Below the pieces are notes generated by a model. That model was not told where the DNA came from. It worked only from the letters and a program-made list of their open reading frames with translations, and ran no database searches. The position numbers were made by a program, and so were the translations under genes. A stretch of 64,000 nt of DNA, from the NCBI GenBank assembly GCA_052146315.1, contig JBKQNJ010000095.1:33364-97363 (forward strand), given 5' to 3'. Shown one piece after another: positions 1 to 64,000 of the stretch. How positions within the stretch are numbered: position 1 is the stretch's first letter; each line of letters starts with the position of its first letter. Origin of the DNA: Candidatus Acidiferrales bacterium. GTDB lineage: Bacteria; Acidobacteriota; Terriglobia; Acidiferrales; UBA7541.

Positions 1-362
1 CTGCCTCGCCGGCAGGCGGGCTTTTCGGAATCTTCGGTGGCGTACATTTTCACGATTTCGCGGTGCGTGGGCTCAGTGAGGTACGCGGGGCAATTGAATT
101 CGCGCGCCATCTGCGCGAGGCCGGTCGAATGATCGGAGTGCTCGTGGGTGACGAGGATGGCGTCCACACGCTCGGGACGCGCGCGGCCCAGCGCCTCGAA
201 GCGGCGCAGCATTTCCTTCTTGCCAAGCCCGGCGTCGATGAGGAGGGTGGTGCTGCTGGTTTCGAGCAACGTCGAGTTGCCCATGCTGCCGGAAGCGAGA
301 ATAGAGATCCGGAACGAGATGCGGTTGCCCTCAGCCCCGCAGAATCGGGAGACGTTTCGCAT
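1..362 (-). CDS. MBL-fold metallo-hydrolase (partial; C-terminus lies beyond the left edge)
   Basis: Not in the ORF track because it runs off the edge. My translation of the minus strand from ATG 360-362 gives MRNVSRFCGAEGNRISFRISILASGSMGNSTLLETSSTTLLIDAGLGKKEMLRRFEALGRARPERVDAILVTHEHSDHSTGLAQ... It carries the HxHxDH motif (THEHSDH). Confidence 0.75.
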   Translation of the reverse strand, partial: MRNVSRFCGAEGNRISFRISILASGSMGNSTLLETSSTTLLIDAGLGKKEMLRRFEALGRARPERVDAILVTHEHSDHSTGLAQMAREFNCPAYLTEPTHREIVKMYATEDSEKPACRRG

Positions 363-572
363 CTTGGCAGAGCGCGCGAGCGAAATCAAAGGAAAAAGGA
401 AGCCACTGAGACACCGAGCCGGAAGCAGGTAAGCAAGAAAAAGGCAGTTCACCGCACCCTTCGTCATAAACAGACTCAGGGCGGGGAGGCGCAGAGGGCG
501 CTGAGAAAGCCAAAGCAAAGGCTTAACACAGAGGACGCAGAGTTCGGACTGAGAGTACGGAGGCTGCGAGGC

Positions 573-995
573 TTAGTCGAGCGATTCGGACGGGATGCCG
601 ATGTTCTTTTCGCCGGCGGCTTTCTTTTCGTTGTACTTCTTCACCCAGGCGGCGAAGGACTTTCCGGCGGCGGTGTCGCGTCCGGTGAACGCGAGCGCGG
701 CGATGTCGCTATAGGCGATCGAGAGTTTGCCGGACTCGTTTTTCGGCATGATGCGGATCGAGCAATCGGCGAGCGACGGGCCAGTCGATTTGCGGTCGAA
801 GACGTAGCCTTCGATCGCGCGGCCATCTTTCAGGGTGATGGTGATGTCGCCGCGATAGTCGAATGCTTTTTCGAGGGCCTCGCGGATTTCGGAGTCGGTG
901 GCCGTCGAGGGAATCCAACCTTCGAGATTCTCGTGGACGAAGCCGAGGCGTTCTTCCGCTTCCGTGGCGGCAGAGCTGGCATGTGTATCAGTCAT
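573..995 (-). CDS. hypothetical protein (140 aa)
   Basis: Clean ORF with non-antisense-like composition, tightly packed next to hpnH. No motif recognised. Confidence 0.5.
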   Translation of the reverse strand: MTDTHASSAATEAEERLGFVHENLEGWIPSTATDSEIREALEKAFDYRGDITITLKDGRAIEGYVFDRKSTGPSLADCSIRIMPKNESGKLSIAYSDIAALAFTGRDTAAGKSFAAWVKKYNEKKAAGEKNIGIPSESLD

Positions 996-1025
996 TCTCT
1001 CTGAGCCTCTGTGTCTCTGTGGCTA

Positions 1026-2129
1026 CTACGCCTTCGGCGCGGCGATTTGCACCAGCTGGCCACGGCTTGGCGGGGCGCTCGTGGCACCGCCCATCGCGTC
1101 CGGATCGCGATACTTGTTGAACAGCGTGGCGCGGACCGTCGCGGCGAAGCCGCCGAGCGAGCTGAATGTGTCGTTGACGGCGCTCGCCTCGTAGCCGCTG
1201 TGAACCATGCAATTCGCGCACTTCGGATTGCCGCTTTCGGTGCCGTAGCGGCTCCATTCGGTTTCGCGCAGCAGCTCGTCGAACGAATCGGCGTAGCCGT
1301 CCTGCAGCAGGTAGCAGGGCTTCTGCCAGCCGAAAATGTTGTACGTGGGCATGCCCCAGGGCGTGCATTTGTACTCGCGCTTGCCCATCAGGAATTCGAG
1401 GAAGAGCGGGCTCAGGTTGAAGCGCCACTTGTCCGCGCGGTTGCTGAGAATTTGGCGGAAAAGGTTGCGCGTCTTCTTCTTGCTGAGGAAATGTTCCTGG
1501 TCGGGCGCTTTGTCGTAGGTGTAGCCGGGCGAAAGCATCATGCCTTCGACGCCGAGGTCCATCATGTCGTCGAAAAATTGGCGGACGCTCTGCGGATCGG
1601 CGCCCTCGAAAAGCGTGGTGTTGGTGGTGACGCGGAAGCCGCGATCGAGCGCCATGCGGATGCCTTCGGTCGCCGTGTCGTAGGTGCCTTCGCGGCAGAC
1701 GGCGAAATCGTGGTGCTCGCGCTCGCCGTCCATGTGAACCGAGAACGAAAGATACTTGCTCGGCGTGAATTCGTGCAAACGCTCTTTGAGGAGCAGCGCG
1801 TTGGTGCAGAGGTAGATGTATTTCTTGCGCGCGATGAGCCCCGCAACGATTTCCGGCATCTGCGGATGCATCAGCGGCTCGCCGCCGGGAATGCTGACCA
1901 CCGGCGCGCCGCATTCTTCGACCGCGCGGAAACATTCCTCGGGCGTGAGCTGCTTTTTCAGGATGTGCGCGGGATACTGGATTTTCCCGCAGCCGGCGCA
2001 GGCGAGATTGCAGCGAAACAGCGGCTCGAGCATCAGGACGAGCGGATACTGCTTGCGTCCTTTCAGCTTTTGGCCGATGACGTAAGTCGCCACCGTCCAC
2101 ATCTGCGATACGGGTCCAGGTACGCCCAT
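1026..2129 (-). CDS. hpnH: adenosyl-hopene transferase HpnH (radical SAM, hopanoid side-chain biosynthesis)
   Basis: MLEPLFRCNLACAGCGKIQYP (CxxxCxxC radical SAM motif). Full-length resemblance to HpnH, e.g. ...YLCTNALLL..., TPWG.P...FGWQKPCYLL, CANCMVHSGYE. Ends in a tandem TAG TAG stop. Confidence 0.9.
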   Translation of the reverse strand: MGVPGPVSQMWTVATYVIGQKLKGRKQYPLVLMLEPLFRCNLACAGCGKIQYPAHILKKQLTPEECFRAVEECGAPVVSIPGGEPLMHPQMPEIVAGLIARKKYIYLCTNALLLKERLHEFTPSKYLSFSVHMDGEREHHDFAVCREGTYDTATEGIRMALDRGFRVTTNTTLFEGADPQSVRQFFDDMMDLGVEGMMLSPGYTYDKAPDQEHFLSKKKTRNLFRQILSNRADKWRFNLSPLFLEFLMGKREYKCTPWGMPTYNIFGWQKPCYLLQDGYADSFDELLRETEWSRYGTESGNPKCANCMVHSGYEASAVNDTFSSLGGFAATVRATLFNKYRDPDAMGGATSAPPSRGQLVQIAAPKA

Positions 2130-2207
2130 CGATCTCCTCAGAGCAGGTTTCCGGCTAAGTGCTTATGATACCGGGTTCGATGCGTCCTGTGAACCCAAGG
2201 TTTCCGA

Positions 2208-2369
2208 TTAGCCACAGAGGCATGCAGACACGGAGATGGAGGCAGGGAGGCAAGGAAGGAGGGAATCAACTCAGGGTATGCGCTGTCATCCCGACAGAGG
2301 CCGTCTTCTGGCCGACGAGGGATCTGCTTTTCTCTTGGTTTTCTCGGTGTCTCCGAGCCTCTGTGGCTA
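2208..2369. repeat. Inverted-repeat-bounded intergenic element (MITE/REP-like) of the TAGCCACAGAGGC family
   Basis: The 13-nt arm tagccacagaggc at 2208-2220 has a perfect reverse complement, gcctctgtggcta, at 2357-2369. The flanks extend imperfectly (gacac.gaga). The right arm overlaps the TAG stop of the M16 peptidase gene. Confidence 0.4.
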
Positions 2370-3644
2370 GATCGCGAGTTGTTCGCGGGTGAGATTGAAA
2401 CCGTTGAGGTTGCCGACGACCGACGCGGCGATGCGGTTAGGGGCGAAAAATTCGCGCGCGATCTGCTGGATTTCCTCGGCGGTCACGCTTTCGAGCATGG
2501 CGATCAGCTCTTCGGGCGTGAAATGGCGGTCGAAGTAGATATGGTAGCGCGCGAGGCTGTTCATGCGCGAGCCGGAGCCTTCGAGCGCGAGCAGCGTGGC
2601 GCCTTTGAGGTGATCCTTTGCGCGACGCAGCTCTTCGGCGCCGATGGGCTCGTCCTTGATGCGGCGAAATTCGTCGAGGACCGAGCGGATGAGCTTGTCG
2701 ACGGTTTCAAGCGACGTCCCGGCGTAGACGGAAAGCACGCCAGCATCGCGGTACGAGCTGATGTCGCTGAAGATCGCGTAGGCGAGACCCTGGCGCTCGC
2801 GAATATTCTGGAAGAGCCGCGAGGACATGCCGCCGCCGAGAATGTTGTTGAGCAGCGAGACGGCGAAGCGGCGCCGGTCGGTGAGCGGAAGCGCGGGCAC
2901 GCCGATGCAGATGTGCACCTGCTCGAGTTCGCTTTTGCTGCGCAGCGTGACGTGCGGCGCGGCCTGCGGCACGGAATCGGCCGCGCCGTTGCCGGAGGGC
3001 GCGAGCTTCGAAAAACGCTCGGCGACGAGATCGACGAGCTGCGCGTGCGTGAGATGTCCCGCGGCCGTGACGACCAGATGATTCGGCGCGTACCACTGGC
3101 GAAACCATTTCTGCAGGGTATCGCGCGTGAACGACGACACGGTTTCCGGCGTGCCGAGGATCGGCTTCGCCAGCGCGTGCGGCGCCCAGAAATTCTGCGT
3201 GAAAAGCTCGTGGACGAGGTCTTCGGGATTGTCCTGCGTCATGCGGATTTCTTCGAGGATCACGGACTGCTCGCGCGCGATGTCCTCATCCGCGAATTTC
3301 GGGTCGAGCGCCATGTCCGCGATCACGTCGAAGGCGCGCGGCAGGTGCTCGTCGAGCACGCGCGCGTTGAAGCAGACCATTTCCTTCGAAGTGAAAGCGT
3401 CGAGCATGCCGCCCACGCTGTCCATTTCGCGCGCGATGTCTTCAGCGGTGCGGCGCGCGGTGCCCTTGAACACCATGTGCTCGATAAAATGCGAGATGCC
3501 GTTGAGCTCGGCAGGCTCGCGGCGCGATCCGGAGCGCACCCAGATACCGACGGATACCGAGTGGACGTGGTCCATCGGCTCGGTGAGCACCACGAGTCCA
3601 TTCGGCAGCACTTCCTTCTGCACGGTTGAAGTTGTCTTCGACAT
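2367..3644 (-). CDS. M16 (pitrilysin/insulinase) family zinc peptidase
   Basis: HFIEHMVFKGT (inverted HxxEH zinc motif) near the N-terminus. The 425-aa two-lobed layout is typical of M16B. Confidence 0.85.
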   Translation of the reverse strand: MSKTTSTVQKEVLPNGLVVLTEPMDHVHSVSVGIWVRSGSRREPAELNGISHFIEHMVFKGTARRTAEDIAREMDSVGGMLDAFTSKEMVCFNARVLDEHLPRAFDVIADMALDPKFADEDIAREQSVILEEIRMTQDNPEDLVHELFTQNFWAPHALAKPILGTPETVSSFTRDTLQKWFRQWYAPNHLVVTAAGHLTHAQLVDLVAERFSKLAPSGNGAADSVPQAAPHVTLRSKSELEQVHICIGVPALPLTDRRRFAVSLLNNILGGGMSSRLFQNIRERQGLAYAIFSDISSYRDAGVLSVYAGTSLETVDKLIRSVLDEFRRIKDEPIGAEELRRAKDHLKGATLLALEGSGSRMNSLARYHIYFDRHFTPEELIAMLESVTAEEIQQIAREFFAPNRIAASVVGNLNGFNLTREQLAI

Positions 3645-3742
3645 GTCAGCTTCTATTGTGGCATGCCGTCGCGGTGAATGCCATTTTCGGTCGGCTGAGC
3701 GTTTCCTGGGTTCGTGTTGTCGCGTGCTATGATGAACGCAAG

Positions 3743-4822
3743 ATGGCTCCGCAAGGCTCCAACACTGGCGTAAATCTGCTCGGGAAATCGGCGGAGGAAC
3801 TGCGGGCGTTTTTGCAGGCGATTGGCGAGCCGGGGTATCGCGGGGCGCAGATTTATCACGCGCTGTACCGCGAGCGGCGATTCGATTTCGCCGCGATGAC
3901 GAATTTGCCGGCGGCGCTGCGCGAGCGGTTGGCGCGCGAGGCGTCGATTGATTTGCCGCGGATCGTGCGGCGGCATCTGTCGTCGGATGGTACCGTGCGC
4001 TACGTTCTAGCGGTGGGCGAGGCGGATGGCGGAAAGCCCGCGACGATCGAAGCGGTGTTCATGCCGGAAGAAAACCGGCAGACGGTCTGCATTTCGACGC
4101 AGGCGGGCTGCGCGGTGGATTGCCGCTTCTGCCTCACGGCGACGCTCGGCTTGATGCGCAACCTGACAGCGGGCGAAATTGTGGGCGAAGTGCTCGTCGC
4201 GCTCGAAGACAATCGCGCGGCGCTGAAGCCGCAAACCAACATCGTGCTGATGGGGCAGGGCGAGCCGCTGCTGAACTTCGACGCGGTGATGGCCGCGCTG
4301 CGCATTCTGCTCGACCCGAAGGGAGTGGCGATTGCGCCGAGGCATGCGGCGCTTTCGACGAGCGGGATCATTCCGGGAATCGAGCGGCTGGCGCACGAAA
4401 AAGTGCGGCCGAACCTGGCGATTTCGCTGAACGCGTCGTCAAACGAGCAGCGCGACCAGATCATGTCCATCAACCGCAAGTATCCGCTCGAGAAGCTGCT
4501 CGATGCGTGCCGCAAATATCCGCTGAAGCCGCGGGAGTGGCTGCTCTTCGAGTACGTCCTGCTGGGCGGATTCAACGATTCGGTGGAGGATGCGCGGCGC
4601 GTGGTGAAATTGCTCGCGAATCTGCGCGCGAAGGTGAATCTGATCCCGTGGAATCCGGGCGACCTGCCGCTCAAGAGGCCGGACCCGGAGCGCGTGGCGG
4701 AATTTCAGCGGGTGCTGATGGAAAAGGGCGTGCCGTGTTTCATCCGCGATTCGCGCGGCCAGGACGTGATGGCCGCCTGCGGCCAATTGGCGCTCGCGGA
4801 GATGGCTGGTGCGGCCGTCTGA
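3743..4822 (+). CDS. rlmN: 23S rRNA/tRNA (adenine-C2)-methyltransferase RlmN (radical SAM)
   Basis: Motifs GYRGAQIYHALY, STQAGCAVDCRFCLTATLG (CxxxCxxC), MGQGEPLLN and C-terminal ACGQL. I prefer the ATG at 3743 over the track start at 3626, which overlaps the divergent peptidase gene. Confidence 0.9.
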   Translation: MAPQGSNTGVNLLGKSAEELRAFLQAIGEPGYRGAQIYHALYRERRFDFAAMTNLPAALRERLAREASIDLPRIVRRHLSSDGTVRYVLAVGEADGGKPATIEAVFMPEENRQTVCISTQAGCAVDCRFCLTATLGLMRNLTAGEIVGEVLVALEDNRAALKPQTNIVLMGQGEPLLNFDAVMAALRILLDPKGVAIAPRHAALSTSGIIPGIERLAHEKVRPNLAISLNASSNEQRDQIMSINRKYPLEKLLDACRKYPLKPREWLLFEYVLLGGFNDSVEDARRVVKLLANLRAKVNLIPWNPGDLPLKRPDPERVAEFQRVLMEKGVPCFIRDSRGQDVMAACGQLALAEMAGAAV

Positions 4823-4947
4823 GCGCCGGAGGCGCGATTGTCATTAGCCCGGCACGGAGCGCAGCGAAGTGCCGGGAAAGGAGAAAACGGGAGCCGCAAG
4901 TCCCGGAGGGACGATTGACCTGCATCGCCGACGACGAGTGGCCTGGC

Positions 4948-6006
4948 TCAGGACAAACCGCGCTGCTTAATTCCGATGGCGGCCATCAGGCGGCCGGTGG
5001 TGCGTTCGCGGCGATAACTGAAAAACAGATCGGTGCGGCACGCGGTGCAATAATCCGACGCCGAAATCTGGCGCGGCGGGACGCCTGCCACCGCGAGAAT
5101 CGCGCGATTCGCGGCGATCAGATCGAGATGGACGCGCGGCGGCGGAGGCGGATGTCCCGGCGGGCGCATGGTGAGCCACGGGAGCCAGTTGGGATCGTTT
5201 TCGCCGGACGAGAGCGCATCGAAAGGGCCATCGAACCATTCGCGCGCCTCGGGAAACTGCGACTGGAATTCGCGCGCGACCTCCGAGCCGACTTCGTAGC
5301 AGCAGCGGCCGATGCCGGGGCCGAGCGCGGCGATCACGTCCTCGGGGCGCGTGCCGAATTCCATGTGCATGCGGCCGAGAGTTTTTGCGGCGATGCGGGC
5401 GAGCGTCCCGCGCCAGCCGGAATGAATCGCGGCTACGGCGCGCTGCTTTGGATCGGCGAGAAGGATCGGGACGCAGTCGGCGGTCTGCACCGCGAGCAGG
5501 ACGCCCGGCTCGCGGGTGAAGAGCGCGTCGCCTTTTGGCGCGTCCGAAAATTCGCTGTTCGATTCATCCGCGCGATCGACGCGGTGGATGAGATCGGAAT
5601 GAATTTGCCGCAGCGTGATGGCGCGCATTTCGTCCGCGCCGAGCGCGTGGAAGAATTTGGCGCGATTTTCGAGTACGCGCTCGCGGGAGTCCCAGTCAGT
5701 GAAGCCGAGATTGAGTGCGCCGGCGCTTGCCTTTGTGCCGCGTTTGCCGCGCGCACCCTCGGCGGCGCCCCCGCTCGGGATCGCGCTTGCACCTCCGGGG
5801 CGCGTGCTGAAGCCATGCGTGAGCCATGCGAGGCGCGCGAGCTGTGGCGATTCGAGAATCTGCAAGCTGCCCGCGCGACGGAGTTTCCATACAGCGCGTT
5901 TCTTGGGCTGCGCCGGTTTTGCGGCGCGCTTGAATCGCGAAGCCTTCGGTTTGGCTGCGGTTGTGGCCATGGCAGGGGGCATTGCCATTATATAATCGCG
6001 CGGCAT
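4948..6006 (-). CDS. pgeF: peptidoglycan editing factor PgeF / YfiH (DUF152 laccase-domain protein) with a basic N-terminal extension
   Basis: Motifs HGFSTRPGG, QIHSDLIHRVD, LAVQTADCVPILLADP, HSGWRGT, C.YEVG, CT.C...FFSYRRE. The start is uncertain; alternative Met codons lie at 5988, 5982 and 5970. Confidence 0.8.
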   Translation of the reverse strand: MPRDYIMAMPPAMATTAAKPKASRFKRAAKPAQPKKRAVWKLRRAGSLQILESPQLARLAWLTHGFSTRPGGASAIPSGGAAEGARGKRGTKASAGALNLGFTDWDSRERVLENRAKFFHALGADEMRAITLRQIHSDLIHRVDRADESNSEFSDAPKGDALFTREPGVLLAVQTADCVPILLADPKQRAVAAIHSGWRGTLARIAAKTLGRMHMEFGTRPEDVIAALGPGIGRCCYEVGSEVAREFQSQFPEAREWFDGPFDALSSGENDPNWLPWLTMRPPGHPPPPPRVHLDLIAANRAILAVAGVPPRQISASDYCTACRTDLFFSYRRERTTGRLMAAIGIKQRGLS

Positions 6007-6020
6007 CTGAGCGAGGAGAC

Positions 6021-6398
6021 ATGATCGTCGGGCTGGGGCTGGACATTGCGGAAATCGACCGGATCGAGGCGGCCATCAAGCGCCACGGCGCGCCGTTTCT
6101 CGAGCGGCTGTTCACGCCCGCCGAGATGGCGTATTGCGAGAGCCACAAGGGCAAATACGAGCGCTACGCCGCGCGGTTTGCCGCGAAAGAAGCCGCGATG
6201 AAGGCGCTCGGCACGGGATGGAGCCACGGCGTCCGCTGGCGCGACATCGAAGTGACGCGCGAGCCGAGCGGCAAGCCCACGTTGCGGCTCGCAGGCGTCG
6301 CCGCGGACATCGCAAAGCGCATGGGCGTGAAGAATATTTCGCTCACAATCACGCACAGCGGCAATCTGGCCCTGGCCGAAGTGATTTTCGAAAGCTAG
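6021..6398 (+). CDS. acpS: holo-[acyl-carrier-protein] synthase
   Basis: Begins MIVGLGLDIAEIDRIE, with FAAKEA..KALG and ISLTITHSG..A.A.V. The ATG at 6021 is the typical AcpS N-terminus. Confidence 0.85.
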   Translation: MIVGLGLDIAEIDRIEAAIKRHGAPFLERLFTPAEMAYCESHKGKYERYAARFAAKEAAMKALGTGWSHGVRWRDIEVTREPSGKPTLRLAGVAADIAKRMGVKNISLTITHSGNLALAEVIFES

Positions 6399-6422
6399 GG
6401 CGGCGAACAACCACTCCTCGAA

Positions 6423-7760
6423 TCAATCTTCCAAACAAACTTCGCGCCATTCGTTGGCCGGATGGTGGCCGGGGATGCGGACCTTGAGGTAATTCCCGGT
6501 GAGCGCTTCTGTCCAATCGTCGCCGATGCGGGCGAGCGTGAGGGCGCGCAGCGTGCTGCCGGACTGCGAGGCGCGGAAGCCCGCGGCTTTCTGCTCAGCG
6601 AGGGCACGTAAAGCTCGAGCGCGCTGGCGAATTACCTGCGCGGGAACGCGTTTCCCCAGGTTCGCGGCGGCGGTGCCGGGCCGCTCAGAAAACGAGAAGA
6701 CGTGGAGATACGTGAAGGGCAGGGCGGCGACGAACTGCGCGGTAGCGTCGAAGTCGGCGCCCATTTCGCCGGGGAAGCCGACGATTACGTCGGCGCCGAT
6801 CGCGGCGTCAGGCACGAGGCGGCGAATCAGCCGCACGCGCTCGGCGTAGTGCGCGGCGCGATACCAGCGGTGCATGGCGCGCAGGATGCGATCCGAGCCC
6901 GACTGCAGCGGCACGTGAAAATGCGGGGCGATGCGCGGCGAGGATGCGACGAGTGCGACGAAGTCCTCAGTGACGTCCTGCGGCTCGATCGAGCTGAAGC
7001 GGAGCTGCTCGAGACCGGTTTCGTCGAGGATGCGGCGCACCACATCGCTAAGCGCGGCGCGCGGCGTGAGATCGCGGCCGTAGCTGCCGAGATTGATGCC
7101 GCTGAGGACGATTTCGCGCGTGCCCGCTTTCACCATGCCGCGCACTTCGTCGATCACGGCGTCCGGGGCGAGGCTGCGGCTGCGCCCGCGGACGAACGGA
7201 ATCACGCAGTAGGAGCAGCGATTGTTGCAGCCGTCCTGAATCTTCAGGATCGGGCGCGTGCGATCGGCTGCCGAGGCATCGGCGGTCGCCGAGAGCGGGA
7301 TGTTCACGCCGGTTTGCGCGAAGATGTCGCCGGTGAGGATTTTCGCCGGGCCGCGCGCGAGGGACATCGCGTCGTCGTTGAGCCGCGCGAGCGGAACGAA
7401 ATCCGTGCGATGGGGCGGCGCATCCAAATCGCCGATCAGGTTGGGAATCTGCGATTGGTGCGAATTTCCGACGACGAGCGCGACGCCGTCGAGCACGGCA
7501 AGTTCATCGGGCGCGCGCTGCGCGTAGCAGCCGGTGACAATAATGCGCGCCGCCGGATTCGCGCGATGGATTTTACGCACGGCGTCGCGCGCCTGAGAAT
7601 CCGCAGCTGCTGTGACGGTGCACGTGTTCAGCACGACGACCTCGGCGGTCGCGTGGCCGTCGGCTAGCGTGAGCCCGCTCGCGAGCAATTCGCGGCGCAA
7701 CGCGGCGGCGTCCGCTTCCGTGGCCCGGCACCCGAAATTCTCGATGGAAAAACTAGGCAT
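6423..7760 (-). CDS. mtaB: MiaB/RimO-family radical SAM methylthiotransferase, probably tRNA t6A37 methylthiotransferase MtaB
   Basis: N-terminal FSIENFGCRATEAD (UPF0004 domain), then KIQDGCNNRCSYCVIPFVRG (radical SAM), then a C-terminal TRAM-like segment. Confidence 0.8.
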   Translation of the reverse strand: MPSFSIENFGCRATEADAAALRRELLASGLTLADGHATAEVVVLNTCTVTAAADSQARDAVRKIHRANPAARIIVTGCYAQRAPDELAVLDGVALVVGNSHQSQIPNLIGDLDAPPHRTDFVPLARLNDDAMSLARGPAKILTGDIFAQTGVNIPLSATADASAADRTRPILKIQDGCNNRCSYCVIPFVRGRSRSLAPDAVIDEVRGMVKAGTREIVLSGINLGSYGRDLTPRAALSDVVRRILDETGLEQLRFSSIEPQDVTEDFVALVASSPRIAPHFHVPLQSGSDRILRAMHRWYRAAHYAERVRLIRRLVPDAAIGADVIVGFPGEMGADFDATAQFVAALPFTYLHVFSFSERPGTAAANLGKRVPAQVIRQRARALRALAEQKAAGFRASQSGSTLRALTLARIGDDWTEALTGNYLKVRIPGHHPANEWREVCLED

Positions 7761-7821
7761 CGACGAAAGTATAGCAGCGAATTCGACATTGGTTTTGGAC
7801 GAAGGATAACGCAGCGGCGGT

Positions 7822-8424
7822 TCAGGGGTGCTGCCAAACTCCGACGAACATCGCGCAGGGGCGTCTCGAACTTACAATCCATTCATCGTGCGCCTTCTCC
7901 ATCACGAGGGTGTCTCCGCTGAGGCACTGCTGGCCACATAAGAGGAGGTATTTCACCAGCGCAAATTGGTGCTTTGTGTCGAACACAATCTCAGACAGCA
8001 CCAGGACATTCGAATGTGCCCGTTGATCGTCCAGGGCCGGCTTATTCTGGTCCTTCGACAACGCGTCGCGCTGCTGGAGTAGTTCTCGCTTTTGGACGGT
8101 GTCGACGAGTCTTATGTCCATGCCTTTCGTGATTTCTTGGGGAAGAGCGTGGGTGGTTCGAAAGGGCTCGGAATCGTTTTCGAGTTCAATTCCCCTCAGG
8201 CAGGGTCGCCCCTCTGGGAATCCCTTAAAGTCGAATGTCACAGTGACGTTTGAGAGGTTTCGGAAGTGGAGGAAGGAGGAAAATTTCTCTAGGAAACCCC
8301 GATATACCGCGATTTGCTCCGCGTTGATAGGTGAGGCACTGGAGACTGGCTGCTGCTGTGCTTTAGGGGGCGACGCCAGAACGATCACCACATAAAGCGC
8401 GGCTAGTGCTTTGACACTTCTCAT
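7822..8424 (-). CDS. hypothetical secreted protein
   Basis: Signal-peptide-like N-terminus MRSVKALAALYVVIVLASPPKAQQ. Lower G+C than its neighbours. Lies 6 nt downstream of the LuxR-type regulator gene, so probably co-transcribed. Confidence 0.5.
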   Translation of the reverse strand: MRSVKALAALYVVIVLASPPKAQQQPVSSASPINAEQIAVYRGFLEKFSSFLHFRNLSNVTVTFDFKGFPEGRPCLRGIELENDSEPFRTTHALPQEITKGMDIRLVDTVQKRELLQQRDALSKDQNKPALDDQRAHSNVLVLSEIVFDTKHQFALVKYLLLCGQQCLSGDTLVMEKAHDEWIVSSRRPCAMFVGVWQHP

Positions 8425-8430
8425 GGCGAG

Positions 8431-9105
8431 CTATTGGTCGGCGCGGCGCTGGTAGCAGAGGAGGATGAGGTCGGCGCGGCGGCGGACGCCGAATTTCGCG
8501 AGCAAATTCGAGACGTGAAATTTCACGGTGCGCTCGGAGATGTGCAGGCGGTCGGCCACTTCCTTATTCGCGAGATTTTCGAGCAGGCCGCTGAGGACTT
8601 CCTGCTCGCGGCGGCTGAGTTCGCTCGGGGAATCGGCGCGCAGGCGGCGTCCCTGAGTGTTGCTGAGGATCGAATCGACGAATCGCGAAAGCACCGGGCG
8701 CGGCACCCAAATGCCGCCCGAAGCGACTTGCGGCAAAGCGCGCGCGAGCTGCTCGCGTGCCTCGGCGTAAGTGAGAATGCCTTTCACTCCCTGGCGGAGA
8801 AGGGCGTGGCTGTCCGCTTCCTTCAGCTTGTCCCCGACCACCAGGAGGCGCGCGCCGGAATGCTTGTCCAAAATGTTGCCGAGCAGGGCGCCTGTGGCCT
8901 GATGCGCCGCATGAGCATCGACGACGTAAACGGATGCCTTGGGGAGGTCGAGGTTGCGCAAGTCAGGCGCAAGCATGGAATCGAGCTGCTTCGACGTGAT
9001 CTGAAATCCCGAGTCTTCCAGCAGCCGGTGCAATTCGTCCAGCACCATGGGGTGCGGCGAGAGAAGGCAGACCTTGAGATTCGATTTGCCGTTGTTCTTG
9101 GACAT
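8431..9105 (-). CDS. LuxR/FixJ-type response-regulator-like protein with an atypical receiver
   Basis: C-terminal LuxR HTH: LSRREQEVLSGLLENLANKEVADRLHISERTVKFHVSNLLAKFGV. The N-terminal receiver-like fold keeps VYVVDAH and GVKGIL but has CLLSPHP where the acidic DD pair normally sits. Confidence 0.75.
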   Translation of the reverse strand: MSKNNGKSNLKVCLLSPHPMVLDELHRLLEDSGFQITSKQLDSMLAPDLRNLDLPKASVYVVDAHAAHQATGALLGNILDKHSGARLLVVGDKLKEADSHALLRQGVKGILTYAEAREQLARALPQVASGGIWVPRPVLSRFVDSILSNTQGRRLRADSPSELSRREQEVLSGLLENLANKEVADRLHISERTVKFHVSNLLAKFGVRRRADLILLCYQRRADQ

Positions 9106-9246
9106 GGCGCTTACCTGAATTGAGGCTAACGGAATTGGCTAGCGGGAGCAAGGCGGACGCAACGGGCTATTTCATACCAGACACGGGGTCAGAGGGGTAA
9201 GCGAATCGTTGATTGAAACTTTGCGAACAGCGCGTAATGCCGCAGG

Positions 9247-10314
9247 CTAATCAGAGTCAGTTTCAAGGATGCGGCGGGGGCGCTTCGCGGGAAGGCCCGC
9301 CTGGCGAACCTTGTAGAGCAGGGCGCGGTAGCTGATTTTCAATACTTCGGCGGCCTTGCGGCGATTCCACTGATTGGCCTGGAGCACCCTCAGGATCACA
9401 TCGCGCTCCATGCGGCGCGTGGCTTCCTGAGCGATGCGCTTGAGAGGAATATTGCCATCGGGCGTCGGTTCGTAGCTGAAGCGGGCGGGAGCGGACTCCA
9501 CCCGCTCGGCGTAGAACGAGTCTTCCGAGCCGAGGACGACGTAGCGAGCCACGCAGTTTTCGAGTTCACGGACATTGCCGGGCCAATCCCGCTGCTGAAG
9601 CAGGTGAATCGTTTCTTTCGAGAGCGGCGCGGCATCGCGCTGGAAGCGGCGATTGAACACGCCGCGGAGGTATTCGGCGAGATACGGAATGTCGGAGCGG
9701 CGTTCGCGAAGTGCCGGCAGCGTGATGCTGATCACGTTGATGCGGTAGAAAAGATCCGAGCGAAACCCCCCGCTTTCGATTTCCTTCTGGAGCCGGCGAT
9801 TCGTCGCGCAGATCACGCGCGCGTCCAGACGCTTTTCGTCGTGGCCGCCGATGCGCATGAAGTGGCCGTCCTGCAGAACGTGGAGGAGTTTGGCTTGCAG
9901 GCCGGAATCGATCTCTGCAATTTCGTCCATGAAGAGCGTGCCGCCCTGCGCCGTCTCCATGCGGCCGGGCTTATCGGCGTGCGCGCCCGTGAAAGCGCCC
10001 CTTTGAAAGCCGAAGAGCTCGCTTTCGATAAGCGCCCCGGGAATCGCCGGGCAATTGACTTTGACGAAGGGGCCATTTCGCCAAGGCGATTGGTTGTGGA
10101 TAAACCGCGCGAGGATTTCCTTGCCTGTGCCGCTTTCACCCAGGATGAGTATTGGTACGTTCAGTCCCGCGGCTCGTTCCACTTTTTGACGGACGGACTG
10201 CATTGCCGCCGATGGACCGAAATAGATGGATTCTGGCGGCACTTCGGCCTGATACGCTACGGTGTCGGTTCTTATGGGCGCGACAGAGGCCATCGACTGA
10301 AGTGCATTGCACAT
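9247..10314 (-). CDS. sigma-54-dependent transcriptional activator (bEBP) lacking an N-terminal sensory/receiver domain
   Basis: Walker A GESGTGKE, the sigma-54 contact loop GAFTGA, Walker B LFMDEI, WPGNVRELEN, and a C-terminal Fis-type HTH (AAEVLKISYRALLYKV). Only about 45 residues precede the AAA+ core. Confidence 0.85.
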   Translation of the reverse strand: MCNALQSMASVAPIRTDTVAYQAEVPPESIYFGPSAAMQSVRQKVERAAGLNVPILILGESGTGKEILARFIHNQSPWRNGPFVKVNCPAIPGALIESELFGFQRGAFTGAHADKPGRMETAQGGTLFMDEIAEIDSGLQAKLLHVLQDGHFMRIGGHDEKRLDARVICATNRRLQKEIESGGFRSDLFYRINVISITLPALRERRSDIPYLAEYLRGVFNRRFQRDAAPLSKETIHLLQQRDWPGNVRELENCVARYVVLGSEDSFYAERVESAPARFSYEPTPDGNIPLKRIAQEATRRMERDVILRVLQANQWNRRKAAEVLKISYRALLYKVRQAGLPAKRPRRILETDSD

Positions 10315-10689
10315 CGAACGCCAAAAGCGGGACAGATTGCGCTCTGCACACCCCGGCCGTCGACCACGCGAAAATCCTCGTGTAGAGCGCGCTTTTAAAG
10401 GGAGACGTGACTGCGTTGTCGTGGCCGGCAGCTAGGCCGATCCGGTCCATTCAGACGAGACCCTGAAAATCATTAGCACTTTGGGGAAGGACTGTTCCAA
10501 CTATAGTTCCAGTACTCCGCAGGGGAAAGGTTGAGCCGACAGTGGTTTAGCAATCCCAATCCGTAATTGTACGTTCGTGAACTTTCGTTCGCGGAGGTTC
10601 TTCGCCAGGGAAGATGGGCTGAAGGAAACTGCTGGCCATAGGGAGGAGAACGCGAGGGGGCGGCCGCAATGCTGCGTTCTCCAAGGCTT

Positions 10690-11031
10690 TCAGGCGCGCG
10701 AGTTTTCGCCGCGAATGATATCGTAGCGCTCGATCACCGCGGCAATTCCAATAGGTTCCTGATCGTCCGTGGCGGAGCGCCGATCGACGCGAACGACGCG
10801 CCCGTGAGCGCGCACGAAAACTTCCGTGCCGCGCGTGATTTCCGCAGGCAGCGTAAGTGTGAAATCCAGCTCGGTGCCGGGGGCGAGATCGTTTTCCACG
10901 GTGAAGTAAACACCACGTGTGGAAATATCCCGTGTCTGGCCGCTGTGGGATCTCGGTTCCCGATTAATTGGCAGGCGGACGTTCACCGGTAGCGAAAGAT
11001 CGTACCGGCGTGCCATTCGACGTTCCGTCAT
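10690..11031 (-). CDS. PilZ domain protein (c-di-GMP receptor-like)
   Basis: RRMARRYDL (RxxxR) and TRDISTRGVYF (DxSxxG). The ATG at 11029-11031 is preceded by AAGGAG. The longer track ORF (to 11091) would overlap the predicted promoter. Confidence 0.75.
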   Translation of the reverse strand: MTERRMARRYDLSLPVNVRLPINREPRSHSGQTRDISTRGVYFTVENDLAPGTELDFTLTLPAEITRGTEVFVRAHGRVVRVDRRSATDDQEPIGIAAVIERYDIIRGENSRA

Positions 11032-11086
11032 CCGTGCGGCTCCTTGAACGCTGGAATTAAGATACACGGCTCCCCCGCAAAAGAGG

Positions 11087-11102
11087 AGCAATCGCTATAC
11101 CA
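11087..11102 (-). promoter_or_regulatory. candidate sigma-54 (-24/-12) promoter for the PilZ gene
   Basis: The minus strand reads TGGTATAGCGATTGCT. GG and GC have the exact consensus spacing of TGGCACG-N4-TTGCW. It lies about 55 nt upstream of the ATG at 11031. Confidence 0.5.
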
Positions 11103-11435
11103 AAGCTTCACTTATCGGGTGGTGCCGGCCCTTGGGGCGCCATGCCGGCCGCTCGCGATCACTCGAGCAACAACCCCTTTTACGACAACAAGCATCGTCG
11201 CGCGATACATGACCACCAGAACCCGATTCGCGCGAAAAGATGGTTGTGCGCGGCCCCTATCGGAGCGGAATACTAGAACAAGGCAAGGTCAAATGGGTAG
11301 TGCTATTTCGCTGCGTGTGCCCAAGATATGCAACAATTTACCTCAACTCATGGCACACGTACCAGGACCTCCAAATGAACGAAGGCCGCAGGGCCGCCAT
11401 TCCCCATAATCTTCGCCAAGAGTTCCTTCGCGGCG

Positions 11436-12953
11436 CTAAGAGCTGCGAACCACCGCGGGGGCGTCTTCCTTCGCGCTCTCTTTTTCTTTCGCTGCCTCTT
11501 TTGCGGCGGCAGCAGTTTTGGCGGCTTCCCGGGCCGCGGCCGAGCGCGAGCCGCGTCCTGAATCCAGATTGAACGCGCGCATTTTGTAGAGCAGCGCTTT
11601 GTAGCTGATTCCCAGCATGCGCGCGGCATCCTTGCGGCACCAGTTCGTTTTCTCGAGCGCGTCGGCGATCGCTTCCATTTCCGCTTCGTCCTTCAAGCCG
11701 CGCACCAGCGCCTTGAGGCCTTGTTCTTTAGGCGCGGCCGTCGTTTCCTGTTGAGGAACGACGCGCTGTTGCTGCCCGGTCATTTCGAGCAGCTCGCGGA
11801 AGCTGCCTTCGTCATCCTCGAGGATCACGTAGCGCTTGACGAAATTCTCGAGCTCGCGCAAGTTGCCGGGCCACGAATAGCGCAGCGCGGCTTCGAGAAG
11901 ATGCTTCGACGGCTCCGGCGCCCCTTTCTGATACTTCTCGCTGTATTTCGCGAGGAAGTGGCGGAAGAGCAGCGGAATTTCGGCGGTGCGCTCGCGCAGC
12001 GGCGGGATGTGGATCGAGAGCACGTTGAGACGATAGTAGAGATCCTCTCGGAAGCGGCCCGTTTTCATGGCCTCCTTCACGTCCATGTTGGTGGCGGCCA
12101 GCACGCGCACGTCGACGTTGACGACCGCGCGAGCGCCGAGGCGCGAATACTGGCCGTCCTGCAGGACGTGCAGGAGCTTCGCCTGAAGGTGCGGGCTCAT
12201 TTCGGCGATCTCGTCGAGAAAGATGGTGCCCTTGTTCGCGAGCTCGAATTTGCCGGGCTTCGAACGCACGGCGCCCGTGAACGCGCCCTGCTCGTAGCCG
12301 AAAAGCTCGGATTCGAGAAGTTCGCCGGGCAGCGCCGCGCAATTCACCTTGACGAAAGCCTGCTGGCGGCGCAGCGAGCGGAGATGCACCATTCGCGCGA
12401 CGACTTCTTTTCCCACACCGCTTTCGCCGCTGAGAAACACGGGCACGTCGACCGGCGCGATCTGCAGAATCTGCTGGCGAATCTTGAGCATCTGCGGGCT
12501 GGCGGCGAGGAATGAAATATCCTCGGTGAGGGCCTCGCAGTATTCGCGCAGCGCCTGATTCTCGGTGCGGAGTTCTTTTTTCTGGCGGCACTTGAGGAAA
12601 GCGGCATCGAGCTCGGGCTTCTCGAAAGGCTTCGTCAGATAGTCGAGCGCGCCGAGACGGATCGCTTCGACGACGGTGGTGACCTCGTTCAAGCAGGAGA
12701 GCATCAGGACGTTGAGCGAGCGATCCATCTGCATCAACTGGCGGAGCGTTTCGAGCCCGTCGATTTCGGGCATCAGCACGTCGAGGATGATGAAGTCGGG
12801 ACGCTCGCCGCGGCCGACGCGCGCCAGCGCTTCCTTGCCGCTGGTGACGGCTTCCACGTCGAACCCGTCCACCTCAAGCAGCGTTTGAAGATATTTCCTG
12901 ATACTCGGTTCATCATCGACGATCAGGATCTTTTCTTTGTGTGCCATCGGCAT
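11436..12953 (-). CDS. NtrC-family sigma-54-dependent response regulator
   Basis: Receiver (ILIVDDEPSIR ... FIILDVLMPEIDG), AAA+ core (GESGVGKE, GAFTGA, IFLDEI, WPGNLRELEN) and Fis HTH (AARMLGISYKALLYKM), followed by an Ala/Lys/Glu-rich tail. Confidence 0.9.
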   Translation of the reverse strand: MPMAHKEKILIVDDEPSIRKYLQTLLEVDGFDVEAVTSGKEALARVGRGERPDFIILDVLMPEIDGLETLRQLMQMDRSLNVLMLSCLNEVTTVVEAIRLGALDYLTKPFEKPELDAAFLKCRQKKELRTENQALREYCEALTEDISFLAASPQMLKIRQQILQIAPVDVPVFLSGESGVGKEVVARMVHLRSLRRQQAFVKVNCAALPGELLESELFGYEQGAFTGAVRSKPGKFELANKGTIFLDEIAEMSPHLQAKLLHVLQDGQYSRLGARAVVNVDVRVLAATNMDVKEAMKTGRFREDLYYRLNVLSIHIPPLRERTAEIPLLFRHFLAKYSEKYQKGAPEPSKHLLEAALRYSWPGNLRELENFVKRYVILEDDEGSFRELLEMTGQQQRVVPQQETTAAPKEQGLKALVRGLKDEAEMEAIADALEKTNWCRKDAARMLGISYKALLYKMRAFNLDSGRGSRSAAAREAAKTAAAAKEAAKEKESAKEDAPAVVRSS

Positions 12954-12980
12954 CCCTATGGAGCGATTGTTCCGCTCATC

Positions 12981-14309
12981 CTATTCCACATCGGTAGGCA
13001 GCAGGAAGGAAAAAGAGCTTCCGCGTCCCGGTTCGCTATCGACCCAGATTTTTCCGCGATGAGCCTGGATCAATCGTTTCGTGATTGCCAATCCCAAGCC
13101 CATGCCCGAAGACGAAGGATCGACGCGTACAAATTCTTCGAAGATTTCCTGATGGAACTCGGCCGCAATCCCGTGACCCGTGTCCGTGACTGAAATCAAC
13201 ACGCTATTGGCCTTGGCGGGGGTGCTGCGGCGCCGCTCCTGCGACGGAGACGCGTCCGAAATGCGCCGCTCCCAGAAATGCGGCTGCGCGCGCAACGTCA
13301 CCAAGCCCGTGGCGGGCGTGTGCTTGAGCGCGTTGTCGAGCAGATTGAAGATGCACTGCTGCACCTTCTGGTAATCGAATTTGAAGAGCGGAAGATCGGG
13401 ATGCACCTGCACGTCGAGGCGCACGCTGGCGCGCTGAAACGCGTCGCCCCAACGGCTCGCCAGATCGTTGATGCAGTCGCGGAGATCGTTTTCGCAAAGC
13501 TGCAGAACGAGTTTGCCGCTCTCGAGCGCCGAATAGTTGAGGAACATCGAGACGAGGCGCACGAGGCGATCGCAGCTCTCCTTCGATTCGCGCAAAATGT
13601 CCTGCTGGCGCTCGCTGAGTTTTCCGAGCGAACCCGAAAGCAGCAGGTCGTAATAGCCCTTCATCACCGCGAGCGGCGTTTTCAATTCGTGCGCGGCGGA
13701 GCCGAGCAGCACGGTCTTCTGGCGATTGGCCTCCTGCAGGCGCAGGTAGGCGGCCAGAAGATTCCTGTACGTAATCTCGCGCTCCTGCATCAGTTCCTGG
13801 ACGGTCTGGCGCATCTGCGTCTCGTCAGCAGAGACTTCTTGGGGGAGCGCCTCGATGTAGACGGCGAGCCAGTCGGGCTCCGGGAGCCAGCGGATACGCG
13901 CGACGGCCTTGCCCTGGCCGGCTTCGATCGGGAGCAGCACGTCCTGCTTGCCTCGTTCCAGCTGGCTTAGAATTTCCTTGCCATCGGCGTTAAGAATGTC
14001 TCGAAAGAGGTTCGGGTCGGGCTTGGCGCTCCACGCGAGGGGGTTCAACGCGTTCTGCGCATGGAGATTCGTGAAGACAATCAGTCCCGCGCGGTCGGAA
14101 ACAAGCAAGGGGCGATCCAAAGCATCGAGCAGACTAGCGACTGCTTGAAAACTTACCTGATCACTCGTTTGCTTTTCAGCCGCTGCCGTACTTTTGGCCA
14201 ACTCGCCCTCCACCGGCTCCGGGAACGAGCAAAGACACCACTCGAATCCTTGTCTCAGAGAATCGAGTGGGAATGGGCTCGAAGGTTTGTATGCTCGCAA
14301 AGGCGCCAA
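12981..14309 (-). CDS. sensor histidine kinase (soluble, PAS-like N-terminus)
   Basis: H-box SAAHELKTPLAV, N-box NLLDNALKHTP, G-boxes VTDTGHGI and GMGLGLAI. No obvious transmembrane segment. Lies 27 nt upstream of the NtrC-type RR gene, so probably an operon. Confidence 0.85.
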   Translation of the reverse strand: MAPLRAYKPSSPFPLDSLRQGFEWCLCSFPEPVEGELAKSTAAAEKQTSDQVSFQAVASLLDALDRPLLVSDRAGLIVFTNLHAQNALNPLAWSAKPDPNLFRDILNADGKEILSQLERGKQDVLLPIEAGQGKAVARIRWLPEPDWLAVYIEALPQEVSADETQMRQTVQELMQEREITYRNLLAAYLRLQEANRQKTVLLGSAAHELKTPLAVMKGYYDLLLSGSLGKLSERQQDILRESKESCDRLVRLVSMFLNYSALESGKLVLQLCENDLRDCINDLASRWGDAFQRASVRLDVQVHPDLPLFKFDYQKVQQCIFNLLDNALKHTPATGLVTLRAQPHFWERRISDASPSQERRRSTPAKANSVLISVTDTGHGIAAEFHQEIFEEFVRVDPSSSGMGLGLAITKRLIQAHRGKIWVDSEPGRGSSFSFLLPTDVE

Positions 14310-14461
14310 ATAGAGTCAATGGTAAAAGCGTCCTAGCGTTTGCACAAACGTGGAAATGAATTGCAGTAAACCGGAACATTTCAAAGGCTATACGGGGTGA
14401 GTCCATTCGCACGGCTTAGGCATCTAACTGAAAAGGAGCGGTTTACGAAAGCGGAATGGAG

Positions 14462-14477
14462 GGGTAGAGAACTTGCA
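14462..14477 (+). promoter_or_regulatory. weak candidate sigma-54 promoter upstream of the second PilZ gene
   Basis: GGGTAGAGAACTTGCA: GG (14463-64) and GC (14475-76) are correctly spaced and the -12 element TTGCA is good. The -24 flank is poor. It lies 43 nt before the ATG at 14520. Confidence 0.35.
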
Positions 14478-14519
14478 GAGGAAGGGGCAGCCCAACGGAG
14501 TACTAATACTCGGGTACCA

Positions 14520-14876
14520 ATGAGCGTACGAGAAAACATCGTGCAGCAGAAGGTTGCGCAGTCTTACGACGATCGGCGCCGATTCCATCGGATCCACCTC
14601 CAGGTGCCGCTCTTCATCCGTGGTAAGGATGCTCACGGGGAGCAGTTTATGGAGTTGTGTAAGACGCTTGATATCAGTGGATTAGGGGCCTTCGTCATCT
14701 GTCCGCGCTCCCTCACGATCAACGACATCATTATCCTGACGATCCCGGCTCCTTCAATCATCTCATCGGGCCTGGTGCCAGCCGGGATGCCTCCGATCCA
14801 AGCCAGGGTCAAGCGGCAACAGGAAGCCGGCGAAGCACACCTCGTAGGCGTCGAGTTCCTGAAGCCTATTGGGTAG
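14520..14876 (+). CDS. PilZ domain protein
   Basis: DDRRRFHRIHL (RxxxR) and TLDISGLGAFV (DxSxxG). I chose the ATG at 14520 (MSVRENIV...). Confidence 0.7.
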   Translation: MSVRENIVQQKVAQSYDDRRRFHRIHLQVPLFIRGKDAHGEQFMELCKTLDISGLGAFVICPRSLTINDIIILTIPAPSIISSGLVPAGMPPIQARVKRQQEAGEAHLVGVEFLKPIG

Positions 14877-15046
14877 GAAGTTTTCCACAGGCTGGGCGTT
14901 GCCCATTCGCGGCACAGCTCCGACCCGAAATGGAAGGGCTTTTCCATCCATGTTCGCCTCCGCTTGCAACCCTTGGGGGCGATCAAATAATCTACGTATT
15001 GGCAGCGACTTAGGACCGAGCCCCGGGTTATATTCTTGTCCGGGAT

Positions 15047-15062
15047 TGGACTGTCCCTTGCT
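15047..15062 (+). promoter_or_regulatory. candidate sigma-54 promoter upstream of the GGDEF-PilZ gene
   Basis: TGGACTGTCCCTTGCT: GG at 15048-49 and GC at 15060-61 have exact consensus spacing. It lies 58-76 nt before the possible starts (TTG 15120 / ATG 15138). Confidence 0.5.
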
Positions 15063-15119
15063 ACAGTGATACCGCCCCGCAGGTGTCCTGGATACAGGAT
15101 AAACTAGACGTACGTTCGC

Positions 15120-16439
15120 TTGACTCGGAACTCATTGATGCCCCAGCCAGCCGACGCTTCGCCGTCGCAGCCATCGGCGGACGATTCTTTCTTGGACCTG
15201 CTGGTCGAGACCCTCGAGGGTCTCGACGAGACGGTGCGCGGACAATTCCTCCGCCAGTTTTTCCATACCATCGCGAAAATCGATTTGCCCGAACCGCAGA
15301 GCAACGATTACTGGCAGCGGATTCTGCAGCGGCGCCGGGAACTTTCCGAAAGCCTCGGCAGAAAAGTGGCGCTGGCCACGGCTATGGTCGACGTGCTGTC
15401 GTCGACCAATTTTATTCGCGTGCCGATCGTGATGGAGTACGACGAACTCAAGAAGCTCCAGATCAACGCGGCCACGGATCCTCTGACCGGGCTCTACAAC
15501 CGGCGGCTCTTTGACGAATATTGCGACAAGGAGCTGAACCGCGCGAAACGCTACGGCCAGCATCTCGCCATCGTGATTCTGGATCTTCACCGGCTCAAGG
15601 AAGTGAACGACCGGCACGGGCATCTGCGCGGGGATCAGATGTTGCAGCTCGCGGCGACCACTCTGCGCAAGACGCTGCGCGCCGCCGACTTCGCCTTCCG
15701 CATCGGCGGCGATGAATTTGTGCTGCTCCTGCCGCAGACCGATACCGAGCAGGCCGTCACGCTGTGCCGCCGCGTCCGTTCGCTCTATGAGAGCGACGTG
15801 GTCTCGCTTAAGCTCGAAGTTGGCGTGACGCTCGATTTCGGCGTCGCCGTGCATCCGCAGGATGGCGATCAGAAAAGCGATCTGCTGCGCACGGCGGACG
15901 AGCGGCTCTACGAGCTCAAGCGCTCGGGCCACGCTCCGCGCGTGGTTCCCATCGAGACGCATCCGGCTCGCGAAAGCGCTCCGGCTGCTGCGCCGAAAGC
16001 TCCCGCCGCGCCGCCCGCGGTGGCTCCGCCGCCGAGGGCTCCCGCCGCGGTGCCTCCCCCTGTTCCGCCAAATGTTCCGCCCAGCGCGGCTGTGCCGCCT
16101 GCGCAACCTGCGGCACCGCGTTCACCAGCGCCACCGTCTCCGCCTGAACAAGCCGCCCCTCCTCCCCATTCCGAGCAGCGGAAGTGGGAACGCGTGTCGC
16201 TCGGCGGCACGAAAGCGCACGCCGTGCTGACGGATGTGGGCCAGAAAACCGCAAAGGTGATCGACCTGAGCTACGGCGGCGTGGCGCTGCTGTTCGAAAA
16301 GGAAGAAGACCTCCCGGCCCAGTTTCACGCCGTCCTTCACGTGCCGATTCTTCCGCCGGTCCGCGTGATCCTACGCAAGTCCTACGTGCTTTCGGCCGAC
16401 GACGGCCGCATGCGCGTCGGCTGCTCCTTCGTCTCTTAG
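15120..16439 (+). CDS. diguanylate cyclase (GGDEF, with I-site) fused through a Pro/Ala-rich linker to a C-terminal PilZ domain
   Basis: DPLTGLYNRR, the RAAD I-site five residues before FRIGGDEF, and a roughly 85-aa linker (PAAPPAVAPPPRAPAAVPPPVPPNVPP...). Then QRKWERV (RxxxR) and VIDLSYGGVAL (DxSxxG). Confidence 0.85.
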   Translation: MTRNSLMPQPADASPSQPSADDSFLDLLVETLEGLDETVRGQFLRQFFHTIAKIDLPEPQSNDYWQRILQRRRELSESLGRKVALATAMVDVLSSTNFIRVPIVMEYDELKKLQINAATDPLTGLYNRRLFDEYCDKELNRAKRYGQHLAIVILDLHRLKEVNDRHGHLRGDQMLQLAATTLRKTLRAADFAFRIGGDEFVLLLPQTDTEQAVTLCRRVRSLYESDVVSLKLEVGVTLDFGVAVHPQDGDQKSDLLRTADERLYELKRSGHAPRVVPIETHPARESAPAAAPKAPAAPPAVAPPPRAPAAVPPPVPPNVPPSAAVPPAQPAAPRSPAPPSPPEQAAPPPHSEQRKWERVSLGGTKAHAVLTDVGQKTAKVIDLSYGGVALLFEKEEDLPAQFHAVLHVPILPPVRVILRKSYVLSADDGRMRVGCSFVS

Positions 16440-16525
16440 GCTTCCCGGGCATTGCTGGAAAAATCTGGCGGAGCGCGCTAAGATACAGCTTCCGTTTCCG
16501 GCCTGCCGAGTCGATTGGGCGTTCC

Positions 16526-17419
16526 ATGGCGGTTACAATTTCCTTACCTCAAACCATTTCAAAGAAGCGCGCTGGTCTTGACGTGTGGATGGAGCGCGCG
16601 CTCGACAAGGCGTCAAACATCGAGCCGGAATGGGACGCAGACGAGGTCCACGACCTGCGCGTCGCGCTGCGGCGCTGCCGGACCATGGCCGAGGCTTTGA
16701 GCGAAGTCAGCGCCAGCTCTGGCTGGCGCAAGCTCAAGAAAGCCAGCAGGGGACTCTTTCACACGCTCGGCGATCTTCGCGATACGCAGGTGCAGCGCGG
16801 CTGGGTGAAGAAGCTGGGCTCGGCGGGCGATCCGGTGCGGAAACACCTGTTGCGTCTGCTGGCTGGCGAGGAAAAGAAGCAGAAGGGACTCGCGGCGCAG
16901 GCCCTTGAGGTGTTCGATCGCAAGGAATGGAAAAAGCTTGGGCGCAAGCTGCCGGACAAGGCCGAATTTTTCCCGCTGGGGAGCGTCGTATTCCAACGGC
17001 TGGCTTTGGCGAAGCTCAACGAAGCCGTCGAGCTTTACCAGCAGGCGCGGAAAAGACGCAGCGCCGTCGCCTGGCATCGGCTACGGATCGGCCTGAAAGA
17101 ATTTCGCTACATCGTTGAGAATTTTCTGCCCGAGCGCTATGAGGTCTGGGCCGCCGATCTGAAGGTGATGCAGGATCAGCTCGGCGACGTCCACGATCTC
17201 GATGTGCTGCGCGGCAGACTGCGCAAGGAGGCTGCGAGGCTCGACGCCGCGGCCCTCGCCAAATGGATCGAGAAAATCGCCACGACGCGCAAGTCGCGGC
17301 TCGACGAATTCCTCGCGAAAGCCTCCGGTCCCGAATCGCCGTGGCTCGTTTGGCGGGCAGGATTTCAATGGGGACACGCGCTCGTCGCCGCATCCTTCCC
17401 GCAGCGCCGCACCGCATGA
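16526..17419 (+). CDS. CHAD domain protein (polyphosphate-granule-associated family)
   Basis: EVHDLRVALRRCRTMAEAL and the repeated AWHRLRIGLKEFRYIVE helices are typical of CHAD. The ATG at 16526 was chosen; the upstream part of the track ORF overlaps the GGDEF gene in another frame. Confidence 0.8.
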   Translation: MAVTISLPQTISKKRAGLDVWMERALDKASNIEPEWDADEVHDLRVALRRCRTMAEALSEVSASSGWRKLKKASRGLFHTLGDLRDTQVQRGWVKKLGSAGDPVRKHLLRLLAGEEKKQKGLAAQALEVFDRKEWKKLGRKLPDKAEFFPLGSVVFQRLALAKLNEAVELYQQARKRRSAVAWHRLRIGLKEFRYIVENFLPERYEVWAADLKVMQDQLGDVHDLDVLRGRLRKEAARLDAAALAKWIEKIATTRKSRLDEFLAKASGPESPWLVWRAGFQWGHALVAASFPQRRTA

Positions 17420-17423
17420 AGTC

Positions 17424-17487
17424 TCTAAGGTTTTCCGGGTGCCCCATCCTCGGTTTCTGAGGGTGGGGCTTTTGACTTTCCGTTTCT
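17424..17487 (+). repeat. 64-nt REP-like dispersed element, copy A
   Basis: tctaaggttttccgggtgccccatcctcggtttctgagggtggggcttttgactttccgtttct. It is near-identical to 24082-24145 (4-5 mismatches, same orientation). Confidence 0.8.
17442..17473 (+). terminator. hairpin plus T-run inside REP copy A; plausible intrinsic terminator of the CHAD gene
   Basis: CCCCATCCTC ggtttct GAGGGTGGGG forms a 10-bp stem with one G-U pair, followed by cTTTTg. It lies 23 nt after the CHAD stop, between convergent genes. Confidence 0.5.
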
Positions 17488-17544
17488 ATCGCGATAGCTC
17501 GCGGTGGAAGCGCGAGTCCTTTGAGGACACAAACGATTCGTTCG

Positions 17545-18039
17545 TCAGCCTTCCAATTTCCGCAGGAACTTGGCGGTCAGCACCCACTTCAGATTCCACC
17601 GGCTGTGCGGAGAAGCTTGTTCGAAGCACGCGGCGCCAGCCTTCTTCAATTCCGTGAACGGTCCGCGCGATCCCGCCAGCTGCGCGATCAGCAGATCGAG
17701 ATGAGGCGCGTGGCCGAAGAGCGCCACTTCCTTTGCCTTGAGGTGCGAGATCTCCTTCAAGATTTCGGCCGGATTCTGCGCGGGCTTCAGCGCGTCGCTC
17801 ACGCGAATTTTCTCCGGTGAAAAGGCGAGTGCCTCCGCGAATATTTCCGCGGTTTGCGCCGCGCGCACGTAGGGGCTCGTGATCAGCACTTCCGGTTTCG
17901 CGCTCAGCGCGCAGAACCCGAGCGCCGCTTCGCGCGTCTTTTGCACGCCGCGCGCGGTCAAAGGACGTTCCGCCTCGGCCGGCGATTTCGGATCGGTGCG
18001 GTCGACGGCGATGCCGTGGCGGACGAGATAGAGGATCAT
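17545..18039 (-). CDS. sixA: phosphohistidine phosphatase SixA-like (histidine phosphatase superfamily)
   Basis: MILYLVRHGIA ... RPLTARG ... LITSPYVRAAQTAEI ... LFGHAP. The RHG catalytic motif is at the N-terminus. Confidence 0.8.
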   Translation of the reverse strand: MILYLVRHGIAVDRTDPKSPAEAERPLTARGVQKTREAALGFCALSAKPEVLITSPYVRAAQTAEIFAEALAFSPEKIRVSDALKPAQNPAEILKEISHLKAKEVALFGHAPHLDLLIAQLAGSRGPFTELKKAGAACFEQASPHSRWNLKWVLTAKFLRKLEG

Positions 18040-18042
18040 GGT

Positions 18043-19602
18043 TTAGGCGACCTTCTCCTTTCGCTGCACACGCCGGAACTCCGTCTTCAGGTGAAATTCT
18101 CTTTCGAAGAGCGCCGCCTTGCGTTCCAGTCCGGTCACATCGAGCCGCGTGCCCTCGGCCGCGCGGATCAGAAAAATCGCGCGATGCCCGGCGATCTGGA
18201 CGTCCACGCCCTCCACGCGCTGCGCGTGCTCCGATTCGAGTTTTTCGGCGATGCGCAGCAGCGAAGTGAGCAGGCGCATCTCGCGCCGCCGCGAGCCATC
18301 GAGCGCGGCGTACGAGGCGTGTTCGATTTGCGGCTCGGATTTGCAATTGTGGTAGCGCACCAGCGCGCCGACCATATCGCGCCGCCAGCCGCGCAACCCG
18401 GGAATCTCGCTGTTGCGGATCATGTATTCGCCGTGGCGGTTGTGCGACTTGCGGTGAACGAAATGCCCGATATCGTGCAGCATCGCTGCGATTTCAAGCA
18501 GCAGCCGGTGATCCGGTCCCAGCTCGTGGATCGGGCGCAGCTGATCGAAGAGCGAAAGCGCGAGGCGCGAGACCTGCTCGGCGTGCTGCGGGTCGTAGTT
18601 GAGGCGGCTAGCGAACCACCGCGCCGCGGTCAGCAACTCCTCGGCGCGGTCTTTTTCCTCCGCCGACGCTTTGCCCGCCGAATATTGCTCGGCGACCAGA
18701 TCGAGCAGCAGCCCCTCGCGCACGCCCACGCCGGGCACGAGAATCGAGCGCAGGTCGAGCCACTTCGCCACCGTGCCGATAATGATCGCCGCGATGCCGA
18801 TCACTTCGGCGCGGTCTCTGCGCATGCGAAACACGCGCATGCGGCCCGGCACGTCGAGGAGCAGCAGCCGCAGCCTCTGGTCTTTCAGCAGCCGCACGTT
18901 GATCGCCGGCGTCCTGCCAAACATCGGACCAGGCGCGAAGCGCACGAGCGCTTCGGCATTTCCGCCGGACGCGACGCCGATCGCGCGCGAAAGCTTCGGC
19001 GGCGAGGGCATCGCGCTGCGCAGCAGAGCCAGAATGTGTAGCTTCAGCCGCTTCGCGCTTTCTTCGTCGATGGCGCCGTCGATCGCGTAGGTTTCCATCA
19101 ACCGAATCGTGCCGAGCGGCAGCGCGACGCGCTCGCTCACTTCTCCGCGATCGAAAAAATTGATTTCGAGGCTGCCGCCGCCCAGATCGAAAATCACGCG
19201 CGGCTGAACTTTGTCGCCGAGCGCCCACCGCACGGCCGAGCAGACCAGCCGCGCCTCTTCCTCGCTCCCGATCACTTCGAGTTCGATTCCGGACTTCCGC
19301 TGGATGCGCTCCATCAGCTTCCGGTAGTTGCGCACTTCGCGCGCGGCGGCCGTGGCGACGGCGCGGTACGCCGTCACCTGATGGCGGTCCATGCGGTCGC
19401 GAAAGTGCCGGAAGACCCGCGCCGCCCGCGAAATCGTCTCGTCGTCGAGCAGATGCCGCGTGAAGGCGTTATGCCCGAGGCGCACGGCGGCACGTTCGGT
19501 CTCCAGAATCTCGATGTGTTGCGGGGAAGTGGCACGCGCTATCACCAGCCGGATGGCGTTCGATCCGGCGTCGATCGCTGCCAGTTGTACCGGGGCGGCC
19601 AC
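18043..19602 (-). CDS. ppx: exopolyphosphatase Ppx/GppA with C-terminal HD domain
   Basis: LAAIDAGSNAIRLVIA, DLGGGSLEI (ASKHA fold), and a C-terminal LHDIGHFV...HNRHGEYMI HD motif. Confidence 0.9.
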   Translation of the reverse strand: MAAPVQLAAIDAGSNAIRLVIARATSPQHIEILETERAAVRLGHNAFTRHLLDDETISRAARVFRHFRDRMDRHQVTAYRAVATAAAREVRNYRKLMERIQRKSGIELEVIGSEEEARLVCSAVRWALGDKVQPRVIFDLGGGSLEINFFDRGEVSERVALPLGTIRLMETYAIDGAIDEESAKRLKLHILALLRSAMPSPPKLSRAIGVASGGNAEALVRFAPGPMFGRTPAINVRLLKDQRLRLLLLDVPGRMRVFRMRRDRAEVIGIAAIIIGTVAKWLDLRSILVPGVGVREGLLLDLVAEQYSAGKASAEEKDRAEELLTAARWFASRLNYDPQHAEQVSRLALSLFDQLRPIHELGPDHRLLLEIAAMLHDIGHFVHRKSHNRHGEYMIRNSEIPGLRGWRRDMVGALVRYHNCKSEPQIEHASYAALDGSRRREMRLLTSLLRIAEKLESEHAQRVEGVDVQIAGHRAIFLIRAAEGTRLDVTGLERKAALFEREFHLKTEFRRVQRKEKVA

Positions 19603-19605
19603 TCG

Positions 19606-20475
19606 TTAGCGCCAGAGGTGCTGGAGTGCGTGCGAAGGCTTGTAGTGCGTGCTGCGGATGCCGAGGTGCGAAGCGATGCGCTTGCGCAGCACCCGGTTCA
19701 CGTCCGAGACGCTTCCCTCGCCGTCCATTTCAATGAAGCCGTGCCGCTTCGACAGGTATTCGAATTCGCCCTTCACCAGCGATTGGTAGCGGATGAACGA
19801 CTGGAAGAGATCGTTCGAAAGCGACATGTCGCGGCCCGACTCCCAATAGCTGATCGTCTGCGATTTCTTGAATTCGCGGTCGAATGCGATTTCCGGCCGC
19901 ACGTTCAGCCAGAACGTCAGGTCCGGCCGCAGCGCGATTTCGTAAATCCCATGCAGGTAGTCCCGCCCGATCCCGCGCACCGCGGCGCGCGCGATCAGCG
20001 TGAAGATATAGCGGTCGGCGAGCACGATCAACCCCGAACGCAGCGCCGGCAAAATCCGCCGCTCGAGCTGGTCGAAGAAATCGGTGCTGTACATCAGCGC
20101 GAGCGTCATGCGCGTCACGGTATTTTCGGCGAGCAGCGCGTCGATATCCTCGCCCACCAGAAACGATCGCCGCAGCCCCATCGTCTGCACGGCGAATCCT
20201 TCGGATTCGAGCCATTCGGTGAGCAGCGAAATCTGCGTCGAGCGGCCCGAGCCGTCCGTGCCCTCGACCACGATCAGGCTGCCGCTCAGCTCCTCGGGCT
20301 TCACGCCCGGCAGCGGGATGCCGTAAAAGCGCGCGAGCAGGTCCGAGTTGCCGTTGCGACCCTTCTTCGGGGATTTGCTCGCGCGCGTGTCCGAGCGGCC
20401 GCCTGCGGGGCCGTTTGATCGGCTTTTCGCGGCGCCGTTCGTGGAAGCGGACGATGGAGAGCCGTTGCGCGTCAT
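19606..20475 (-). CDS. thymidylate-kinase-like protein with Lys-to-Arg P-loop and a basic, disordered N-terminal extension
   Basis: IVVEGTDGSGRSTQ (canonical form is GxDGxGK[ST]T) and LADRYIFT (DRY-like). About 70 N-terminal residues are rich in S/G/R/K/N. Confidence 0.7.
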   Translation of the reverse strand: MTRNGSPSSASTNGAAKSRSNGPAGGRSDTRASKSPKKGRNGNSDLLARFYGIPLPGVKPEELSGSLIVVEGTDGSGRSTQISLLTEWLESEGFAVQTMGLRRSFLVGEDIDALLAENTVTRMTLALMYSTDFFDQLERRILPALRSGLIVLADRYIFTLIARAAVRGIGRDYLHGIYEIALRPDLTFWLNVRPEIAFDREFKKSQTISYWESGRDMSLSNDLFQSFIRYQSLVKGEFEYLSKRHGFIEMDGEGSVSDVNRVLRKRIASHLGIRSTHYKPSHALQHLWR

Positions 20476-20482
20476 TTCTTCG

Positions 20483-21229
20483 TCACTTCTTTTTCTTCGG
20501 CGCGAAAGGCGCGAGATTGATTTTCTCGGCGAGAAGATTGCGCATCTGCTTCTGCAGCTTGTTCACGCGGGCCGTGCCGTCCATCAGGACGAACCGGTCT
20601 GTCTCGATCATCTGGTCGTAGTTGTTGAGGATGCGTTCCTGGAAGATGCGGAAGCTTTCGGCGCGATCGAGCGAGATGCCGAGGTCCATGCCCGCTTCGT
20701 AATATTTCAGCTTCGGCCGCCCGGCGACGATGCGATTGACGGCCACATCGAGCGGCGCGCGAAAATAAAACGTAATGTCCGGCACCGGCGCGAAGCTATA
20801 CAGATTGCGCAGCCAGCGCGGCGAACAACCGCGGGCCGCGTCGCGCGCAAACGCCGTATAAACGTAGCGGTCGGCCAGCACCAGATACCCGCCGTGGAGC
20901 AGCGGCAGAATCTGCCGCTCGCAGCGGTCCGCGAAATCCGCCGCGTGCAGCATCGAGAAGGTCGTCGGCGTCAAGAGGCGCCGCTGCTTGCCGCGCCGCG
21001 TTGCCGATTTCACCAGCGGCGACGAATTCCACTCCGTGAAATGGATCCGGTAGCCGCCAATCTCGAGCCACCGCTTCAGCAGGTAGAGCTGCGTGCTCTT
21101 GCCCGACCCGTCGATTCCCTCCACCACCACCAGCGCGCCCGGATACTCGCGCTTCGCCGCCGCCGCCTTTTCGGGCGCTTCGTCGGTCAGCACGGGAATT
21201 TCGGGAGTGATAGTCGCCATGGGGCACAC
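20483..21229 (-). CDS. thymidylate-kinase-like protein (canonical P-loop)
   Basis: VVVEGIDGSGKSTQLYLL and LADRYVYTAFA. Lies 7 nt upstream of the second Tmk-like gene. Confidence 0.75.
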   Translation of the reverse strand: MCPMATITPEIPVLTDEAPEKAAAAKREYPGALVVVEGIDGSGKSTQLYLLKRWLEIGGYRIHFTEWNSSPLVKSATRRGKQRRLLTPTTFSMLHAADFADRCERQILPLLHGGYLVLADRYVYTAFARDAARGCSPRWLRNLYSFAPVPDITFYFRAPLDVAVNRIVAGRPKLKYYEAGMDLGISLDRAESFRIFQERILNNYDQMIETDRFVLMDGTARVNKLQKQMRNLLAEKINLAPFAPKKKK

Positions 21230-21292
21230 CCAAACCGCAGGCTCAATGATACGTCCAAAGCCTCAACCGGGCATGAAAATTCTGTTACATCT

Positions 21293-21880
21293 CTAGGGAT
21301 GACTTGAGGCGGGCGACGGAATGATGCTTCCGTTGTAAGACTGCGCAAACTCGTGAAATGCCGGCAGGGATGCCGTATAAGTCTCCTTGGTCTTTGCGCT
21401 GAGCACCAGGGTGAGGACGCGGGTCTGCTCTGCGATATAAATGACCTGCTCAAATGCGTTGTGCGATTCGCCGCTTTCGAACGTGCGAACAGGGACGGAC
21501 GTCTTCCCATTGGGAAGCGCCAGCGGTTCCTCGATTCGAACCGTTCCATGCTTGAATCGAGCATGGAATCCGGCGATGTCCGATTGAATGTATTCGTCCC
21601 GGTTCTTCAGGTCTTCTTTGGGTCCGATTGGGCACCCGCTGACGTAGATCCACACGTCGGCAGTCTCGAGATGCGTGCCCTTCTTGACGAACGTCTCCAT
21701 GCCCAGACCATCGGTGCGCTCCCAACCCTTGGGTGTGTTCAGGATCAGGAGCCCTTGACCCGTTAGCTGTATTTCGGGCGGTTGAGAGGCTGGGCTGGAT
21801 CGTTGTTGCGCCGGCGCACTAATTGCGACGAGAGTGAGTGCGACGAAGCACAGCTTCGTGACGCGAGCACGTAATTTCAA
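21293..21880 (-). CDS. hypothetical secreted protein
   Basis: A TTG at 21878-21880 is preceded by GGGAG and gives (M)KLRARVTKLCFVALTLVAISAPAQQ, which looks like a signal peptide. The longer track ORF has an Arg-rich, implausible N-terminus. Lower G+C than the flanks. Confidence 0.5.
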   Translation of the reverse strand: MKLRARVTKLCFVALTLVAISAPAQQRSSPASQPPEIQLTGQGLLILNTPKGWERTDGLGMETFVKKGTHLETADVWIYVSGCPIGPKEDLKNRDEYIQSDIAGFHARFKHGTVRIEEPLALPNGKTSVPVRTFESGESHNAFEQVIYIAEQTRVLTLVLSAKTKETYTASLPAFHEFAQSYNGSIIPSPASSHP

Positions 21881-21941
21881 TGCGCGACTCCCTCGTTGGG
21901 ATTGGCCAGACGTCAGCGTTCTGGCATCCGGCCAACGAATC

Positions 21942-23867
21942 CTACCGCGCTTCGCCAGCCGGCGGAGGCGCACCTGCACTCGGCGCTGCGCCCGACGCGG
22001 GCGGCGGTGGCACGGGCACGTTCCCATCGAGCGTGAACGTATAGAGCCGCCCCTTGCCCTGGCGTCCCGCGAGCACCGACACATACTCCTTGCCGTCGAG
22101 CATGTAGCACACCGGATTCGCGAATCCCGCTTGCAGCTTCACGCTCCACAGCTTCTCGCCTTTATCCGCGCTGAACGCTTCGAAATCGCCGCCACTCGAA
22201 GCGGCGAACACGAGATTCCCCGCGGTCGTCATCGTGCCGCCGCCACCGGTTGCGGGCACTTTCCACCGCGCAGTCTCCGTCGCCGGATCCCACGCCACCA
22301 AGAAATTCCCGGCGGGCGGCGCGGGAGGAGGCGGCGGTGGAGGCGGCGCGGCGTTACCACGAGCTGCGACCGGGCCCGTGCCTCTGCCCGCGGCGTCCCT
22401 GAAAATGATTCCCCAATTGTACGCGCCGAGCTCCGGCTTGAATGCCGGCGCCTGCACGTACGCAAAGCTCGACGCCATCCCTGGCGTCACATACACGAGA
22501 TTCGTCTCCGGATTGAACGACATCCCCTGCCACACGTGCCCGCCGCCCGGCCCCGGCCAGACGATCGTGGGCGTCGTGCCGTAGTGCGCCTCGGGATTGT
22601 CGATCGGCCGCCCCGTCTTCGGGTCGAGTCCTTTGTTCCACGTGATTTTCTGCAGCGGCGCGCCGGAAATGAATTTCCCGGTCTTGCGGTCGATCACGTA
22701 GAAGTAGCCGTTCTTCGGCGCCTGCATGATCACGTGGCGCAGCTTGCCGTCGATCGTCACGTCAGCCAACACCAGATCCGCGATCGCGTCGTAGTCCCAC
22801 TCGTCGCCCGGCGTGGTCTGGAAATACCACACGAACTTGCCCGTTTCCGGCTTCAGGGCGATGATCGAGCAAATGTACAAATTGTCCTTGCCCATCGCGC
22901 TGCGATATTTCTGCACCCACGGGCCGGCCTGACCCGTGCCGAAATACAGCAGGTCGAGCTTCGGATCGTACGAAATCGCGTTCCACGGATTGCCGCCTCC
23001 GCCTAATTTCCACCATTGAATATCGGGCGACCACGTCTTCGCCGCGGCTTCCATCGCTTTGTTCTCAAATGGTTTCGACGGATCGCCTGGGACCGTGTAG
23101 AAGCGCCAGTCGAGCTTGCCCGTCTCCGCGTCGTACGCCGAAATAAATCCGCGCACGGCGAATTCTCCGCCGCCGTTGCCGATGATCACTTTATCTTTCA
23201 CGATCAGCGGCGCGCCCGTGATGCTGTAGTCCGCGTTTTTCTCCGCCGTCTGGACGCTCCACACCACCTTGCCCGTTTCCGCGTCCAGCGCGACGAGCCG
23301 CGCGTCGAGTGTCCCGACGTAAACCTTGCCGTCATACACCGCCACGCCGCGATTGCCCGGCCCGCAGCACAGGCTCGGCCCCGTGCGCACTTTGTCCGCG
23401 TCCGGCTTGCCCATCGAGCCGGTGGGAAAATTCTGGTGGCCCACTTGCGGGTCCCAGCGCCACTTCTCTTTTCCCGTGCGCGCGTCGACGGCAAACACCA
23501 CGCCCCACGTCAACGTCGCATAGAGCGTGCCATTCGAAATCACCGGAGACGCCTGGAGCGTCCCGGGGAGAGAATCGGTGTCGTAATACCACGCGAGCCC
23601 CAGCCGGCTCACATTCGACGCGTCGATCTGCGTCAGCGGGCTGTACCGCGTCGCCTCATAATTCCCCGCGTTCATCAGCCATTCGCCGCTCTTCCAGCCG
23701 TTCAGCAGCGCCCCGGCAGTCACTTGCCCCGTCTCGCTGCCGTGATCCTGCCCCGCGGCCACAGCCCAACCCGCCAGCCCAGCCAGCATCACCAGAAGCG
23801 CAACCAAACCCCAAGTCTTCGCATTTCCGAATTTCGCATTTCGCAATTTCGCATTTCGCGATTTCAT
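21942..23867 (-). CDS. PQQ-dependent (quinoprotein) alcohol dehydrogenase family protein, periplasmic
   Basis: YSPLTQIDASNVSRLGLAWYY, FAVDARTGKEKWRW, and the vicinal-Cys motif SLCCGPGNRGVAVYDGKVY, with repeated W-docking propeller motifs. The signal anchor is WGLVALLVMLAGLAGWAVAA. Confidence 0.85.
   Translation of the reverse strand: MKSRNAKLRNAKFGNAKTWGLVALLVMLAGLAGWAVAAGQDHGSETGQVTAGALLNGWKSGEWLMNAGNYEATRYSPLTQIDASNVSRLGLAWYYDTDSLPGTLQASPVISNGTLYATLTWGVVFAVDARTGKEKWRWDPQVGHQNFPTGSMGKPDADKVRTGPSLCCGPGNRGVAVYDGKVYVGTLDARLVALDAETGKVVWSVQTAEKNADYSITGAPLIVKDKVIIGNGGGEFAVRGFISAYDAETGKLDWRFYTVPGDPSKPFENKAMEAAAKTWSPDIQWWKLGGGGNPWNAISYDPKLDLLYFGTGQAGPWVQKYRSAMGKDNLYICSIIALKPETGKFVWYFQTTPGDEWDYDAIADLVLADVTIDGKLRHVIMQAPKNGYFYVIDRKTGKFISGAPLQKITWNKGLDPKTGRPIDNPEAHYGTTPTIVWPGPGGGHVWQGMSFNPETNLVYVTPGMASSFAYVQAPAFKPELGAYNWGIIFRDAAGRGTGPVAARGNAAPPPPPPPPAPPAGNFLVAWDPATETARWKVPATGGGGTMTTAGNLVFAASSGGDFEAFSADKGEKLWSVKLQAGFANPVCYMLDGKEYVSVLAGRQGKGRLYTFTLDGNVPVPPPPASGAAPSAGAPPPAGEAR
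23821..23866 (-). repeat. 15-nt in-frame tandem repeat (about 2.8 copies) at the 5' end of the PQQ-dehydrogenase ORF
   Basis: The minus strand reads CGAAATGCGAAATTG CGAAATGCGAAATTC GGAAATGCGAAG and encodes RNAKL RNAKF GNAK. Confidence 0.7.
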
Positions 23868-24081
23868 ATGTCGCATTCCCCCACGCAAAGATCGCGTCCC
23901 GCGAGCCCCACCCAGGCCCACGCACGCGCCCACATACTAATCCCACGGCCAATTTTTTGCTCGACGTTTGTGGGTCCAGGGTTTCGTAGCGGCTTGCCCT
24001 GAGTGCTGTCGCGAAGGGCGGCCTTTTCACCTTGCCTGCCCTGACGCAGGAAGGGACGTAGGAAGGGCAGGCCGGCGGACT

Positions 24082-24145
24082 TCTAAGTTTTTTCGGGTGC
24101 CCCATCCTCGGTTTGTGAGGGTGGGGCCTTTGACTTTCCGTTTCT
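24082..24145 (+). repeat. 64-nt REP-like dispersed element, copy B
   Basis: tctaagttttttcgggtgccccatcctcggtttgtgagggtggggcctttgactttccgtttct. It matches 17424-17487. Confidence 0.8.
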
Positions 24146-24209
24146 CTGTCGTCCGCCGCACCCGCTGTTGCCTTGAGGTTAAAACGTGGTGCCGGGCATC
24201 AGGCCGGCG

Positions 24210-25286
24210 TCATTCCTTGCCGGAAACGGGCGACCACCGCGCCACCGTCGACATCGCGTCCTGCCAGCTGCTCCAGCCCGAGCCCATGCCATATGGACCA
24301 CGGTGGTACACAGCTTCGATCCGCCGGATCTTTCCGTGCTCGACGCGAAAGACCTCCGAGATTTCCCAGGTCCACGGCGTCACAGGTCCCACCGTCACCG
24401 TGCGCCCATCGGGAATCTGAAACGTGCGCGTCTTCCCCGCCGCGTGATCGAAGAAGCACCACGCCAGCGCCACTCCGCGCTCCGGATCGACCACCACGAA
24501 TCTCCGGTCGCGTATCCGCGTAACGAAATGCAGCAATCCTGATTCGAACTGCTCCTTGCATCCCCACTCGGCCGAGTAGCTCAAATCCGCCCTGCGGCGC
24601 GCGTTGTCGATGGAATTCCCCTGCGACGCCAGCACGTTGGACGTGTCCGCCGAGTGGTTGTTCGTCGCTTCCGCGCCGTTCTCCACACGATCGCAATCGT
24701 CCGTGAACGGGTAACTTCCCTTTCCGTCGTTGAGCTGCATCCCCGAAAAGTACATGTTCGCGGCCTTCACAAGTTCCGCGCGCGAAACGCGGTCGGCGGC
24801 GGGAATCGTTTCCGTGAAAAGAGGATCGGGATGGCCGCGCTTTTCCAGATTCTCGGCCTCGGTCTTATCGCGATTGACGATCGTCTCGATCTCGGCAATC
24901 TTCTGATCCTCGATTTTCAAGCGCAGCGAAAGAATCACCGGCTCGCCGGCCTCCCGCATCGTTCCGAAGAAGCCCGCTTCCCCGGCCTGCACGTCTTCCA
25001 TATAGAACTTGTAGGTGCCTTTTCCGGTCGCGGTGTTCCACAGCCCGTCGCCGAGATTCAGCCGTTGCCCGTCTTCAGTGAATTTCACCGTGGGCGTCAC
25101 GGGCAGCCGCGACGGATCGTTTGCAGCGACCGCGTCGAGATAGCGGTCCACGAATCCGTCCAGGCACGCCCGGTCGCAACCGCTCGCCGCCGTCCCGGCC
25201 GCCGGCTTGGCCGGCGCCACTTGCGCGGCAATCGCGATCAATGCGCCCGCCGCCACACCAACTCGAATCAGAATTTTCCCTCGCAT
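24210..25286 (-). CDS. hypothetical exported protein
   Basis: The ATG at 25286 gives MRGKILIRVGVAAGALIAIAAQVAPAKPAAG, which looks like a signal peptide. No family recognised. Confidence 0.55.
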   Translation of the reverse strand: MRGKILIRVGVAAGALIAIAAQVAPAKPAAGTAASGCDRACLDGFVDRYLDAVAANDPSRLPVTPTVKFTEDGQRLNLGDGLWNTATGKGTYKFYMEDVQAGEAGFFGTMREAGEPVILSLRLKIEDQKIAEIETIVNRDKTEAENLEKRGHPDPLFTETIPAADRVSRAELVKAANMYFSGMQLNDGKGSYPFTDDCDRVENGAEATNNHSADTSNVLASQGNSIDNARRRADLSYSAEWGCKEQFESGLLHFVTRIRDRRFVVVDPERGVALAWCFFDHAAGKTRTFQIPDGRTVTVGPVTPWTWEISEVFRVEHGKIRRIEAVYHRGPYGMGSGWSSWQDAMSTVARWSPVSGKE

Positions 25287-25527
25287 CGAATCACCAGTGG
25301 CACAGGCAATCCCGCCCGTGCATCCTTCCTCATCCGCACGCACAGCGCCTTCGCCCACACCGCGCGCGGAACCCCGCGTATCCTACACCCCGTCGCCGCC
25401 TTTGCGACAGACCGGCCGCCCGTGTGATCGCTCCGGCGGTTTCGTAGCGGCTGTCCTGCGAGTCCTGATAGAAGTCGAAGGAGCGGGGCCGAATAGACAA
25501 CAACGTCTTGAAACTTCACACCTGGCG

Positions 25528-26352
25528 CTACGAGGCTGGAGAGGTCGCGAAGGTCTTGTTTCGAAAGGAAGCCTCAACTGTTGCGGCAATCGAAAGGCAA
25601 TCTTCCGCTGCAAGTACAGGGTGGCGAACGCGGCGAGGGAATTCGTCATAGGTCCGTCCGTCAAGCTTTCTGCCCGTCGCAGACTTACGAACGCCGCCCC
25701 ACTGCTTAAAGAAGAAGGCCGCTCCTGCACGCTGACATTGGTCTCGAACAGACAGCACCCACTCCCTATTCATGGGCCTCGCCCCTGGTCCACTTTCGCC
25801 GCCCACTATCACCCAATGGATTCCATCCAGATCAAACCGTCCGAGGTCTTCGAGCAAGGGCTCGACGGAGAGAAATCGAATCTCCGCGCTCGCTTTCCGC
25901 AAGTCGTCGATGCGCGGAAGGCCGTACTTTCGATCCTCAACACTTACTCCCCACCATATATGCGGCTGGCACGCCGCGAACGCCAAGCTAGAATTCAGAA
26001 GTTCTCGAAGGCGCTCAGATCGTTTCGTCAGCACCTGATAGGTATGCCATCTGGCCGCGACCATAACCTTCGCGACCTCCTTGATGTAGGCGTCCGGTAC
26101 GGCGTCATGAAACAGATCACTCATCGAGTTGACGAAGACCATCTTTGGCGCACGCCATCGCAACGGCTCGCCGAGCTTCTCGGGAACCAAGCGCAAGTCG
26201 AACCCTTGCTCGTACGGATGCCTTCTGACTCCCCGGAATCGCTCCGCGAACGTTTCCGCGTAGCAGTGCTTGCAGCCGGGGCTAATCTTTGTGCATCCCC
26301 TTACCGGATTCCAGGTGGCATCCGTCCACTCGATTGCGGATACTTGGGCCAT
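25528..26352 (-). CDS. DUF5131 / phage Gp37-Gp68 family protein (three-Cys-motif protein)
   Basis: MAQVSAIEWTDATWNPVRGCTKISPGCKHCYAETFAERF is the characteristic N-terminus, with a Cx6Cx2C motif. The ATG at 26352 lies 2 nt after the stop of the upstream TcmP-like ORF. Confidence 0.8.
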   Translation of the reverse strand: MAQVSAIEWTDATWNPVRGCTKISPGCKHCYAETFAERFRGVRRHPYEQGFDLRLVPEKLGEPLRWRAPKMVFVNSMSDLFHDAVPDAYIKEVAKVMVAARWHTYQVLTKRSERLRELLNSSLAFAACQPHIWWGVSVEDRKYGLPRIDDLRKASAEIRFLSVEPLLEDLGRFDLDGIHWVIVGGESGPGARPMNREWVLSVRDQCQRAGAAFFFKQWGGVRKSATGRKLDGRTYDEFPRRVRHPVLAAEDCLSIAATVEASFRNKTFATSPAS

Positions 26353-26354
26353 TA

Positions 26355-27181
26355 CTACCTCCGGTACTTCGAGAAAATCTCGCGAGCGATCTTTTCTGCA
26401 GTGCTGTTCTGCGATGCGAAGAAGAGATAGTAAACTATCGCGCCTTTGGAATTCTGCATCGGTAGAGGCTCCGGCACGCACTTAAAACCCCCGGCTTCCT
26501 TGAGCCTCTTCCGAAATGCTTCGGCGATTACCTCGTTTGGCTCTTTCTCGACCATAGGTCCGAACAGGCCCTGCGTAGTTCCGTATGCGACCTGTCTCCA
26601 AGACTCGTCGCCCCAAAACCGATTCATTCTCTCGACTTGTTCTGGCCTTGCTCGCTCAGGATTTCTCCATATGGCATTCCTGTTCATGTCCTGTACCGGG
26701 AAGTTCAAGAACACGTCCAAGGTTTTCATCTCTCCGGCAGTCGCCATCACTTTCCAATCTAGATGGAGTCCATATGGATCAAGCACGCAAAGTCCTCGAC
26801 GATACTGGTCATATCGGACTCGGGGGAAAACATCCTGCAGTAGTATTTCATTGCAGTCGCCTTGATAAATGAAAACATCCTTGCGCAGGCCGACAAGCTC
26901 TTGCAGGCTTCGATCTTTTCTGGGGCGATGTCGATGAGATGAAATTCCCGGAATTCCGGCCGGACAGCCAGCGCGTTAAGCGGGCTTCCGGGAACAAGTT
27001 CCTGGCTTGCCCTCGAGAGGTGCTTCCCAGCGCCGGCGAAAGCGTCGATGTAGACATGCGAAAGTGCGGCCTTCGTCTGCGAGGAGAGAATTATCGAGTA
27101 GGCAGCGGCGTATTTCTTCAGAATCTCCAGTTTGATCTCGGACCACACTCCGATCTTGTCGAATTGAAGGTGCTTGGCCAT
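26355..27181 (-). pseudogene. three-Cys-motif partner protein TcmP-like, split by a frameshift (or a sequencing error)
   Basis: The N-terminal ORF (26759-27181) has YIDAFAGAGKH, a methyltransferase-motif-I-like sequence. The C-terminal ORF (26355-26786) begins LDPYGLHLDW. My translation of the C-terminal frame upstream gives ...SLQELVGLRKDVFIYQGDCNEILLQDVFPRVRYDQYRRGLCVLDPYGL, so one continuous protein is restored by a single-nucleotide shift. Confidence 0.65.
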
Positions 27182-27267
27182 CCTTGTGGGTATCTTCGCC
27201 CTATCTTCGCCCTGCAGTCAAGCGGTGTCGCCACGACGTCACGTAAATGACGAGAGCGATGCCACAA

Positions 27268-27810
27268 CTACGAACGAGAATATTTCTCGGCGAGCCGGGC
27301 AATGGTATTTAGCCCGCGAAACGTGGCGCTGACTTTCAGGACGCGCTCGAAGCGCGCATTCGAGAATTTCGATTCGGTTTGCTTGCGTGTGCAGAGCCAG
27401 TACATTTCGCGGCCGTTGACGTGGAAATCGTCGGCGTCCGTCTTCATCGCGGCGAGGAGCTCTTGCGCGGCGGCATCGAGCGGCGTGGCGAGGAACGCGA
27501 CGCTCAGCGTCAGGGCGGCCTGCATGCGCGCTACGTCAAACGGCTTGTAGCGTGCGATGGCCGCAATCTCCGCCTCGCTTCGCAGGAACGTTTTCACCTC
27601 GTAGCCCAGCGCCTTTTCGAGGTGCGCTTCGATCTTCTGTTCGAGCGCGGTGTCGTTCTTCGCGCTCGTCGTGAAAATCACGTTGCCGCTGTTGATGAAT
27701 GTCTCGACCTGCTCGAGCCCGAGCTTCTCGAAATGGCCGCGCAGCGCCGCCATCGTCACGAAGTGGCCTCCGACGTTGATGGCTCGCAGAAATGCGATTC
27801 GTCTCGGCAT
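27268..27810 (-). CDS. DUF1697 domain protein
   Basis: MPRRIAFLRAINVGGHFVTMAALRGHFEKLGLEQVETFINSGNVIFT is the DUF1697 N-terminal signature. The ATG at 27810 was chosen. Confidence 0.8.
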   Translation of the reverse strand: MPRRIAFLRAINVGGHFVTMAALRGHFEKLGLEQVETFINSGNVIFTTSAKNDTALEQKIEAHLEKALGYEVKTFLRSEAEIAAIARYKPFDVARMQAALTLSVAFLATPLDAAAQELLAAMKTDADDFHVNGREMYWLCTRKQTESKFSNARFERVLKVSATFRGLNTIARLAEKYSRS

Positions 27811-27965
27811 CGGCTGAATCTGAAATCCTGAAATTTCAAATCTGAAATTCGCATCCGCGCATGCTTGCGCGGCACTCGGAAATGTGCCACGTTGGGTGCT
27901 GGCGCGCAAGCCACGAAGTCCGAGTGGGCCAGAGCGAAAATCAGCCGAAGGGCCGCAAGTTCATG

Positions 27966-28050
27966 CCATTTCTAATCGACACTGCGGCGATTAGAAATCG
28001 TCGTAATTGTATGAAAACAAACGACGGGCACCCATTCTAATCGACACACT
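27966..28050 (+). promoter_or_regulatory. repeat/inverted-repeat leader upstream of PPK2 (operator or RNA switch candidate)
   Basis: Direct repeat CCATT(T)CTAATCGACAC at 27966-27983 and 28032-28048. Perfect 11-nt inverted repeat atttctaatcg (27968-78) / cgattagaaat (27988-98). The second direct repeat abuts the SD aagaggagg (28051-59). Confidence 0.35.
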
Positions 28051-28072
28051 AAGAGGAGGTCCGCGAAGCGCG

Positions 28073-28888
28073 ATGGCGACAAACTTCAGCAAAGAGCTGG
28101 CAGTCAAACCGGGGACGAAAATGCGGCTGGCGGACTGGGATCCCGAAGACACGCTCGGCTGGGACAAGGGCCACAAGATGAACGCGGCCCTCGACAAGGC
28201 CATCGCGAAGCTCGACAAGCTGCAATACCTCCTGTACGCCGAGCACAAGCGCGCGCTGCTGATCGTCCTGCAAGGCCGCGACGCCGCCGGAAAGGACGGC
28301 ACCATCCGGCATGTGATGTCCGGCGTGAACCCGCAGGGCTGCCACGTGACATCGTTCAAGAAGCCTTCGGCCGAGGAAGCGTCGCACGAATATCTTTGGC
28401 GCGTCCACAAGGCCGTCCCGGAATACGGCGACATCGGAATTTTCAACCGTTCCGTCTACGAGGATGTGCTGGTGGTGCGCGTGCACGATCTCGTGCCGAA
28501 GGAGGTGTGGTCGAAGCGCTACGATCAGATCAACGACTTTGAGGAAATCCTGCATCAGAATCGCATCAAGATCCTGAAATTTTTCCTGCACATCAGCAAG
28601 GACGAGCAGAAAAAACGCTTCCAGCAGCGCATCGACGATCCCGATCGCCGCTGGAAGATTTCGCAGGCCGATTTCGACGAGCGGAAATTCTGGGACGACT
28701 ACACGCGGGCCTATGAAGATGCGCTCGCGAAGTGCAGCACGCCGCACGCGCCGTGGTTCGTGATTCCGTCAAACAAGAAATGGTTCCGCAACCTCGCGGT
28801 TTCGCACATCATCACCGAGACGCTCGAGAGCATGGACATGAAATTCCCCGCGCCCACGGTCGATATCAAGAAACTGAAATGGAAGTAA
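28073..28888 (+). CDS. ppk2: polyphosphate kinase 2 (PPK2) family phosphotransferase
   Basis: LLIVLQGRDAAGKDGTIRHV (PPK2 Walker A), FNRSVYEDVLVVRVH, EQKKRFQQRIDDPDRRWKIS, WFVIPSNKKWFRN. A strong RBS precedes the ATG at 28073. Confidence 0.9.
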   Translation: MATNFSKELAVKPGTKMRLADWDPEDTLGWDKGHKMNAALDKAIAKLDKLQYLLYAEHKRALLIVLQGRDAAGKDGTIRHVMSGVNPQGCHVTSFKKPSAEEASHEYLWRVHKAVPEYGDIGIFNRSVYEDVLVVRVHDLVPKEVWSKRYDQINDFEEILHQNRIKILKFFLHISKDEQKKRFQQRIDDPDRRWKISQADFDERKFWDDYTRAYEDALAKCSTPHAPWFVIPSNKKWFRNLAVSHIITETLESMDMKFPAPTVDIKKLKWK

Positions 28889-28948
28889 AGGAATAGAAGT
28901 AACGAAAGAGGTGCGCGAGCCAGGAGCGCATCCCGGCCCGCGCAAATC

Positions 28949-29701
28949 CTAAGCGGAAAGAACGCGCCGCGCGAATGATGCGTTGCGGTGCTTGGCCGTC
29001 ATCTGAATGGGTGAACGCTCCACGGCCATTGGCCCGAGAAGACGACGCCCGGAACCCTCCGATAGTGGCTCCGAATTCACGCGGTCCATCGCAGGACGCA
29101 GGAAGCCGGCGGCCCGGCGGGCCAGCTCGGCGCGATTTTCGACGCCGAACCGGCTCAGCAGCGATGAGATGTGGAACTTGACGGTGCGCACGGTGATGTT
29201 GAGCTTTGTAGCGATCTCTTTATTGGCCTGATTGCGTATCACGGAGTGGAGAATCTCCTGCTGGCGCGGGCTCAAGCAGGAAGGGCTCGCGACCGCGCGG
29301 CCCTCCTCGAGGAGTTCTTTTGCGCGGGACTGCAATCGGCTCGCGAAACTTCTTTCCGCCGCGACCAGAATCTCGAAATCGTCGGGGTCGGTGCCGCGGA
29401 CGAGGCACTGCATGGCCAGCAAGCCGGCCATTCGCTCCACCGTGCAATCGAGATCGGCGATGGATTCGGCGCGAAATTGGGCTGAACCGCTGGAGCGTTC
29501 GCAAAAAACAAAAGAGCTGGGTTGGTTGAGGTCTGATTCCTTGGGTTGAGGAGTGAACTTCGGAAGCGCTTTCTTCAATGTAGGCCTTCCCGTTCTGCCC
29601 TGGCGGGCATGTTCTCTGGTTTGACTCGCTTTGCTGCGACATCGCAAACGGGAACTGCTAAAGACTATTTGGGAGGCCGAAGATTTGGCCCGCCCCTTCA
29701 A
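28949..29701 (-). CDS. LuxR-family HTH transcriptional regulator (N-terminal region unassigned; start uncertain)
   Basis: LSPRQQEILHSVIRNQANKEIATKLNITVRTVKFHISSLLSRFGVENRAEL. Confidence 0.65.
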   Translation of the reverse strand: MKGRAKSSASQIVFSSSRLRCRSKASQTREHARQGRTGRPTLKKALPKFTPQPKESDLNQPSSFVFCERSSGSAQFRAESIADLDCTVERMAGLLAMQCLVRGTDPDDFEILVAAERSFASRLQSRAKELLEEGRAVASPSCLSPRQQEILHSVIRNQANKEIATKLNITVRTVKFHISSLLSRFGVENRAELARRAAGFLRPAMDRVNSEPLSEGSGRRLLGPMAVERSPIQMTAKHRNASFARRVLSA

Positions 29702-29956
29702 TTTGTAAGCTTTATTGCGAGGCAGCAGCAGGCGAAGGCAGCTGGACGGCCAAACTTGGCCGATTGTGTAAGCGTCTCAAATGGAGACGTTTAGGGCTGA
29801 GCCTGGGTACAGCAAAGGCTGTATCCTATGTAGAAAGTTCGTGACGCAAGAAATTTCTGCCGTTCTGATGGTACTGAGGCTTTTCTCGGGCTTTTCTTCG
29901 GTTCTCCCATTGGACGAGAGACCCGTTATAATCGCGCGCGCAGGGGGAATGCGACC

Positions 29957-31549
29957 GTGATCGACCGAATGTTCCAGGCTCGGCCAAGCCGTGAAACCAA
30001 ATGGCGGCTTTTTCTGCTGGCATGTGCCGCGATGCTATGGGCCGGGCCGGCCGCGTTTGGCCAGACGGGCACAATCAACCTGCCGCCCGGCTGGAAGGTG
30101 CCCCAGGGTGTGGGAGGGTGTTCGGTTGGGAAGCCGTGCGCGGAATTGGCGCCGGCGATGATTCAGCGAGCCCTGGGCCCGTCGCCACTCGAGGAAAACC
30201 TCCGCTACCTGACGGACACCATCGGCGGGCGGGTGACAGGCTCGCCGGAGGCGGACCGCGCCGTGAGTTGGGCGGTAGAAGCATTTCGCCACGCGGGCGT
30301 CGATGAGGTCCACACCGAACAATTCATGATTCCGGTCGGATGGACCGAAGGGAACACGCACGCGGAGGTGCTTTCGCCCGCGGCGTTTCCGCTGCGATTG
30401 GTTTCGGCGGGATGGTCGCCGCCAACACCGGACGGCGGAATTACCGTCGATGTGATCGACGTCGGCGACGGCGACGATGCGGGATTCAAGAAGGCGGGCG
30501 CGGACGCGAATGGCGCCATCGTGCTGGTGCACACGAAAATCATCGCAACCTGGGACGATCTGCTGAACGAGTACCTGACCGATGCGGCGATCATTCAGCG
30601 AGCCAAGGCCGCGGGAGCCGCGGCGATCTTCTGGATGTCGTCACGCCCCAACCTGCTGCTGTATCGGCATATGTCGTCACCGAACGGGCAGCTGGAGCCG
30701 ATCGCGCAGGCGATCGTGGCGCGGGAGGATGCGGAGCGCATGGCGCGGTTTCTGGCTTCGGGGCAAAAGGTCCGCGCGCACTTCGAGATGCCGAATCATG
30801 TGAGCGGCCCGGTGGGGTCGGAAAACGTGGTGGCGGAAATCCGCGGACGCGAGAAGCCGGACGAGTTCGTTCTGCTGGGCGCGCATCTCGATTCGTGGGA
30901 TCTGGGAACCGGGGCGCTCGACAACGGATGCAATGTGGCGATGTTGGTCGATGCGGCGCGGGTGATCCACTCGTCGGGATCGGTGCCGCGGCGTTCGATC
31001 CGTTTTGTGCTGTTTACCGGTGAAGAACAATGGATGCTGGGTTCGCGGGCATACGCGGGCGCGCATGGCACGGAACTCGATAACATAGATGCGGCAGTGA
31101 TATTCGACGCGGGCGATGGACCGATCACGGGATATTCGCTGGGCGGACGAAAAGACATCCTGGCGACGGTGAGCGCGGACCTCGATCCGGTCCAGTCGCT
31201 CGGCGCGAAGGATTTCACGCTCGACGCGGGCGTCGACACGGACAACTTTGATTTCCTGCTCGAGGGCGTTCCGACGCTGGTGGCGAACCAGGAGCCTGCG
31301 AACTACATTCTGAATTATCATGCGGCGTCGGATACGTTCGACAAGGTGGATATCGGGCAATTGAAACACAATGTCGCAATCGCCGCGGTGACGGCCTACG
31401 CGCTGGCGGACGCGGAAACGCGGGTTGGGCCGCGGCTGACGCGTCCCGAAATCGAGCAGCTGATGAAGGATACGAACCTCAGCCAGGAGATGAAAACCGA
31501 AGGGCTCTGGCCTGCGTGGGAAAATGGCGAGCGCGGGAGACAGCCGTAA
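29957..31549 (+). CDS. M28 family metallopeptidase with PA domain, secreted
   Basis: Signal peptide WRLFLLACAAMLWAGPAAFGQ, the metal-ligand region LGAHLDSWDLGTGALDNGCNVA, and FTGEEQWMLGSRAY. Confidence 0.85.
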   Translation: MIDRMFQARPSRETKWRLFLLACAAMLWAGPAAFGQTGTINLPPGWKVPQGVGGCSVGKPCAELAPAMIQRALGPSPLEENLRYLTDTIGGRVTGSPEADRAVSWAVEAFRHAGVDEVHTEQFMIPVGWTEGNTHAEVLSPAAFPLRLVSAGWSPPTPDGGITVDVIDVGDGDDAGFKKAGADANGAIVLVHTKIIATWDDLLNEYLTDAAIIQRAKAAGAAAIFWMSSRPNLLLYRHMSSPNGQLEPIAQAIVAREDAERMARFLASGQKVRAHFEMPNHVSGPVGSENVVAEIRGREKPDEFVLLGAHLDSWDLGTGALDNGCNVAMLVDAARVIHSSGSVPRRSIRFVLFTGEEQWMLGSRAYAGAHGTELDNIDAAVIFDAGDGPITGYSLGGRKDILATVSADLDPVQSLGAKDFTLDAGVDTDNFDFLLEGVPTLVANQEPANYILNYHAASDTFDKVDIGQLKHNVAIAAVTAYALADAETRVGPRLTRPEIEQLMKDTNLSQEMKTEGLWPAWENGERGRQP

Positions 31550-31580
31550 CCTGCGTCCGTTAGAATAAAAACAGATCGAG

Positions 31581-32084
31581 ATGGCGGCGGCGAATCCAGA
31601 AACTGGCGGGAATCGTTCGATGGCGGCGCTGGCGCGCGAAAGGCGGCGGATTTTGGCGCTGGACTACGGCCGAAAGCGGATCGGCCTGGCGGTGTCCGAT
31701 GAGTTGCGGCTTACGGCGCAGCCGCTGAAGACGCTGGCGCGAAAGAACCGCGCGGAGGACGTCCGCCGCCTGCGCGAGATTTGCCGCGAGCAGGGTGTGG
31801 CGCGTATTATCGTCGGCCATCCTGTGCACATGACCGGCGAGGCCGGACCAATGGCCGAGGAAGCAGCGCGGTTTGCGGCGCGGCTCAAGAAGGAGCTGGG
31901 CATCGAAGTGGAACTGCTGGACGAGCGGCTGACGAGCTGGGAGGCGGAGCAGACGGTGGCCGGAACGAGATCGCCACGAGGGAGAGACCGCGCGGCGCTC
32001 GACGACGTAGCTGCCGCGATTCTCCTGCGCGAATACCTCGATCGCCAATCGCCGGCGCGGGGCGCCGTGGCGGATAAGGTATAG
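31581..32084 (+). CDS. ruvX: Holliday junction resolvase-like / pre-16S rRNA nuclease RuvX (YqgF)
   Basis: ILALDYGRKRIGLAVSD ... IIVGHPVHMTGEAG ... DERLTSWEAE. Confidence 0.85.
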   Translation: MAAANPETGGNRSMAALARERRRILALDYGRKRIGLAVSDELRLTAQPLKTLARKNRAEDVRRLREICREQGVARIIVGHPVHMTGEAGPMAEEAARFAARLKKELGIEVELLDERLTSWEAEQTVAGTRSPRGRDRAALDDVAAAILLREYLDRQSPARGAVADKV

Positions 32085-32090
32085 CCGACC

Positions 32091-33146
32091 ATGAAGCGGC
32101 TTGGCCTGCTGGCACTGTTGTTGATTGCGGCGATAGGCGCCGGCGCCGGATGGCTCGATTCGAAGATCAGCCGGCCGTACCGCGGGCACCGGCCGGAAAA
32201 GGTGTTTGTCGATATTCCGCACGGATCGTCACGATGGCAAATCGCCGGGATTCTTCGGGAAGATGACGTCATCCGGAACCGGCTGGCGTTCACGCTCTTC
32301 AGCTACTGGCACTTTCGCAGGCCCATTCAAGCGGGCGAATATTATTTCGATCAGCCCGTAAACACGCGCGAGGTTTTCTGGAAGATGGCGCGCGGGCGGA
32401 TTTACGTTCGCACGATTCTGGTGCCGGAGGGCTGGACCAGCTTCGAAATCGCGGAGGAGATTCAGGAGCAGGGGATCTGCGACCGCGAGCAGTTTTTGGC
32501 TGCCACGCACGAAACGTCGCTGATTTCCGGTATGGCGCCACAAGCGCATAGTCTCGAAGGATTCCTCTTTCCGTCGACGTACGAGTTCACGCGGCACAAT
32601 TCGTGCGAGGAAGTCGCAAAACGGATGGTGGAAAATTTCAAGGCGGTGTGGGATTCGATCAAGCCGGCCGATCTGCAGACCCTGCCCGGCGGGCTCACGC
32701 CGCTGCAGATCGTGACGCTGGCCTCGCTTGTTGAGCGAGAGACGCCGGATCGGGAGGAGCGGCCGCTCGTGGCGGGCGTGTTCTACAACCGCTTGCGCAA
32801 GAGAGTTCCGCTGCAATGCGATCCGACGGTGCAATACGCGCTGGCGCTCGAAGGGCAGCTTGTGAAGGACGTGAAGCCGAAGGATTTGAAGGTTGATTCG
32901 CCGTACAATACGTACACGCACACGGGCCTGCCGCCGGGTCCGATCGCAAATCCCGGGGAGGCGTCGCTGCGAGCGGCGCTGGCGCCGGAGGTGACGGATT
33001 ATCTTTACTTTGTCGCGAACGACAAAGGCGGCCATTTTTTTGCAAAGACCCTTGCGGAGCACGATCGCAACGTCAAGCGATTGCGGAGCCGGTTGAATGC
33101 CGACGCGCAGTCCGCCGAGGGCGCATCCAAGAAGCCGCAGCACTGA
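32091..33146 (+). CDS. mltG: endolytic murein transglycosylase MltG (YceG-like)
   Basis: N-terminal TM segment, VPEGWTSFEIAE, LEGFLFPSTYEF, ASLVERET, VFYNRL, LQCDPTVQY, YNTY...GLPPGPIANPG. Confidence 0.9.
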   Translation: MKRLGLLALLLIAAIGAGAGWLDSKISRPYRGHRPEKVFVDIPHGSSRWQIAGILREDDVIRNRLAFTLFSYWHFRRPIQAGEYYFDQPVNTREVFWKMARGRIYVRTILVPEGWTSFEIAEEIQEQGICDREQFLAATHETSLISGMAPQAHSLEGFLFPSTYEFTRHNSCEEVAKRMVENFKAVWDSIKPADLQTLPGGLTPLQIVTLASLVERETPDREERPLVAGVFYNRLRKRVPLQCDPTVQYALALEGQLVKDVKPKDLKVDSPYNTYTHTGLPPGPIANPGEASLRAALAPEVTDYLYFVANDKGGHFFAKTLAEHDRNVKRLRSRLNADAQSAEGASKKPQH

Positions 33147-33154
33147 GGCAACAC

Positions 33155-33739
33155 GTGAGCACAGAACATTCCCACGAAGATTTCTCGGAGCGGTCTTCGA
33201 CGAAGAAGGAGCTAATCCTGGAAGCCGCACAGGGGCTGGGAACGCCGCGGTATACTCCCGCGGAAATCGAGCAGATTCGCAGGCAGCTGATCGCTCATCT
33301 CGGGGAAAAAGGAAAGACGTCGCCGGACTACATCGTGAGCGTTCTCGAAGAGGCAGGGATGCGAGTGGTGTGGTCCACACGCGCGGACACGGAGGGGCGC
33401 TACGAGGAAGAGTTCGCGGACCTGCTGCACTTCTCGACGCTCGAGGAAGCCGAAATGTGCCTCGTGAGGCTCGACGAGCTGCTGCGTAAATTCGCGATCG
33501 AAGGGGAGCAGAGCGCTGCGGAGCGTGTCCGCGAAGTGGCGCGACTGGGCAGACGGCGCGCGGAGATGATCGCGCGGAATCATAAAGTCGATCCGGAGAA
33601 GCGCGAGGAGAAGGAAGAGATCGCGCACTGGTTCGCCATCTGGCTCGAGACGCCGGATACCTTCTTTGATTGGCTGGAGGTGCGGAAAGAATCTCCCGGG
33701 TTCAAGAAATTTATCCACGCGGCAGACGACGAAGCGTGA
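33155..33739 (+). CDS. hypothetical protein (194 aa, acidic, helical)
   Basis: GTG start 9 nt after the mltG stop. No motif recognised. Confidence 0.5.
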   Translation: MSTEHSHEDFSERSSTKKELILEAAQGLGTPRYTPAEIEQIRRQLIAHLGEKGKTSPDYIVSVLEEAGMRVVWSTRADTEGRYEEEFADLLHFSTLEEAEMCLVRLDELLRKFAIEGEQSAAERVREVARLGRRRAEMIARNHKVDPEKREEKEEIAHWFAIWLETPDTFFDWLEVRKESPGFKKFIHAADDEA

Positions 33740-34293
33740 GCTACCTGCTAGAAATCGAAGCGCTCGATCTCGGGCCCGGCATCAAGGCGGTGGGGCTCGA
33801 GCTGTCGGAGAACGACGAGAATCGCGAGCCGGTCCGCGGGCCCGAGGCAGCGCGCATCTGGAGCCGCCTGCTGCCGGCGACGGCGGGGCAGGAACTGTGG
33901 GCGCTCGATTTTTTCAGCCATCTCGACCGGGTGCGGGATTTCTGCGATCGCCACGGGATCGCGTATCGTGAGGCGAGCGCGCGGTCGCTCGTGATTCCGG
34001 CGCCAGAGCCCGAGGCGCTCGAGTCGCTGATCGACCGCTTTCAAGCCGAGACCTTCGGCGCACGCGCCGGGGGCCTGGTTACCTCCGAAGATGCTGCCCT
34101 CGAGGGCAATCTGGCGCGGCGCGGCGTGGACGCGTATGACAAAGCCTTTCAGAACTATTTCTTCTGCGCGGTTTGTGGATTTGAGAACGGATCGCTCGTC
34201 GTGTTGAGCGAGAAACTGTGGGCGAGCGAAGTAATCCGGCGCGTCCGGCCTGTGCTCAAGGGACTTCAGGTCGAAATTCTCCTGCCAGCCTAG
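33736..34293 (+). CDS. hypothetical protein (185 aa)
   Basis: The GTG at 33736 overlaps the upstream TGA stop (GTGA), which suggests translational coupling. No motif recognised. Confidence 0.45.
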   Translation: MSYLLEIEALDLGPGIKAVGLELSENDENREPVRGPEAARIWSRLLPATAGQELWALDFFSHLDRVRDFCDRHGIAYREASARSLVIPAPEPEALESLIDRFQAETFGARAGGLVTSEDAALEGNLARRGVDAYDKAFQNYFFCAVCGFENGSLVVLSEKLWASEVIRRVRPVLKGLQVEILLPA

Positions 34294-34395
34294 CGAAAGG
34301 CCTCTACAGGCGTAGTTGATACGTTCGCTACCCTAGTATTTCCGTACCATTTCATCTGCTATTGGTTCTAGTACACTTATATTGAGACAAGTAAG

Positions 34396-37215
34396 ATGGC
34401 ACCCCTTCCAGGTGAGTTATCAGTGTCGAATGAGACGACAGTTCCGAACGCCCGAGCGTTTGTACGCAGCTTGAACGTCCTATTTAAGTTCTCCCGGCTC
34501 TATGGGTTAGAGCATGCGAGATCGGCGTCGCAGTTTGATTCCGCGTGGAGCGAACTCAAAGAAGCTGTCGAGGCTTCAGGTGACGTTGGCGTGCTTTTGG
34601 GAGCCTCGGGGTCTCAGCTCCTCTTGGACGGCGTTCCGCTCGAAACGACCCCTGCTGAACGCAGTTTCGCCGACCTGCTGAATGCTGCAGGCGTGGCCAG
34701 CATCTTCTTTCAGCCGGGCGTCGAGCGCCATGAATTTGCAAACCTCGTGCGCGTGTTCATGGAAAGCGGTCCGCGAGTGGCTCCGTTGAGCGAGCGGCTG
34801 GAGCAGCATTTTGGGAAGGACAACTCGGGAGGGATTCGGATCAACGAAATTCGGTTCGTCGCTGAGGATGCGGGCTATTCGGAGGCGCGCGTCGCCGCAC
34901 AGTTAGCGGTGAGGACGCTGGGGGCCGATGCCGACCGCGTTCAAGACTGGTTTCGCAGTCCGGAAAAGATGATCCAGCTAATTGCCGCAGCCGAAGGCGC
35001 GCACGGCGGAAGCGGGACTGGAACGGGCACGGGAACTGGCACAGGCACGGGGTCAGGAAGCGCGTACGACCACGGGACGGGAAGCGGCACGGGAACGGGC
35101 GCTGTTGGAAGCGGAACCGACGTGGGAGGACTTAGCTTCGGATTCGGAGCAACGGCAGGCAGAGGGTCAGGCGGAGCTGCGGGCACTGACGCCGGCCTGG
35201 GCCCTGGTGCCGGGGGAAACCTTGAGCCCCAGCCTCTCGATGAAGGCCAGATGCATAGTCTGCTTCGGCTACTCGCGCAGTTTGGCGAGGCGACGCACGG
35301 GAAGACTTCCCAGAAGCCCCTCGATGCGATGATCTGGCAGCAGAGAATCGCGGACCTTCCGCAGAACGCGCAGGTGACCCTGCGGCAGGCGCTCGCAAGT
35401 GTCGCCGCGAAGACTCCTTCGGCAAGAGTGGACGAGGCGATGCTGTTACGCCTGGCGGAAGACCTGGCGATCCGCTTCGCGCTCGACCGGTTCCAGCGCG
35501 GCGAAGTGCGGGTGAACGCCGTCCGCCAAATGCTGGACAAGATGGGCCACGAGCTTGAAACGCTGCGAAAGCTGCTGAAGGCCCGCGAAGAGAAGATGAA
35601 CAACGCGGGAATTTCGATGGAATCGCACGCGGACGTGCTTGACCGGCAGTTCTGGGCGGCGGTGCCGGAATCGGGGAAGCGCGCGGTGCTGACGTCGAGC
35701 GAGGCGTGGTGCATTCCGCCGCGAAACGTGCAGCAGTACGTGGAAGAGTTGCTCGGGCGCGGCGAATCGGCGATGGCGGGGGACGTCCTGCTGAAGTACG
35801 CGTCGTGCGTGCGAAACAAGGACGCGCAGGCGCGGAAAAAAGCGGCGATTGGTTTGGGTCAACTGGCGGAACTTTACAGCAAGGCCGCGAGCCAGAGATT
35901 GCAGGATGCGCTCGCGCAAATCGGGCAACAGCTGGTGGCGGAGAAGGATCCGGAGCTCCAGACTCTATTGGGCGCGGCCTTTGTGCGGCTGAGCCAGGAG
36001 GCGGCACAGCGGCGTTACTACCGGGCGATGCAGCAGTCGCTCGATTCGCTCGCCGACCTCGAAGAGCTGCGGCCAACGTGGGCGCACAGTTTGCGGCCGC
36101 GCATCGGCGTCGAGAACCGGCTGCCGGAATTCGTCGAAGAGGCGCTGACGGCGGAAGCGATGCCCGAAGGGCTTGTGGCGGTGCTGAGCCGAGTGCCGGA
36201 AGGCGCGGGCGAGCACCTGGCGGCGCGGCTGGGGCGCTCGGGACGCCGCACGGAACGCGAAAATATCGTGCAACTGGCGAAGGCTGTGGGCGGCGCGTGC
36301 GCCCGGCACTTGAGGGAAATATTCAAGTCCGAGGCGCCGGCGAAGGCAGCGGTGGTGGCCGGGTTGCTGGCCCGCCTCGATCCCGCGTCGATGGAGGAAT
36401 TGCTGCCGATGAGGCTGCGTCATAGCGGGCGCAGTTTCCACGACGTGCTCGTGCGCCAGCTTTCGATCAGCGGAGCGCCGGAGCGCGGGCGCCTGCTGGC
36501 GAACTCGCTTGAGCTCTTCGACGTGGCAGCTGTGTCGCTCGCACTGGACGAAATCGGGATGTGCGGCGATCCGGCGACGGCGGCGACGATGCTGCGGCTC
36601 GCCGAGGGAGACATTCTGCCGCAAGGCGCGGACTACCTGCGCGTGAAGGCGATCGAAGCGCTCGGGAGGATGCGTGCGCCGGATGCGGTGGGGCCGCTGC
36701 GAAAGTTCGTGGAGGACCGCAAGACGTTCGGCTGGACATATCCCGAAGAAATTCGCACGGCGGCTGCCCAGGCGCTGATGAAAATCGAACCGGACTGGAT
36801 GCAGAAGTTCCTGCCGGAATCGGGGCTGGATGCTGGCGTGATGGCGCTGGCGCCGCTCGACGCCATCCCCGAACGCGACGTGGTACGGCATCGCCGCTAC
36901 CGGAGAATCCGGCTGCCGCGCAGCGTGCCCGCGGTGCTGACTTCGGCGCGAGGCAAGTATCCATCGTCGATCAGCGTGATGAGCCTCGAAGGCGGGCTGC
37001 TGACCGGCGACGTTCAGCTCGCAGTGGGAACGGAGGCGACGCTGAAGATTCCCGCGGGGCTGCGGTCGATCAGCATGCAGGCTGTGGTGAGATTCGTGCG
37101 GCCGCACCAAGCCGGATTCGAGATGGTCGGGATGGGGCTCGAAGATCGCTCGAAATTGCGGCGGCTGCTGATTTCGCTCGGGGACGTCGACGCCGACCCG
37201 AACAAGCCGCTCTAG
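34396..37215 (+). CDS. large multidomain protein: N-terminal uncharacterised domain, Gly-Thr repeat, HEAT/armadillo-like helical repeats, C-terminal PilZ-like domain
   Basis: The C-terminus has RHRRYRRIRLPR (RxxxR) and ISVMSLEGGLL (xSxxGG). The central helical region has repeated A.ALG.L / AIEALGRMRAPDAVGPL patterns typical of HEAT_2/PBS-lyase repeats. Confidence 0.7.
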   Translation: MAPLPGELSVSNETTVPNARAFVRSLNVLFKFSRLYGLEHARSASQFDSAWSELKEAVEASGDVGVLLGASGSQLLLDGVPLETTPAERSFADLLNAAGVASIFFQPGVERHEFANLVRVFMESGPRVAPLSERLEQHFGKDNSGGIRINEIRFVAEDAGYSEARVAAQLAVRTLGADADRVQDWFRSPEKMIQLIAAAEGAHGGSGTGTGTGTGTGTGSGSAYDHGTGSGTGTGAVGSGTDVGGLSFGFGATAGRGSGGAAGTDAGLGPGAGGNLEPQPLDEGQMHSLLRLLAQFGEATHGKTSQKPLDAMIWQQRIADLPQNAQVTLRQALASVAAKTPSARVDEAMLLRLAEDLAIRFALDRFQRGEVRVNAVRQMLDKMGHELETLRKLLKAREEKMNNAGISMESHADVLDRQFWAAVPESGKRAVLTSSEAWCIPPRNVQQYVEELLGRGESAMAGDVLLKYASCVRNKDAQARKKAAIGLGQLAELYSKAASQRLQDALAQIGQQLVAEKDPELQTLLGAAFVRLSQEAAQRRYYRAMQQSLDSLADLEELRPTWAHSLRPRIGVENRLPEFVEEALTAEAMPEGLVAVLSRVPEGAGEHLAARLGRSGRRTERENIVQLAKAVGGACARHLREIFKSEAPAKAAVVAGLLARLDPASMEELLPMRLRHSGRSFHDVLVRQLSISGAPERGRLLANSLELFDVAAVSLALDEIGMCGDPATAATMLRLAEGDILPQGADYLRVKAIEALGRMRAPDAVGPLRKFVEDRKTFGWTYPEEIRTAAAQALMKIEPDWMQKFLPESGLDAGVMALAPLDAIPERDVVRHRRYRRIRLPRSVPAVLTSARGKYPSSISVMSLEGGLLTGDVQLAVGTEATLKIPAGLRSISMQAVVRFVRPHQAGFEMVGMGLEDRSKLRRLLISLGDVDADPNKPL
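35005..35121 (+). repeat. in-frame GGN-ACN hexanucleotide repeat encoding (Gly-Thr/Ser)n
   Basis: The DNA ggcggaagcgggactggaacgggcacgggaactggcacaggcacgggg... encodes GGSGTGTGTGTGTGTGSGSAYDHGTGSGTGTGAVGSGTD. Confidence 0.8.
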
Positions 37216-37235
37216 CTTCCCATAATTTCCCGCAG

Positions 37236-38840
37236 TTACGTCTTGGGCAGGTCGTCCGCGGAAACCCACCAGCCGTGCACCTGGCTATAGGAGCGGAAGG
37301 GCAGGTGGACTTTGGCTATCGGGCCGTCTTCCATGTGCTGCGTATCGACGATGATCAGATCGGCGCGGCCGCCCTCGAGCAAGCGATTCGCGATGCCCAC
37401 AAGGTAACCATCTCCTTCCGCAGCGTCTTTGCTGCGCGGGACGAAGCAGCATTCCTGCAGACTGGAATCATCGCCGACCCAGAATTCGGATGTGGTGCGC
37501 GTGGCGTGATCGAAGCGCGTGTAGGAATTGGTGGGACGGAACGCCACGTTGCCGAGTTTCGGATTGAGCGGTTTCGTGGGATCGCTCGTGGGCATGAAGC
37601 CGTAGCGATACGGGATCGTCTGATAGCGATCGTCCTGGCGGGGCAGCGCGCCGGTCTGCGGGTAGAGCTGCTCCATGTTGTAATCGCGCGGAGTCTTGTC
37701 CGAGAGATCGACTGACAGACGATGCAGCGTCCCGGCGGCCGCCTTGGGATCGAACGGCTCGCCGTGGAGATTCGGGAAGAACGGAAACTGATTCTTCAGC
37801 GCCATGTCCATGTCGACGTAGATTTTGTTGCCGTCCGAGAAAGCGCCCATCACGTGCGTGGCGCAGCGCTCGGGCCCCTTGAACCAGCGAACATCCTTGC
37901 CGTCTCCGCCGCGTTCCAGCACGCCGAACCAGGTGGGGAGCGTCGAGTCCCAGGCGAAGTGCACCTGGCCCTGCTTCATGCGCTCGACGTTCGTCGCCAT
38001 GGGAAGAATGAGGAAAGCGATATATTTCTGCGAGACGGCGAAATCGTGGATCATGCCCACGTAGGGGACTTTGATCCAGCACTCCCACGTGATGTGTCCT
38101 TTGGCGTTGGCCGAGAAGACGTAGACGTCGTCGGTGGCGAGCCCCTTGGCTTCGTAACCGTAGGAGATCATTTCGCCGGTAGCGTGATCGAACTTCGGAT
38201 GGGCGGTATGCGTGAGGCTGTGGAGGCCGCCGCCGAAGGTGTAGTAATTGTCCACCGTTTCGAGGGTGAGCGGATTCATCGCGACCGGCGGGCTGTCTTC
38301 CTTGAGTGAGAAGAGATACCCGTGGTGATAGACGACGTGAGTATTGGCGGTGCCGCGGCTGACGCCCTTGACGCTCGGATCATCCGTGAAAGGATTGCGG
38401 TACATGCCGAAAAGGCGCCGGCGCGCCTTCGCCTGGGCTTCGAAGCGCTGGGTGCGCGGATAGCGGCTCTTGAAATCGACGTGGCCGTTCGAGATGCGGA
38501 ACAGGCTGACGTGGCCCTCGCCGTCGAAGGGGATGTTGCCCTTCATCGGGGGATACTGCCAGTCGGGGCCGACGCGATAGAAGGCGCCGTCGATATTCAG
38601 CGGGATTTCTCCCTCGATGTCGCAGTCGCGAATGTCGCACTCGCTGCGAAAGGGTCCAGCGCCACCGAGACCCGGAGGATTCGAGAAGTGAACGGTCTCC
38701 GCTTTCGCGGGCGTCGCACCAAGAGACAAACCGCCTGCCACCGCACCCGTGCCAGCTGCCGCGAGCGTTCCGATGAAACTGCGGCGATCCATTCCTGCAC
38801 TTTTGGCCGTGCTTTTCGGCTGTTTTGATTTGCGCGCCAT
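37236..38840 (-). CDS. carotenoid/stilbene cleavage oxygenase family protein with a twin-arginine signal
   Basis: MDRRSFIGTLAAAGTGA...ATPAKA is a Tat motif. His-containing propeller motifs are HTAHPKFD, MIHDFAVSQKY, ATHVMGAF, VHGWW. Confidence 0.85.
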   Translation of the reverse strand: MARKSKQPKSTAKSAGMDRRSFIGTLAAAGTGAVAGGLSLGATPAKAETVHFSNPPGLGGAGPFRSECDIRDCDIEGEIPLNIDGAFYRVGPDWQYPPMKGNIPFDGEGHVSLFRISNGHVDFKSRYPRTQRFEAQAKARRRLFGMYRNPFTDDPSVKGVSRGTANTHVVYHHGYLFSLKEDSPPVAMNPLTLETVDNYYTFGGGLHSLTHTAHPKFDHATGEMISYGYEAKGLATDDVYVFSANAKGHITWECWIKVPYVGMIHDFAVSQKYIAFLILPMATNVERMKQGQVHFAWDSTLPTWFGVLERGGDGKDVRWFKGPERCATHVMGAFSDGNKIYVDMDMALKNQFPFFPNLHGEPFDPKAAAGTLHRLSVDLSDKTPRDYNMEQLYPQTGALPRQDDRYQTIPYRYGFMPTSDPTKPLNPKLGNVAFRPTNSYTRFDHATRTTSEFWVGDDSSLQECCFVPRSKDAAEGDGYLVGIANRLLEGGRADLIIVDTQHMEDGPIAKVHLPFRSYSQVHGWWVSADDLPKT

Positions 38841-38938
38841 GTTCCCCCCTTGGTGGGGCAGTATGTCCCAGGCCAGCCCATGCTTGCAAGTGTGGATGGC
38901 CGGGAGTCCGCGGGCGAAGGAGACGATCGTGGCGAGTT

Positions 38939-39307
38939 TCAGGCGTCCGAAACTGGGCGCCGCGGTACCGGCATCATCGAAGGCAGGATGCGGCGATAAG
39001 GCAGAACACTAAAGAATCTCTCGCGGCAAGGGTCGCAACGATACGCCGGAAACACGAGCATGCGCTTCAGGAAGAGCAGGGTTCCCTTCTCGACGCGCTC
39101 CCTGGAGATGTGCTGGAGATCAAAATTACCGCACTTGGGGCAGTGCGCGTACCGCGCGAAAGGGAGCGCCACGCTTCTCGCGTAGAACCGGAGATCGCAG
39201 GTGTGGCAGCGCCAGGGACGCAACGCGGTCAGGCTGGCGAAGAAATCGAAGATGCCGCTGCGGTGAGAACGCAGGCAATCGGCGCTTCGGCATTGCGGAC
39301 AGATCAT
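38939..39307 (-). CDS. small Cys-rich protein with four CxxC pairs (two predicted zinc ribbons)
   Basis: MICPQCRS ... CHTCD ... CPKCG ... CDPCR. The ATG at 39307 was chosen. Confidence 0.5.
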   Translation of the reverse strand: MICPQCRSADCLRSHRSGIFDFFASLTALRPWRCHTCDLRFYARSVALPFARYAHCPKCGNFDLQHISRERVEKGTLLFLKRMLVFPAYRCDPCRERFFSVLPYRRILPSMMPVPRRPVSDA

Positions 39308-39470
39308 TCGAGCAGGCGCCTCCCATCCCGGATGTGGGACGGAATGTTCGAGACGTAACGTACCGTAGGGCGACACAACCTGCCGTACGGCCGAGATCTT
39401 CGGCTAGGTACTATACAACACCGGAGAGAGCGGGACAATCCGCGTGTAAAATAGGCGAAGAGAGGAATCG

Positions 39471-39863
39471 ATGCCCGACTATACCGCCGAACACGCACGC
39501 GCAGGAATCAACGCCAAGCTGCCCAAGCTCGAAACATGGCCGAATCACTTTCCCGGCTACGAGATCACGATTCGGTTTCCCGAATACACGTCGATCTGCC
39601 CGAAGACGGGCCTGCCCGATTACGGCGCAATCGCGATTCATTATGAGCCGAAGAAGGTGTGCCTGGAGCTGAAAGCGCTGAAAATGTATCTGCTGGGGTA
39701 TCGAAACCTGGGAATCTTCTACGAGAACGCGGTGAACCGTATGCTGCGCGACATCGTCGCAGCCGTGCAACCCGTCTGGTGCACAGTGACGGGCGAATTC
39801 ACGCCTCGCGGAGGATTGGTGACGACCGTCGAAGCGCGCTGGCCGCGCGGATGGAAGGGTTAG
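39471..39863 (+). CDS. queF: NADPH-dependent 7-cyano-7-deazaguanine reductase QueF (type I)
   Basis: FPEYTSICPKTGLPDYG (catalytic Cys) and the QueF motif ELKALKMYL. Confidence 0.9.
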   Translation: MPDYTAEHARAGINAKLPKLETWPNHFPGYEITIRFPEYTSICPKTGLPDYGAIAIHYEPKKVCLELKALKMYLLGYRNLGIFYENAVNRMLRDIVAAVQPVWCTVTGEFTPRGGLVTTVEARWPRGWKG

Positions 39864-39958
39864 ATCGACCCCGGGGTAGACTTCGGTGTGCCGCTCGGCG
39901 ATAATCCGGCCATCGAATCCGCGATGCACGGAAGGGCGGCTTTGGCCGCGAAGGAGGC

Positions 39959-40849
39959 TTGATGAGTTTGACCTCGAACACGCCCGACGATACTCCCCCT
40001 GTAACTGAAGTTGCTTCGCTGCCGCGCTGGGTGTTAGTGCTCTTCGTCGCGGCATTTGCGCTGGTCGGCTATCTTCTGTATGCCACCTACGCGCAGCGCC
40101 AGGCGCTGGCCGCGAGCGCGCAGGAGGCGGACAAGAGGACACAAGCGCTGGCCGCGGAAGTGGATAAAACCAACGCGCGGATCGCCGACCTGAAAGGGCA
40201 ACTCGACGTTACTTCGCAGAAGCTGGGCTTGACGGAGGACGAGCTGGCGCGGGCGCGAAGCCTCGCGCAGACGATCCGTTCCGACCAACAGAAAAGCGAC
40301 GCCCAGTTGAAGCAGCAGATCGGCGAGGTGCAGGCGGACACGACGACGAAGTTCGGACAAGTCGCCACGCAGCTCAACGGAACGCAAAACGACCTCTCGG
40401 CCACCAAGGCCGATCTGGAGGCCACCAAAGGTAAGCTGCAATCCACGATCGGCGACCTGGGCGTGCAAAGCGGATTGATCGCCACGAACCACGACGAGGT
40501 CGAGGAGTTGAAGCGACTCGGCGAGCGTGACATTTTCGAATTCTCGCTGAGCAAGTCGAAAATGCCCGAACACGTCGGCCCGATCCAGGTGCAACTCCGC
40601 AAGGTGGACACGAAACATTATCGATACACACTCAACGTGGTCGCCGACGACAAGTCCATCGAGAAGAAGGACAAGACGGTGGGCGAGCCGGTGCAGTTCT
40701 ACGTACGCGGTGCGCGTGCGCCCTACGAGATCGTGGTATTCGACCTCACCAAGGACACGGCGAAGGGCTATCTGAGCACTCCGAAGTCCGCGCAGGCCGC
40801 GCCGCCTTCGGCGCCTGCGGCTGCACCTGCTTCGCCACCGGGCAATTGA
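39959..40849 (+). CDS. membrane-anchored coiled-coil protein, function unknown
   Basis: N-terminal TM WVLVLFVAAFALVGYLLYA, then long heptad-like Q/A/K/L/D-rich segments, ending in a Pro/Ala tail. Confidence 0.5.
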   Translation: MMSLTSNTPDDTPPVTEVASLPRWVLVLFVAAFALVGYLLYATYAQRQALAASAQEADKRTQALAAEVDKTNARIADLKGQLDVTSQKLGLTEDELARARSLAQTIRSDQQKSDAQLKQQIGEVQADTTTKFGQVATQLNGTQNDLSATKADLEATKGKLQSTIGDLGVQSGLIATNHDEVEELKRLGERDIFEFSLSKSKMPEHVGPIQVQLRKVDTKHYRYTLNVVADDKSIEKKDKTVGEPVQFYVRGARAPYEIVVFDLTKDTAKGYLSTPKSAQAAPPSAPAAAPASPPGN

Positions 40850-40865
40850 GACGGCCCGCCACTAG

Positions 40866-42098
40866 ATGGAGCGCTGGAAGACAAGTGTCATAGTCGTTGT
40901 GGCCGCGCTGTCGGCGAGCCTCGTTGCGCGGCGTGGGGCTTGGGCGCAAACGCCGGCCCCGCCACCGCAAACGCCAACTTCCTCGAATGCCGCTGCCGGC
41001 TCCGTGCGATTTGCGTATGGAGGGAACGTCGCGGAGATTCCCGCCGAGTTCATCGGCGGCCTGGTTCTACTGCCCCTGCACGTGAATCAGAGCCAACCGT
41101 GCCTGTTCGTGCTGGATTCGACGGCCGCGGCCACATCGATCGATCCGGAACGCGCCACAGAACTCGGCATTCCCGCCGGGCAGAGCGTCGAGCTGGAATT
41201 CGCAGGCGTCAATCTGACGCTGCCCGAGCTGCCGCGCTTCTCGAAGCCGAATTTCGATGCGCGATTCGGCCGCGAGTACGAAGGGACGCTGGGCCGCGAT
41301 TTCTTCGAGAGCTTCGTCGTGGCAATCGACTACGAGCGGAAGACGGTCCGCTTGTTCGATCCCGGCGCGTATCAGTATTCGGGGCACGGGAAGAGCTTTC
41401 ATCTCTCGTTTGCGGAGGACACGCCGGTGGTGCGCGCGAAGTCCAACACGAACGGCAAAACGGTCGACGGCGATTTCGGCATCGATACGGCTCTCGATGC
41501 CTCGGTGCTGTTCTCCGAGAGTTACGCGAACGCCCACCGCATGTTGTCGCACCTCAAGACGATTCCGGCGATGGATGAGGTATCGGACGATGCAACGGGC
41601 GCAATGCTCGGACGCATGAGGCTCTTCCAGATCGGGCCGTTTCCGGTGCAGCAGGCGATTGCAACATTTTCAAAGCTAAGCCCTCGGGCGGCGGGCGGCG
41701 AAAAACTCGCTGGCGAGATCGGCGGAGGGATGTTGCGGCGCTTCACCGTGATCTTCGACTATCCGCACATGCAGGTCATCTTTGATCCGAACAGCAACCG
41801 GCGCACCGAGGAATTCGAGGACATGAGCGGAATCTCTTTGATCGCGGGAGGCCCCGGCCTGCGGACGTTCAAAGTGACTCAGGTGCGGCCCGGGACGCCG
41901 GGAGCGGAAGCAGGGCTGCAAAAGGGCGATATCATCGAGGGCATCGATCAGGACCCCGCCGCCGATCTTTCGTTGATACAGGTGCGCGACCTCTTCCGGC
42001 AGCTCGGGCATCCGTACCTGTTGACGATCGAGCGAAACGATCAGACGCTGCACCTCACGATGAAGCTGAAGCGGCTGCTTCCCGACAACCAAGGCTGA
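40866..42098 (+). CDS. secreted PDZ-domain protein with a retropepsin-like (aspartyl-protease-like) N-terminal region
   Basis: Signal peptide VIVVVAALSASLVA. LFVLDSTAAATSI and FGIDTALDAS resemble degenerate D[TS]G loops. C-terminal PDZ: VRPGTPGAEAGLQKGDIIEGID. Confidence 0.55.
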   Translation: MERWKTSVIVVVAALSASLVARRGAWAQTPAPPPQTPTSSNAAAGSVRFAYGGNVAEIPAEFIGGLVLLPLHVNQSQPCLFVLDSTAAATSIDPERATELGIPAGQSVELEFAGVNLTLPELPRFSKPNFDARFGREYEGTLGRDFFESFVVAIDYERKTVRLFDPGAYQYSGHGKSFHLSFAEDTPVVRAKSNTNGKTVDGDFGIDTALDASVLFSESYANAHRMLSHLKTIPAMDEVSDDATGAMLGRMRLFQIGPFPVQQAIATFSKLSPRAAGGEKLAGEIGGGMLRRFTVIFDYPHMQVIFDPNSNRRTEEFEDMSGISLIAGGPGLRTFKVTQVRPGTPGAEAGLQKGDIIEGIDQDPAADLSLIQVRDLFRQLGHPYLLTIERNDQTLHLTMKLKRLLPDNQG

Positions 42099-42251
42099 TT
42101 TTCGAACGAACTTTCCTTCAGAAGCTGGCCGCGCCGCGGTCGACCAGCATCTCGATTCCGGTGATGAGCGGCTCAAGCTGCGACCCACAAGACAAGAGCA
42201 CGGACAGGATTGTCTGTGCCACCGTCGGTTATCGCGAGCTCACGCCGGGGT

Positions 42252-44699
42252 CTAGTCGAATTTGTGCAGGGTCGAGGCCATGCGGCTGAGGCGGGCGTCG
42301 ACTTTCGCGAAGACGCTGCCGGGCTCAAATTTTCCCGATGCGGTGCGAGCGCCGGCGCGGACACCTGTGAGAATCTCGATCCCTTGCGGAATCGTCGCGA
42401 CGGGATAGATGTGGAAGCGGCCTTCGGCGACTGCTTCGATCACTTCGTCGCGCAGCATGAGATCGTCGACATTTTCCGCCGGAATGAGCGCGCCCTGCTT
42501 GCCGGTCAGCCCTTTCAGCCGGCACACGTCGTAGAATCCCTCGATTTTTTCGTTCACGCCGCCGATCGGCTGAATCTCGCCCTGCTGGTTGACGGAACCC
42601 GTGACGGCGAGTTCCTGGCGAATCGGCAGCTCCGAAAGCGCGGAGAGGATCGCGTAAATTTCGGTTGAGCTCGCGCTATCGCCGTCGACGCCGGAATACG
42701 ATTGCTCGAAGCACACGCTCGCCGAAAGAGAAAGGGGCTTATCTTGCGCGAAGGTGTGGCGCAAGTAGCCGGAGATGATCTGCACGCCTTTGTCGTGGAA
42801 GCGGCCGCTGAGATTCGATTCGCGCTCGACATTGATGATGCCGCTCTTTCCCAATGCGACCGAGGCTGAAATGCGCACGGGCTTGCCGAAAGCGTAGCCG
42901 CCGATTTCCATCACGCTCAGGCCGTTGAGCTGGCCCACGCGCCCGCCGGTAGTATCGATGAAGACGAGATTCTGCTCGATCATTTCGCGGATTTTCGTTT
43001 CGAGCAGGTTGTGCCGCTCGATTTTGGCGTCGAGAGCCTGGCGCACGTGTCCGGCGGTGACGATTTTGTTGCCGTTGTGGCGTGCGGCGTAGCAGGACTC
43101 GCGGGCGAGGTCAGCGAGATCGAAAAAGCGCGTGGTGATCTTGCCGCGGCGTCCGGCCAGGCGGACGCCGTGCTCGAGGATCGAGGCGACGGCGGAGCGG
43201 TCGAACTGGAGAAGCTTTTCGTCGTCGGCAAGCTTCCGCAGGCGGCCGCCATACTGGCGAAAAACCTCGTCGCTCCAGTTCATCTCCTCGTCGAATTCGA
43301 CGCGGACCTTGAAAATCTTTTTGAAATCGTCCTCGAAATCGTAGAGCAGCTCGTACATGTTGCGATCGCCGATCAGAATCACTTTCACGTGGACGTCGAT
43401 CGGCTCGGGCTTGAGCGAGGCGGCGCTGAAAGGAAAGAAGGTGTCGACGGGCTGAATTTCGAGCTTGCCGTGGTTGAGCGTGCGCTTCAGCGTGCGCCAG
43501 ACGCCCGCTTCCGTCAGCGTGTCGAGCGTGTACATCACGAGGAAGCCGCCGTCGGCGCGCAAGAGAGAGCCACCGCGCAAGTCCATGAAATCGGAGTTCC
43601 ATCCGCCGCGCGTGTCGTAGCTGCGATGCACCGTGCCGAAGACATTCGCATATGTGGGAATCGTCTCGAAAATCACAGGGCACTTTTCCTGCTCGCCGTG
43701 CGCGAGGATCACATTCACGCCGTAGACGCGAAAAGGATCGCGATCGGAGCGTTCCGGGCGCGGCGCTCCGCCTCCCTCGGAGGGCGGCTGTTCGTCCTCG
43801 CCTTCGCGCTCCTTGAATGGATCGAGATTATCGAGAATGTGATGGCGGACTTCTTCGAGATACTCAGAGATTTGCGTGCTGGGATATTTTTCCTTGAGTT
43901 CCTCGATCACGCCATCCACCAGGACGGAAGCGGCTTCCTGCTCGAGGTAGCTCATTTCGCTCGCAAGTTCGCGCGAGAGCGAGAGCGTGCGCCGGTAGAC
44001 GACGGTGAATTCTTGGCGGAACTGATCGTACTTGCGCTCGAGCTCCTCGGCGGCGGCGCTTTCAAGTTTTCCTTCCGTGACCATTTTCGGGATTTCCTCG
44101 ATGGGCACCATCTGCCCGTCGAGAACGGGGAAAATTTCGGGCAGCGCGACCGCGCCCACCTGCATGCGCCCGAGCGCGAACTGGTCGCGGGCGATGCGGC
44201 GCGTGAAATCGTCCATCAATTCCTTTTCGCGGAGCGTGAATCGCTCGACGATGCGCGTTTTCTGGCGCTGGAAGGGCTCGCCTTCGAAGACCTGCGGGAT
44301 GCGGCGGCGCAGGAAGTCGATTCCCGATTCGACTTCCTTGCGGAAGGCGTTGGCCTGGCCGCGAGGCAGCGTGAGCAGGCGCGGCCGGTCGGAATTCTTG
44401 AAATTGTTCACGTAGCAGCGGTCGGGCGCGGGCTCCGTTTGCGGATGCATCTCCTCGATCATGCGCACGATCATGCCGCCGCGGCTGGTGCCGGAAAGGC
44501 CGCAGACGAAGAGGTTGTAGCCGGAGGCGGTCAGCTCGACGCCCATGCGCAGGGCACGCAGCGCGCGGTCCTGCCCGAGGTCGTTCGAGGCGGGCTCGAT
44601 GTCGGCCGTGGTTTCGAAGGGAATGCGGGCCGGATCGCAGCGCCAGCGCAATTTTTCCGGCGGCAAACCCGAGTGATTCGGCTTGGAGTTTTTGGCCAT
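42252..44699 (-). CDS. Lon-like S16 protease with an inserted helical domain and degenerate AAA+ motifs (LonC-like)
   Basis: The C-terminal protease domain has GVDGDSASSTEIYAILSAL (catalytic Ser) and GGVNEKIEGF (Lys). The expected Walker A reads CGLSGTSRGGM, with no GK[ST]. Confidence 0.8.
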   Translation of the reverse strand: MAKNSKPNHSGLPPEKLRWRCDPARIPFETTADIEPASNDLGQDRALRALRMGVELTASGYNLFVCGLSGTSRGGMIVRMIEEMHPQTEPAPDRCYVNNFKNSDRPRLLTLPRGQANAFRKEVESGIDFLRRRIPQVFEGEPFQRQKTRIVERFTLREKELMDDFTRRIARDQFALGRMQVGAVALPEIFPVLDGQMVPIEEIPKMVTEGKLESAAAEELERKYDQFRQEFTVVYRRTLSLSRELASEMSYLEQEAASVLVDGVIEELKEKYPSTQISEYLEEVRHHILDNLDPFKEREGEDEQPPSEGGGAPRPERSDRDPFRVYGVNVILAHGEQEKCPVIFETIPTYANVFGTVHRSYDTRGGWNSDFMDLRGGSLLRADGGFLVMYTLDTLTEAGVWRTLKRTLNHGKLEIQPVDTFFPFSAASLKPEPIDVHVKVILIGDRNMYELLYDFEDDFKKIFKVRVEFDEEMNWSDEVFRQYGGRLRKLADDEKLLQFDRSAVASILEHGVRLAGRRGKITTRFFDLADLARESCYAARHNGNKIVTAGHVRQALDAKIERHNLLETKIREMIEQNLVFIDTTGGRVGQLNGLSVMEIGGYAFGKPVRISASVALGKSGIINVERESNLSGRFHDKGVQIISGYLRHTFAQDKPLSLSASVCFEQSYSGVDGDSASSTEIYAILSALSELPIRQELAVTGSVNQQGEIQPIGGVNEKIEGFYDVCRLKGLTGKQGALIPAENVDDLMLRDEVIEAVAEGRFHIYPVATIPQGIEILTGVRAGARTASGKFEPGSVFAKVDARLSRMASTLHKFD

Positions 44700-44728
44700 T
44701 CAGTCGACCGCGGACTCTTCGAGGGCCG

Positions 44729-45928
44729 CTACTCTAACACGGCCTTCCTTTCCTTCCCACCCGGCTTCGAGCGATTGTTTCCATCCGGCCCGCGCGGAGC
44801 GTAGAGATCGAGAAGGCTCGCGGTAGTTGCTACGATGATCGGCCCGAGCACGACGCCCAGCAGCCCGAACACGCTGATTCCGCCAAGCACGCTGATGAAA
44901 ACCAGGAGCCCGCCCATCTGGGCGCGCCCGCTGATCAGCCACGGCCGCATGACATTGTCCACCATGCTGACGATGAGAATGCAGAAAATCGCGAGGAAGA
45001 TTCCGCGGCCGAGGTGGCCTCCGACCATCAGGCTAATCGCTGCCGGGACCCAGACAATCGCGGAACCCACGACCGGTATGAACGAACAGAAACCCATCAT
45101 GACGCCCCAGAAAAGCGGCGCTTCAATTCCCGTCACGGCAAAGGCAAATCCGCCGAGGACCGCGTGCACAACGGCGGACGCCAGGCTGGAGGTCACACTC
45201 GCGAAAATGAGCTCTTTGGCGTCGCTGAGCATTCGGTCGCCCGGACCAGATTCGAAGGGAAGAACTTGCCGGAGGCGCTCGACCATGGCGTCACCGTCGC
45301 GAAACAGATAGAAGACGGCGAGTATCGTCACTGCAAGGTGAAAGAAAAAGAGGGCGGTGTTCTTGAGGATCGTGCCAAGCCTCGCCGCGCCGAATTCCGC
45401 CGCCTGCGCGGTGTAACGATGGGCCGCGGCGGTGACATCCTCCGCGCCGATGCTGGGAAAGCGATCCTGGAGACGGCTCCACGCGCCCGACAGCCACGCG
45501 AGATGGCCGGTTGCGACCGAGAACTGAATCGAGTGCGCGGCCTCGACGCCCTGACGGACAAATTCGATCATCACCAGCACGGAGGGCACGATCAAGATGA
45601 GCGTGACGCCGAGTGTGCAGACCAGAGCTGCGCTGGTTGGATGCATGCGGCGCGTGAGCCACTCGTAAGCCGGGTAGGAGACCACCACGAGCACGGCTGC
45701 CCACGCGAGCGCCACGAGGAAAGGCGCGAAGATCAGATAGACGAAATAGGCGAGCAGCAGGGCGAGACCGTAAAAGAGGAGTCCGCCGACTCGCTTCTGC
45801 AGCGTAGTTTCCGCGCTCAAAGAACCCCTCTTTCCGAATGTGAAGAATGACTGATAGTGGCAATCTGCTAGTTTGTCAACTCCGAACGATCCGGGTCGTT
45901 TGACCGGGGGGTAGATTTGATCGCCCAA
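44729..45928 (-). CDS. AI-2E family transporter (PerM/UPF0118)
   Basis: Multi-pass membrane protein. FIPVVGSAIVWVPAAI and SVLGGISVFGLLGVVLGPI are typical of the family. Confidence 0.85.
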   Translation of the reverse strand: MGDQIYPPVKRPGSFGVDKLADCHYQSFFTFGKRGSLSAETTLQKRVGGLLFYGLALLLAYFVYLIFAPFLVALAWAAVLVVVSYPAYEWLTRRMHPTSAALVCTLGVTLILIVPSVLVMIEFVRQGVEAAHSIQFSVATGHLAWLSGAWSRLQDRFPSIGAEDVTAAAHRYTAQAAEFGAARLGTILKNTALFFFHLAVTILAVFYLFRDGDAMVERLRQVLPFESGPGDRMLSDAKELIFASVTSSLASAVVHAVLGGFAFAVTGIEAPLFWGVMMGFCSFIPVVGSAIVWVPAAISLMVGGHLGRGIFLAIFCILIVSMVDNVMRPWLISGRAQMGGLLVFISVLGGISVFGLLGVVLGPIIVATTASLLDLYAPRGPDGNNRSKPGGKERKAVLE

Positions 45929-45934
45929 CTAAAC

Positions 45935-46025
45935 ACAGAGCTCACAGAGAAGGCACTGAGTACACAGAGAAACGTCGACTATTTCTCTGTGCCCTCTTGA
46001 TTCGCTCTGTGTTCTCTGTGTTGAG
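45935..46025. repeat. cluster of CACAGAG / CTCTGTG short repeats forming an imperfect palindrome
   Basis: cacagagctcacagagaaggcactgagtacacagagaaacg...tttctctgtgccctcttgattcgctctgtgttctctgtg. Same family as 996-1024, 2208-2236 and 2346-2369. Confidence 0.6.
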
Positions 46026-46072
46026 GCACCCCTCTACCCTGACCCGCAGTGGCCTCCTGAATCGCTGATGCA

Positions 46073-46327
46073 ATGCGCGCGCGACTTGGCCAAATGACAC
46101 TACTGCCCGATCCGGTATGGGACGGGCCGATGCTATACTTCCGGCAGGTTTCGACGACGATGGCCGCCACTCCGAATCCCGCCTGCAAACACAAGCGCAC
46201 CCAGCTGATCGCGAAAGACAGCGACGCGCAATACGTGGAATGCCTCGAGTGCGGGGAGATTCTGGAGGCGGGGGAGATCGAAAAGAAGGAAGCCGCCGGC
46301 TTCGACGAATCGCTCTCCGACGCGTGA
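46073..46327 (+). CDS. small hypothetical protein, possible zinc-ribbon (start uncertain; the ATG at 46160 gives 55 aa)
   Basis: ...ACKHKRTQLIAKDSDAQYVECLECGEIL... Short and without a strong RBS. Confidence 0.3.
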   Translation: MRARLGQMTLLPDPVWDGPMLYFRQVSTTMAATPNPACKHKRTQLIAKDSDAQYVECLECGEILEAGEIEKKEAAGFDESLSDA

Positions 46328-46406
46328 GTATACGTAGTTTCCGCAATCGTTATCCGTAGGGATTTAGGTTACATTCTGCGGCTCAAGGCTCCAGCCTTGT
46401 CCCGGA

Positions 46407-47957
46407 ATGCTCTTCAAGACCTTCAGCGCGGCTGTTTTCGGAATCGACGCCTACCTGGTGGAGGTTGAGGTGGACGTGACGCAGGCCTATGAATTCAGCT
46501 TCAACGTTGTCGGCCTGCCGGACAACGCCGTGAAGGAAAGCCGGGAGCGCATCAAATCCGCGGTGCGAAACTGCGGCTTCGATTTCCCATTCAAGCATGC
46601 GGTCACCGTGAATCTCGCGCCCGCCGATATTCGCAAGGAGGGCTCGGCGTTCGATCTGCCAATGGCCCTGGGGGTTCTCGGCTGCCAGGGCACGTTTTTC
46701 GGCAAAATCCTCGACGACTACGTTTTCCTTGGCGAGCTGTCGCTCGACGGCAGCGTGCGTTCGGTGCGCGGGGCGCTTTCGGCGGCGCTGGCGGCGCGCG
46801 AACGCGGGATACGCAAAGTCGTGGTACCCGAAGCGAACGCGCGCGAGGCCGCGGTCGTCGAAGGCATACAGGTGTTTCCAGTGAAATCGCTGCCGCAGGC
46901 GGCCGACCTGATCAACGCGCCGGAGTCGTTTCGCCCGGTTGCCGTCGATACATCCGCGATGCTCGCGGAAGCGAGTCAGTACGCGGTAGATCTGCGGGAC
47001 GTTCGCGGACAGATGGCCGCCAAGCGCGCGCTCGAAGTGGCCTGCGCCGGAAGCCACAACATCCTTTTCATCGGCCCGCCGGGCGCGGGCAAGACGATGC
47101 TCGCAAAGCGCATCCCGACGATCCTGCCGCCGATGTCGCTCGACGAAGCCATCGAGACAACGCGCATTCACAGCGTTGCGGGGCTGCTCGAGGATGCGCG
47201 CGGTCTGGTCGGCACGCGGCCGTTCCGGTCGCCGCACCACACGATCAGCGACGCGGGCCTGATCGGCGGCGGGGCGATCCCGCGGCCCGGCGAAGTGTCG
47301 CTTGGGCACAACGGCGTCCTCTTTCTCGACGAGCTGCCGGAGTTCCAGCGCAACGTGCTCGAGGTGATGCGGCAGCCGCTCGAGGACGGGTGCGTGACGA
47401 TCGCGCGCGCCGCGCTATCCGTCAGCTTCCCTTCGCGTTTCATGCTGGCGGCGGCGATGAACCCGTGCCCCTGTGGTTTTTTCGGCGACGCCACCCGCGA
47501 CTGCCACTGCTCGCCGCCGCAGATTCAGCGCTACGTTTCGAAGATTTCCGGGCCGCTGCTGGATCGCATCGACATTCACATCGAGGTGCCGGCGGTGAAG
47601 TACAAGGAGCTGCGCGGCAACGTCGAGATCGAAAGCTCCGCGAGCGTGCGGGAACGCGTTCTCCGAGGGCGGCAGATCCAGCTCGAACGTTACCGCGAGG
47701 AGAAGAAGCTCTATGCAAACGCGCAGATGCCGCCCAAGCTGATCCGAAAGCACTGCGCGATCAGCGCCGATGGCGAGAAACTGCTGGAGTCTGCGATTGC
47801 CCGGTTGGGGCTCTCGGCGCGCGCCCATGACCGGATCCTCAAGGTGTCGCGGACGATCGCGGATCTCGAGGCGGCGGCGTCCATCGAACCCAAACACCTG
47901 AGCGAGGCGATCCAGTACCGCACCCTCGACCGGACTTATTGGAGCTCTTCTACATGA
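46407..47957 (+). CDS. comM: YifB/ComM family Mg-chelatase-like AAA+ ATPase
   Basis: N-terminal Lon-protease-like domain ([14 protein letters not shown]), DLRDVRGQ, Walker [23 protein letters not shown], and the Zn motif NPCPCG...C.C. Confidence 0.9.
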
Positions 47958-48054
47958 TTTCCCTCCCCTTTCTAGTACCGGACCGCGATTGACGGCTCTG
48001 CTGACGGTGTGATACCCATAGGACCGTCATCGATTGGGCATTTCTAAGGACCGT

Positions 48055-48504
48055 ATGGCGACCAAGGCATCGAAGCTCGAAGTGACGCTGGATACGTTGC
48101 TCGAAAGCGTGGACTTGGCCGAAAACATCGTGCAGCGCGTGGCCGAGGCCGCCGGCTTCAGCGAAGAGGATGTCCACAAGTTCGGGATGGCGGTGCGCGA
48201 GGGTGTGATCAACGCCTATAACTACGGCAACCACCAGGACCGCACGAAGAAGATTCGCCTGTCCGTGGAATTCGAGCCCGACCGGATGATCGTCCACGTC
48301 TGCGACGAAGGGCAGGGCTTTGAACTTACCGATGTCCCCGATCCCCTCGCCGAGGAAAATCTCCTGCGAACGTCAGGACGCGGGTTGTTCCTCATGAAGG
48401 CGTTTATGGACGATTTCATCGTCCAGCGCGGAGCCTGCGGGGGGGCCGAGCTCGTGATGATCAAGAAGCTCCCGGCGCGCGTAGCGGGCAACGGCGCCCG
48501 CTAG
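48055..48504 (+). CDS. anti-sigma-factor-type Ser/Thr kinase-like ATP-binding protein (RsbW/SpoIIAB family, HATPase_c_2)
   Basis: REGVINAYNYGNH (N-box), VCDEGQGF (G1), GRGLFLMKAFMD (G2). No STAS partner is adjacent. Confidence 0.7.
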   Translation: MATKASKLEVTLDTLLESVDLAENIVQRVAEAAGFSEEDVHKFGMAVREGVINAYNYGNHQDRTKKIRLSVEFEPDRMIVHVCDEGQGFELTDVPDPLAEENLLRTSGRGLFLMKAFMDDFIVQRGACGGAELVMIKKLPARVAGNGAR

Positions 48505-48653
48505 CTTGCTTTTTTGGGGGCTTTCTCCTAGCGAATGCGTTCCTGAAGGATGGTCGCAAGCGCTGGATGTGTGCCGGTGCGGGGGCCATAGACCCTTCGT
48601 CTGAGGCTTTGTGATACGATATGAGTATCTGAAATTCAGGGCGGAGCCAAGAT

Positions 48654-49367
48654 TTGCCACAGCATATCCCTCGAAAGCAGCTCAAGAAAGATGAAGTGCG
48701 CGAAACGCTCGCGCACGGTGCCGATGCCGTTCTTTCTCACCAGAAGTTCACCGTCTACCTTCTGATCGTCGCGGTGATTGTTGCCGTCGGCGTTTTCGGC
48801 TGGAAGACATACACCGAGCGGCAGACGGTGAAGGCTTCGGCCGGGTTCGACAGCGCGATGAAAGTTTTCCAGTCGCCCGTAGGAACGCCGCCGACGCCGG
48901 GCGAGACGTCCTACTCGAGCGACAATCAGAAATTCACGGCCGCCGCGCAGCAATTCTCGGACGTTGCATCGAAATATCCACGAACGCACGCAGGCCAGCT
49001 CGCGCGCTACTATGCCGCGCTGAGTTATGAAAAACTCGACAAAACCGCGGATGCCAAGAAGTCGCTGCAGGAACTCTCGAGCAGCAGCGATCAGGAAGTG
49101 GCCGCGCTGGCGCAGCTCGAACTCGCGGGCATCGACGACCGCACGGGCCAGGACGCCGAGGCCGTGAAACTCTATGAAGGCTTGATCGCCAAGCCGAGCG
49201 TGCTCGTGCCGAAGCCGGTCGCCATGATGGCGCTTGCCGAACACTACAGCCAGAAGGATCCTTCCGCGGCGGCGAAACTCTACGCGCAAATCAAAGCGGA
49301 TTACCCCGATACACCGATCGCCGAACGCGCCGATCAGGCGCTCGCGCTGCTCGGCAGCAAATCCTGA
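48654..49367 (+). CDS. membrane-anchored TPR protein (YfgM-like)
   Basis: TTG start, a single TM (VYLLIVAVIVAVGVFGW), then helical TPR-like repeats (A.L.LA......G...EA..LYE.L). Confidence 0.6.
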   Translation: MPQHIPRKQLKKDEVRETLAHGADAVLSHQKFTVYLLIVAVIVAVGVFGWKTYTERQTVKASAGFDSAMKVFQSPVGTPPTPGETSYSSDNQKFTAAAQQFSDVASKYPRTHAGQLARYYAALSYEKLDKTADAKKSLQELSSSSDQEVAALAQLELAGIDDRTGQDAEAVKLYEGLIAKPSVLVPKPVAMMALAEHYSQKDPSAAAKLYAQIKADYPDTPIAERADQALALLGSKS

Positions 49368-49423
49368 CCCATAGCCGCTTGCCCGGCGGTGACGGCTAGC
49401 CCGGCGCACTCCGATACATTAAA

Positions 49424-50587
49424 ATGAGCACGATGCCGCTGGCACCCTACGCAATGGACGTGCGGCGGTCGCAAGGCCGGCGCTACCCGGAACCGCAGCA
49501 CCCCTACCGAAACGACTACGCGCGCGATCGCGACCGCGTGATCCACTCGCGCGCGTTTCGCCGCCTCGAAGCGAAGACGCAGGTTTTCACCATGCGTTTC
49601 TCCGATCATTTTCGCAACCGGCTCACCCACACGATCGAAGTGTCCCAGATCGCACGCACAGTGGCGGGTGCGCTTGATCTCAATACCGACCTGGTCGAGG
49701 CGCTCGCGCTGGTCCACGATATCGGGCATCCGCCATTCGGCCACGCAGGTGAACGCCGGCTCGATACGCGCATGCGCGAGCATGGAGACCGCTTCGATCA
49801 CAATCTCCACGCGTTGCGGATCATCGAGCAGTTCGAGCAGCGCTACCTCGATTTTCCCGGACTGAACCTGACCTTCGAAGTGCGCGAGGGAATCATCAAA
49901 CATTCGCGCGACTATTCCGCGGCGGAATTTCCGGCGCTCGCCGAGTATCTTCTCGACGAGAAGCCGCCGCTCGAAGCGCAGCTGATCGATCTGGTGGATG
50001 AAATCGCGTACAACACGGCCGATCTCGACGATGGTTTCGAGGCGCGCCTCCTCGATTTCGAGCAGTTGCGCGCGGAAGTTCCCGTATTCGACGCGGCTTA
50101 CGTGGATGTGGAGCGGCGCCATCCGAACGGGCTGCGGAAGTTGAAATTCAATGAAGCGCTGAAACACATCCTCGATCGCCTCGCGACTGATCTCATCGAC
50201 AACACGCGCAGCCAGGTAGAGGCAAGCGGCGTCCGGAACGTGGAGGACCTGCGGCGCCACGCGAACCGCCTGGCGGGCTTCTCATCCGATGTAGCCCGGC
50301 AGAACGCCGGCCTGAAGCAGTTTCTCAACGCGCGCGTCTATTCCCATCCGGCCATTTCCGAGGAGCGCGACCGTTCCGTGGCCGCGCTGGATGCGCTCTT
50401 CCGCTTTTTCCTCGATCATCCCGATCGTATGCCGAAACACTATGCCGAATTGGCTCAGAACGAGCCGCGCCACCTGGTGGTGTGCGATTACATTGCCGGG
50501 ATGACGGACCATTTCCTATTGCGCCAGTGCCAGGAGATGCTCGGCGCGCCCGTGTCGCGCGTCTCAGCGTCGGGATCAGCGGAGTAA
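49424..50587 (+). CDS. dgt: dGTP triphosphohydrolase-like HD-domain protein
   Basis: DRDRVIHSRAFRRLE.KTQVF, RNRLTHTIEVSQIAR, LVHDIGHPPFGH, DIAYNTADLDD. Confidence 0.85.
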   Translation: MSTMPLAPYAMDVRRSQGRRYPEPQHPYRNDYARDRDRVIHSRAFRRLEAKTQVFTMRFSDHFRNRLTHTIEVSQIARTVAGALDLNTDLVEALALVHDIGHPPFGHAGERRLDTRMREHGDRFDHNLHALRIIEQFEQRYLDFPGLNLTFEVREGIIKHSRDYSAAEFPALAEYLLDEKPPLEAQLIDLVDEIAYNTADLDDGFEARLLDFEQLRAEVPVFDAAYVDVERRHPNGLRKLKFNEALKHILDRLATDLIDNTRSQVEASGVRNVEDLRRHANRLAGFSSDVARQNAGLKQFLNARVYSHPAISEERDRSVAALDALFRFFLDHPDRMPKHYAELAQNEPRHLVVCDYIAGMTDHFLLRQCQEMLGAPVSRVSASGSAE

Positions 50588-50687
50588 CTTGCGCGTATCC
50601 TCTCCGAACGTTTGCGCGGGGCTTCCTTGACACCGTTTCCAAGCGACATATAATGAGGTCTAAAGCTCAGCGTTTTGGGGAAATCTC

Positions 50688-51221
50688 ATGTTTCTGGATG
50701 TGAAAGAACTGGCAGTCCGAAAGACGCGCATCCGGAAAAGCTACGCTCCCGGAACCATCGATTTTCATTCCGGCGAATTCCGGCAGGTCGAACCCCTGGA
50801 AGTGCGTGCAACGGCGGAACTTATCGAAGGCCAGATCCGCGTCTACGGCAACCTGCACACGAGAATCGAGCTGGTCTGCGCGCGTTGCCTCGACACGGTG
50901 ATCGAGGAGATCAGCCGCGACTTCGATCTCTTCTACCGTCCCATGACCTCGATCGCTCAGGACGATGAAGTGCGCCTGGCGCTGGGTGACACCGAGATCG
51001 CCTTCTTCGAAGGCGACGGCCTATTCCTGGCGGACGTTCTGGCCGAGCAGGTGAACCTCGCGCTGCCCATGAAGGTGATCTGCTCGAGCGATTGCCGCGG
51101 GCTTTGCCCCCACTGCGGCGCAAACCTCAACAACGAAGAATGCCGCTGCGAGAAAAACGGCAGCGATCCCAGGCTTGCCCCGCTCGCGCGCCTGAAGCAG
51201 GACTGGTTCAAGAAGCAATAA
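50688..51221 (+). CDS. yceD: YceD/DUF177 family ribosome-maturation protein
   Basis: CARCL ... C..DC.GLCPHCGANLN...C.C Cys cluster. It occupies the conserved position upstream of rpmF. Confidence 0.8.
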   Translation: MFLDVKELAVRKTRIRKSYAPGTIDFHSGEFRQVEPLEVRATAELIEGQIRVYGNLHTRIELVCARCLDTVIEEISRDFDLFYRPMTSIAQDDEVRLALGDTEIAFFEGDGLFLADVLAEQVNLALPMKVICSSDCRGLCPHCGANLNNEECRCEKNGSDPRLAPLARLKQDWFKKQ

Positions 51222-51283
51222 GACGCTACACTATCCTATTCCATACAGGCTGCTGTGAGTCGACGCCTGTCACGAGGAGCAGA

Positions 51284-51472
51284 ATGCCCAATCCAAAGCG
51301 ACGCCATTCGAAAAGGCGCACCTCCACACGGCGTGCACACGATCATCTACATGCGTTTTCCCTGGCCGAATGCCCGAATTGCCATGAAAAGAAGCTGCCT
51401 CACCGGGCGTGTCCCAAGTGCGGCCACTATAAAGGCCGCGAAGTGATTGACACTTCGGCCAAGACGGCCTAA
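51284..51472 (+). CDS. rpmF: 50S ribosomal protein L32
   Basis: [22 protein letters not shown] ... [25 protein letters not shown]. Confidence 0.9.
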
Positions 51473-51516
51473 GTTTTCCCCGCCGGGCCGTCTGCAAGGT
51501 GCTCCCTGGAGCAAAG

Positions 51517-52533
51517 ATGATAACCATCGCTCTCGATGCCATGGGTGGAGACCATGCGCCACGCGCAGAGGTCGAAGGCGCGATTCTGGCCGCGCGCGAA
51601 CTGGGAGTGCGCGTGTTGCTGGTCGGCGTCGAAGAGACGGTCCGCCAGGAGCTGGCGCGCCACAAGCTCCGCGACCTGCCCATCGAGGTGGTGAACGCCA
51701 CCGACGTCATCACGATGACCGATTCACCCTCCCACGCTTTTCGCCGCAAGAAAGAAAGCTCGCTGCATGTGGCGACGCGACTTGTCCGCGATGGGAAGGC
51801 CGACGCGCTCGTCAGCGCAGGCAATACGGGTGCGGTGATGACGGTAGCGCGATTCGTCCTCGGTACGCTGCCTTCGGTCGATCGCCCCGCTCTGGCCGCG
51901 GCTTTCCCGAACATGAAGGAAAAAGTTTCGATCATTCTCGACGTCGGCGCGAACGTCGATTCGAAGCCCGAACAGATCGAGCAGTTCGCCGTGATGGGCG
52001 AAATCTATTACCGCACTATCTGGGGTGTGAAGCGGCCCCGCGTGGCGCTCCTTTCGATCGGCGAAGAAGAGATGAAGGGCAACGAACTCACGCGTGAGGC
52101 AGGCGCTTTGCTGAGGCAGACATCCCTGAATTTTACGGGCAACGTCGAGGGCCGCGACGTCTTTCGAGGCAACGTGGAAGTGGTGGTATGCGACGGCTTC
52201 ATTGGCAATATCGCGCTCAAGATCAGCGAAGGCGTGGTCGAGCACATCGGCGGCATGCTGAAGAAAGCGATCAAGAGCAGCCTCAGATCGCAGCTGGGCT
52301 ACGCGCTCTCGAAGCGCGCCTTTGACGATTTCCGAAAGCGCACGGACTATTCCGAATACGGCGGCGCGCCGCTGCTCGGCGTCAAGGGCATCACCGTGAT
52401 CGGCCACGGCCGGTCGAATCCCAACGCGGTGAAGAACGCCATTCGTGTGGCGGCGGAACTATGCCGCGCGCGCGTCAACGAGAAAATCGAACAGGAGCTT
52501 TCCGCTGCCGCCGCCATCCTGGCGCGCGGCTGA
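51517..52533 (+). CDS. plsX: phosphate acyltransferase PlsX
   Basis: [25 protein letters not shown], and FTGNVEGRD...G..DVVVCDGF.GN. GGAG precedes the ATG at 51517. Confidence 0.9.
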
Positions 52534-52555
52534 ACGAGCGGAAAACGCAACCGTC

Positions 52556-53515
52556 ATGAGCAAGATCGCTTTCCTCTTTCCCGGCCAGGCCTCGCAATAT
52601 CAGGGGATGGGCCGAGAACTCGACGCGAACTTCCCTGAATCGCACGCAATCTTCGAAGAGGCCGACGCCGCGCTTGGATTTCCGCTATCGAAACTCTGCT
52701 TTGAAGGTCCTGAAGACGAGCTCAAGCTGACCGCAAACACGCAGCCCGCGATCCTCACGGTTTCGGTGGCGGCGTACCGCGCGCTCGAAAAACATGGCGT
52801 TACGCCCGATCTGGTTGCCGGACACAGCCTCGGCGAATATTCGGCGCTCGTGGCCGCGGGAGCGCTTGCGTTTTCCGATGCGGTGAAGCTCGCGCGGCGG
52901 CGCGGGCAGTACATGCAGGAGGCGGTTCCCGCCGGCGAAGGTGCCATGGCCGCGATCCTGGGACTTTCGCCGTCGGACGTCGCGGAAATCTGCAAGAAGG
53001 CGGCGAACGGCGAAGTGGTCTCCGCGGCAAACCTGAATTCGCCCGACCAGATTGCCATTTCGGGTCATGCGGGCGCTGTGAAACGCGCCGTCGAGATCGC
53101 CTCGCAGTCGGGCGCAAAGCGCGCCGTCATGCTGGCCGTGTCCGCGCCGTTCCACTGCGCGCTGATGCTTCCGGCGCAAGAGCGCTTTGAGGCCGATCTC
53201 CGCGCGACGAAATTCAACGCGCCGCGCTTTCCGGTGATCACGAATGTGGACGCGGAGGCAGTCGAGTCGGGCGACCAGGCGCGCGAGGCGCTGATTCGCC
53301 AGGTGTCATCGCCGGTGCGCTGGCTCGAATCCGTCCGCGAGATGATCGACCAGGGCGCAAACATCTTCGTCGAGGTCGGGCCGGGCAAAGTTCTTTTGGG
53401 GTTGCTGCGCCAGATCGATCGCTCCGTGCGCTGCTTCAACGTGGAAGATAGCGCAAGCCTGCAGGCCACGCTGGACAAAATCGCGCAGGCGCGCGCCGAA
53501 GTCGCGGACACCTAG
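52556..53515 (+). CDS. fabD: malonyl-CoA:ACP transacylase
   Basis: IAFLFPGQASQYQGMG, TANTQPAIL, VAGHSLGEYSAL (active-site Ser), SAPFHC.LM. Confidence 0.9.
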   Translation: MSKIAFLFPGQASQYQGMGRELDANFPESHAIFEEADAALGFPLSKLCFEGPEDELKLTANTQPAILTVSVAAYRALEKHGVTPDLVAGHSLGEYSALVAAGALAFSDAVKLARRRGQYMQEAVPAGEGAMAAILGLSPSDVAEICKKAANGEVVSAANLNSPDQIAISGHAGAVKRAVEIASQSGAKRAVMLAVSAPFHCALMLPAQERFEADLRATKFNAPRFPVITNVDAEAVESGDQAREALIRQVSSPVRWLESVREMIDQGANIFVEVGPGKVLLGLLRQIDRSVRCFNVEDSASLQATLDKIAQARAEVADT

Positions 53516-53547
53516 GCCCTGTTTTTTGCAGTGTCGGGTCTGCTTAG

Positions 53548-54147
53548 ATGGTAGTTGTTGCGATCAATCCGATGAAACTCGACGGGCCTTGGACTGCGGG
53601 CTACGTTCTCGAAAGGCAACACACTATCAGTAGCGAGTTCCTGGGCCATGATTCCTTTGGACACCCGCAGTTCGACTCGAAATACTCCGCCCTTGGCGAG
53701 CTCGTTTACCGGCTAAAGAACAGAGGAGATAAGAACGCTGTCGATTCCATCGCGGATACGGCGGTACAATTTATCAATGAGCGTTGGAAGCCAGAGTTCG
53801 ACTTGATCGTTCCGATGCCGCCGTCTCGAAGGCGCGAGGCGTATCAACCCGTCATCGAGATCGCAAATGCCATCGGCACTCGGTTGGAAAAGCCGGTGGA
53901 CCCTGACGCGGTAAGCAAGATCAAGGAGACGCCACAACTCAAAGATGTCTACGACTTTGCTGAGCGGAAGCAGCTGCTACGAGACGCTTTTAGGGCAAAA
54001 GAAGCTGTTCGCGGGAAGGCGATCCTGTTGGTTGACGATCTGTACCGTTCCGGCGCGACGGCGGTCGTTGTAGCGCAAAGTCTCCTAGCCGGAGGAGCGA
54101 CCCACGTTTGCATGCTTGCTGTGACGAAGACGCGGACGCGAAGATGA
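53548..54147 (+). CDS. ComF-like type-I phosphoribosyltransferase-fold protein (no zinc finger)
   Basis: C-terminal PRPP loop GKAILLVDDLYRSGATAVVVAQSL, and central DLIVPMPPSRRR as in ComF-family proteins. Low G+C. Confidence 0.7.
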   Translation: MVVVAINPMKLDGPWTAGYVLERQHTISSEFLGHDSFGHPQFDSKYSALGELVYRLKNRGDKNAVDSIADTAVQFINERWKPEFDLIVPMPPSRRREAYQPVIEIANAIGTRLEKPVDPDAVSKIKETPQLKDVYDFAERKQLLRDAFRAKEAVRGKAILLVDDLYRSGATAVVVAQSLLAGGATHVCMLAVTKTRTRR

Positions 54148-54668
54148 CGAAAGTATTCATTGCTGGGTCCAGGGCATTGTCGCGCCTCAACGCGGACGTG
54201 AAGCGCCGAATCGACACCATGATCGAGAAGGACTTTACGATCTTGGTCGGTGACGCAAATGGCGCCGATAAGGCCGTTCAGCATTATCTTGCTGAAAGGC
54301 ACTTCCAGAACGTCATCGTCCATTGCATGGCGGGTAATTGCCGCAACAACTTGGCGGGCTGGCCCACTCGGGAAATTATTGCTGCCCCGGGCGCCCGAGG
54401 TTTCGCCTACTACTCAACCAAAGACCTGGCAATGGTTGAAGACGCCGAATACGGCTTCATGCTTTGGGACGGTGAGAGCAAAGGCACACTCAATAGCGTC
54501 ATCAATATGGTCCATCAGAACAAAATGGTCGTGGTTTACTTCGCTCCCAAGAAGCAATTCCAGAATTTGCGTTCGCCGAGTGATGTAGCTCGGTTGCTTG
54601 CCAATCTCGATCGCGCGAAAGTGCAACAGCTTGAGCGTGAGCTGGGAATCGAACGACAGACCGTCTGA
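54144..54668 (+). CDS. SLOG-superfamily-like (DprA/Smf-LOG, DUF2493/YpsA-like) protein
   Basis: MTKVFIAGSRALSRLN...DFTILVGDANGADKAVQHYLAE is a Rossmann-like beta-strand followed by a Gly-rich loop. The ATG overlaps the upstream stop (ATGA, 54144-54147). The assignment is by motif resemblance only. Confidence 0.5.
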   Translation: MTKVFIAGSRALSRLNADVKRRIDTMIEKDFTILVGDANGADKAVQHYLAERHFQNVIVHCMAGNCRNNLAGWPTREIIAAPGARGFAYYSTKDLAMVEDAEYGFMLWDGESKGTLNSVINMVHQNKMVVVYFAPKKQFQNLRSPSDVARLLANLDRAKVQQLERELGIERQTV

Positions 54669-54756
54669 GCTTTCCGCACCCAAGATTTCTACGGAGTGAA
54701 ACATCTGGTGCTTAGCTTGCGCGGGGAGTTAGAGGTACGGTAGGGTTTCTGCCTCT

Positions 54757-55503
54757 ATGTTTTCGCTCAAAGATAAAGTCGCTCTCGTTACCGGCGCGTC
54801 GCAAGGCATCGGCCGGGCCACTTCGCTTGTGCTGGCCGATGCGGGCGCCAAGGTTGTGCTGGCGGCGCGCAGCACCGATAAGCTCGCCACGCTCGCCGAG
54901 GAAATCGCAGCCGCCGGGGGCGAAGCGCTGGCCGTCCCGATGGACGTGGCCAACGCCGAGCAAGTGAAATCCGGTTTCCAGCAGGCGCTCGCGAAATTCG
55001 GCAGGCTCGATATCCTCGTGAATAACGCCGCTATCACGCGCGACATGCTGGCGCTGCGGATGAAGCTCGACGATTGGAACGCCGTGCTGCAGACGAACCT
55101 CACCGGCGCACATCTCTGCATCCAGCAGGCGCTCGGCGTGATGCTCAAGCAGCGCTCGGGCCGCATCATCAATATTTCGTCCGTGGTCGCGGAGACGGGC
55201 AATGCTGGTCAGGCGAACTACGTCGCGTCGAAGGCGGGGCTAATCGGGCTGACGCGCGCGATTGCCGTCGAGGTCGCGTCGCGAAACATCACCGTGAATG
55301 CGGTCGCGCCCGGCTTTGTCGAAACGCCAATGACCGATCCGCTCTCGCAGGAATTGAAAGACAAGATGAAGTCGCTCATCCCGCTCGCGCGCTTTGGCAA
55401 GGACCGCGAGATCGCCGCCGCCATCGTTTTTCTCGCGAGCGACGAAGCCGCCTACATCACCGGGCAGGTGCTCGACGTGAACGGCGGCATGCACATGGGG
55501 TAA
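54757..55503 (+). CDS. fabG: 3-oxoacyl-ACP reductase
   Basis: ALVTGASQGIGRA, LVNNAAIT, S...NYVASKAG (SDR catalytic triad), ITGQVLDVNGGM. Confidence 0.9.
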   Translation: MFSLKDKVALVTGASQGIGRATSLVLADAGAKVVLAARSTDKLATLAEEIAAAGGEALAVPMDVANAEQVKSGFQQALAKFGRLDILVNNAAITRDMLALRMKLDDWNAVLQTNLTGAHLCIQQALGVMLKQRSGRIINISSVVAETGNAGQANYVASKAGLIGLTRAIAVEVASRNITVNAVAPGFVETPMTDPLSQELKDKMKSLIPLARFGKDREIAAAIVFLASDEAAYITGQVLDVNGGMHMG

Positions 55504-55508
55504 CCTCG

Positions 55509-55811
55509 ATGGATCGTGACGCAGCGCTAGCCGTCGCCGACAGTATCTTAGCGGATCTTCGGAAGCTCCCTTACGCCGAATGCTGCCGAATGATACCGTC
55601 GGTCTCGACGCGGAGCCTTCGTGGAACGGATGGGAAAGCCTATGAGCTGGAGATTCAAGCGACGTGGGACGAGAAAAAGAACGGCAACGTTCGCGTCCTC
55701 GTCGCGGTCAGCGGCGGTGGGTTGAGCGACTTTGTACCGTTGTGTCGAGATTTCATCATCGCGCCGGACGGTTCATTTGTCGGAGAGAGTCCGGAATCAA
55801 CGGACGCGTAA
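55509..55811 (+). CDS. hypothetical protein (100 aa) inserted between fabG and acpP
   Basis: An ATG 5 nt after the fabG stop gives MDRDAALAVADSILADLRKLPYAECCRM... No motif recognised. Confidence 0.45.
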   Translation: MDRDAALAVADSILADLRKLPYAECCRMIPSVSTRSLRGTDGKAYELEIQATWDEKKNGNVRVLVAVSGGGLSDFVPLCRDFIIAPDGSFVGESPESTDA

Positions 55812-55936
55812 ACGGCGCAAAGGTTGACCCCGCGATACGTGGCGCATAGAATGGGCAGGTTAAATGCGGGGTGCGACCCCTGCCTAGCGTGCCGCCCCGC
55901 GGGGCGAAGACAGCCGAAATCGGAGGAATAATTAGA

Positions 55937-56182
55937 ATGGCCAGCGTCGAAGAACGCGTAAAGCAGATTATCGTCGAGCAACTCGGTGTGGATGAAGGCG
56001 AAGTGACTCCCAGCGCTTCGTTTGTGGACGACCTCGGCGCCGATTCGCTCGACACGGTCGAGCTGGTGATGGCCTTCGAGGAAGCGTTCGGCGTCGAAAT
56101 TCCGGATGAGGATGCCGAGAAGATTGCCACGGTGAAAGACGCCATCGAGTACATCGAGAAGCACGCCAAGGCAAGCAAGTAG
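55937..56182 (+). CDS. acpP: acyl carrier protein
   Basis: [35 protein letters not shown] (DSL phosphopantetheine site). Confidence 0.9.
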
Positions 56183-56222
56183 TCCGCCGGTCGTCCCATT
56201 CCGAAAACAGGAGAATTTTCTT

Positions 56223-57467
56223 TTGAGCCGCCGAGTTGTCGTGACAGGCGTTGGACTGGTCTGCGGATGCGGCATCGGGACCGATGAGGTCTGGCGCAAC
56301 CTGCTGGCCGGAAAAAGCGGCATTGCCCGCGTCACCCAGTTCGATGTGTCCGCGTTCGATTGCCAGATCGCCGGCGAGGTGAAGGGCTTCGATCCGCTCA
56401 ACTGGATCGAGAAAAAAGAAGTGAAGAAGATGGCGCGGTTCATCCACATGGCGATGGCCGCGTCGGATTTTGCAGTCCAGATGGCCAAGCTCGAAGTCAC
56501 GCCGGGCATCGCCGATGCCACCGGCGTGTACATCGGATCGGGTATTGGCGGATTCGACGTCATCGAGCGCGAGCATTCGAAATATTTGAATGGCGGCCCA
56601 GGCAAGATCTCCCCGTTTTTCATTCCTTCGGCGATTGTGAATCTCGCCGCGGGCAACGTCTCCATCCGCTACGGCGCGAAGGGCCCGAATTCCGCGACGG
56701 CTACGGCTTGCTCGGCCGGGGCTCACGCCGTGGGCGACGCCTACAAAATTATCCAGCGCTGCGACGCCGAGGTGATGATCGCCGGCGGCTCGGAAGCGGC
56801 CGTGACGCCCATGAGCATCGGCGGATTCAGCGCGATGCGCGCTCTTTCGACGCGCAACGACGAGCCGGAACGCGCCAGCCGTCCTTTCGATGCTGGCCGC
56901 GACGGCTTTGTCGTCGGCGAAGGCTCGGGCATCTTGATCCTCGAGTCGCTCGAATTCGCTCAGCGCCGCGGCGCGAACATCATCGCCGAGATTGTCGGCT
57001 ATGGGATGTCCGGCGACGCGTATCACATCACGCAGCCCGCCGAGGGAGGCGACGGCGGCTATCGCGTGTCGCTCGCGGCCATAAAAGACGCCAAAATCAC
57101 GCCGGATGATGTCGGCTACGTAAACGCGCACGGCACTTCTACGCCCATGGGTGATGCGATCGAAACTTCCGCGCTCCGCCGCGTCTTCGGCGAACGCGCG
57201 AAAAAAGTCCCCATCAGCTCAACGAAATCGATGACCGGGCATCTTCTTGGCGGCGCGGGCGGGCTCGAAGCCGGCATCAGCGTCCTGGCGCTGCGCGATC
57301 AGATCCTTCCGCCGACGATCAATCAGGAGACGCCCGATCCCGCTTGCGATCTCGATTACGTCCCGAATCATGCGCGGAAGGCCGAAGTCGTGTATGCGCT
57401 TTCGAACTCTTTCGGCTTCGGAGGCACGAACGCATCGTTGATCTTCAAGCGCTGGGAAGGGCGATAA
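56223..57467 (+). CDS. fabF: 3-oxoacyl-ACP synthase II
   Basis: RRVVVTGVG, ATACSAGAHAVG (active-site Cys), NAHGTSTP, SMTGHLLGGAG, NSFGFGGTNA. TTG start with an AGGAG RBS. Confidence 0.9.
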   Translation: MSRRVVVTGVGLVCGCGIGTDEVWRNLLAGKSGIARVTQFDVSAFDCQIAGEVKGFDPLNWIEKKEVKKMARFIHMAMAASDFAVQMAKLEVTPGIADATGVYIGSGIGGFDVIEREHSKYLNGGPGKISPFFIPSAIVNLAAGNVSIRYGAKGPNSATATACSAGAHAVGDAYKIIQRCDAEVMIAGGSEAAVTPMSIGGFSAMRALSTRNDEPERASRPFDAGRDGFVVGEGSGILILESLEFAQRRGANIIAEIVGYGMSGDAYHITQPAEGGDGGYRVSLAAIKDAKITPDDVGYVNAHGTSTPMGDAIETSALRRVFGERAKKVPISSTKSMTGHLLGGAGGLEAGISVLALRDQILPPTINQETPDPACDLDYVPNHARKAEVVYALSNSFGFGGTNASLIFKRWEGR

Positions 57468-57471
57468 TTCC

Positions 57472-58242
57472 ATGAAAATAGGCGTTTGCGTAAAGCAGGT
57501 TCCCGCGAAAGACGCGCCGCTCGCGATTGTCGACGGCGGCGCGTGGATTCGCGAATCCGACATCGGATTTGAAACGAACGAGCCCGACACCTACGCGCTC
57601 GAAGAAGCGCTACGCCTCAAGGAAAAGCACGGAGGCGAAGTCGTTGCGATCTCGATGGGCCCCGAGCGCGCCAAGCAAACCATCAAGGAAGCTCTCGCCA
57701 AGGGTGCCGAACGCGGCATTCACGTTGCCGACAGCGCATTCTACAAGCTCGATCCGCTAGCCTCGGCGCGTTCGCTTGCGGCCGCAATCGAAAAGGAAAA
57801 TTTCGACCTCATCCTCACCGGCCTCCAGAGCGACGATCAGGGATTCGGGCAGACCGGCGTCCTGCTCGCGGAACTTCTCGGCAGGCCGCACGCAACGATC
57901 ATCATGTCGATCGAAGTCACCGAGGGCCGCATGAAGCTGAAGCGAGAGCTCGAAGCAGGATGGTTTCAGTGGGTTGAGCTGCCGCTACCCGCGGTGCTCA
58001 CGATCCAGTCCGGCATCAACAAGCCGCGCTACGCCACGCTCAAGGGCATCATGGCGGCGAAGAAGAAAGAGATTGCGACCATCGATCGCGCGTCGCTCGG
58101 TGTGCCGGATGCGCAAACCGAAAAGGTCGAGCGCATTTACGTACCGCAGAAAACGAAGAAGACCGAATTCATCACCGGTTCGCCGAAAGAGGCCGCGGCG
58201 AAATTGATCGAGAAGTTGCGCCACGAAGCGCGGGTGCTCTAA
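57472..58242 (+). CDS. etfB: electron transfer flavoprotein beta subunit
   Basis: MKIGVCVKQVP, N..D.YALEEALRLKE, DLILTG.QS.D, KPRYATLKGIM.AKKK. Confidence 0.85.
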   Translation: MKIGVCVKQVPAKDAPLAIVDGGAWIRESDIGFETNEPDTYALEEALRLKEKHGGEVVAISMGPERAKQTIKEALAKGAERGIHVADSAFYKLDPLASARSLAAAIEKENFDLILTGLQSDDQGFGQTGVLLAELLGRPHATIIMSIEVTEGRMKLKRELEAGWFQWVELPLPAVLTIQSGINKPRYATLKGIMAAKKKEIATIDRASLGVPDAQTEKVERIYVPQKTKKTEFITGSPKEAAAKLIEKLRHEARVL

Positions 58243-58245
58243 GCC

Positions 58246-59229
58246 ATGAAAATTCTCCTCATCACCGAGCAGCGCGACGCCAATTGGCACAAAGTCAGCT
58301 TTGAGACCCTTGCCGCGGCGCAGCAGATCGCGCAGCAGACGAAGGGATCGCTCTCCGCCGCCGTGGTCGGCAAAGGCGTGGCCGCGCTTGCCGGCGAACT
58401 TGCCGCCTACCAGCTCGACGAAGTGCTCCTTATCGAGCACGACCTGCTCGCCGCGTATACCCCCGATGGCTTTTCGCTTGCGCTGCGCCAGGTGATTGAA
58501 GCGACGAAGCCCGATCTCGTTCTACTTCCGCACACATATCAGGTCCGCGATTTCGCGCCGAAGCTGGCCGCGTCGATGCAAAAAGGAATGATCGGCGATT
58601 GCATCGCTTATCGCTACGAAAACGGGAAACTGATTTTCGTGCGCCAGATGTTTCAAGGGCGTACGGCCGCGGATGTCGTTTTCACCGGAGAGCCGCCATG
58701 GGTCGCGTCGTTCCAGGCGGGCGCGTTTCGCGCCGATCTCGCGGCAAAACATGCGAGCGGAAAGGCGCCCGTGAAAGCAGTGAGCGTCGATCTCAAGCCC
58801 GAGCAGATTCGGACGAAGCCGCTCGAACTTTTCCGGGAAGCGAAGCAGGCGGTCGACCTGACGCAGGCGCCCATTCTGGTTTCGGTGGGCCGCGGAATCA
58901 AAGCGCCCGAAAATATTCAGATGGCCGAGAAGCTCGCGAAATTGATGGGCGGCGAAATTTCCGCGTCGCGCCCGATCTGCGACGAAGGCTGGTTGCCGAT
59001 GGAGCGGCAGATCGGCAGCTCGGGACAGACGGTCGCGCCGAAGCTCTACCTCGCGCTCGGCATCAGCGGCGCGATCCAGCACGTCGTCGGCATGAAAGGC
59101 TCGCGCACGATTGCCGCGATCAACAAAGACCCCAACGCCCCGATTTTCGAGGTCGCCGACTACGGCATCGTCGGCGATCTATTCGAAGTGGTTCCCGCGC
59201 TGATCGAAGAGCTCGAAAAAGGCAGCTGA
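58246..59229 (+). CDS. etfA: electron transfer flavoprotein alpha subunit
   Basis: [63 protein letters not shown]. Confidence 0.85.
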
Positions 59230-59299
59230 CGATCCGACGAGCCTGCCCGGCGCAGGCAGGGATCGTCATCCTGCAGCCGACGCCTTTGGTTTTCGTCGG
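59228..59299. terminator. two hairpins between convergent etfA and ridA (possible bidirectional terminator region)
   Basis: GACGATCC..CCTGCC cggcgca GGCAGG GATCGTC at 59228-59267, and CCGACG cctttggtttt CGTCGG at 59277-59299. Neither has a clean trailing T-run. Confidence 0.3.
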
Positions 59300-59329
59300 C
59301 TGAAGGATCTCTCCGGCCTCCTTTTCCCG

Positions 59330-59719
59330 TCAGTCGGCGACAATCGCCTCCGCTTCGATTTCCACCAGCATCTCCGGATCGATCAATCGGCTGATTTCGA
59401 TCATCGCCGTCGCCGGGCGAATCTCGCCGAAGAACTCGCCGTGCGCACGGCCGATTTGCTCCCAATCGGCGATATGCGTCACGAACATGCGCGTACGCAC
59501 CACGTCCGACATTCGCGCGCCGGCCTTTCCCAGCGCCGACTCGATATTCCACAGCACCTGCACGGTCTGCGCGTACGCGTCGCCCGCGCCCACGATTTTG
59601 CCTTTCGCGTCGGTGGCCGTCGTGCCCGAAACGTGAACGTACGGGCCAACGCGCACGGCGCGCGAATAGCCGATGATCGGTTCCCACTTGGTGCCGGATG
59701 AAATGTTCTGCCGTTCCAT
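59330..59719 (-). CDS. RidA/YjgF family protein
   Basis: [35 protein letters not shown] ... [12 protein letters not shown] ... VEIEAEA. The ATG at 59719 was chosen. Confidence 0.8.
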
Positions 59720-59729
59720 CGTTTCTCCT

Positions 59730-60188
59730 TTAGGGGTCGAAGCGCGCGCGCAAGTCGGGCGGCACGATCGGGCAAAGTTCGTCGCGTTTGCCGAAAATGC
59801 TGTAGCGAATGCGCGCGATAAAATTGTAAGCCGCGTCTCGCAGCGCGCGCGGGACCGCAGCGAACACGCCCGCAAGAATTTTCCACCCACCGCCCAGGCG
59901 GCGGAGGATATGCAGCACTGCATCCGAGCGCGCGAGCAACGTTCCGTCATTCGTGAGCACGATAATGCTATCCGGCAGGCCGGCGCGGCGTTCCGCGGGC
60001 ACGCGCGCCTCGAAAGTGGGGCCCTGCAGCGGCGCGAAGCGGAAGGCCTGCCCGGCGCGATCGCGTTTCACCACGAATTTCACGGCGCCGTGGCACAACC
60101 CGCAGTGTCCGTCGTAAAACAGCATCTCGGCAGTAGGCGCGTCCTGCGGCACTCTGGCAAAAGCATAACACGCCGGCCATCCAGCCAT
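59730..60188 (-). CDS. thiol-disulfide oxidoreductase DCC family protein (DUF393)
   Basis: [22 protein letters not shown]....FRFAPLQ. An alternative start lies at 60125. Confidence 0.75.
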
Positions 60189-60286
60189 TTCCTCGGCAGT
60201 CTGCCGAACCGAAACTGCTTCTGGACAGAATTTCGCGAAGTCTCTAAGCTACTTGCGCTGAAAGCTTTATTGGAGACACGCCTCCC

Positions 60287-61675
60287 GTGAAATGCAACAA
60301 CATCCTGGAAGCCATTGGCCACACGCCCCTCATCCGGCTCAACCGCGTGGCGAAGGATGTGCCTGCCGAAGTATTCGTGAAGGCCGATTATCTGAATCCC
60401 GGCGGATCCATGAAGGACCGCATCGCGCTTCGCATGATCGACGACGCCGAGCGCAAGGGCCAGCTCAAGCCCGGCGGCACGATCATCGAAGGCACCTCGG
60501 GCAATACGGGAATCGGCCTGGCGATTGTTGCGGCGGTGCGGGGATACAAGGTCGTCTTCACGGTCACAGACAAGCAGTCTCGCGAGAAGATCGATTCGCT
60601 GAAGGCGTTTGGCGCCGAGGTGATCGTTTGCCCCACGGCGGTCGAGCCGGAAGATCCTCGCAGCTACTATTCCGTTGCGAAAAAACTCGCGCGCGAAATC
60701 CCCAATTCGTATTATCCGAATCAATACGAGAATCCGAATAATCCTGAAGCGCACTACCACACATCCGGCCCCGAAATCTGGAAAGACACCGAAGGCAAGA
60801 TCACGCATTTCGTTTGCGGCCTGGGGACGGGTGGCACGGCCACGGGCGTTGGCCGTTTCCTCAAGGAGCAGAATCCCGCGATCAAAATCATCGGCGTCGA
60901 TCCGCTCGGCTCGCTCTACCACGAATATTTCAAGACGCGCAACATCGGCACCGCGCACCCCTATGTGGTCGAGGGGATCGGCGAGGACATCCTGCCGTCA
61001 ACGATGGATTTTTCGGTGCTCGACGACGTCCTGCAGGTGGATGACGAGGAATGTTTCATCTGGGCGCGCCGGCTCGCGAAACGCGAAGGGATTTTCACGG
61101 GCGGCTCGGGCGGGGGATGCGTTTCGGCGGCGATTCGCGTCGCCAAGAATTGCAAGAAGGGCGATCTCGTGGTCGCGTTCCTGCCGGACTCGGGCAGCCG
61201 CTATCTGAGCAAAATCTATAACGACGGCTGGATGCGCGAGCACGGCTATGCCGACGCGGAAGTGACGCTGACCGCTTCGGACGTGATTCGCGTCAAACAT
61301 CAGAATGGCAAAACGCGCCAGCCCGTCGTGGTCGGGCCGAATCGCACCGTCTTTCAGGCGCTTCACACCATGCAGCAGGAGGATATTTCGCAGCTTCCCG
61401 TTTTCGAGGACGACCGCTCGGTCGGCACGATTTTCGAAGATCAGATCCTGAATCTCGCGCTGCAAGGCAAGGACCTGCGCAAGCTGATCGTTCGCGAGGT
61501 GATGGGTCCGCCGCTGCCGGAGGTTCCTTCGAACGCGCCGATCGAGCGTGTCACGCATCTCCTCAGCCACGAAAGCCCGGCCGTATTCGTCGAGATGGAG
61601 GGCGGCAAGCTCGAAGTGCTCACCAAGTTCGACCTGATGGACACAATCGCCGGCCTCGTCGGCCAGAAGCGCTGA
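60287..61675 (+). CDS. cystathionine beta-synthase (PLP cysteine-synthase fold plus a C-terminal CBS pair)
   Basis: IGHTPLIRLN, NPGGSMKDR (PLP Lys), EGTSGNTGIGLA, GLGTGGTATG, followed by two CBS-like repeats. Confidence 0.85.
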   Translation: MKCNNILEAIGHTPLIRLNRVAKDVPAEVFVKADYLNPGGSMKDRIALRMIDDAERKGQLKPGGTIIEGTSGNTGIGLAIVAAVRGYKVVFTVTDKQSREKIDSLKAFGAEVIVCPTAVEPEDPRSYYSVAKKLAREIPNSYYPNQYENPNNPEAHYHTSGPEIWKDTEGKITHFVCGLGTGGTATGVGRFLKEQNPAIKIIGVDPLGSLYHEYFKTRNIGTAHPYVVEGIGEDILPSTMDFSVLDDVLQVDDEECFIWARRLAKREGIFTGGSGGGCVSAAIRVAKNCKKGDLVVAFLPDSGSRYLSKIYNDGWMREHGYADAEVTLTASDVIRVKHQNGKTRQPVVVGPNRTVFQALHTMQQEDISQLPVFEDDRSVGTIFEDQILNLALQGKDLRKLIVREVMGPPLPEVPSNAPIERVTHLLSHESPAVFVEMEGGKLEVLTKFDLMDTIAGLVGQKR

Positions 61676-62052
61676 GCCATTCCCGGAAGTTCCACCGAAG
61701 CCCGGCCCCCAACGCCATCGGAAGCCCGTCTCGGGCCAGGGTGGAAGCGTGGGCCTTCAGGCCCGCGAAAAGCGCGCCATAACAAAGGATAAGGGCTTCA
61801 GCCCGGGGCCGTTGCCTTTGAAGTTCCGGGTGCCCACTCGGTGCTCACCGTCCGGGAATCCCGTCCGTGGTTCCAAATTGTTATATTCCCTTGACATTTG
61901 CTTTCTCGCTGTGATATCCCACGGCCACGTAGCAGGGTGGTGTTTCGACGGGCCAAGTAGATTTACGCTCTGTGGTGGAGCGAATCGTCGGTAGAGCGCG
62001 CGGCAATTTCGCGCGTGGGTGGGATGTGAAATTGACTTACGGGGGGACTCCA

Positions 62053-64000
62053 GTGATACACACACGATTGTCTTTGCGTGGATTTGTGTCTGCGCTTCTT
62101 GCTTGCTCCGCAGTTTTCTTCCTCTGCATCTCCGTGGCGCTGGCCCAATCGGGCACCACGGGTGCGCTGACGGGTACCGTCACCGATCCTTCGGGCGCAG
62201 TCATCGCCGGCGCCACCGTCACAGCCACGAATATTGGCACGGGCCAAGCGCGCACCTCGACGACAGACGCCAGCGGGAGCTATAAATTTTCGCTGCTGTC
62301 TCCCGGCAATTACAGCGTGAAAATTTCTGCTGCGGGATTCAAGACCTCCGAAGTCAAGTCCATCACGGTCAACGCGACGGAGACCGCCGTGCTGAACCAG
62401 CCCCTTGCCGTCGGCGCGCAATCGGAACAAATTGTCGTCGAATCCACCACGGAGCGGCTGCAGACGCAGAATGCCACCATGGGAACCTTGGTGGGGTCGC
62501 AGACCGTAACCACCCTCCCGCTCAGCTCGCGCAACTACACCAACATCATCGATCTTTCGCCGGGCGTGGTGGCCAACGTCGCCAGCGCCGCCGCGGTCGG
62601 CAACGGCACGCAGGACATCAACGTCAACGGGATGGGCTCGGATCAGAACAATTACATGATGGATGGCGCGACGCTCACCAACTACGGCAGCGGCGGCGCG
62701 GCGCAGTCCGGCAACTTCCCGGGCATTGCCATTCCCAATCCGGATTCGATTCAAGAGTTCAAAATCCAGACTTCGCAATACGACGCCGAATACGGCCGCA
62801 ACCCCGGGGCCAGCGTCAACGTCACCACCAAGGATGGCACGAATACCTTCCACGGCGATGCTTGGGAGTTCTTCCGCAATAGCGCCCTCGACGCCAACGA
62901 TTTCTTCAACAAGGCGAGCCAGGCGCAACTTCATGCATCTGGTGTTGGTCCAGCCAACAAGCCCGAGACATTAAATGAGAATATGTTCGGCGGCACGCTG
63001 GGCGGTCCAATCATCAAAGACAAACTGTTCTTCTTCGGTTCTTACCAGGGTTTCCGTCAGCTCAACGCGGTAGGCACCAATGGCTTTGCCACGGGTCTCA
63101 GCACGGGCATCAGCCTCTATCCGTTTACCGCGCCGGGTGCAAACGGAGGCCGCGGCAACAGCGTAAGCGGCAGCATCCCGTTGGACTACATCGCCACGAA
63201 CCCGACCTGTGCCTATGCGTCCTATCGGCAATACCTGGGATGCGCGTTTGGCGGGACCTCCAGTCTTCTTTCATTCATTGGCCTTGGTGACGGCGTCCCC
63301 GTAGCGACGAATGGATCGAATATCAATCAGGTGGCCATTAACGCCCTCCAATTACCCGGCCCCAAGGGCGGCTTGAGCCAGGGCTATTATTTCCCCGGTG
63401 CCGTCTTTCAAAGTAATGGACTGCCCCAGATTAGTGGCTTAGCTGTCGCGGCCGTGCCGACTCGCGCGAACGAAGATCAGTACCTGGGTAACGTCGAGTA
63501 CGTGGTCGACTCTAAGAACACCTTCTTTCAGAAGTTTTTCTATTCCAAGGATCCGCAGGTCCAATCTTTTACTTGTCTTGACGGCATCGGCAACTTGGTC
63601 AATAGCTGCGCGCCGGGCGCTCCGGAGAATGTGAATTACACGTCTCTGAACGAAACACTCAAGCTCACCACGGTCGCTACCAGCAACCTCGTCAATGAAG
63701 CTCTGTTTTCGTTTATTCGAACGACGACGGTCGCCGTCCCTGGAAACTATATAACGGCTTGCGCTATAGGGGTTGTTCCGCCGCTCGCCAACGGGAACTG
63801 CTCCAACATCCCGAGCAGCAACAACATCAATCCGATCCAGCTGCAGATTCCCACTGTTTCTATCGCGGGTCTGCCGCTTCTTGCGCCAGCCGGCGTCGGG
63901 GCCGTTGGTTATGCGACGGGTGCACTGAATACAGGCGGAAACTTCTTCTCGTCGGCGACGAATTACTTCAACACTTTTGAGGCGAAGGACAACATCTCCT
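62053..64000 (+). CDS. TonB-dependent receptor with N-terminal CarboxypepD_reg domain (partial; continues beyond the right edge)
   Basis: Not in the ORF track. My translation from GTG 62053 gives (M)IHTRLSLRGFVSALLACSAVFFLCISVALAQSGTTGALTGTVTDPSGAVIAGATVTATNIGTGQARTSTTDASGSYKFSLLSPGNYSVKISAAGFK...YDAEYGRNPGASVNVTTKDGTN.FHG... It stays open to position 64000. Confidence 0.8.
   Translation, partial: MIHTRLSLRGFVSALLACSAVFFLCISVALAQSGTTGALTGTVTDPSGAVIAGATVTATNIGTGQARTSTTDASGSYKFSLLSPGNYSVKISAAGFKTSEVKSITVNATETAVLNQPLAVGAQSEQIVVESTTERLQTQNATMGTLVGSQTVTTLPLSSRNYTNIIDLSPGVVANVASAAAVGNGTQDINVNGMGSDQNNYMMDGATLTNYGSGGAAQSGNFPGIAIPNPDSIQEFKIQTSQYDAEYGRNPGASVNVTTKDGTNTFHGDAWEFFRNSALDANDFFNKASQAQLHASGVGPANKPETLNENMFGGTLGGPIIKDKLFFFGSYQGFRQLNAVGTNGFATGLSTGISLYPFTAPGANGGRGNSVSGSIPLDYIATNPTCAYASYRQYLGCAFGGTSSLLSFIGLGDGVPVATNGSNINQVAINALQLPGPKGGLSQGYYFPGAVFQSNGLPQISGLAVAAVPTRANEDQYLGNVEYVVDSKNTFFQKFFYSKDPQVQSFTCLDGIGNLVNSCAPGAPENVNYTSLNETLKLTTVATSNLVNEALFSFIRTTTVAVPGNYITACAIGVVPPLANGNCSNIPSSNNINPIQLQIPTVSIAGLPLLAPAGVGAVGYATGALNTGGNFFSSATNYFNTFEAKDNIS

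Follow-up and report, generated by a model that had tools for sequence, protein, structure and literature searches.

Candidatus Acidiferrales, a soil acidobacterium (Acidobacteriota, Terriglobia), carries a conserved gene cluster in which two sigma-54 activators adjoin three genes encoding PilZ domains, and the question it raises is whether sigma-54 promoters couple these activators to c-di-GMP signalling. The original prediction was that each of the three PilZ genes has its own −24/−12 motif and that the two local activators switch them on together. Positions below refer to the window, the whole 64,000-nucleotide stretch of DNA that was analysed.

Gene content of the locus

Genes were called with a crude ORF scorer, and Pfam domains confirmed every gene position given in the original prediction.

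8431–9105, minus strand: LuxR/GerE-type regulator, the gene that ends the minus-strand row (Pfam GerE, 67 bits; syntenic in the genus)
9247–10293, minus strand: bEBP1, receiver-less sigma-54 activator with an AAA+ core containing GAFTGA and a Fis-type HTH (Pfam Sigma54_activat, 219 bits; HTH_8)
10690–11031, minus strand: PilZ1, a stand-alone PilZ domain whose translation shows RRMAR and DISTRG motifs (Pfam PilZ, 38 bits)
11436–12953, minus strand: NtrC-type response regulator with receiver, AAA+ domain containing GAFTGA and HTH (Pfam Response_reg, Sigma54_activat, HTH_8)
12981–14213, minus strand: cytoplasmic histidine kinase (Pfam HisKA, HATPase_c)
14520–14876, plus strand: PilZ2, likewise a stand-alone PilZ domain, bearing RRRFHR and DISGLG motifs (Pfam PilZ, 38 bits)
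15138–16439, plus strand: diguanylate cyclase with GGDEF active site, RAAD I-site, Pro/Ala-rich linker and C-terminal PilZ domain (Pfam GGDEF, 145 bits)

Three starts differ from the longest ORF. The alignment places the bEBP1 start at ATG 10293 (conserved ATGGC); the longest ORF reaches ATG 10314, which overlaps the promoter element described below. The kinase probably starts at GTG 14213, after a GGAG, as the longest ORF extends to 14309 and this N-terminal extension is interrupted by stop codons in relatives. For the cyclase, ATG 15138 is conserved and the longest ORF begins at TTG 15120.

The activator described earlier as sensor-less indeed combines Sigma54_activat and HTH_8 domains without a receiver domain, has only ~20–25 residues ahead of its AAA+ core, and returned no NCBIfam equivalog. 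The best NCBIfam matches of the NtrC-type regulator (AtoC, PEP-CTERM regulator and NtrC) all fall below cut-off. GAFTGA is present in the translations of both activators, and rpoN was found in the source genome and in 60 of 61 relatives. The C-terminal PilZ match of the cyclase (15.2 bits) lies under the Pfam threshold; its RKWER and DLSYGG motifs are invariant in 24 orthologues, and in an AlphaFold2 model (pLDDT 83) the domain folds as a PilZ domain, with the PilZ domains of Alg44, BcsA, YcgR, MotI and MrkH as top Foldseek matches (best E-value 2e-4). The PilZ domains are predicted to bind c-di-GMP.

Across the class, the conserved core consists of the kinase, the regulator, a PilZ protein and the receiver-less activator, and does not include the cyclase. 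The receptor and activator gene pair recurs throughout the class, usually with a motif-intact PilZ gene directly upstream of the activator.

Candidate sigma-54 promoters and their conservation

Candidate elements were scored with a sigma-54 matrix that approximates the Barrios compilation and gives the consensus 20.0, and were followed through 35 syntenic loci of the same genus and through more distant relatives.

10308–10324, minus strand: −24/−12 element TTGGCGTTCGATGTGCA before bEBP1 (score 9.4; newly found)
10485–10498, no strand: palindrome GGAAGGACTGTTCC (GGAA-N6-TTCC), candidate upstream activator site for the bEBP1 promoter
11087–11103, minus strand: M1, −24/−12 element TTGGTATAGCGATTGCT before PilZ1 (score 16.2, rank 7 genome-wide; conservation island)
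11259–11335, minus strand: conserved non-coding block, 170–250 nt upstream of M1 (blocks at least 90% conserved in ~33 genus loci)
14291–14319, minus strand: sigma-70-like promoter of the kinase-regulator operon, TTGACT-17-GAGCAT with TGC in front (conserved alignment block; promoter assigned by eye)
14462–14477, plus strand: M2, GGGTAGAGAACTTGCA before PilZ2, a doubtful, clade-specific −24/−12 candidate (score 8.0)
14932–14945, no strand: palindrome GGAAGGGCTTTTCC, 116 nt upstream of M3 (upstream palindrome search; alignment)
14964–14991, plus strand: sigma-70-like promoter TTGCAA-16-AATAAT upstream of the cyclase gene (consensus scan)
15046–15062, plus strand: M3, −24/−12 element TTGGACTGTCCCTTGCT before the cyclase (score 11.8; 35 of 35 genus loci)
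15075–15099, plus strand: conserved leader, CCCCGCAGG followed by a hairpin at 15086–15099 (alignment; pairing by eye, unscored)

The three GG-N10-GC 16-mers proposed originally, namely TGGTATAGCGATTGCT for M1 (11087–11102, minus strand), the M2 sequence and TGGACTGTCCCTTGCT for M3 (15047–15062), are all present on the strands given and with correct spacing. The bEBP1 element with its upstream palindrome, the sigma-70-like promoter of the cyclase and the class-wide core lacking the cyclase had escaped that prediction.

The genome-wide matrix scan proposed as a check ranked M1 seventh, whereas scores at the level of M3 and M2 proved common in non-coding DNA at any spacing. Of the nine top matches, eight fall outside coding sequence and three have an activator gene within 2 kb. 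The loose pattern TGG-N8-TTGCW shows no genome-wide excess over wrong spacings (189 sites, 50 of them non-coding, vs 154–229 and 49–75). Among genes at most 3 kb from an activator gene, 11.8% carry a correctly spaced upstream match scoring 11 or more, vs 1.7% at wrong spacings; for genes distant from activators, the values are 2.5% and 2.1%. Because the matrix barely separates right from wrong spacing away from activator genes, the score alone proves nothing for M3, where 11.8 is ordinary, or for the bEBP1 site at 9.4.

Comparison of orthologous spacers is more discriminating for three of the elements, with peaks confined to the correct spacing and to the strand of the gene. The median best score is 14.3 for M1 (at most 8.4 at other spacings), 10.6 for M3 (at most 7.1) and 9.7 for the bEBP1 site (at most 6.8). 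In a sister family (L036), −24/−12 elements scoring 14.7, 11.7 and 16.4 precede all three c-di-GMP genes. A search of the upstream regions found no activator site common to the three promoters. The same spacers hold several other conserved blocks.

M1 stands out as a sharp conservation island with unconserved flanks in ~33 of the 35 same-genus genomes and is kept in sister genera. Over the ~130 nt of proximal upstream DNA that precede the element, no block other than TTTGG[AT]A...GATTGCT itself is fully conserved in the 35 syntenic genus loci; this pattern sits 52–61 nt from the PilZ1 ATG. Conservation ends directly after the −12 box, with no conserved −10 box at ECF or sigma-70 distance, and transcription would start near 11076. 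The block at 11259–11335 is possibly an enhancer; no consensus RNA structure was found in it on either strand.

The TTTGG...TGC of the bEBP1 element does not vary within the genus or in two further families (L037 and L038). TTGG-N10-GC precedes the bEBP1 gene in 18 of 19 loci from six Terriglobia families, vs 0–2 of 19 for other spacings from N6 to N14. In 33 of 34 genus loci, 173–205 nt (mode 184) separate GGAA-N6-TTCC from the TTGG downstream of it; the palindrome is also found in L037 and L038 and, allowing at most one mismatch, recurs at 159–188 nt in 16 of 18 class-level loci.

At −23 and −22, M3 has AC where the consensus has CA. Its TGG and TGC are invariant, at a 10-nt spacing and with no indel, in all 35 genus loci and in 80 of 80 further loci; these 80 hold 33 sequence variants, some nearer the consensus, in which positions −23 to −15 vary. 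The predicted start of transcription is near 15073. Palindrome GGAAGGGCTTTTCC, at whose position relatives have AAAGTGGAA-N-TTTTCAC with a compensatory change in the window, may be either a candidate activator site or a PilZ2 terminator hairpin.

Alternative readings of the elements

Two of the three promoters originally proposed, M1 and M3, thus appear to hold up as sigma-54-type promoters by their conservation, while M2 is doubtful. That all three PilZ-containing genes, PilZ2 via M2 included, are co-activated by the two local activators as a self-contained circuit is a possibility we hold only tentatively. M2 has the correct GG-N10-GC spacing and a TTGCA −12 box, and its 16-mer is unchanged in ~nine close relatives, including two loci with diverged flanks (L044 and L003); these form the window's own shallow clade, so that the conservation carries little weight. 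Its score of 8.0 is at noise level, most of the genus lacks the GG and has CTTGCATTCAAATTGCG instead, and across orthologues the scores in the kinase-PilZ2 spacer do not peak at the correct spacing (median best 6.3 vs 7.1 at a wrong spacing). The orthologous PilZ gene does have canonical TTGGCAC-type elements in other families, and one locus (L076) carries TTGGTTTGAGAGTTGCA (14.4) at the M2 position, which makes promoter turnover with retention of sigma-54 control conceivable. Since M2 is weak and specific to the window's clade, PilZ2 may be a member of the same regulon or stand outside it.

For the cyclase, the conserved sigma-70-like promoter ~53 nt upstream means that M3 could lie inside a leader. 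The block at 15046–15062 would then be no promoter but, within a ~140-nt leader transcribed from 14964–14991, a protein operator or an RNA element acting with CCCCGCAGG and the hairpin. A consensus scan did pick up TTGCAA-16-AATAAT, and TTGAC.-16/17-TAAT.T occurs at a fixed 50–55 nt ahead of the TTGG of M3 in about half of the genus and in L036; the leader downstream of M3 is conserved, its hairpin showing compensatory changes among relatives (pairing by eye), and the conservation of the M3 spacer exceeds what a sigma-54 promoter needs. We nevertheless regard this account as unlikely: RNAalifold returned no structure involving the M3 block (−0.37 kcal/mol, no covariation), no Rfam match was found, the internal GGAC/GTCC palindrome of the block is not maintained, and the invariant positions are exactly the sigma-54 core (TGG and TGC), with variation at −23 to −15. 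Both promoters can also coexist in tandem.

It is more improbable still, to the point of being remote, that the GG-N10-GC matches are coincidental within blocks conserved for other reasons, such as sites for LuxR-type or other regulators or promoters of other sigma factors, with sigma-54 uninvolved. The lack of enrichment at correct spacing away from activator genes would fit such a coincidence, as would the other conserved blocks in the same spacers. Yet three independent spacers peak only at the sigma-54 spacing and only on the coding strand, the class-level bEBP1 loci hardly ever use another spacing, M1 is no longer conserved past its −12 box, and the sites adjoin two sigma-54 activator genes.

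Proposed circuit and comparison with known systems

Most likely, c-di-GMP components are expressed through a sigma-54 cascade under the control of the NtrC-type two-component system. The kinase, probably expressed with the regulator from a sigma-70-type promoter, would phosphorylate the regulator, which would then drive sigma-54 RNA polymerase at the −24/−12 promoters of the PilZ1, bEBP1 and cyclase genes; the assignment of either local activator to particular promoters is inferred. GGAA-N6-TTCC, ~184 nt upstream, would be the enhancer of the bEBP1 promoter. Because bEBP1 is without a sensory domain, it would, once made, extend or reinforce the response, as a cascade or perhaps by positive autoregulation. 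The cyclase would make c-di-GMP, with its I-site and perhaps also its PilZ domain restraining this output, and the PilZ proteins would read the signal.

Receiver-less sigma-54 activators can be controlled in trans, PspF by PspA and HrpR/HrpS by HrpV. Like these, bEBP1 keeps a short N-terminus, GAFTGA and a Fis-type HTH, and with ~20–25 residues before its AAA+ core its activity must be set by its amount or by a partner protein. Unlike them, it has no PspA or HrpV homologue nearby, its conserved neighbour being a PilZ protein, and it falls below the cut-off of the NCBIfam PspF models (262 bits vs 443). Sigma-54 activator cascades include the flagellar FlrA to FlrC and FleQ to FleR pairs and the Myxococcus developmental activators; there too a sigma-54 promoter and an upstream site lie ahead of an activator gene, giving a tiered or self-reinforcing response. 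Here, in contrast, no flagellar or developmental genes are present and the identified targets are components of c-di-GMP signalling; the genes that follow in a sister family encode a PEP-CTERM protein or a Wza-like exporter.

Diguanylate cyclases of the PleD and WspR type are subject to I-site feedback. PilZ-GGDEF fusions have been noted in saprophytic Leptospira (PMC5932348). Like these proteins, the cyclase has a GGDEF active site with an RxxD I-site five residues upstream and carries PilZ on the same chain; it differs in its order of uncharacterised N-domain, GGDEF, Pro/Ala linker and PilZ. The c-di-GMP-responsive sigma-54 activators FleQ, FlrA and VpsR (PMC10333796) and BerB, which acts with RpoN (PMC5552954), likewise tie c-di-GMP to transcription through an enhancer-binding protein, usually at surface, matrix or motility genes. 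Those activators bind c-di-GMP themselves, whereas at this locus the nucleotide-binding motifs are, at the sequence level, on separate PilZ proteins. PilZ and a sigma-54 activator also come together in MXAN_2902 of Myxococcus xanthus (PMC8316039), where the two are fused into one enhancer-binding protein whose PilZ domain is predicted not to bind c-di-GMP; this fused form corresponds to the two-gene pair here, in which the PilZ neighbours keep RxxxR-31-[D/N]xSxxG in every family examined.

The idea of a sigma-54-driven c-di-GMP module is thus borne out as regards a conserved unit with rpoN, GAFTGA activators and conserved M1 and M3, and is not as regards M2. The data support the locus as a conserved sigma-54/c-di-GMP unit, with predicted sigma-54-type promoters ahead of genes for a c-di-GMP receptor, a c-di-GMP synthase and a stripped-down sigma-54 activator. 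The best explanation, which we consider likely, is that in Ca. Acidiferrales these promoters tie a two-component system to c-di-GMP components.

Gene content and domain architecture of the locus

The window derives from a 4.15-Mb metagenome-assembled genome of an organism known solely from metagenome-assembled genomes, whose relatives (labelled Ca. Acidiferrales, Acidobacteriota or Terriglobia) originate from soil and peat. The gene set and the three GG-N10-GC 16-mers of the original prediction were recovered with the described positions and spacing, and are listed here together with a bEBP1 promoter element that it had missed and an upstream palindrome.

9247-10314, minus strand: bEBP1, receiver-less sigma-54 activator (longest open reading frame; start at 10293)
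10308-10324, minus strand: -24/-12 element of bEBP1, TTGGCGTTCGATGTGCA
10485-10498: GGAA-N6-TTCC palindrome upstream of bEBP1
10690-11031, minus strand: PilZ1, single-domain PilZ gene
11087-11102, minus strand: M1, 16-mer before PilZ1
11436-12953, minus strand: NtrC-type regulator
12981-14309, minus strand: histidine kinase (longest open reading frame; likely start at 14213)
14462-14477, plus strand: M2, 16-mer before PilZ2
14520-14876, plus strand: PilZ2, single-domain PilZ gene
15047-15062, plus strand: M3, 16-mer before the cyclase gene
15120-16439, plus strand: cyclase, GGDEF with a C-terminal PilZ domain (taken here from 15138)

The genome encodes one copy of rpoN and sixteen true sigma-54 activators, and translation revealed GAFTGA and Walker motifs in both activators of the locus. 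bEBP1 is organized as an AAA+ sigma-54 domain harboring GAFTGA followed by a C-terminal HTH and resembles PspF and HrpS in lacking an N-terminal sensory domain. NCBIfam returned no equivalog for any protein of the locus, and bEBP1 is not a PspF equivalog.

PilZ1 (RRMAR and DISTRG) and PilZ2 (RRRFHR and DISGLG) carry the RxxxR and [D/N]xSxxG motifs and each score 38 bits against a Pfam gathering cut-off of 22.5. The cyclase matches the Pfam GGDEF family with 145 bits, and its translation (RAAD-FAFRI-GGDEF) comprises an intact active site and an RxxD I-site. Its C-terminus falls below the Pfam PilZ threshold (15.2 bits, E-value 0.027) and aligns weakly with PilZ2 in a profile–profile comparison using hhalign (E-value 0.019) and with PDB sequences (E-value 0.7). 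The motifs RKWER and DLSYGG are invariant in this domain among 24 orthologues, and the AlphaFold2 model (pLDDT 83) comprises six strands. The top 25 Foldseek matches of the model in the PDB are all PilZ domains, including those of Alg44, BcsA, YcgR, MotI and MrkH, with a best E-value of 2e-4 and a TM-score of ~0.6. Since the motifs are invariant and the modeled fold matches solved PilZ domains, the structure search settled the identity of this domain as a predicted PilZ fold, and the description of the gene as GGDEF-PilZ was correct.

The initial 32 codons in the longest kinase reading frame (14214-14309), which contain stop codons in relatives and a conserved promoter-like block (TTGACA-17-GAGCAT), are probably not coding; the start is likely the GTG at 14213, preceded by GGAG. 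A gene for a CHAD protein adjoins the cyclase gene (within 16535-19602), and the left flank of the window (1-8000) encodes housekeeping functions, without any obvious output genes.

Candidate sigma-54 elements and their genomic background

We scanned the genome using a sigma-54 matrix that approximates the Barrios compilation, together with a crude gene caller; the wrong-spacing controls are robust to matrix errors because they were built from the same matrix halves. Relative to a consensus score of 20.0, M1 scores 16.2, M3 11.8, the bEBP1 site 9.4 and M2 8.0. M1 ranks seventh of the seven sites that score at least 16 genome-wide; of the nine best genome matches, eight fall in non-coding DNA and three are found within 2 kb of an activator gene. 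At wrong spacings, scores in the range of M3 and M2 occur just as often, and the loose pattern TGG-N8-TTGCW, being no commoner genome-wide than the same halves at wrong spacings, supports no individual site. Proximity to activators changes this picture for higher scores: 11.8% of the genes within 3 kb of an activator gene have a correctly spaced upstream match scoring 11 or more versus 1.7% at wrong spacings, compared with 2.5% versus 2.1% for genes elsewhere. As the right-spacing excess appears near activator genes and hardly anywhere else, sigma-54 sites are recognizable in this genome mainly beside such genes. Judged against the extended consensus TGGCAC-N5-TTGCW, M3 and the bEBP1 site thus exceed background only given their nearness to activators, where a score of 11.8 is probably real, whereas M2 does not rise above background and a score of 8 is not informative. 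A further site on contig C130 (position 43528, minus strand; ATGGTATAGACCTTGCT, score 14.8) has the same unusual TGGTATAG -24 half as M1 and lies 289 nt ahead of a 324-aa gene.

Conservation was assessed in 35 same-genus genomes that contain the whole locus in the same gene order; since these genomes are related, they are not independent, and the counts should be read as a description of conservation rather than as statistical tests. In a spacing control, PilZ1, the cyclase gene and bEBP1 each gave a peak exclusively at the correct spacing and on the strand of the gene. Median best scores across orthologues reach 14.3 upstream of PilZ1 (at most 8.4 at any other spacing or on the other strand), 10.6 upstream of the cyclase gene (at most 7.1) and 9.7 upstream of bEBP1 (at most 6.8), whereas the PilZ2 upstream region has a median of 6.3 and no peak at the correct spacing.

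The strongest promoter evidence of this study, judged from conserved sequence, is the combination of TTGG-N10-GC and a palindrome before the activator gene throughout the class. TTGG-N10-GC occurs in 18 of 19 loci from six families, with other spacings (N6-N14) found in 0-2 of the 19. In the genus, the core and GG-N10-GC spacing of the bEBP1 element TTGGCGTTCGATGTGCA are kept in 34 loci. The GGAA-N6-TTCC palindrome lies 173-205 nt upstream (mode 184) in 33 of the 34 and is also present in a sister family; allowing at most one mismatch, it occurs 159-188 nt upstream in 16 of 18 loci at class level. Its constrained, enhancer-like distance makes it a candidate upstream activator site. K-mer and palindrome searches detected GGAA-N6-TTCC at the cyclase promoter in five genomes only and not at PilZ1, and recovered no activator site common to all three promoters. 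Because the element overlaps the ATG of the longest bEBP1 reading frame, the true start codon is ATG 10293, which is conserved; the Pfam AAA+ domain begins at residue 26 counted from this ATG (residue 33 of the long frame), and the open frames of orthologues from across the class span 343-470 aa. In the window's clade, which includes the relatives L002 and L003, ~55 nt of the bEBP1 leader have been lost; transcription is therefore predicted to start ~4 nt ahead of the ATG (region 10293-10324), and the message would be nearly leaderless.

The original prediction placed a -24/-12 motif before each PilZ-containing gene, and this holds for M1 and M3, whose cores are conserved. The core and spacing of M1 are kept in about 33 of the 35 genus loci and in sister genera. 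In the aligned ~130 nt upstream, TTTGG[AT]A...GATTGCT is the sole conserved block, located 52-61 nt from the PilZ1 ATG. Its conservation does not extend past the -12 box, and a -10 box at the right distance is lacking, so we rejected an ECF or sigma-70 reading of M1. For M3, TTGGACT....[T/G]TGCT precedes the cyclase gene in 35 of 35 genus loci, and all 80 further cyclase loci have the element, in 33 variants with invariant TGG and TGC and no indel between them. Its main rival is a sigma-70-like promoter at 14964-14991, which about half of the genus retains at a constant distance, so that M3 could instead lie inside the leader of that promoter. However, the invariant positions of M3 are exactly the sigma-54 core, and the block is outside any predicted RNA structure: Rfam returned no match in 9000-17500 at E-values up to 1, and hence no riboswitch or known leader, and RNAalifold found no structure in the cyclase leader (-0.37 kcal/mol). 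Tandem sigma-70-like and sigma-54 promoters would reconcile both readings most simply. A palindrome at 14932-14945 upstream of M3 is a candidate activator site but could equally be a terminator hairpin.

Further along the cyclase leader, 15075-15099 contains CCCCGCAGG, which is invariant, together with a hairpin that shows compensatory stem changes among relatives (TCCTG/CAGGA, CCCTG/CAGGG and GCCCC/GGGGC); GGA motifs of this leader resemble CsrA-type sites. Between the regulator gene and PilZ1, a non-coding block of ~80 nt (11259-11335; TGTTGCATATCT.G.GCACA ... AAATAGCACTA ... GGTCTAGTATTCCGCTCCGA in minus-strand orientation) is conserved in about 33 genus genomes. RNAalifold yielded no consensus structure for it on either strand (-0.8 and -1.2 kcal/mol), and the idea of a small RNA was dropped for both this block and the cyclase leader. 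For the same reason, the block is possibly a composite enhancer of the PilZ1 promoter.

M2 is the doubtful part of the original prediction: besides having a low score, it is not kept beyond its own clade, and it is at best a candidate -24/-12 promoter element. The 16-mer is retained in about nine close relatives, with diverged flanks in two of them (L044 and L003). Most of the genus (relatives L004-L035; region 14462-14495) has CTTGCATTCAAATTGCG at this position, which shares TTGCA with M2, lacks the GG, and is a 17-mer matching the sigma-54 consensus save for T at -25 and G at -11. Sigma-54 control of PilZ2, perhaps after promoter turnover, is conceivable because close relatives keep the 16-mer and the PilZ gene at the equivalent position in other families has canonical TTGGCAC-type elements.

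CTTGCATTCAAATTGCG is also a direct TTGC repeat with one helical turn between its copies; in the window's clade, the second TTGC is gone and a GG has arisen upstream of the first, a change that may represent promoter sliding. Directly before the PilZ2 ATG, GAGTACTAA[AT]ACT.GGGTACC (14498-14518) is almost invariant in more than 100 genomes; it includes a pair of GTAC palindromes as well as the ribosome-binding G-run, and might act as a translational hairpin or serve as an operator. A TGAC[TC]-N4-[AG]GTCA palindrome in the kinase–PilZ2 spacer is kept in a large sub-clade of the genus (L012-L033) and absent from the window.

A conserved module and its putative regulatory logic

Orthologues of the receiver-less activator were found in 59 of 151 sampled Terriglobia genomes. 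A core of kinase, NtrC-type regulator, PilZ and receiver-less activator recurs in several families, with all genes co-directional or with PilZ and activator diverging from the kinase, and every PilZ neighbor examined keeps RxxxR-31-[D/N]xSxxG. Among loci sampled from other families, a cyclase homologue occurs only in family f1 and sister family f2. In one sister family, a gene for a PEP-CTERM protein or a Wza-like polysaccharide exporter comes after the receiver-less activator (L037, 6642-7412; L038, 3212-3880), which points tentatively to a role of the module in cell-surface or matrix control.

The motifs, the conservation of their exact spacing, their enrichment near activator genes, and the domains and folds described here are best read as a sigma-54 cascade expressing c-di-GMP components. 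We infer its activator–promoter pairings, transcript starts, nucleotide binding and output as follows: the two-component regulator would activate the PilZ1, bEBP1 and cyclase promoters; bEBP1, having no sensory domain, would amplify or sustain the response; and the cyclase would raise c-di-GMP, a signal that the PilZ proteins would read. Flagellar and Myxococcus regulation offer known examples of activator cascades, and the receiver-less activators PspF and HrpS are under trans control.

A bolder reading, which we advance tentatively and consider rather unlikely, is that the PilZ protein encoded beside the receiver-less activator serves as its sensory domain in trans: c-di-GMP-loaded (or c-di-GMP-free) PilZ would bind bEBP1 and gate its ATPase, and c-di-GMP made by the cyclase would feed back on sigma-54 transcription. 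This would be compatible with the recurrence of the four-gene core, the intact motifs of the PilZ neighbors, the activator's own promoter and palindrome, the PEP-CTERM and exporter genes of one sister family, and the fused PilZ-activator MXAN_2902 of Myxococcus (PMC8316039). Sigma-54 and c-di-GMP are already known to be linked, for example through FleQ, FlrA and VpsR (PMC10333796) and through BerB with RpoN (PMC5552954), and PilZ-GGDEF fusions are on record for Leptospira (PMC5932348). FleQ binds c-di-GMP directly, whereas control here would, if the trans reading is true, be exerted via a separate PilZ neighbor. We found no description of a module of separate PilZ and receiver-less activator in the open-access literature.

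Bacteria usually switch between free-living and matrix-embedded lifestyles through c-di-GMP. In soil, Acidobacteria rank among the most abundant bacteria and, to our knowledge, almost nothing is known of their gene regulation. The locus provides a set of high-confidence predicted sigma-54 promoters for this group, a candidate enhancer sequence (GGAA-N6-TTCC) and a conserved four-gene module linking a two-component system and sigma-54 to c-di-GMP. If the PilZ neighbor does control the receiver-less activator, this would constitute a new c-di-GMP route to sigma-54 transcription.

Follow-up and report, generated by a model that had tools for sequence, protein, structure and literature searches.

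A probable bacterial PPK3-type polyphosphate module formed by two thymidylate kinase-like genes and their neighbors in a soil Acidobacteriota genome

The window (the whole 64,000-nucleotide stretch of DNA that was analyzed) contains a locus that, judged from sequence, is very probably (a rough probability of 0.85) a bacterial PPK3 polyphosphate (polyP) module in which two thymidylate kinase (Tmk)-like genes would encode the catalytic and helper subunits. The PPK3 family was described in Sulfolobus in 2024-2026 (PMC12995831; bioRxiv 10.1101/2024.08.28.610084), and the locus is a further member of this published system, in the genome of a soil Acidobacteriota. The Sulfolobus acidocaldarius enzyme, SaPPK3, consists of Saci_2019 (cPPK3) and Saci_2020 (rPPK3), encoded in the operon saci_2017-2021 in the order sixA-ppx-cPPK3-rPPK3-CHAD (PMC12995831). 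Saci_2019 has PPK activity; Saci_2020 is inactive alone and activates Saci_2019 at a 1:1 ratio (PMC12995831). SaPPK3 is an alpha2-beta2 complex that favors the regeneration of ATP from polyP at low energy charge (PMC12995831). Family membership, synteny and the residue pattern are established here for the acidobacterial locus; its PPK3 activity, stoichiometry and preferred direction would be those of this one archaeal enzyme, to which the identities are 30-47%.

Four open reading frames (ORFs) are packed on the minus strand at 20483-21229 (catalytic or c-type subunit), 19606-20475 (regulatory or r-type subunit), 18043-19602 (ppx) and 17545-18039 (sixA-like), separated by gaps of 7, 3 and 3 nt, respectively. 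The sequence-only reading had placed two Tmk-like genes, ppx and a sixA-like gene at exactly these positions, with a CHAD gene converging on them and a PPK2 gene about 7 kb away. All of this was borne out, as a CHAD domain lies within the plus-strand ORF 16184-17419 and the PPK2 gene (28007-28888, plus strand) begins 6.8 kb from the start of the operon. From their order and close spacing, c, r, ppx and sixA may form one transcript that ends at a shared hairpin. The stop codons of the convergent CHAD and sixA genes flank a REP-like element (17424-17487). Its GC-rich hairpin of 13 bp (17441-17469), with a T-run after it, is likely a terminator. A second copy of the element (24082-24145) is identical at 60 of 64 positions, and there are 41 matches across the genome. 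The region in front of the cPPK3 gene showed no sigma-70-like promoter, and an Rfam search of 14000-29500 at E <= 0.1 gave no match. The 64-70 nt stretch upstream of cPPK3 adjoins a small nonconserved ORF (21293-21880) that has a signal-peptide-like start and no Pfam match.

The arrangement is not due to chance since c-r-ppx-sixA with a convergent CHAD gene is seen again in 77-80 of the 80 genomes of related species (c followed by r in 80, the sixA-like gene in 78 and convergent CHAD in 77). Across 20 loci from 19 Acidobacteriota families, c precedes r in every case and ppx adjoins the pair in 14. Thus, the linkage to ppx that had been noticed in the window is kept both in close relatives and more widely in the phylum.

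The gene at 20483-21229 encodes a cPPK3-like protein of 248 aa (P0002), assigned by Pfam, a PDB match, identity to Saci_2019, tree position and residues. The protein is 47% identical to Saci_2019 and matches PDB 2plr/5h70 with E = 5e-59. It contains the motifs GIDGSGK44ST (Walker A), TEWNSS and DR121Y, the lid residues R171/K175 and a basic patch (R78/K81/R83/R102). The catalytic set (Walker A K44, DRX R121, the lid and the basic cleft residues) thus appears intact. In the sequence alignment R78, K81, R83, R102, R171 and K175 are conserved in c-type but not in r-type sequences.

Both Tmk-like proteins pass the Pfam threshold for thymidylate kinase (PF02223; 71 bits for the c-type and 72.5 bits for the r-type protein) and nearly reach the TIGR00041 cut-off of 83.25 bits (82.2 and 81.6 bits, respectively). 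Both on deposition and in its first publication, their Sulfurisphaera tokodaii homolog was called a dTMP kinase. It could be argued on these grounds that both are genuine nucleoside monophosphate kinases (for dTMP or another nucleotide, perhaps with polyP as donor) that arose as salvage duplicates and are linked to ppx by chance or co-regulation. This is very unlikely given that a separate tmk gene lies on another contig (C33:21194-21904), directly upstream of holB, so neither paralog is the sole tmk of the genome. The sequence-only reading had named a sole tmk in the pair, or absence of the ppx linkage in relatives, as grounds for refutation, and neither applies. The holB-linked Tmk itself scores below the TIGR00041 cut-off (69.9 bits vs 83.25) and shares 25-27% identity with the Tmk-like pair. 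The segment that aligns with its FPHYEG is TEWNSS in the c-type and GLRRS in the r-type protein, and the r-type protein lacks the Walker A lysine. Additionally, Saci_2019 and Saci_2020 have no dTMPK activity in vitro (PMC12995831), and the linkage to ppx, sixA and CHAD is conserved far above chance. Neither a TIGR00041 score above cut-off nor linkage to holB was found for either member of the ppx-linked pair. A distinct canonical Tmk is present in each of five complete PPK3-bearing Acidobacteriota genomes by Pfam search, which replaced a phylum-wide search with the genome's own canonical Tmk that was too strict at E <= 1e-25 and returned two genomes only.

In a tree from a fast search, with SH-aLRT as the sole measure of support and a very long branch leading to Saci_2020, the PPK3 clade is separate from canonical Tmk (SH-aLRT 95) and is divided into an r clade (99) and a c clade (84). 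The product of 20483-21229 groups with the archaeal c proteins (Saci_2019/STK_15430) and that of 19606-20475 with the r proteins (Saci_2020). The proposal that the paralogs are polyP-linked, hetero-oligomeric P-loop kinases and not thymidylate kinases is therefore supported, with the two proteins as putative counterparts of cPPK3 and rPPK3. A reading of the Tmk-like proteins as PPK2 was rejected because neither matches the PPK2 profile (PF03976). A defense-system reading of the locus was also considered and rejected.

The gene at 19606-20475 encodes an rPPK3-like protein of 289 aa (P0001), assigned by Pfam, identities, tree position and a fold model. Its identity is 30% with Saci_2020 and 52% with a Nitrososphaera r subunit, and it matches the structure of ST1543 with E = 2e-38. 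An AlphaFold2 model has a pLDDT of 85.5, with residues 1-43 below 50, where the protein begins with a basic disordered tail of about 45 residues. Foldseek places the model in the dTMPK fold with ST1543 as the best match (TM 0.90). The Walker A motif reads GTDGSGR78ST, the lysine being replaced by arginine, and the c-type basic patch is gone. The protein thus carries at least one catalytic-residue lesion (R78 in place of the Walker A lysine), a pseudokinase feature.

The inactivity of rPPK3s has been attributed to a missing DRX arginine (PMC12995831). That loss is absent here, where DR155Y is intact. DRY is also kept in the Nitrososphaera r subunit, itself counted within the PPK3 family (PMC12995831), indicating that loss of the DRX arginine is a feature of Sulfolobales r subunits and not of the whole family. 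The dominant r-type pattern is GxDGxGR[ST]T with DRY, found in 158 of about 180 r-class sequences, Nitrososphaera included; about 80 of these 158 come from close relatives. At the position of the Walker A lysine the r-class sequences have arginine (158), cysteine (6) or another residue, and lysine occurs only where the DRX arginine is lost, that is, in the Sulfolobales type. Thus, r subunits are apparently disabled in two alternative ways, by replacement of the Walker A lysine with arginine or by loss of the DRX arginine, which refines the published description.

Since DRY is kept, the published reason for inactivity does not apply to this r subunit, which may have residual or different activity. 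The DRY arginine, the lid and the conserved Walker A arginine are retained, and on this basis an arginine-type r subunit may be something other than a dead scaffold. By binding nucleotide or polyP it would serve either as an allosteric sensor or as a second, slow active site, making the regulation of this PPK3 unlike that of Sulfolobus. The dominance of the arginine pattern, with lysine confined to the Sulfolobales type, and its strict conservation, which suggests selection at the Walker A site as opposed to drift, are consistent with such a role, as is the retention in r of arginines common to c and r (R155, R163, R167 and R200). However, phosphotransfer by P-loop kinases is usually lost when the Walker A lysine is changed to arginine. 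In r, the c-specific residues of the basic cleft are gone, and a few r-type clusters have cysteine in place of the arginine, an observation that speaks against the arginine having a strict chemical role. The weight of close relatives among the arginine-type sequences also counts against such a role of r, and this version of the PPK3 reading is rather unlikely. A related and equally tentative idea concerns the arginine-type r subunit (GR[ST]T with intact DRY), the dominant form in the r-type sequences examined from outside Sulfolobales. It would be a ligand-sensing pseudokinase that binds nucleotide or polyP, and the two c/r pairs of the genus (one ppx-linked and one orphan) would be isoenzymes that differ in role and operate beside PPK1 and PPK2.

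The gene at 18043-19602 (minus strand) encodes a long-form exopolyphosphatase of the Ppx/GppA family that contains domain III/HD by Pfam and NCBIfam, and it is the only such gene found in the genome. Membership of this family, which includes GppA, allows the alternative that the module serves (p)ppGpp metabolism, in which case Ppx/GppA would hydrolyze pppGpp and the substrates of the kinases would be guanine nucleotides. The GppA model NF008260 does match the protein at 117.9 bits, but this is far below its 624-bit cut-off, and the best NCBIfam model is the exopolyphosphatase TIGR03706 (203 bits, under a cut-off of 307). The CHAD and PPK2 genes point to polyP, and SaPPK3 does not accept GTP as donor and makes only weak use of GDP (PMC12995831). 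A (p)ppGpp module is thus highly improbable, and the suggestion that the kinases have a (p)ppGpp-linked role found no evidence in these searches, the Ppx scores favoring the exopolyphosphatase model over GppA.

The SixA-like histidine phosphatase (17545-18039, minus strand) belongs to His_Phos_1 with an RHG motif at residues 7-9 and scores 68.7 bits against SixA TIGR00249, below the cut-off of 74.5. The CHAD-domain protein (16526-17419, plus strand; PF05235, 95.8 bits) is encoded convergently with the operon by the only CHAD gene found in the genome, and its start is likely the ATG at 16526 within ORF 16184-17419. The PPK2 gene at 28007-28888, also the only one found, encodes a single-domain protein of 293 aa. 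Of 72 relatives, 42 have PPK2 immediately upstream of cPPK3 and divergent from it; in this genome the two are separated by about 6.8 kb of other genes.

Upstream of CHAD lies a gene that had been described as a sigma-54-promoted GGDEF-PilZ gene and taken as a hint of coupling between c-di-GMP signaling and polyP. The 86-nt gap between the two genes is confirmed (GGDEF stop at 16439, CHAD ATG at 16526). The C-terminal PilZ domain of the GGDEF protein is below the Pfam threshold (E = 0.086, 13.6 bits). A separate small PilZ ORF is found at 14397/14520-14876. The sigma-54 promoter was not supported by a consensus search: sites with up to two mismatches to TGGCAC-N5-TTGC were no more frequent than in shuffled sequences, and none precedes the GGDEF gene or the operon genes. 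A GG-N10-GC match, TTGGACTGTCCCTTGCT, at about 15045-15061 was seen by eye only. The coupling itself is weak, as no more than about a third of the relatives (28-30 of 80) have PilZ-GGDEF after CHAD.

Bacterial PPK3 was described as rare, in "a few bacteria", in the SaPPK3 papers (PMC12995831; bioRxiv 10.1101/2024.08.28.610084), and Acidobacteriota homologs are mentioned in the published PPK3 work. An adjacent c and r pair is present in 58 of 401 sampled Acidobacteriota species (34 of 228 genera), including 17 of the 18 species of this genus. In this sample PPK1 was found in 10 of 58 PPK3-positive vs 225 of 343 PPK3-negative genomes. PPK3 thus tends to be present in genomes that yielded no PPK1, which fits the authors' idea of replacement. 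This genus is an exception, often with PPK1 and two PPK3 pairs and, in related genomes, PPK2 beside the operon. The genome studied here also encodes PPK1, PPK2 and a second c/r pair (C130:107491-109208). The presence of PPK1 and PPK2 counts against the PPK3 reading, since a third PPK would meet no obvious physiological need. PolyP metabolism in Acidobacteriota is under-annotated because public sources and the NCBIfam and Pfam models label both subunits "dTMP kinase". The two r-disabling routes supply clear mutants to test, and the kind of system is unchanged by these refinements.

By homology with SaPPK3, the product of 20483-21229 would bind ATP or ADP at its P-loop and polyP in the basic cleft and would catalyze reversible phosphate transfer between polyP and ADP. 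The protein encoded at 19606-20475, a catalytically impaired paralog, would assemble with the catalytic subunit (as alpha2-beta2 in Sulfolobus) and activate it. Ppx, the SixA-like phosphatase and the convergent CHAD protein, encoded at the same locus, complete the gene set seen in Sulfolobus.

The locus resembles the SaPPK3 operon in its five gene families (SixA, Ppx, c, r and CHAD), with c directly before r, in a c subunit that has the P-loop lysine, DRX arginine and basic patch, and in a canonical dTMPK that is encoded elsewhere. It differs in gene order, being c-r-ppx-sixA with CHAD convergent, whereas all five genes lie on one strand as sixA-ppx-c-r-CHAD in Sulfolobus. The r subunit combines DRY with a Walker A arginine and has the basic N-terminal tail, while Saci_2020 has a Walker A lysine with DGY. 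Ppx is longer (519 vs 411 aa) and contains domain III, and the host, with its PPK1, PPK2 and second c/r pair, is bacterial and presumably mesophilic. Among solved structures, the one nearest to both Tmk-like proteins is ST1543/STK_15430 of S. tokodaii (PDB 2plr, 4nzy, 4rzx and 5h70), a c-type protein crystallized by itself; neither an r subunit nor a c/r complex was among the PDB sequence and fold matches. Canonical Tmk (TIGR00041/PF02223) shares the P-loop kinase fold, Walker A, DRY and lid motifs but is usually holB-linked, while the pair described here is ppx-linked and forms a separate clade. An analogy between PPK3 and two-domain class II PPK2 has been drawn (PMC12995831), as the P. aeruginosa protein PA3455 also combines an active kinase unit with an inactive paralogous unit that drives oligomerization. 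However, that enzyme belongs to PF03976, has both units fused in one chain and uses AMP as substrate.

Hofmann et al. (J Biol Chem 2026, PMC12995831; preprint 10.1101/2024.08.28.610084) describe a family-3 polyphosphate kinase, PPK3, a heteromeric enzyme encoded in Sulfolobus acidocaldarius by the operon sixA-ppx-saci_2019-saci_2020-CHAD (PMC12995831). Saci_2019 (cPPK3) makes polyP from ATP, preferentially forms ATP from polyP and ADP, and has no dTMPK activity, the true dTMPK of the organism being Saci_0893; Saci_2020 (rPPK3) is inactive alone and activates cPPK3 at 1:1 in an alpha2-beta2 complex (PMC12995831). The authors assign PPK3 to a clade of Tmk paralogs whose genes neighbour ppx, sixA and CHAD, and report it from Sulfolobaceae, Nitrososphaeraceae and "a few" bacteria (PMC12995831); the preprint names Acidobacteriota among the bacteria bearing PPK3 (10.1101/2024.08.28.610084).

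ORF calling places the four minus-strand genes of the window exactly at the coordinates proposed in the sequence-only reading, with intergenic gaps of 3, 3 and 7 nt. They encode a SixA-like histidine phosphatase (17545-18039; His_Phos_1 with an RHG motif, 68.7 bits against TIGR00249 and thus below the SixA cut-off of 74.5 bits), a long-form Ppx/GppA with domain III/HD identified by profile search (18043-19602), and two Thymidylate_kin proteins, here termed r1 (19606-20475, 72.5 bits) and c1 (20483-21229, 71 bits). Profile searches also bear out the convergent plus-strand CHAD gene (ORF 16184-17419, likely start 16526) and the nearby plus-strand PPK2 gene (28007-28888). The CHAD and sixA stops are separated by a GC-rich hairpin of 13 bp with a T-run behind it (17441-17469). 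It lies in one of two window copies (17424-17487 and 24082-24145, identical at 60/64 positions) of a hairpin-bearing, REP-like element of 64 nt that has 41 matches across the genome, and the first copy likely doubles as the terminator between the two genes.

Both Tmk-like proteins group with PPK3. c1 is 47% identical to Saci_2019 and matches the S. tokodaii homologue ST1543 (PDB 2plr/5h70) at E = 5e-59, while r1 shares 30% identity with Saci_2020 and 52% with the r subunit of the one Nitrososphaera locus compared alongside the S. acidocaldarius operon. In a 58-sequence maximum-likelihood tree, computed by quick search with SH-aLRT as the sole support measure, PPK3-type sequences stand apart from seven canonical Tmks (95) and divide into an r clade (99) that includes r1, Saci_2020, the Nitrososphaera r subunit and r2 of a second pair on contig C130, and a c clade (84) that includes c1, c2 of that pair, Saci_2019, ST1543 and the Nitrososphaera c subunit. 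The exact position of Saci_2020 is unsure because its branch is very long. Branching in the c subtree is largely mirrored in the r subtree, as joint inheritance of the subunits would predict. Modelled with AlphaFold2, r1 has the dTMPK fold (pLDDT 85.5, residues 1-43 disordered), with the ST1543 structures as its best PDB matches (TM 0.90, normalised to the target).

The alternative that both proteins are true NMP kinases draws on dTMP kinase equivalog scores narrowly short of the 83.25-bit cut-off (r1 81.6, c1 82.2 bits). The genome, an 84% complete MAG whose contig C95 holds the window and whose nearest relatives are MAGs from soil and peat with the label Acidobacteriota or Candidatus Acidiferrales, has six Tmk-profile matches: the window pair, the C130 pair (107491-108285 and 108282-109208), a deoxynucleoside-kinase-like protein on C128 and, immediately 5' of holB on C33, a single gene (21194-21904) that is taken to be the housekeeping tmk. 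The claim that neither window gene is the sole tmk therefore survives. The C33 protein scores only 72 bits on PF02223 (69.9 bits on TIGR00041), compared with 121-177 bits for canonical Tmks of other Acidobacteriota; its GKRT and FPHYEG motifs mark it as a divergent housekeeping type. True NMP kinase function for the window pair is very unlikely.

Residue patterns distinguish the two subunits. In sequence alignment, c-type proteins share GxDGSGK(S/T)T, TEWNSS, DRY and ARD motifs, TEWNSS aligning with FPHYEG of the holB-linked Tmk. They also share a basic patch (R78, K81, R83 and R102 in c1) and basic lid residues (R171, K175); these positions are 70-97% Lys/Arg in the c-type and mostly not in the r-type, in agreement with a polyP cleft conserved in cPPK3 only (PMC12995831). 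The rPPK3s are said to have lost the DRX arginine (PMC12995831; 10.1101/2024.08.28.610084), which fits GIMSSGKTT and DGY in Saci_2020. Unlike that description, r1, r2 and the Nitrososphaera r subunit retain DRY and, unlike Saci_2020, have Arg for the Walker A Lys (GTDGSGR78ST in r1). Of some 180 r-class sequences, including 80 from close relatives, 158 have Arg and 6 have Cys at the Walker A position, and Lys is found only in the Sulfolobales type without the DRX Arg; nearly all full-length r-class sequences thus have a lesion in a catalytic residue. There are two alternative lesion routes, the Arg type of the window being the common one. A less probable possibility is that the r subunit would still bind a ligand and act as a sensor of the energy or polyP state, which would refine the activator role rather than contradict it. 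Residues 1-45 of r1 form a basic Ser/Gly/Lys/Arg-rich tail predicted to be disordered (pLDDT < 50), which could contact polyP; such N-terminal extensions vary in length among relatives.

The neighbourhood is well conserved across the 80 best-matching related loci, each from a species-level genome (78-97% identity): c, r and ppx occur in 80/80, sixA in 78 and convergent CHAD in 77. The proposed linkage of the Tmk-like pair to ppx thus holds in relatives. A (p)ppGpp role for this Ppx/GppA-containing locus is most improbable. Of the 72 loci with sufficient upstream DNA, 55 have PPK2 in the flank, and in 42 it is divergent and immediately upstream of c. In the window the two are separated by about 6.8 kb (21230-28006) containing a PQQ dehydrogenase, a DUF5131 islet and a DUF1697 gene. 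Most relatives lack this block and have PPK2 directly beside cPPK3 in divergent orientation, so that it was probably inserted into a polyP cluster of PPK2 and PPK3. A small minus-strand ORF (21293-21880) with a signal-peptide-like N-terminus sits between cPPK3 and the PQQ dehydrogenase; Pfam gave no hit for it, and none of the 80 related loci showed a counterpart. Upstream of CHAD lies the plus-strand GGDEF gene (15120-16439). The last 145 residues of its product match PilZ below threshold (13.6 bits, E = 0.086), over positions 2-85 of the 102 in the profile, and some 60 nt 5' of the gene is a GG-N10-GC motif (TTGGACTGTCCCTTGCT). No more than 25-30 of the 80 loci have PilZ-GGDEF-HK-NtrC after CHAD, so the suggested coupling to c-di-GMP would be a trait of a subgroup.

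Across Acidobacteriota, an adjacent c+r pair was found in 58 of 401 sampled genomes (34/228 genera). In 20 loci from 19 families r always directly follows c; 14 of these loci have an adjacent ppx, 11 a sixA and at least 3 a CHAD gene, BLAST being insensitive for CHAD. PPK1, present in 235 of the 401, occurs in 10/58 PPK3-positive versus 225/343 PPK3-negative genomes, relatives not being independent samples; this apparent either/or pattern agrees with the mutual replacement of PPK3 and PPK1 suggested by the authors (PMC12995831). The window's genus is an exception: among 18 species, 17 have PPK3, about 12 have two pairs and 11 have PPK1. Neither enzyme was seen in sister families of the order. 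The genome itself has PPK1 (C77), one PPK2, and one Ppx and one CHAD, both in the window locus. Its C130 pair (107491-109208; GIDGSGKST, then GTDGAGRTT with DRY) adjoins a Ser/Thr kinase-TPR gene and thiC, with no ppx, sixA or CHAD nearby, and clusters in the tree with pairs mostly lacking adjacent ppx. Among the longer cluster representatives (P0126, P0202 and P0222, 454-471 aa; P0144, P0163, P0168 and P0271, 623-696 aa), some look like single-chain c-r fusions with two Tmk-like domains; others have an N-terminal c-like domain in a protein of about 650 aa.

Family membership, synteny, the residue pattern and the presence of a separate tmk are established by the analysis; activity, stoichiometry and direction of the window enzyme we infer. 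In the mechanism to which we assign a probability of 0.85, c1 would act as the kinase and r1 as a non-catalytic partner that activates it, and together with Ppx, SixA and CHAD they would form a polyP turnover module able to regenerate ATP from polyP, as in Sulfolobus. The sequence-only interpretation of the Tmk-like pair was essentially right and matches published PPK3. The window locus is thus an uncharacterised bacterial member of an already published family, to which it makes modest additions: the Arg-type r subunit, the breadth of PPK3 in Acidobacteriota, and its occurrence alongside PPK1, PPK2 and a second pair.

Follow-up and report, generated by a model that had tools for sequence, protein, structure and literature searches.

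A pair of overlapping genes between fabD and fabG

In the window, which is the whole stretch of 64,000 nucleotides that was analyzed, fabD and fabG are separated by two genes, ORF1 and ORF2, in the order yceD-rpmF-plsX-fabD-ORF1-ORF2-fabG-acpP-fabF. The features of the locus are as follows.

50627..50654, + strand: candidate operon promoter 5′ of yceD, perfect sigma-70 consensus TTGACA-16-TATAAT (consensus match only)
52553..53515, + strand: fabD, malonyl-CoA:ACP transacylase, upstream flank of the insertion (PF00698, 8.8e-46)
53516..53547, + strand: fabD-ORF1 spacer, 32 nt (23-36 nt at other occupied loci)
53548..54147, + strand: ORF1, ATG start, 199 aa, ComF-like type I phosphoribosyltransferase (PRTase), putative toxin/effector
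54144..54147, + strand: ATGA shared by the stop of ORF1 and the start of ORF2, a 4-nt overlap, exact in the sequence
54144..54668, + strand: ORF2, ATG start, 174 aa, stand-alone SLOG (Smf/DprA-LOG) Rossmannoid domain with two short C-terminal helices, putative antitoxin/sensor/antidote
54669..54756, + strand: ORF2-fabG spacer, 88 nt (12-87 nt at other occupied loci)
54757..55503, + strand: fabG, 3-oxoacyl-ACP reductase, downstream flank (adh_short_C2, 5.8e-69)

The original prediction had described two ORFs wedged between fabD and fabG whose stop and start overlap in ATGA at 54144-54147, and both the coordinates and the overlap were exact. The overlap implies that translation of ORF2 would be coupled to that of ORF1. 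The sigma-70 consensus site is a candidate promoter that would drive the pair as well. Promoter-like and terminator-like sites were sought in the fabD-ORF1 spacer and none was found; likewise, no convincing terminator or promoter that would insulate the pair from the fab operon was detected. As the sequence stands, expression of fabG would have to depend on read-through of the pair or on a promoter inside it. At L087, an empty site, the native sequence 5′ of fabG is similar to the final ~25 nt of the ORF2-fabG spacer (GAGGTACGGTAGGGT...), and at locus L172 the ORF2-fabG gap is just 12 nt. A search of the fab junction for insertion scars revealed no target-site duplications, terminal inverted repeats, integrase or transposase.

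The G+C content of the pair is 0.545 versus a window median of 0.612, the 7th lowest among 629 windows of the same size. GC3 is 0.63-0.65 in ORF1 and ORF2 versus 0.76-0.82 in the neighboring genes. The composition had been called foreign on the basis of hand counts (30/60 at 53701-53760 and 44/60 at 53101-53160 in fabD); these counts were exact, and both G+C and GC3 of the pair are clearly below those of the flanks.

ORF1 is a ComF-like phosphoribosyltransferase without a zinc finger

The best PADLOC match of ORF1 was PsyrT (model PDLC03928, 5.7e-20), with residues 46-197 aligned to profile positions 537-686/689, and the second was ShosT (1.2e-9). Pfam PF00156 scored 19.5 bits, which is under the threshold, and NCBIfam comF (TIGR00201) scored 48.5 bits against a cutoff of 233.55. 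In the predicted structure (pLDDT 91.5), the PRT core is preceded by a beta-sheet of only ~45 residues, and this N-terminal 'hood' (residues ~17-46) replaces the 4-Cys zinc finger of ComFC. The sole cysteine is C188, and there is none in the N-terminal 187 residues. Foldseek recovered PurF (1.4e-6) and ShosT (8zvd, 2.6e-5), and the best TM-score was obtained with Helicobacter pylori ComFC (7p0h, TMq 0.57, rmsd 4.4). ComFC, the nearest structure by TM-score, is not known to be toxic, which speaks against reading the pair as a conflict module. Thus, ORF1 is a ComF-like PRTase lacking the zinc finger, as had been proposed. The suggested likeness to ShosTA stands with a qualification: the PRTase matches ShosT but is nearer to PsyrT.

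The loop expected to bind PRPP has the following position.

54019..54069, + strand: PRPP-binding loop AILLVDDLYRSGATAVV, ORF1 residues 158-174

Within this loop, VDDLYRSGAT is invariant in the homologues; the acidic pair D163 D164 and S168-G169-A170-T171 were invariant in 26 homologues. The equivalent signature of ComFC is DDIITTGTTL (PMC9005727), and the ShosT substitution D331A/D332A, equivalent to the acidic pair of ORF1, abolishes toxicity (PMC11961720). Defence PRTases form one clade (bioRxiv 10.1101/2025.09.30.679545), and the PsyrT, ShosT and retron III-A PRTase models match ORF1 and its plasmid homologues.

ORF2 is predicted to adopt a SLOG fold

ORF2 begins with MTKVFIAGSR...ILVGDANGADKAVQHYL, and its first strand starts from residue 3 in the predicted structure (pLDDT 93.5, pTM 0.88). 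Foldseek with this model recovered DprA (4ljr, 1.7e-4) and ShosA (8zva, E 4.3e-4, TMq 0.63), followed by the SLOG domains of TRPM (TRPM2/5), LOG (YvdD 1t35, 3sbx) and ThsA. From the model, we are confident that ORF2 has a SLOG fold with DprA and ShosA as the closest structures, which agrees with the DprA-like fold originally assigned to it.

By sequence, the matches were sub-threshold: YAcAr (0.014) and DprA (PF02481, 0.04, 13.6 bits versus 29.6) in Pfam, dprA (TIGR00732, 13.8 bits versus a cutoff of 191.15) in NCBIfam, and ShosA (0.014) in PADLOC. Since the ShosA model reaches only E = 0.014, PADLOC-type tools would not call the system. The PADLOC PsyrA model gave no match at E <= 1. ORF2 matched phrog_289 (4.3e-11), and sub-threshold DprA matches were seen in 18 of the 67 family members. 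Sequence searches of the PDB with ORF2, with a close-family profile and with a broad-family profile returned no meaningful match. ORF2 is therefore placed through comparison of its predicted fold only, and it is covered by no curated sequence model. That ORF2 matches ShosA and DprA by sequence only below threshold, and gave no match to the PsyrA model, weighs against a conflict module.

Two motifs were defined by family alignments.

54243..54281, + strand: SLOG glycine-rich loop LVGDANGADKAVQ, ORF2 residues 34-46
54465..54494, + strand: second SLOG motif WDGESKGTLN, ORF2 residues 108-117

In 67 diverse family members, G36, D37, G40, D42 and Q46 were invariant, and so was the GDAxGAD loop of the family; W108, S112 and G114 of the second motif are invariant across the family, and R67 and D94 are further invariant residues. 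The LOG signature PGGxGTxxE is absent from ORF2, and WDGESKGTLN is found instead; the latter resembles SGSLIT of DprA more than the LOG signature. ORF1 and ORF2 are both basic (pI ~9.1).

The pair is patchily distributed and carried by plasmids

ORF2 relatives are scattered patchily over many phyla (522 species genomes) and also occur on 101 plasmids. Of these plasmids, 55 are conjugative; conjugative plasmids with the family include those of Klebsiella, Agrobacterium, Sinorhizobium and Listeria. The family is thus far more widespread than the window alone indicates. An uncharacterised minimal variant had been proposed. The minimal form is correct, as only the two cores are present, but the family is not rare: its homologues number in the thousands, and among them are plasmid copies to which PGAP already gives the automatic names 'ComF family protein' (PRTase) and 'addiction module antidote protein' (SLOG).

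The PRTase gene lies directly upstream of the SLOG gene in 73 of the 84 loci, mostly with a 4-nt overlap, and a SLOG partner with the same overlap was present at all four ORF1 homologues that were looked up (4/4). The plasmid pairs of Xanthomonas (pXAM48), Agrobacterium, Sinorhizobium and Listeria (pLI100) are true homologues of both genes with the same order and start/stop overlap; their PRTases are 29-39% identical to ORF1 over the full length, and their SLOG proteins are 35-46% identical to ORF2. The Listeria pair has the same minimal form (191 + 173 aa). In contrast to the pair in the window, the proteobacterial plasmid pairs have a C-terminal DNA-binding domain added to the SLOG protein; on plasmids, fusions of the SLOG gene to a HigA-type antitoxin HTH (PF21716, 7.5e-23) or HTH_37 are frequent. 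Elsewhere among the relatives, this type of SLOG is fused to Abi_alpha, HEPN-AbiU2, NADAR, DUF4326 or a PRTase. One protein (P0390) is a genuine in-frame PRTase-SLOG fusion with all motifs kept, and it fits a simple 'labile antitoxin' model poorly, an observation that does not favor a conflict module. A second candidate fusion (L011) was rejected, as it is a frameshifted PRTase gene without a stop codon.

At ~15 of the 84 loci, a set chosen by ORF2 and hence biased for this count, the PRTase gene is frameshifted, truncated or absent beside an intact SLOG gene. This pattern suggests that the PRTase may be the harmful partner. One MAG holds two copies of the pair. The neighbors of the pair vary in relatives and include HicA/MazE, PemK/MazE with a Y1 transposase, HicB-MNT/HEPN, VapC, SIR2, HNH, a recombinase and IS1216, so that some of them are classical TA modules. 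In a bulk scan of 140 neighbor proteins from 37 loci with Pfam and PADLOC, no third gene was conserved, no defence or TA family was dominant among the best 25 families listed, and the only PADLOC matches were generic Ser/Thr kinases. The IMG/VR viral contigs yielded no relatives, and the sole match among the INPHARED phages was 28% identical. The lack of a dominant defence or TA family among these neighbors and of relatives in IMG/VR counts against a conflict module. The generic traits of TA modules are present: small, co-directional, overlapping genes, patchy, plasmid-borne and multi-copy occurrence, and antitoxin-type DNA-binding domains in relatives. Judged from gene order and distribution, the two genes form a mobile unit that is conserved.

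The insertion into the fab operon is old

The fabD-fabG junction was compared in relatives. The fab site is occupied in only one Acidiferrales lineage, the junction is empty in close relatives, and the pair is located elsewhere in other taxa. Thus, the pair is not a universal feature of this junction with native composition. Neither gene is disrupted in the Acidiferrales lineage, and purifying selection acts on both (dN/dS 0.07-0.21); the tree of ORF1/ORF2 conflicts with the tree of the flanks. The insertion into the fab operon had been regarded as unusual; it is present, but it dates far back and has been passed on through a lineage rather than being a recent event. The module would have landed between fabD and fabG in this lineage, where it would of necessity be transcribed with the operon. 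It may then have been kept intact for a long time, with alleles exchanged between lineages at that fixed site. The site would show that allele turnover is possible at a fixed chromosomal position, and residence in the fab operon offers a natural experiment in the long tolerance of a potentially toxic module in an essential operon. A toxic module would not usually persist so stably, through a whole lineage, in an operon that is essential and presumably strongly expressed, and this speaks against one.

Comparison with characterized PRTase-SLOG systems

PRTase toxins with DprA-like partners are an emerging phage-defence TA class, and ShosTA is its one member to have been dissected. In shosTA, psyrTA and rqlHI, a DprA homologue serves as the antitoxin (PMC9122126).

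ShosTA of Escherichia coli APEC O1 is a type IV TA and anti-phage system (PMC11961720, PMC12961424). It defends against T7, and its toxin ShosT is neutralised by ShosA without binding. As had been pointed out, the pair shares its domain logic, with a PRTase encoded first and a DprA-like SLOG protein second. The acidic pair on which ShosT toxicity depends is retained in ORF1, and Foldseek recovers ShosT with ORF1 and ShosA with ORF2. ShosT has 424 aa (PPase + PRTase) and ShosA 328 aa (SAM + DprA), and ORF1 and ORF2, with 199 and 174 aa, are indeed considerably smaller (PMC11961720, PMC12961424). ORF1 lacks the N-terminal hydrolase/pyrophosphatase domain of ShosT (residues 1-164; PMC11961720). 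ORF2 lacks the N-terminal SAM domain and the C-terminal alpha14 helix/tail of ShosA, and in ShosA both the SAM domain and alpha14 are required for stability and dimerisation (PMC12961424).

As in PsyrTA/RqlHI, the toxin gene comes first and the partner second, and the C-terminal PRTase of PsyrT is the best sequence match of ORF1. In contrast to PsyrT, ORF1 is confined to the final ~150 of the 689 profile positions and is without the ~530-residue N-terminal region, a RecQ-like helicase. Furthermore, ORF2 has no PsyrA match, whereas its Listeria homologue matches weakly (0.0053).

A pair of a YpsA-family SLOG gene and a PRTase gene was reportedly noted in the comparative genomics of Burroughs et al. 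in 2015. A later report places the YpsA-family SLOG, strongly coupled with a PRTase gene, among nucleotide-centred conflict systems (PMC6459960, Brzozowski et al. 2019). The coupling of a SLOG gene with a PRTase gene is common to the YpsA pair and the pair in the window. YpsA-family membership of ORF2 was considered but found no support: there was no YpsA Pfam match, and YpsA (2NX2) was absent among the best 50 Foldseek matches.

The pair is probably a minimal conflict module

Based on these results, we think that the pair is probably a self-contained conflict module of two genes, obtained by horizontal transfer, from the class formed by a PRTase toxin and a DprA-like SLOG partner. This class also contains ShosTA and PsyrTA/RqlHI, and the pair is best read as its minimal architecture, a TA or abortive-infection module with the catalytic or binding cores only. 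The pair is not a member of ShosTA, PsyrTA, ComFC or DprA proper.

A sensor-effector defence pair in place of a TA, in which ORF2 would sense phage ssDNA or a nucleotide signal and switch ORF1 on so that the partners cooperate, is unlikely. Such roles were proposed for DprA and PRTase proteins by Rousset et al. (PMC9122126). In Thoeris ThsA and in TRPM channels, which were both recovered with ORF2, the SLOG domain senses a ligand, and the in-frame fusion of P0390 and the basic pI of both proteins are also consistent with cooperation. However, the characterized ShosTA and PsyrTA act as toxin and antitoxin without direct contact (PMC11961720, PMC12961424), the SLOG proteins of relatives carry HigA-type antitoxin HTH domains, and the observed decay, with the PRTase lost and the SLOG gene kept, points to a harmful PRTase.

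We consider a non-conflict metabolic or signalling pair quite improbable. In such a pair, a PRTase and a LOG-like SLOG hydrolase would form a modified nucleotide or a free base, recycle it, or do both, by chemistry of the cytokinin or salvage type, and the pair would spread because this chemistry is useful. PRTase and LOG reactions are formally opposite on base-ribose-5-phosphate bonds (PMC9503650), LOG-family proteins are among the Foldseek matches of ORF2, and both genes are under purifying selection and stable in a housekeeping operon. However, DprA and ShosA outscore LOG in Foldseek, and the antitoxin-HTH and Abi fusions, the TA-rich neighborhoods and the conjugative plasmids favor conflict over metabolism. 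The LOG signature is also missing from ORF2.

ORF1 shares with ComFC the small N-terminal hood and PRT core (7p0h), and ORF2 shares with DprA the Rossmann/SLOG core. In competent bacteria, ComFC and DprA interact physically, and the zinc finger of ComFC is conserved and functionally required (PMC9005727). Nevertheless, a degenerate competence duo, with ORF1 as the ComFC and ORF2 as the DprA of the lineage acting jointly on incoming ssDNA in natural transformation, is scarcely credible despite the ComFC TM-score, the PGAP 'ComF family protein' calls and the DprA match at the top for ORF2, as ORF1 lacks the required 4-Cys zinc finger, ORF2 lacks the SAM and C-terminal domains of DprA, both score far under the comF and dprA cutoffs, and the pair is foreign in composition, mobile, patchy, plasmid-borne, missing from close relatives and present twice in one MAG.

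Proposed action of the conflict module

No experiments on the ORF1-ORF2 family were found in the literature searched. By analogy with ShosTA, we infer toxicity, neutralisation, a trigger and a defence role for the conflict module as follows. ORF1 would bind PRPP via its intact DD...SGAT loop and transfer or consume phosphoribosyl groups. This activity would perturb nucleotide pools or modify a nucleobase target and would be toxic if unopposed. ORF2, translationally coupled on the same mRNA, would neutralise it. One route would be indirect, with ORF2 binding ssDNA and acting in recombination repair in the manner of DprA/ShosA; in a direct route, ORF2 would bind the nucleotide product of ORF1 or process it. 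If the supply of ORF2 were interrupted, ORF1 would be unmasked, and the cell would arrest or die. Possible triggers are the loss of a plasmid, the shutdown of host transcription by a phage, or the titration of ORF2 by phage ssDNA; addiction or abortive infection would result. The family reduces the system to two cores of ~200 and ~175 residues, a form undetected by PADLOC. It may therefore be the simplest test bed for the target of PRTase phosphoribosylation or depletion, and for whether the SLOG protein acts via DNA and RecA or via nucleotide chemistry.

In a more specific and rather doubtful form of this action, the pair would phosphoribosylate its target reversibly, by analogy with DarT/DarG. 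ORF1 would write ribose-5-phosphate from PRPP onto a nucleobase (in ssDNA, RNA or a free metabolite), and ORF2 would be a LOG-like phosphoribohydrolase that erases the adduct. If so, the antidote would be an eraser enzyme, not a DNA-repair mediator, and the rpmF-plsX-fab placement would tie the balance of writer and eraser to growth-rate-controlled transcription.

The gene pair between fabD and fabG

The original prediction placed two plus-strand ORFs between fabD and fabG, and both were confirmed. The operon is arranged as follows.

50627-50654, +, candidate sigma-70 promoter (perfect consensus TTGACA-16-TATAAT), 34 nt 5' of the yceD start
50688-51221, +, yceD
between yceD and plsX, +, rpmF
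51499-52533, +, plsX
ending at 53515, +, fabD, upstream flank of the pair
53548-54147, +, ORF1 (199 aa)
ATG at 54144, ending at 54668, +, ORF2 (174 aa)
54757-55503, +, fabG, downstream flank of the pair
between fabG and fabF, +, acpP
56223-57467, +, fabF

Judged from its sequence, the match at 50627-50654 may serve as the promoter of the entire yceD-rpmF-plsX-fab operon. As predicted, ORF1 ends and ORF2 begins within a shared ATGA (54144-54147), and the quoted protein motifs were found in place. The hand counts of G+C (30/60 and 44/60) were exact on recount. The low G+C content claimed for the cassette was also verified: it is 0.545 against a window median of 0.612, the 7th lowest among 629 windows of the same length, and GC3 is 0.63-0.65 versus 0.76-0.82 in the surrounding genes. 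Flanking repeats were not found at the fabD/fabG junction.

ORF1 is a phosphoribosyltransferase (PRTase)

ORF1 clearly matched the PADLOC models of the toxins PsyrT (5.7e-20, at the PRTase end, profile positions 537-686 of 689) and ShosT (1.2e-9). The match to Pfam PF00156 was sub-threshold (19.5 bits), and the NCBIfam comF score fell far short of its cutoff (48.5 versus 233.55 bits). The AlphaFold model (pLDDT 91.5) matched the PurF PRTase domain (1.4e-6) and ShosT (8zvd, 2.6e-5), and the top TM-score was obtained with Helicobacter pylori ComFC (7p0h, TMq 0.57). The PRPP loop, VDDLYRSGAT, was invariant in a family alignment of 26 homologues. Database homologues of ORF1 carry the source annotations "ComF family protein" or "competence protein ComFC"; one of them, encoded in a "Candidatus Acidiferrales" MAG, aligns to 96% of ORF1 with 100% identity.

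ComFC possesses a conserved 4-Cys finger (PMC9005727). In contrast, the first ~45 residues of ORF1, modelled as a three-stranded sheet, contain no cysteine. Thus, ORF1 lacks the finger, as had been predicted, and this absence and the sub-cutoff score rule it out as ComFC.

ORF2 is a DprA-like SLOG protein

Only sub-threshold matches were obtained for ORF2 with the YAcAr-SLOG, DprA and ShosA models, and none with PsyrA. No sequence match was found in the PDB, even with profiles; phrog_289 was matched at 4.3e-11. The structure model was very confident (pLDDT 93.5, pTM 0.88), and Foldseek matched it to DprA Rossmann domains (1.7e-4) and ShosA (8zva, TMq 0.63), with the TRPM SLOG domain, LOG/YvdD and ThsA-SLOG ranked below. 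Since the model matches these folds and the curated models are sub-threshold, ORF2 is, on its modelled structure, a stand-alone DprA-like SLOG domain of a family without a curated model. This agrees with the fold originally proposed. Its sub-cutoff score rules out DprA proper.

Among 67 diverse family members, weak matches to DprA (18 members) and YAcAr (13) were detected, and G8, G36, D37, G40, D42, Q46, R67, D94, W108, S112 and G114 were invariant. The polar pocket is strongly conserved across the family.

Relation to known systems

The pair shares its domain logic with the toxin-antitoxin systems ShosTA and PsyrTA. However, the PPase domain of the ShosTA toxin, the SAM domain of its antitoxin and the helicase region of the PsyrTA toxin are missing. 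These absences, together with the sub-threshold ShosA and missing PsyrA matches, rule out membership of either system. Comparative genomics has already pointed to a SLOG(YpsA)-PRTase gene pair (PMC6459960); ORF2 itself has no detectable YpsA likeness. We classify the pair as a minimal, widespread PRTase plus DprA-like SLOG module with a predicted function. The original finding is real, and each test applied supported its interpretation.

Conservation and mobility of the pair

The ORF2 search gave 3084 matches in 90% clusters, and 1810 clusters at 50% identity. When each GTDB species was represented by a single genome, relatives were found in 522 genomes, mostly Acidobacteriota; record titles also named Deltaproteobacteria, Nitrospiraceae/Nitrospinota, Methylomirabilota, Dehalococcoidia/Anaerolineales, Planctomycetota and Binataceae. 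Of the 84 loci retrieved by then, 73 had a PRTase homologue directly 5' of the ORF2 relative, mostly with the same 4-nt overlap. Among the exceptions, the PRTase was frameshifted at loci L018, L029, L083 and L011 and reduced to remnants at L012, L034, L052, L063 and L075; seven loci had no PRTase trace within 1.5 kb. All four independently examined PRTase homologues were followed 3' by a SLOG gene.

ORF2 homologues were present in 101 plasmid records (55 conjugative), and none was found in the IMG/VR contigs searched. Listeria pLI100 carries the same minimal pair (191 and 173 aa) beside rep and IS1216. In Xanthomonas, Agrobacterium and Sinorhizobium plasmids, a ~196-aa PRTase precedes a ~280-aa protein in which SLOG is joined to a HigA-type antitoxin HTH (PF21716, 7.5e-23) or HTH_37; neighbours there include VapC, SIR2, HNH, ImmA/IrrE and a recombinase. 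Homology between these plasmid PRTases and ORF1 extends over the full length (39% identity at 2e-40, 29% at 2e-24).

Elsewhere, the pair adjoins HicA and MazE (L002), pilus genes (L004), PemK/MazE and a Y1 transposase (L169), or HicB-MNT/HEPN (L170). Among 140 neighbour proteins, 112 Pfam families were found, each in at most three proteins, with no conserved third gene; generic kinases were the only PADLOC matches. ORF2-type SLOG domains are also fused to PRTase, NADAR, DUF4326, DUF488, Abi_alpha or HEPN-AbiU2.

Two proteins from the library of 50% representatives, P0390 (404 aa, PRTase-SLOG) and P0345 (344 aa, NADAR-SLOG), are true in-frame fusions keeping all ORF2-family motifs. MAG SAR122 carries two module copies: in L011 (5413-6543) the PRTase has an N-terminal frameshift and, its stop codon gone, reads into the SLOG gene, whereas L034 retains nothing of the PRTase but a C-terminal remnant.

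The fab-operon site

Residence inside an essential operon is unusual for such a module. When the fabD-fabG junction was compared, the pair proved not to be universal: it occupies this site only in the closest relatives (L001, L005, L006, L007, L172, L173 and L174), with ORF1 identity as low as 70%, and is absent from 80 of 80 metagenomic FabD loci (FabD identity 57-80%). The fabD-to-fabG spacer of the closest empty loci is 5-30 nt (L086, L089, L090) or 237 nt (L087).

The ORF2-fabG gap is just 12 nt in L172. Since, in addition, no convincing terminator or promoter was found at the cassette junction of the window, we infer that fabG must be expressed either by transcripts that cross the cassette or by ones that start inside it.

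Both ORFs are intact in six occupied genomes, all of which keep the low cassette G+C; dN/dS is 0.07-0.21 for the cassette genes and 0.04-0.15 for the flanks. Cassette and flank similarities are discordant across the occupied loci.

Identity of flanks and cassettes between occupied loci
Loci compared; flank identity; cassette identity
Window and L005; 95.8%; 92.0%
Window and L007; 95.1%; 77.5%
Window and L172; 94.3%; 79.4%
Window and L001; 84.0%; 85.5%
L007 and L172; 96.0%; 74.6%

Our reading of this disagreement is that the insertion is old and that lineages later swapped cassette alleles, using the conserved fab genes as recombination arms. Uneven evolutionary rates among the six taxa compared are an alternative explanation of the mismatch.

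L006 (DASXDV010000050.1, 2852 nt), labelled "Candidatus Tumulicola sp.", has the same arrangement with an 87% identical ORF2; this reflects either a binning error or transfer of the segment from one phylum to another. In the long-read MAG locus L005 (8594-9873), FabF matches are split across several frames, probably by assembly indel errors, so pseudogene calls in long-read MAGs call for caution.

Possible mechanism

ShosTA is the characterised analogue: the ShosT PRTase domain binds PRPP, and ShosT, whose toxicity needs a DD motif, disturbs purine metabolism and DNA replication (PMC11961720, PMC12961424). Its partner ShosA, a DprA-like dimer with affinity for ssDNA and RecA, counteracts ShosT with no direct contact; because ShosA is unstable, the toxin is freed when T7 Gp0.7 shuts off transcription (PMC11961720, PMC12961424). 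The psyrTA and rqlHI antitoxins are likewise DprA homologues (PMC9122126). By analogy with ShosTA, ORF1 would be a PRPP-dependent toxin and ORF2 its antidote.

However, the SAM domain and alpha14 helix, on which the stability and dimerisation of ShosA depend, are both missing from ORF2. Its family has the conserved polar pocket, and relatives include fusions to NADAR and DUF4326, domains with a predicted role in processing ribosyl N-glycosidic or phosphate linkages (PMC9503650). For these reasons a ShosA-like route is uncertain, and a live alternative is that ORF2 directly senses or processes a nucleotide, including hydrolysis of the PRTase product. The basic pI of ORF1 and ORF2 (~9.1) fits either role.

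The domain logic is already known, and no experimental work on this family was found in the literature searched. The pair is nevertheless worth studying by experiment for its minimal form, its wide distribution, the way its SLOG partner may act and its location in the fab operon.

Other features of the window

The fabG-acpP spacer (55504-55936) is ~430 nt long, versus 118-188 nt in L001, L172 and L174, and holds a 97-aa plus-strand ORF (55518-55811) without a Pfam or PHROG match. This resembles another small insertion in the same operon, beside the cassette itself. A low-G+C island at ~25400-26700 (0.53-0.55) is possibly another foreign insert; flanked by ORFs without a family match, its minus-strand ORF (25528-26481) encodes a DUF5131 protein (PF07505, 1.5e-100), which we take to be of the phage Gp37/Gp68 family. 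A low-G+C stretch at ~13600-14400 overlaps a histidine kinase gene (12981-14309, minus strand) and adjoins that of a PilZ-domain protein (14397-14876, plus strand). At ~62600-62900, the G+C content dips to 0.56.
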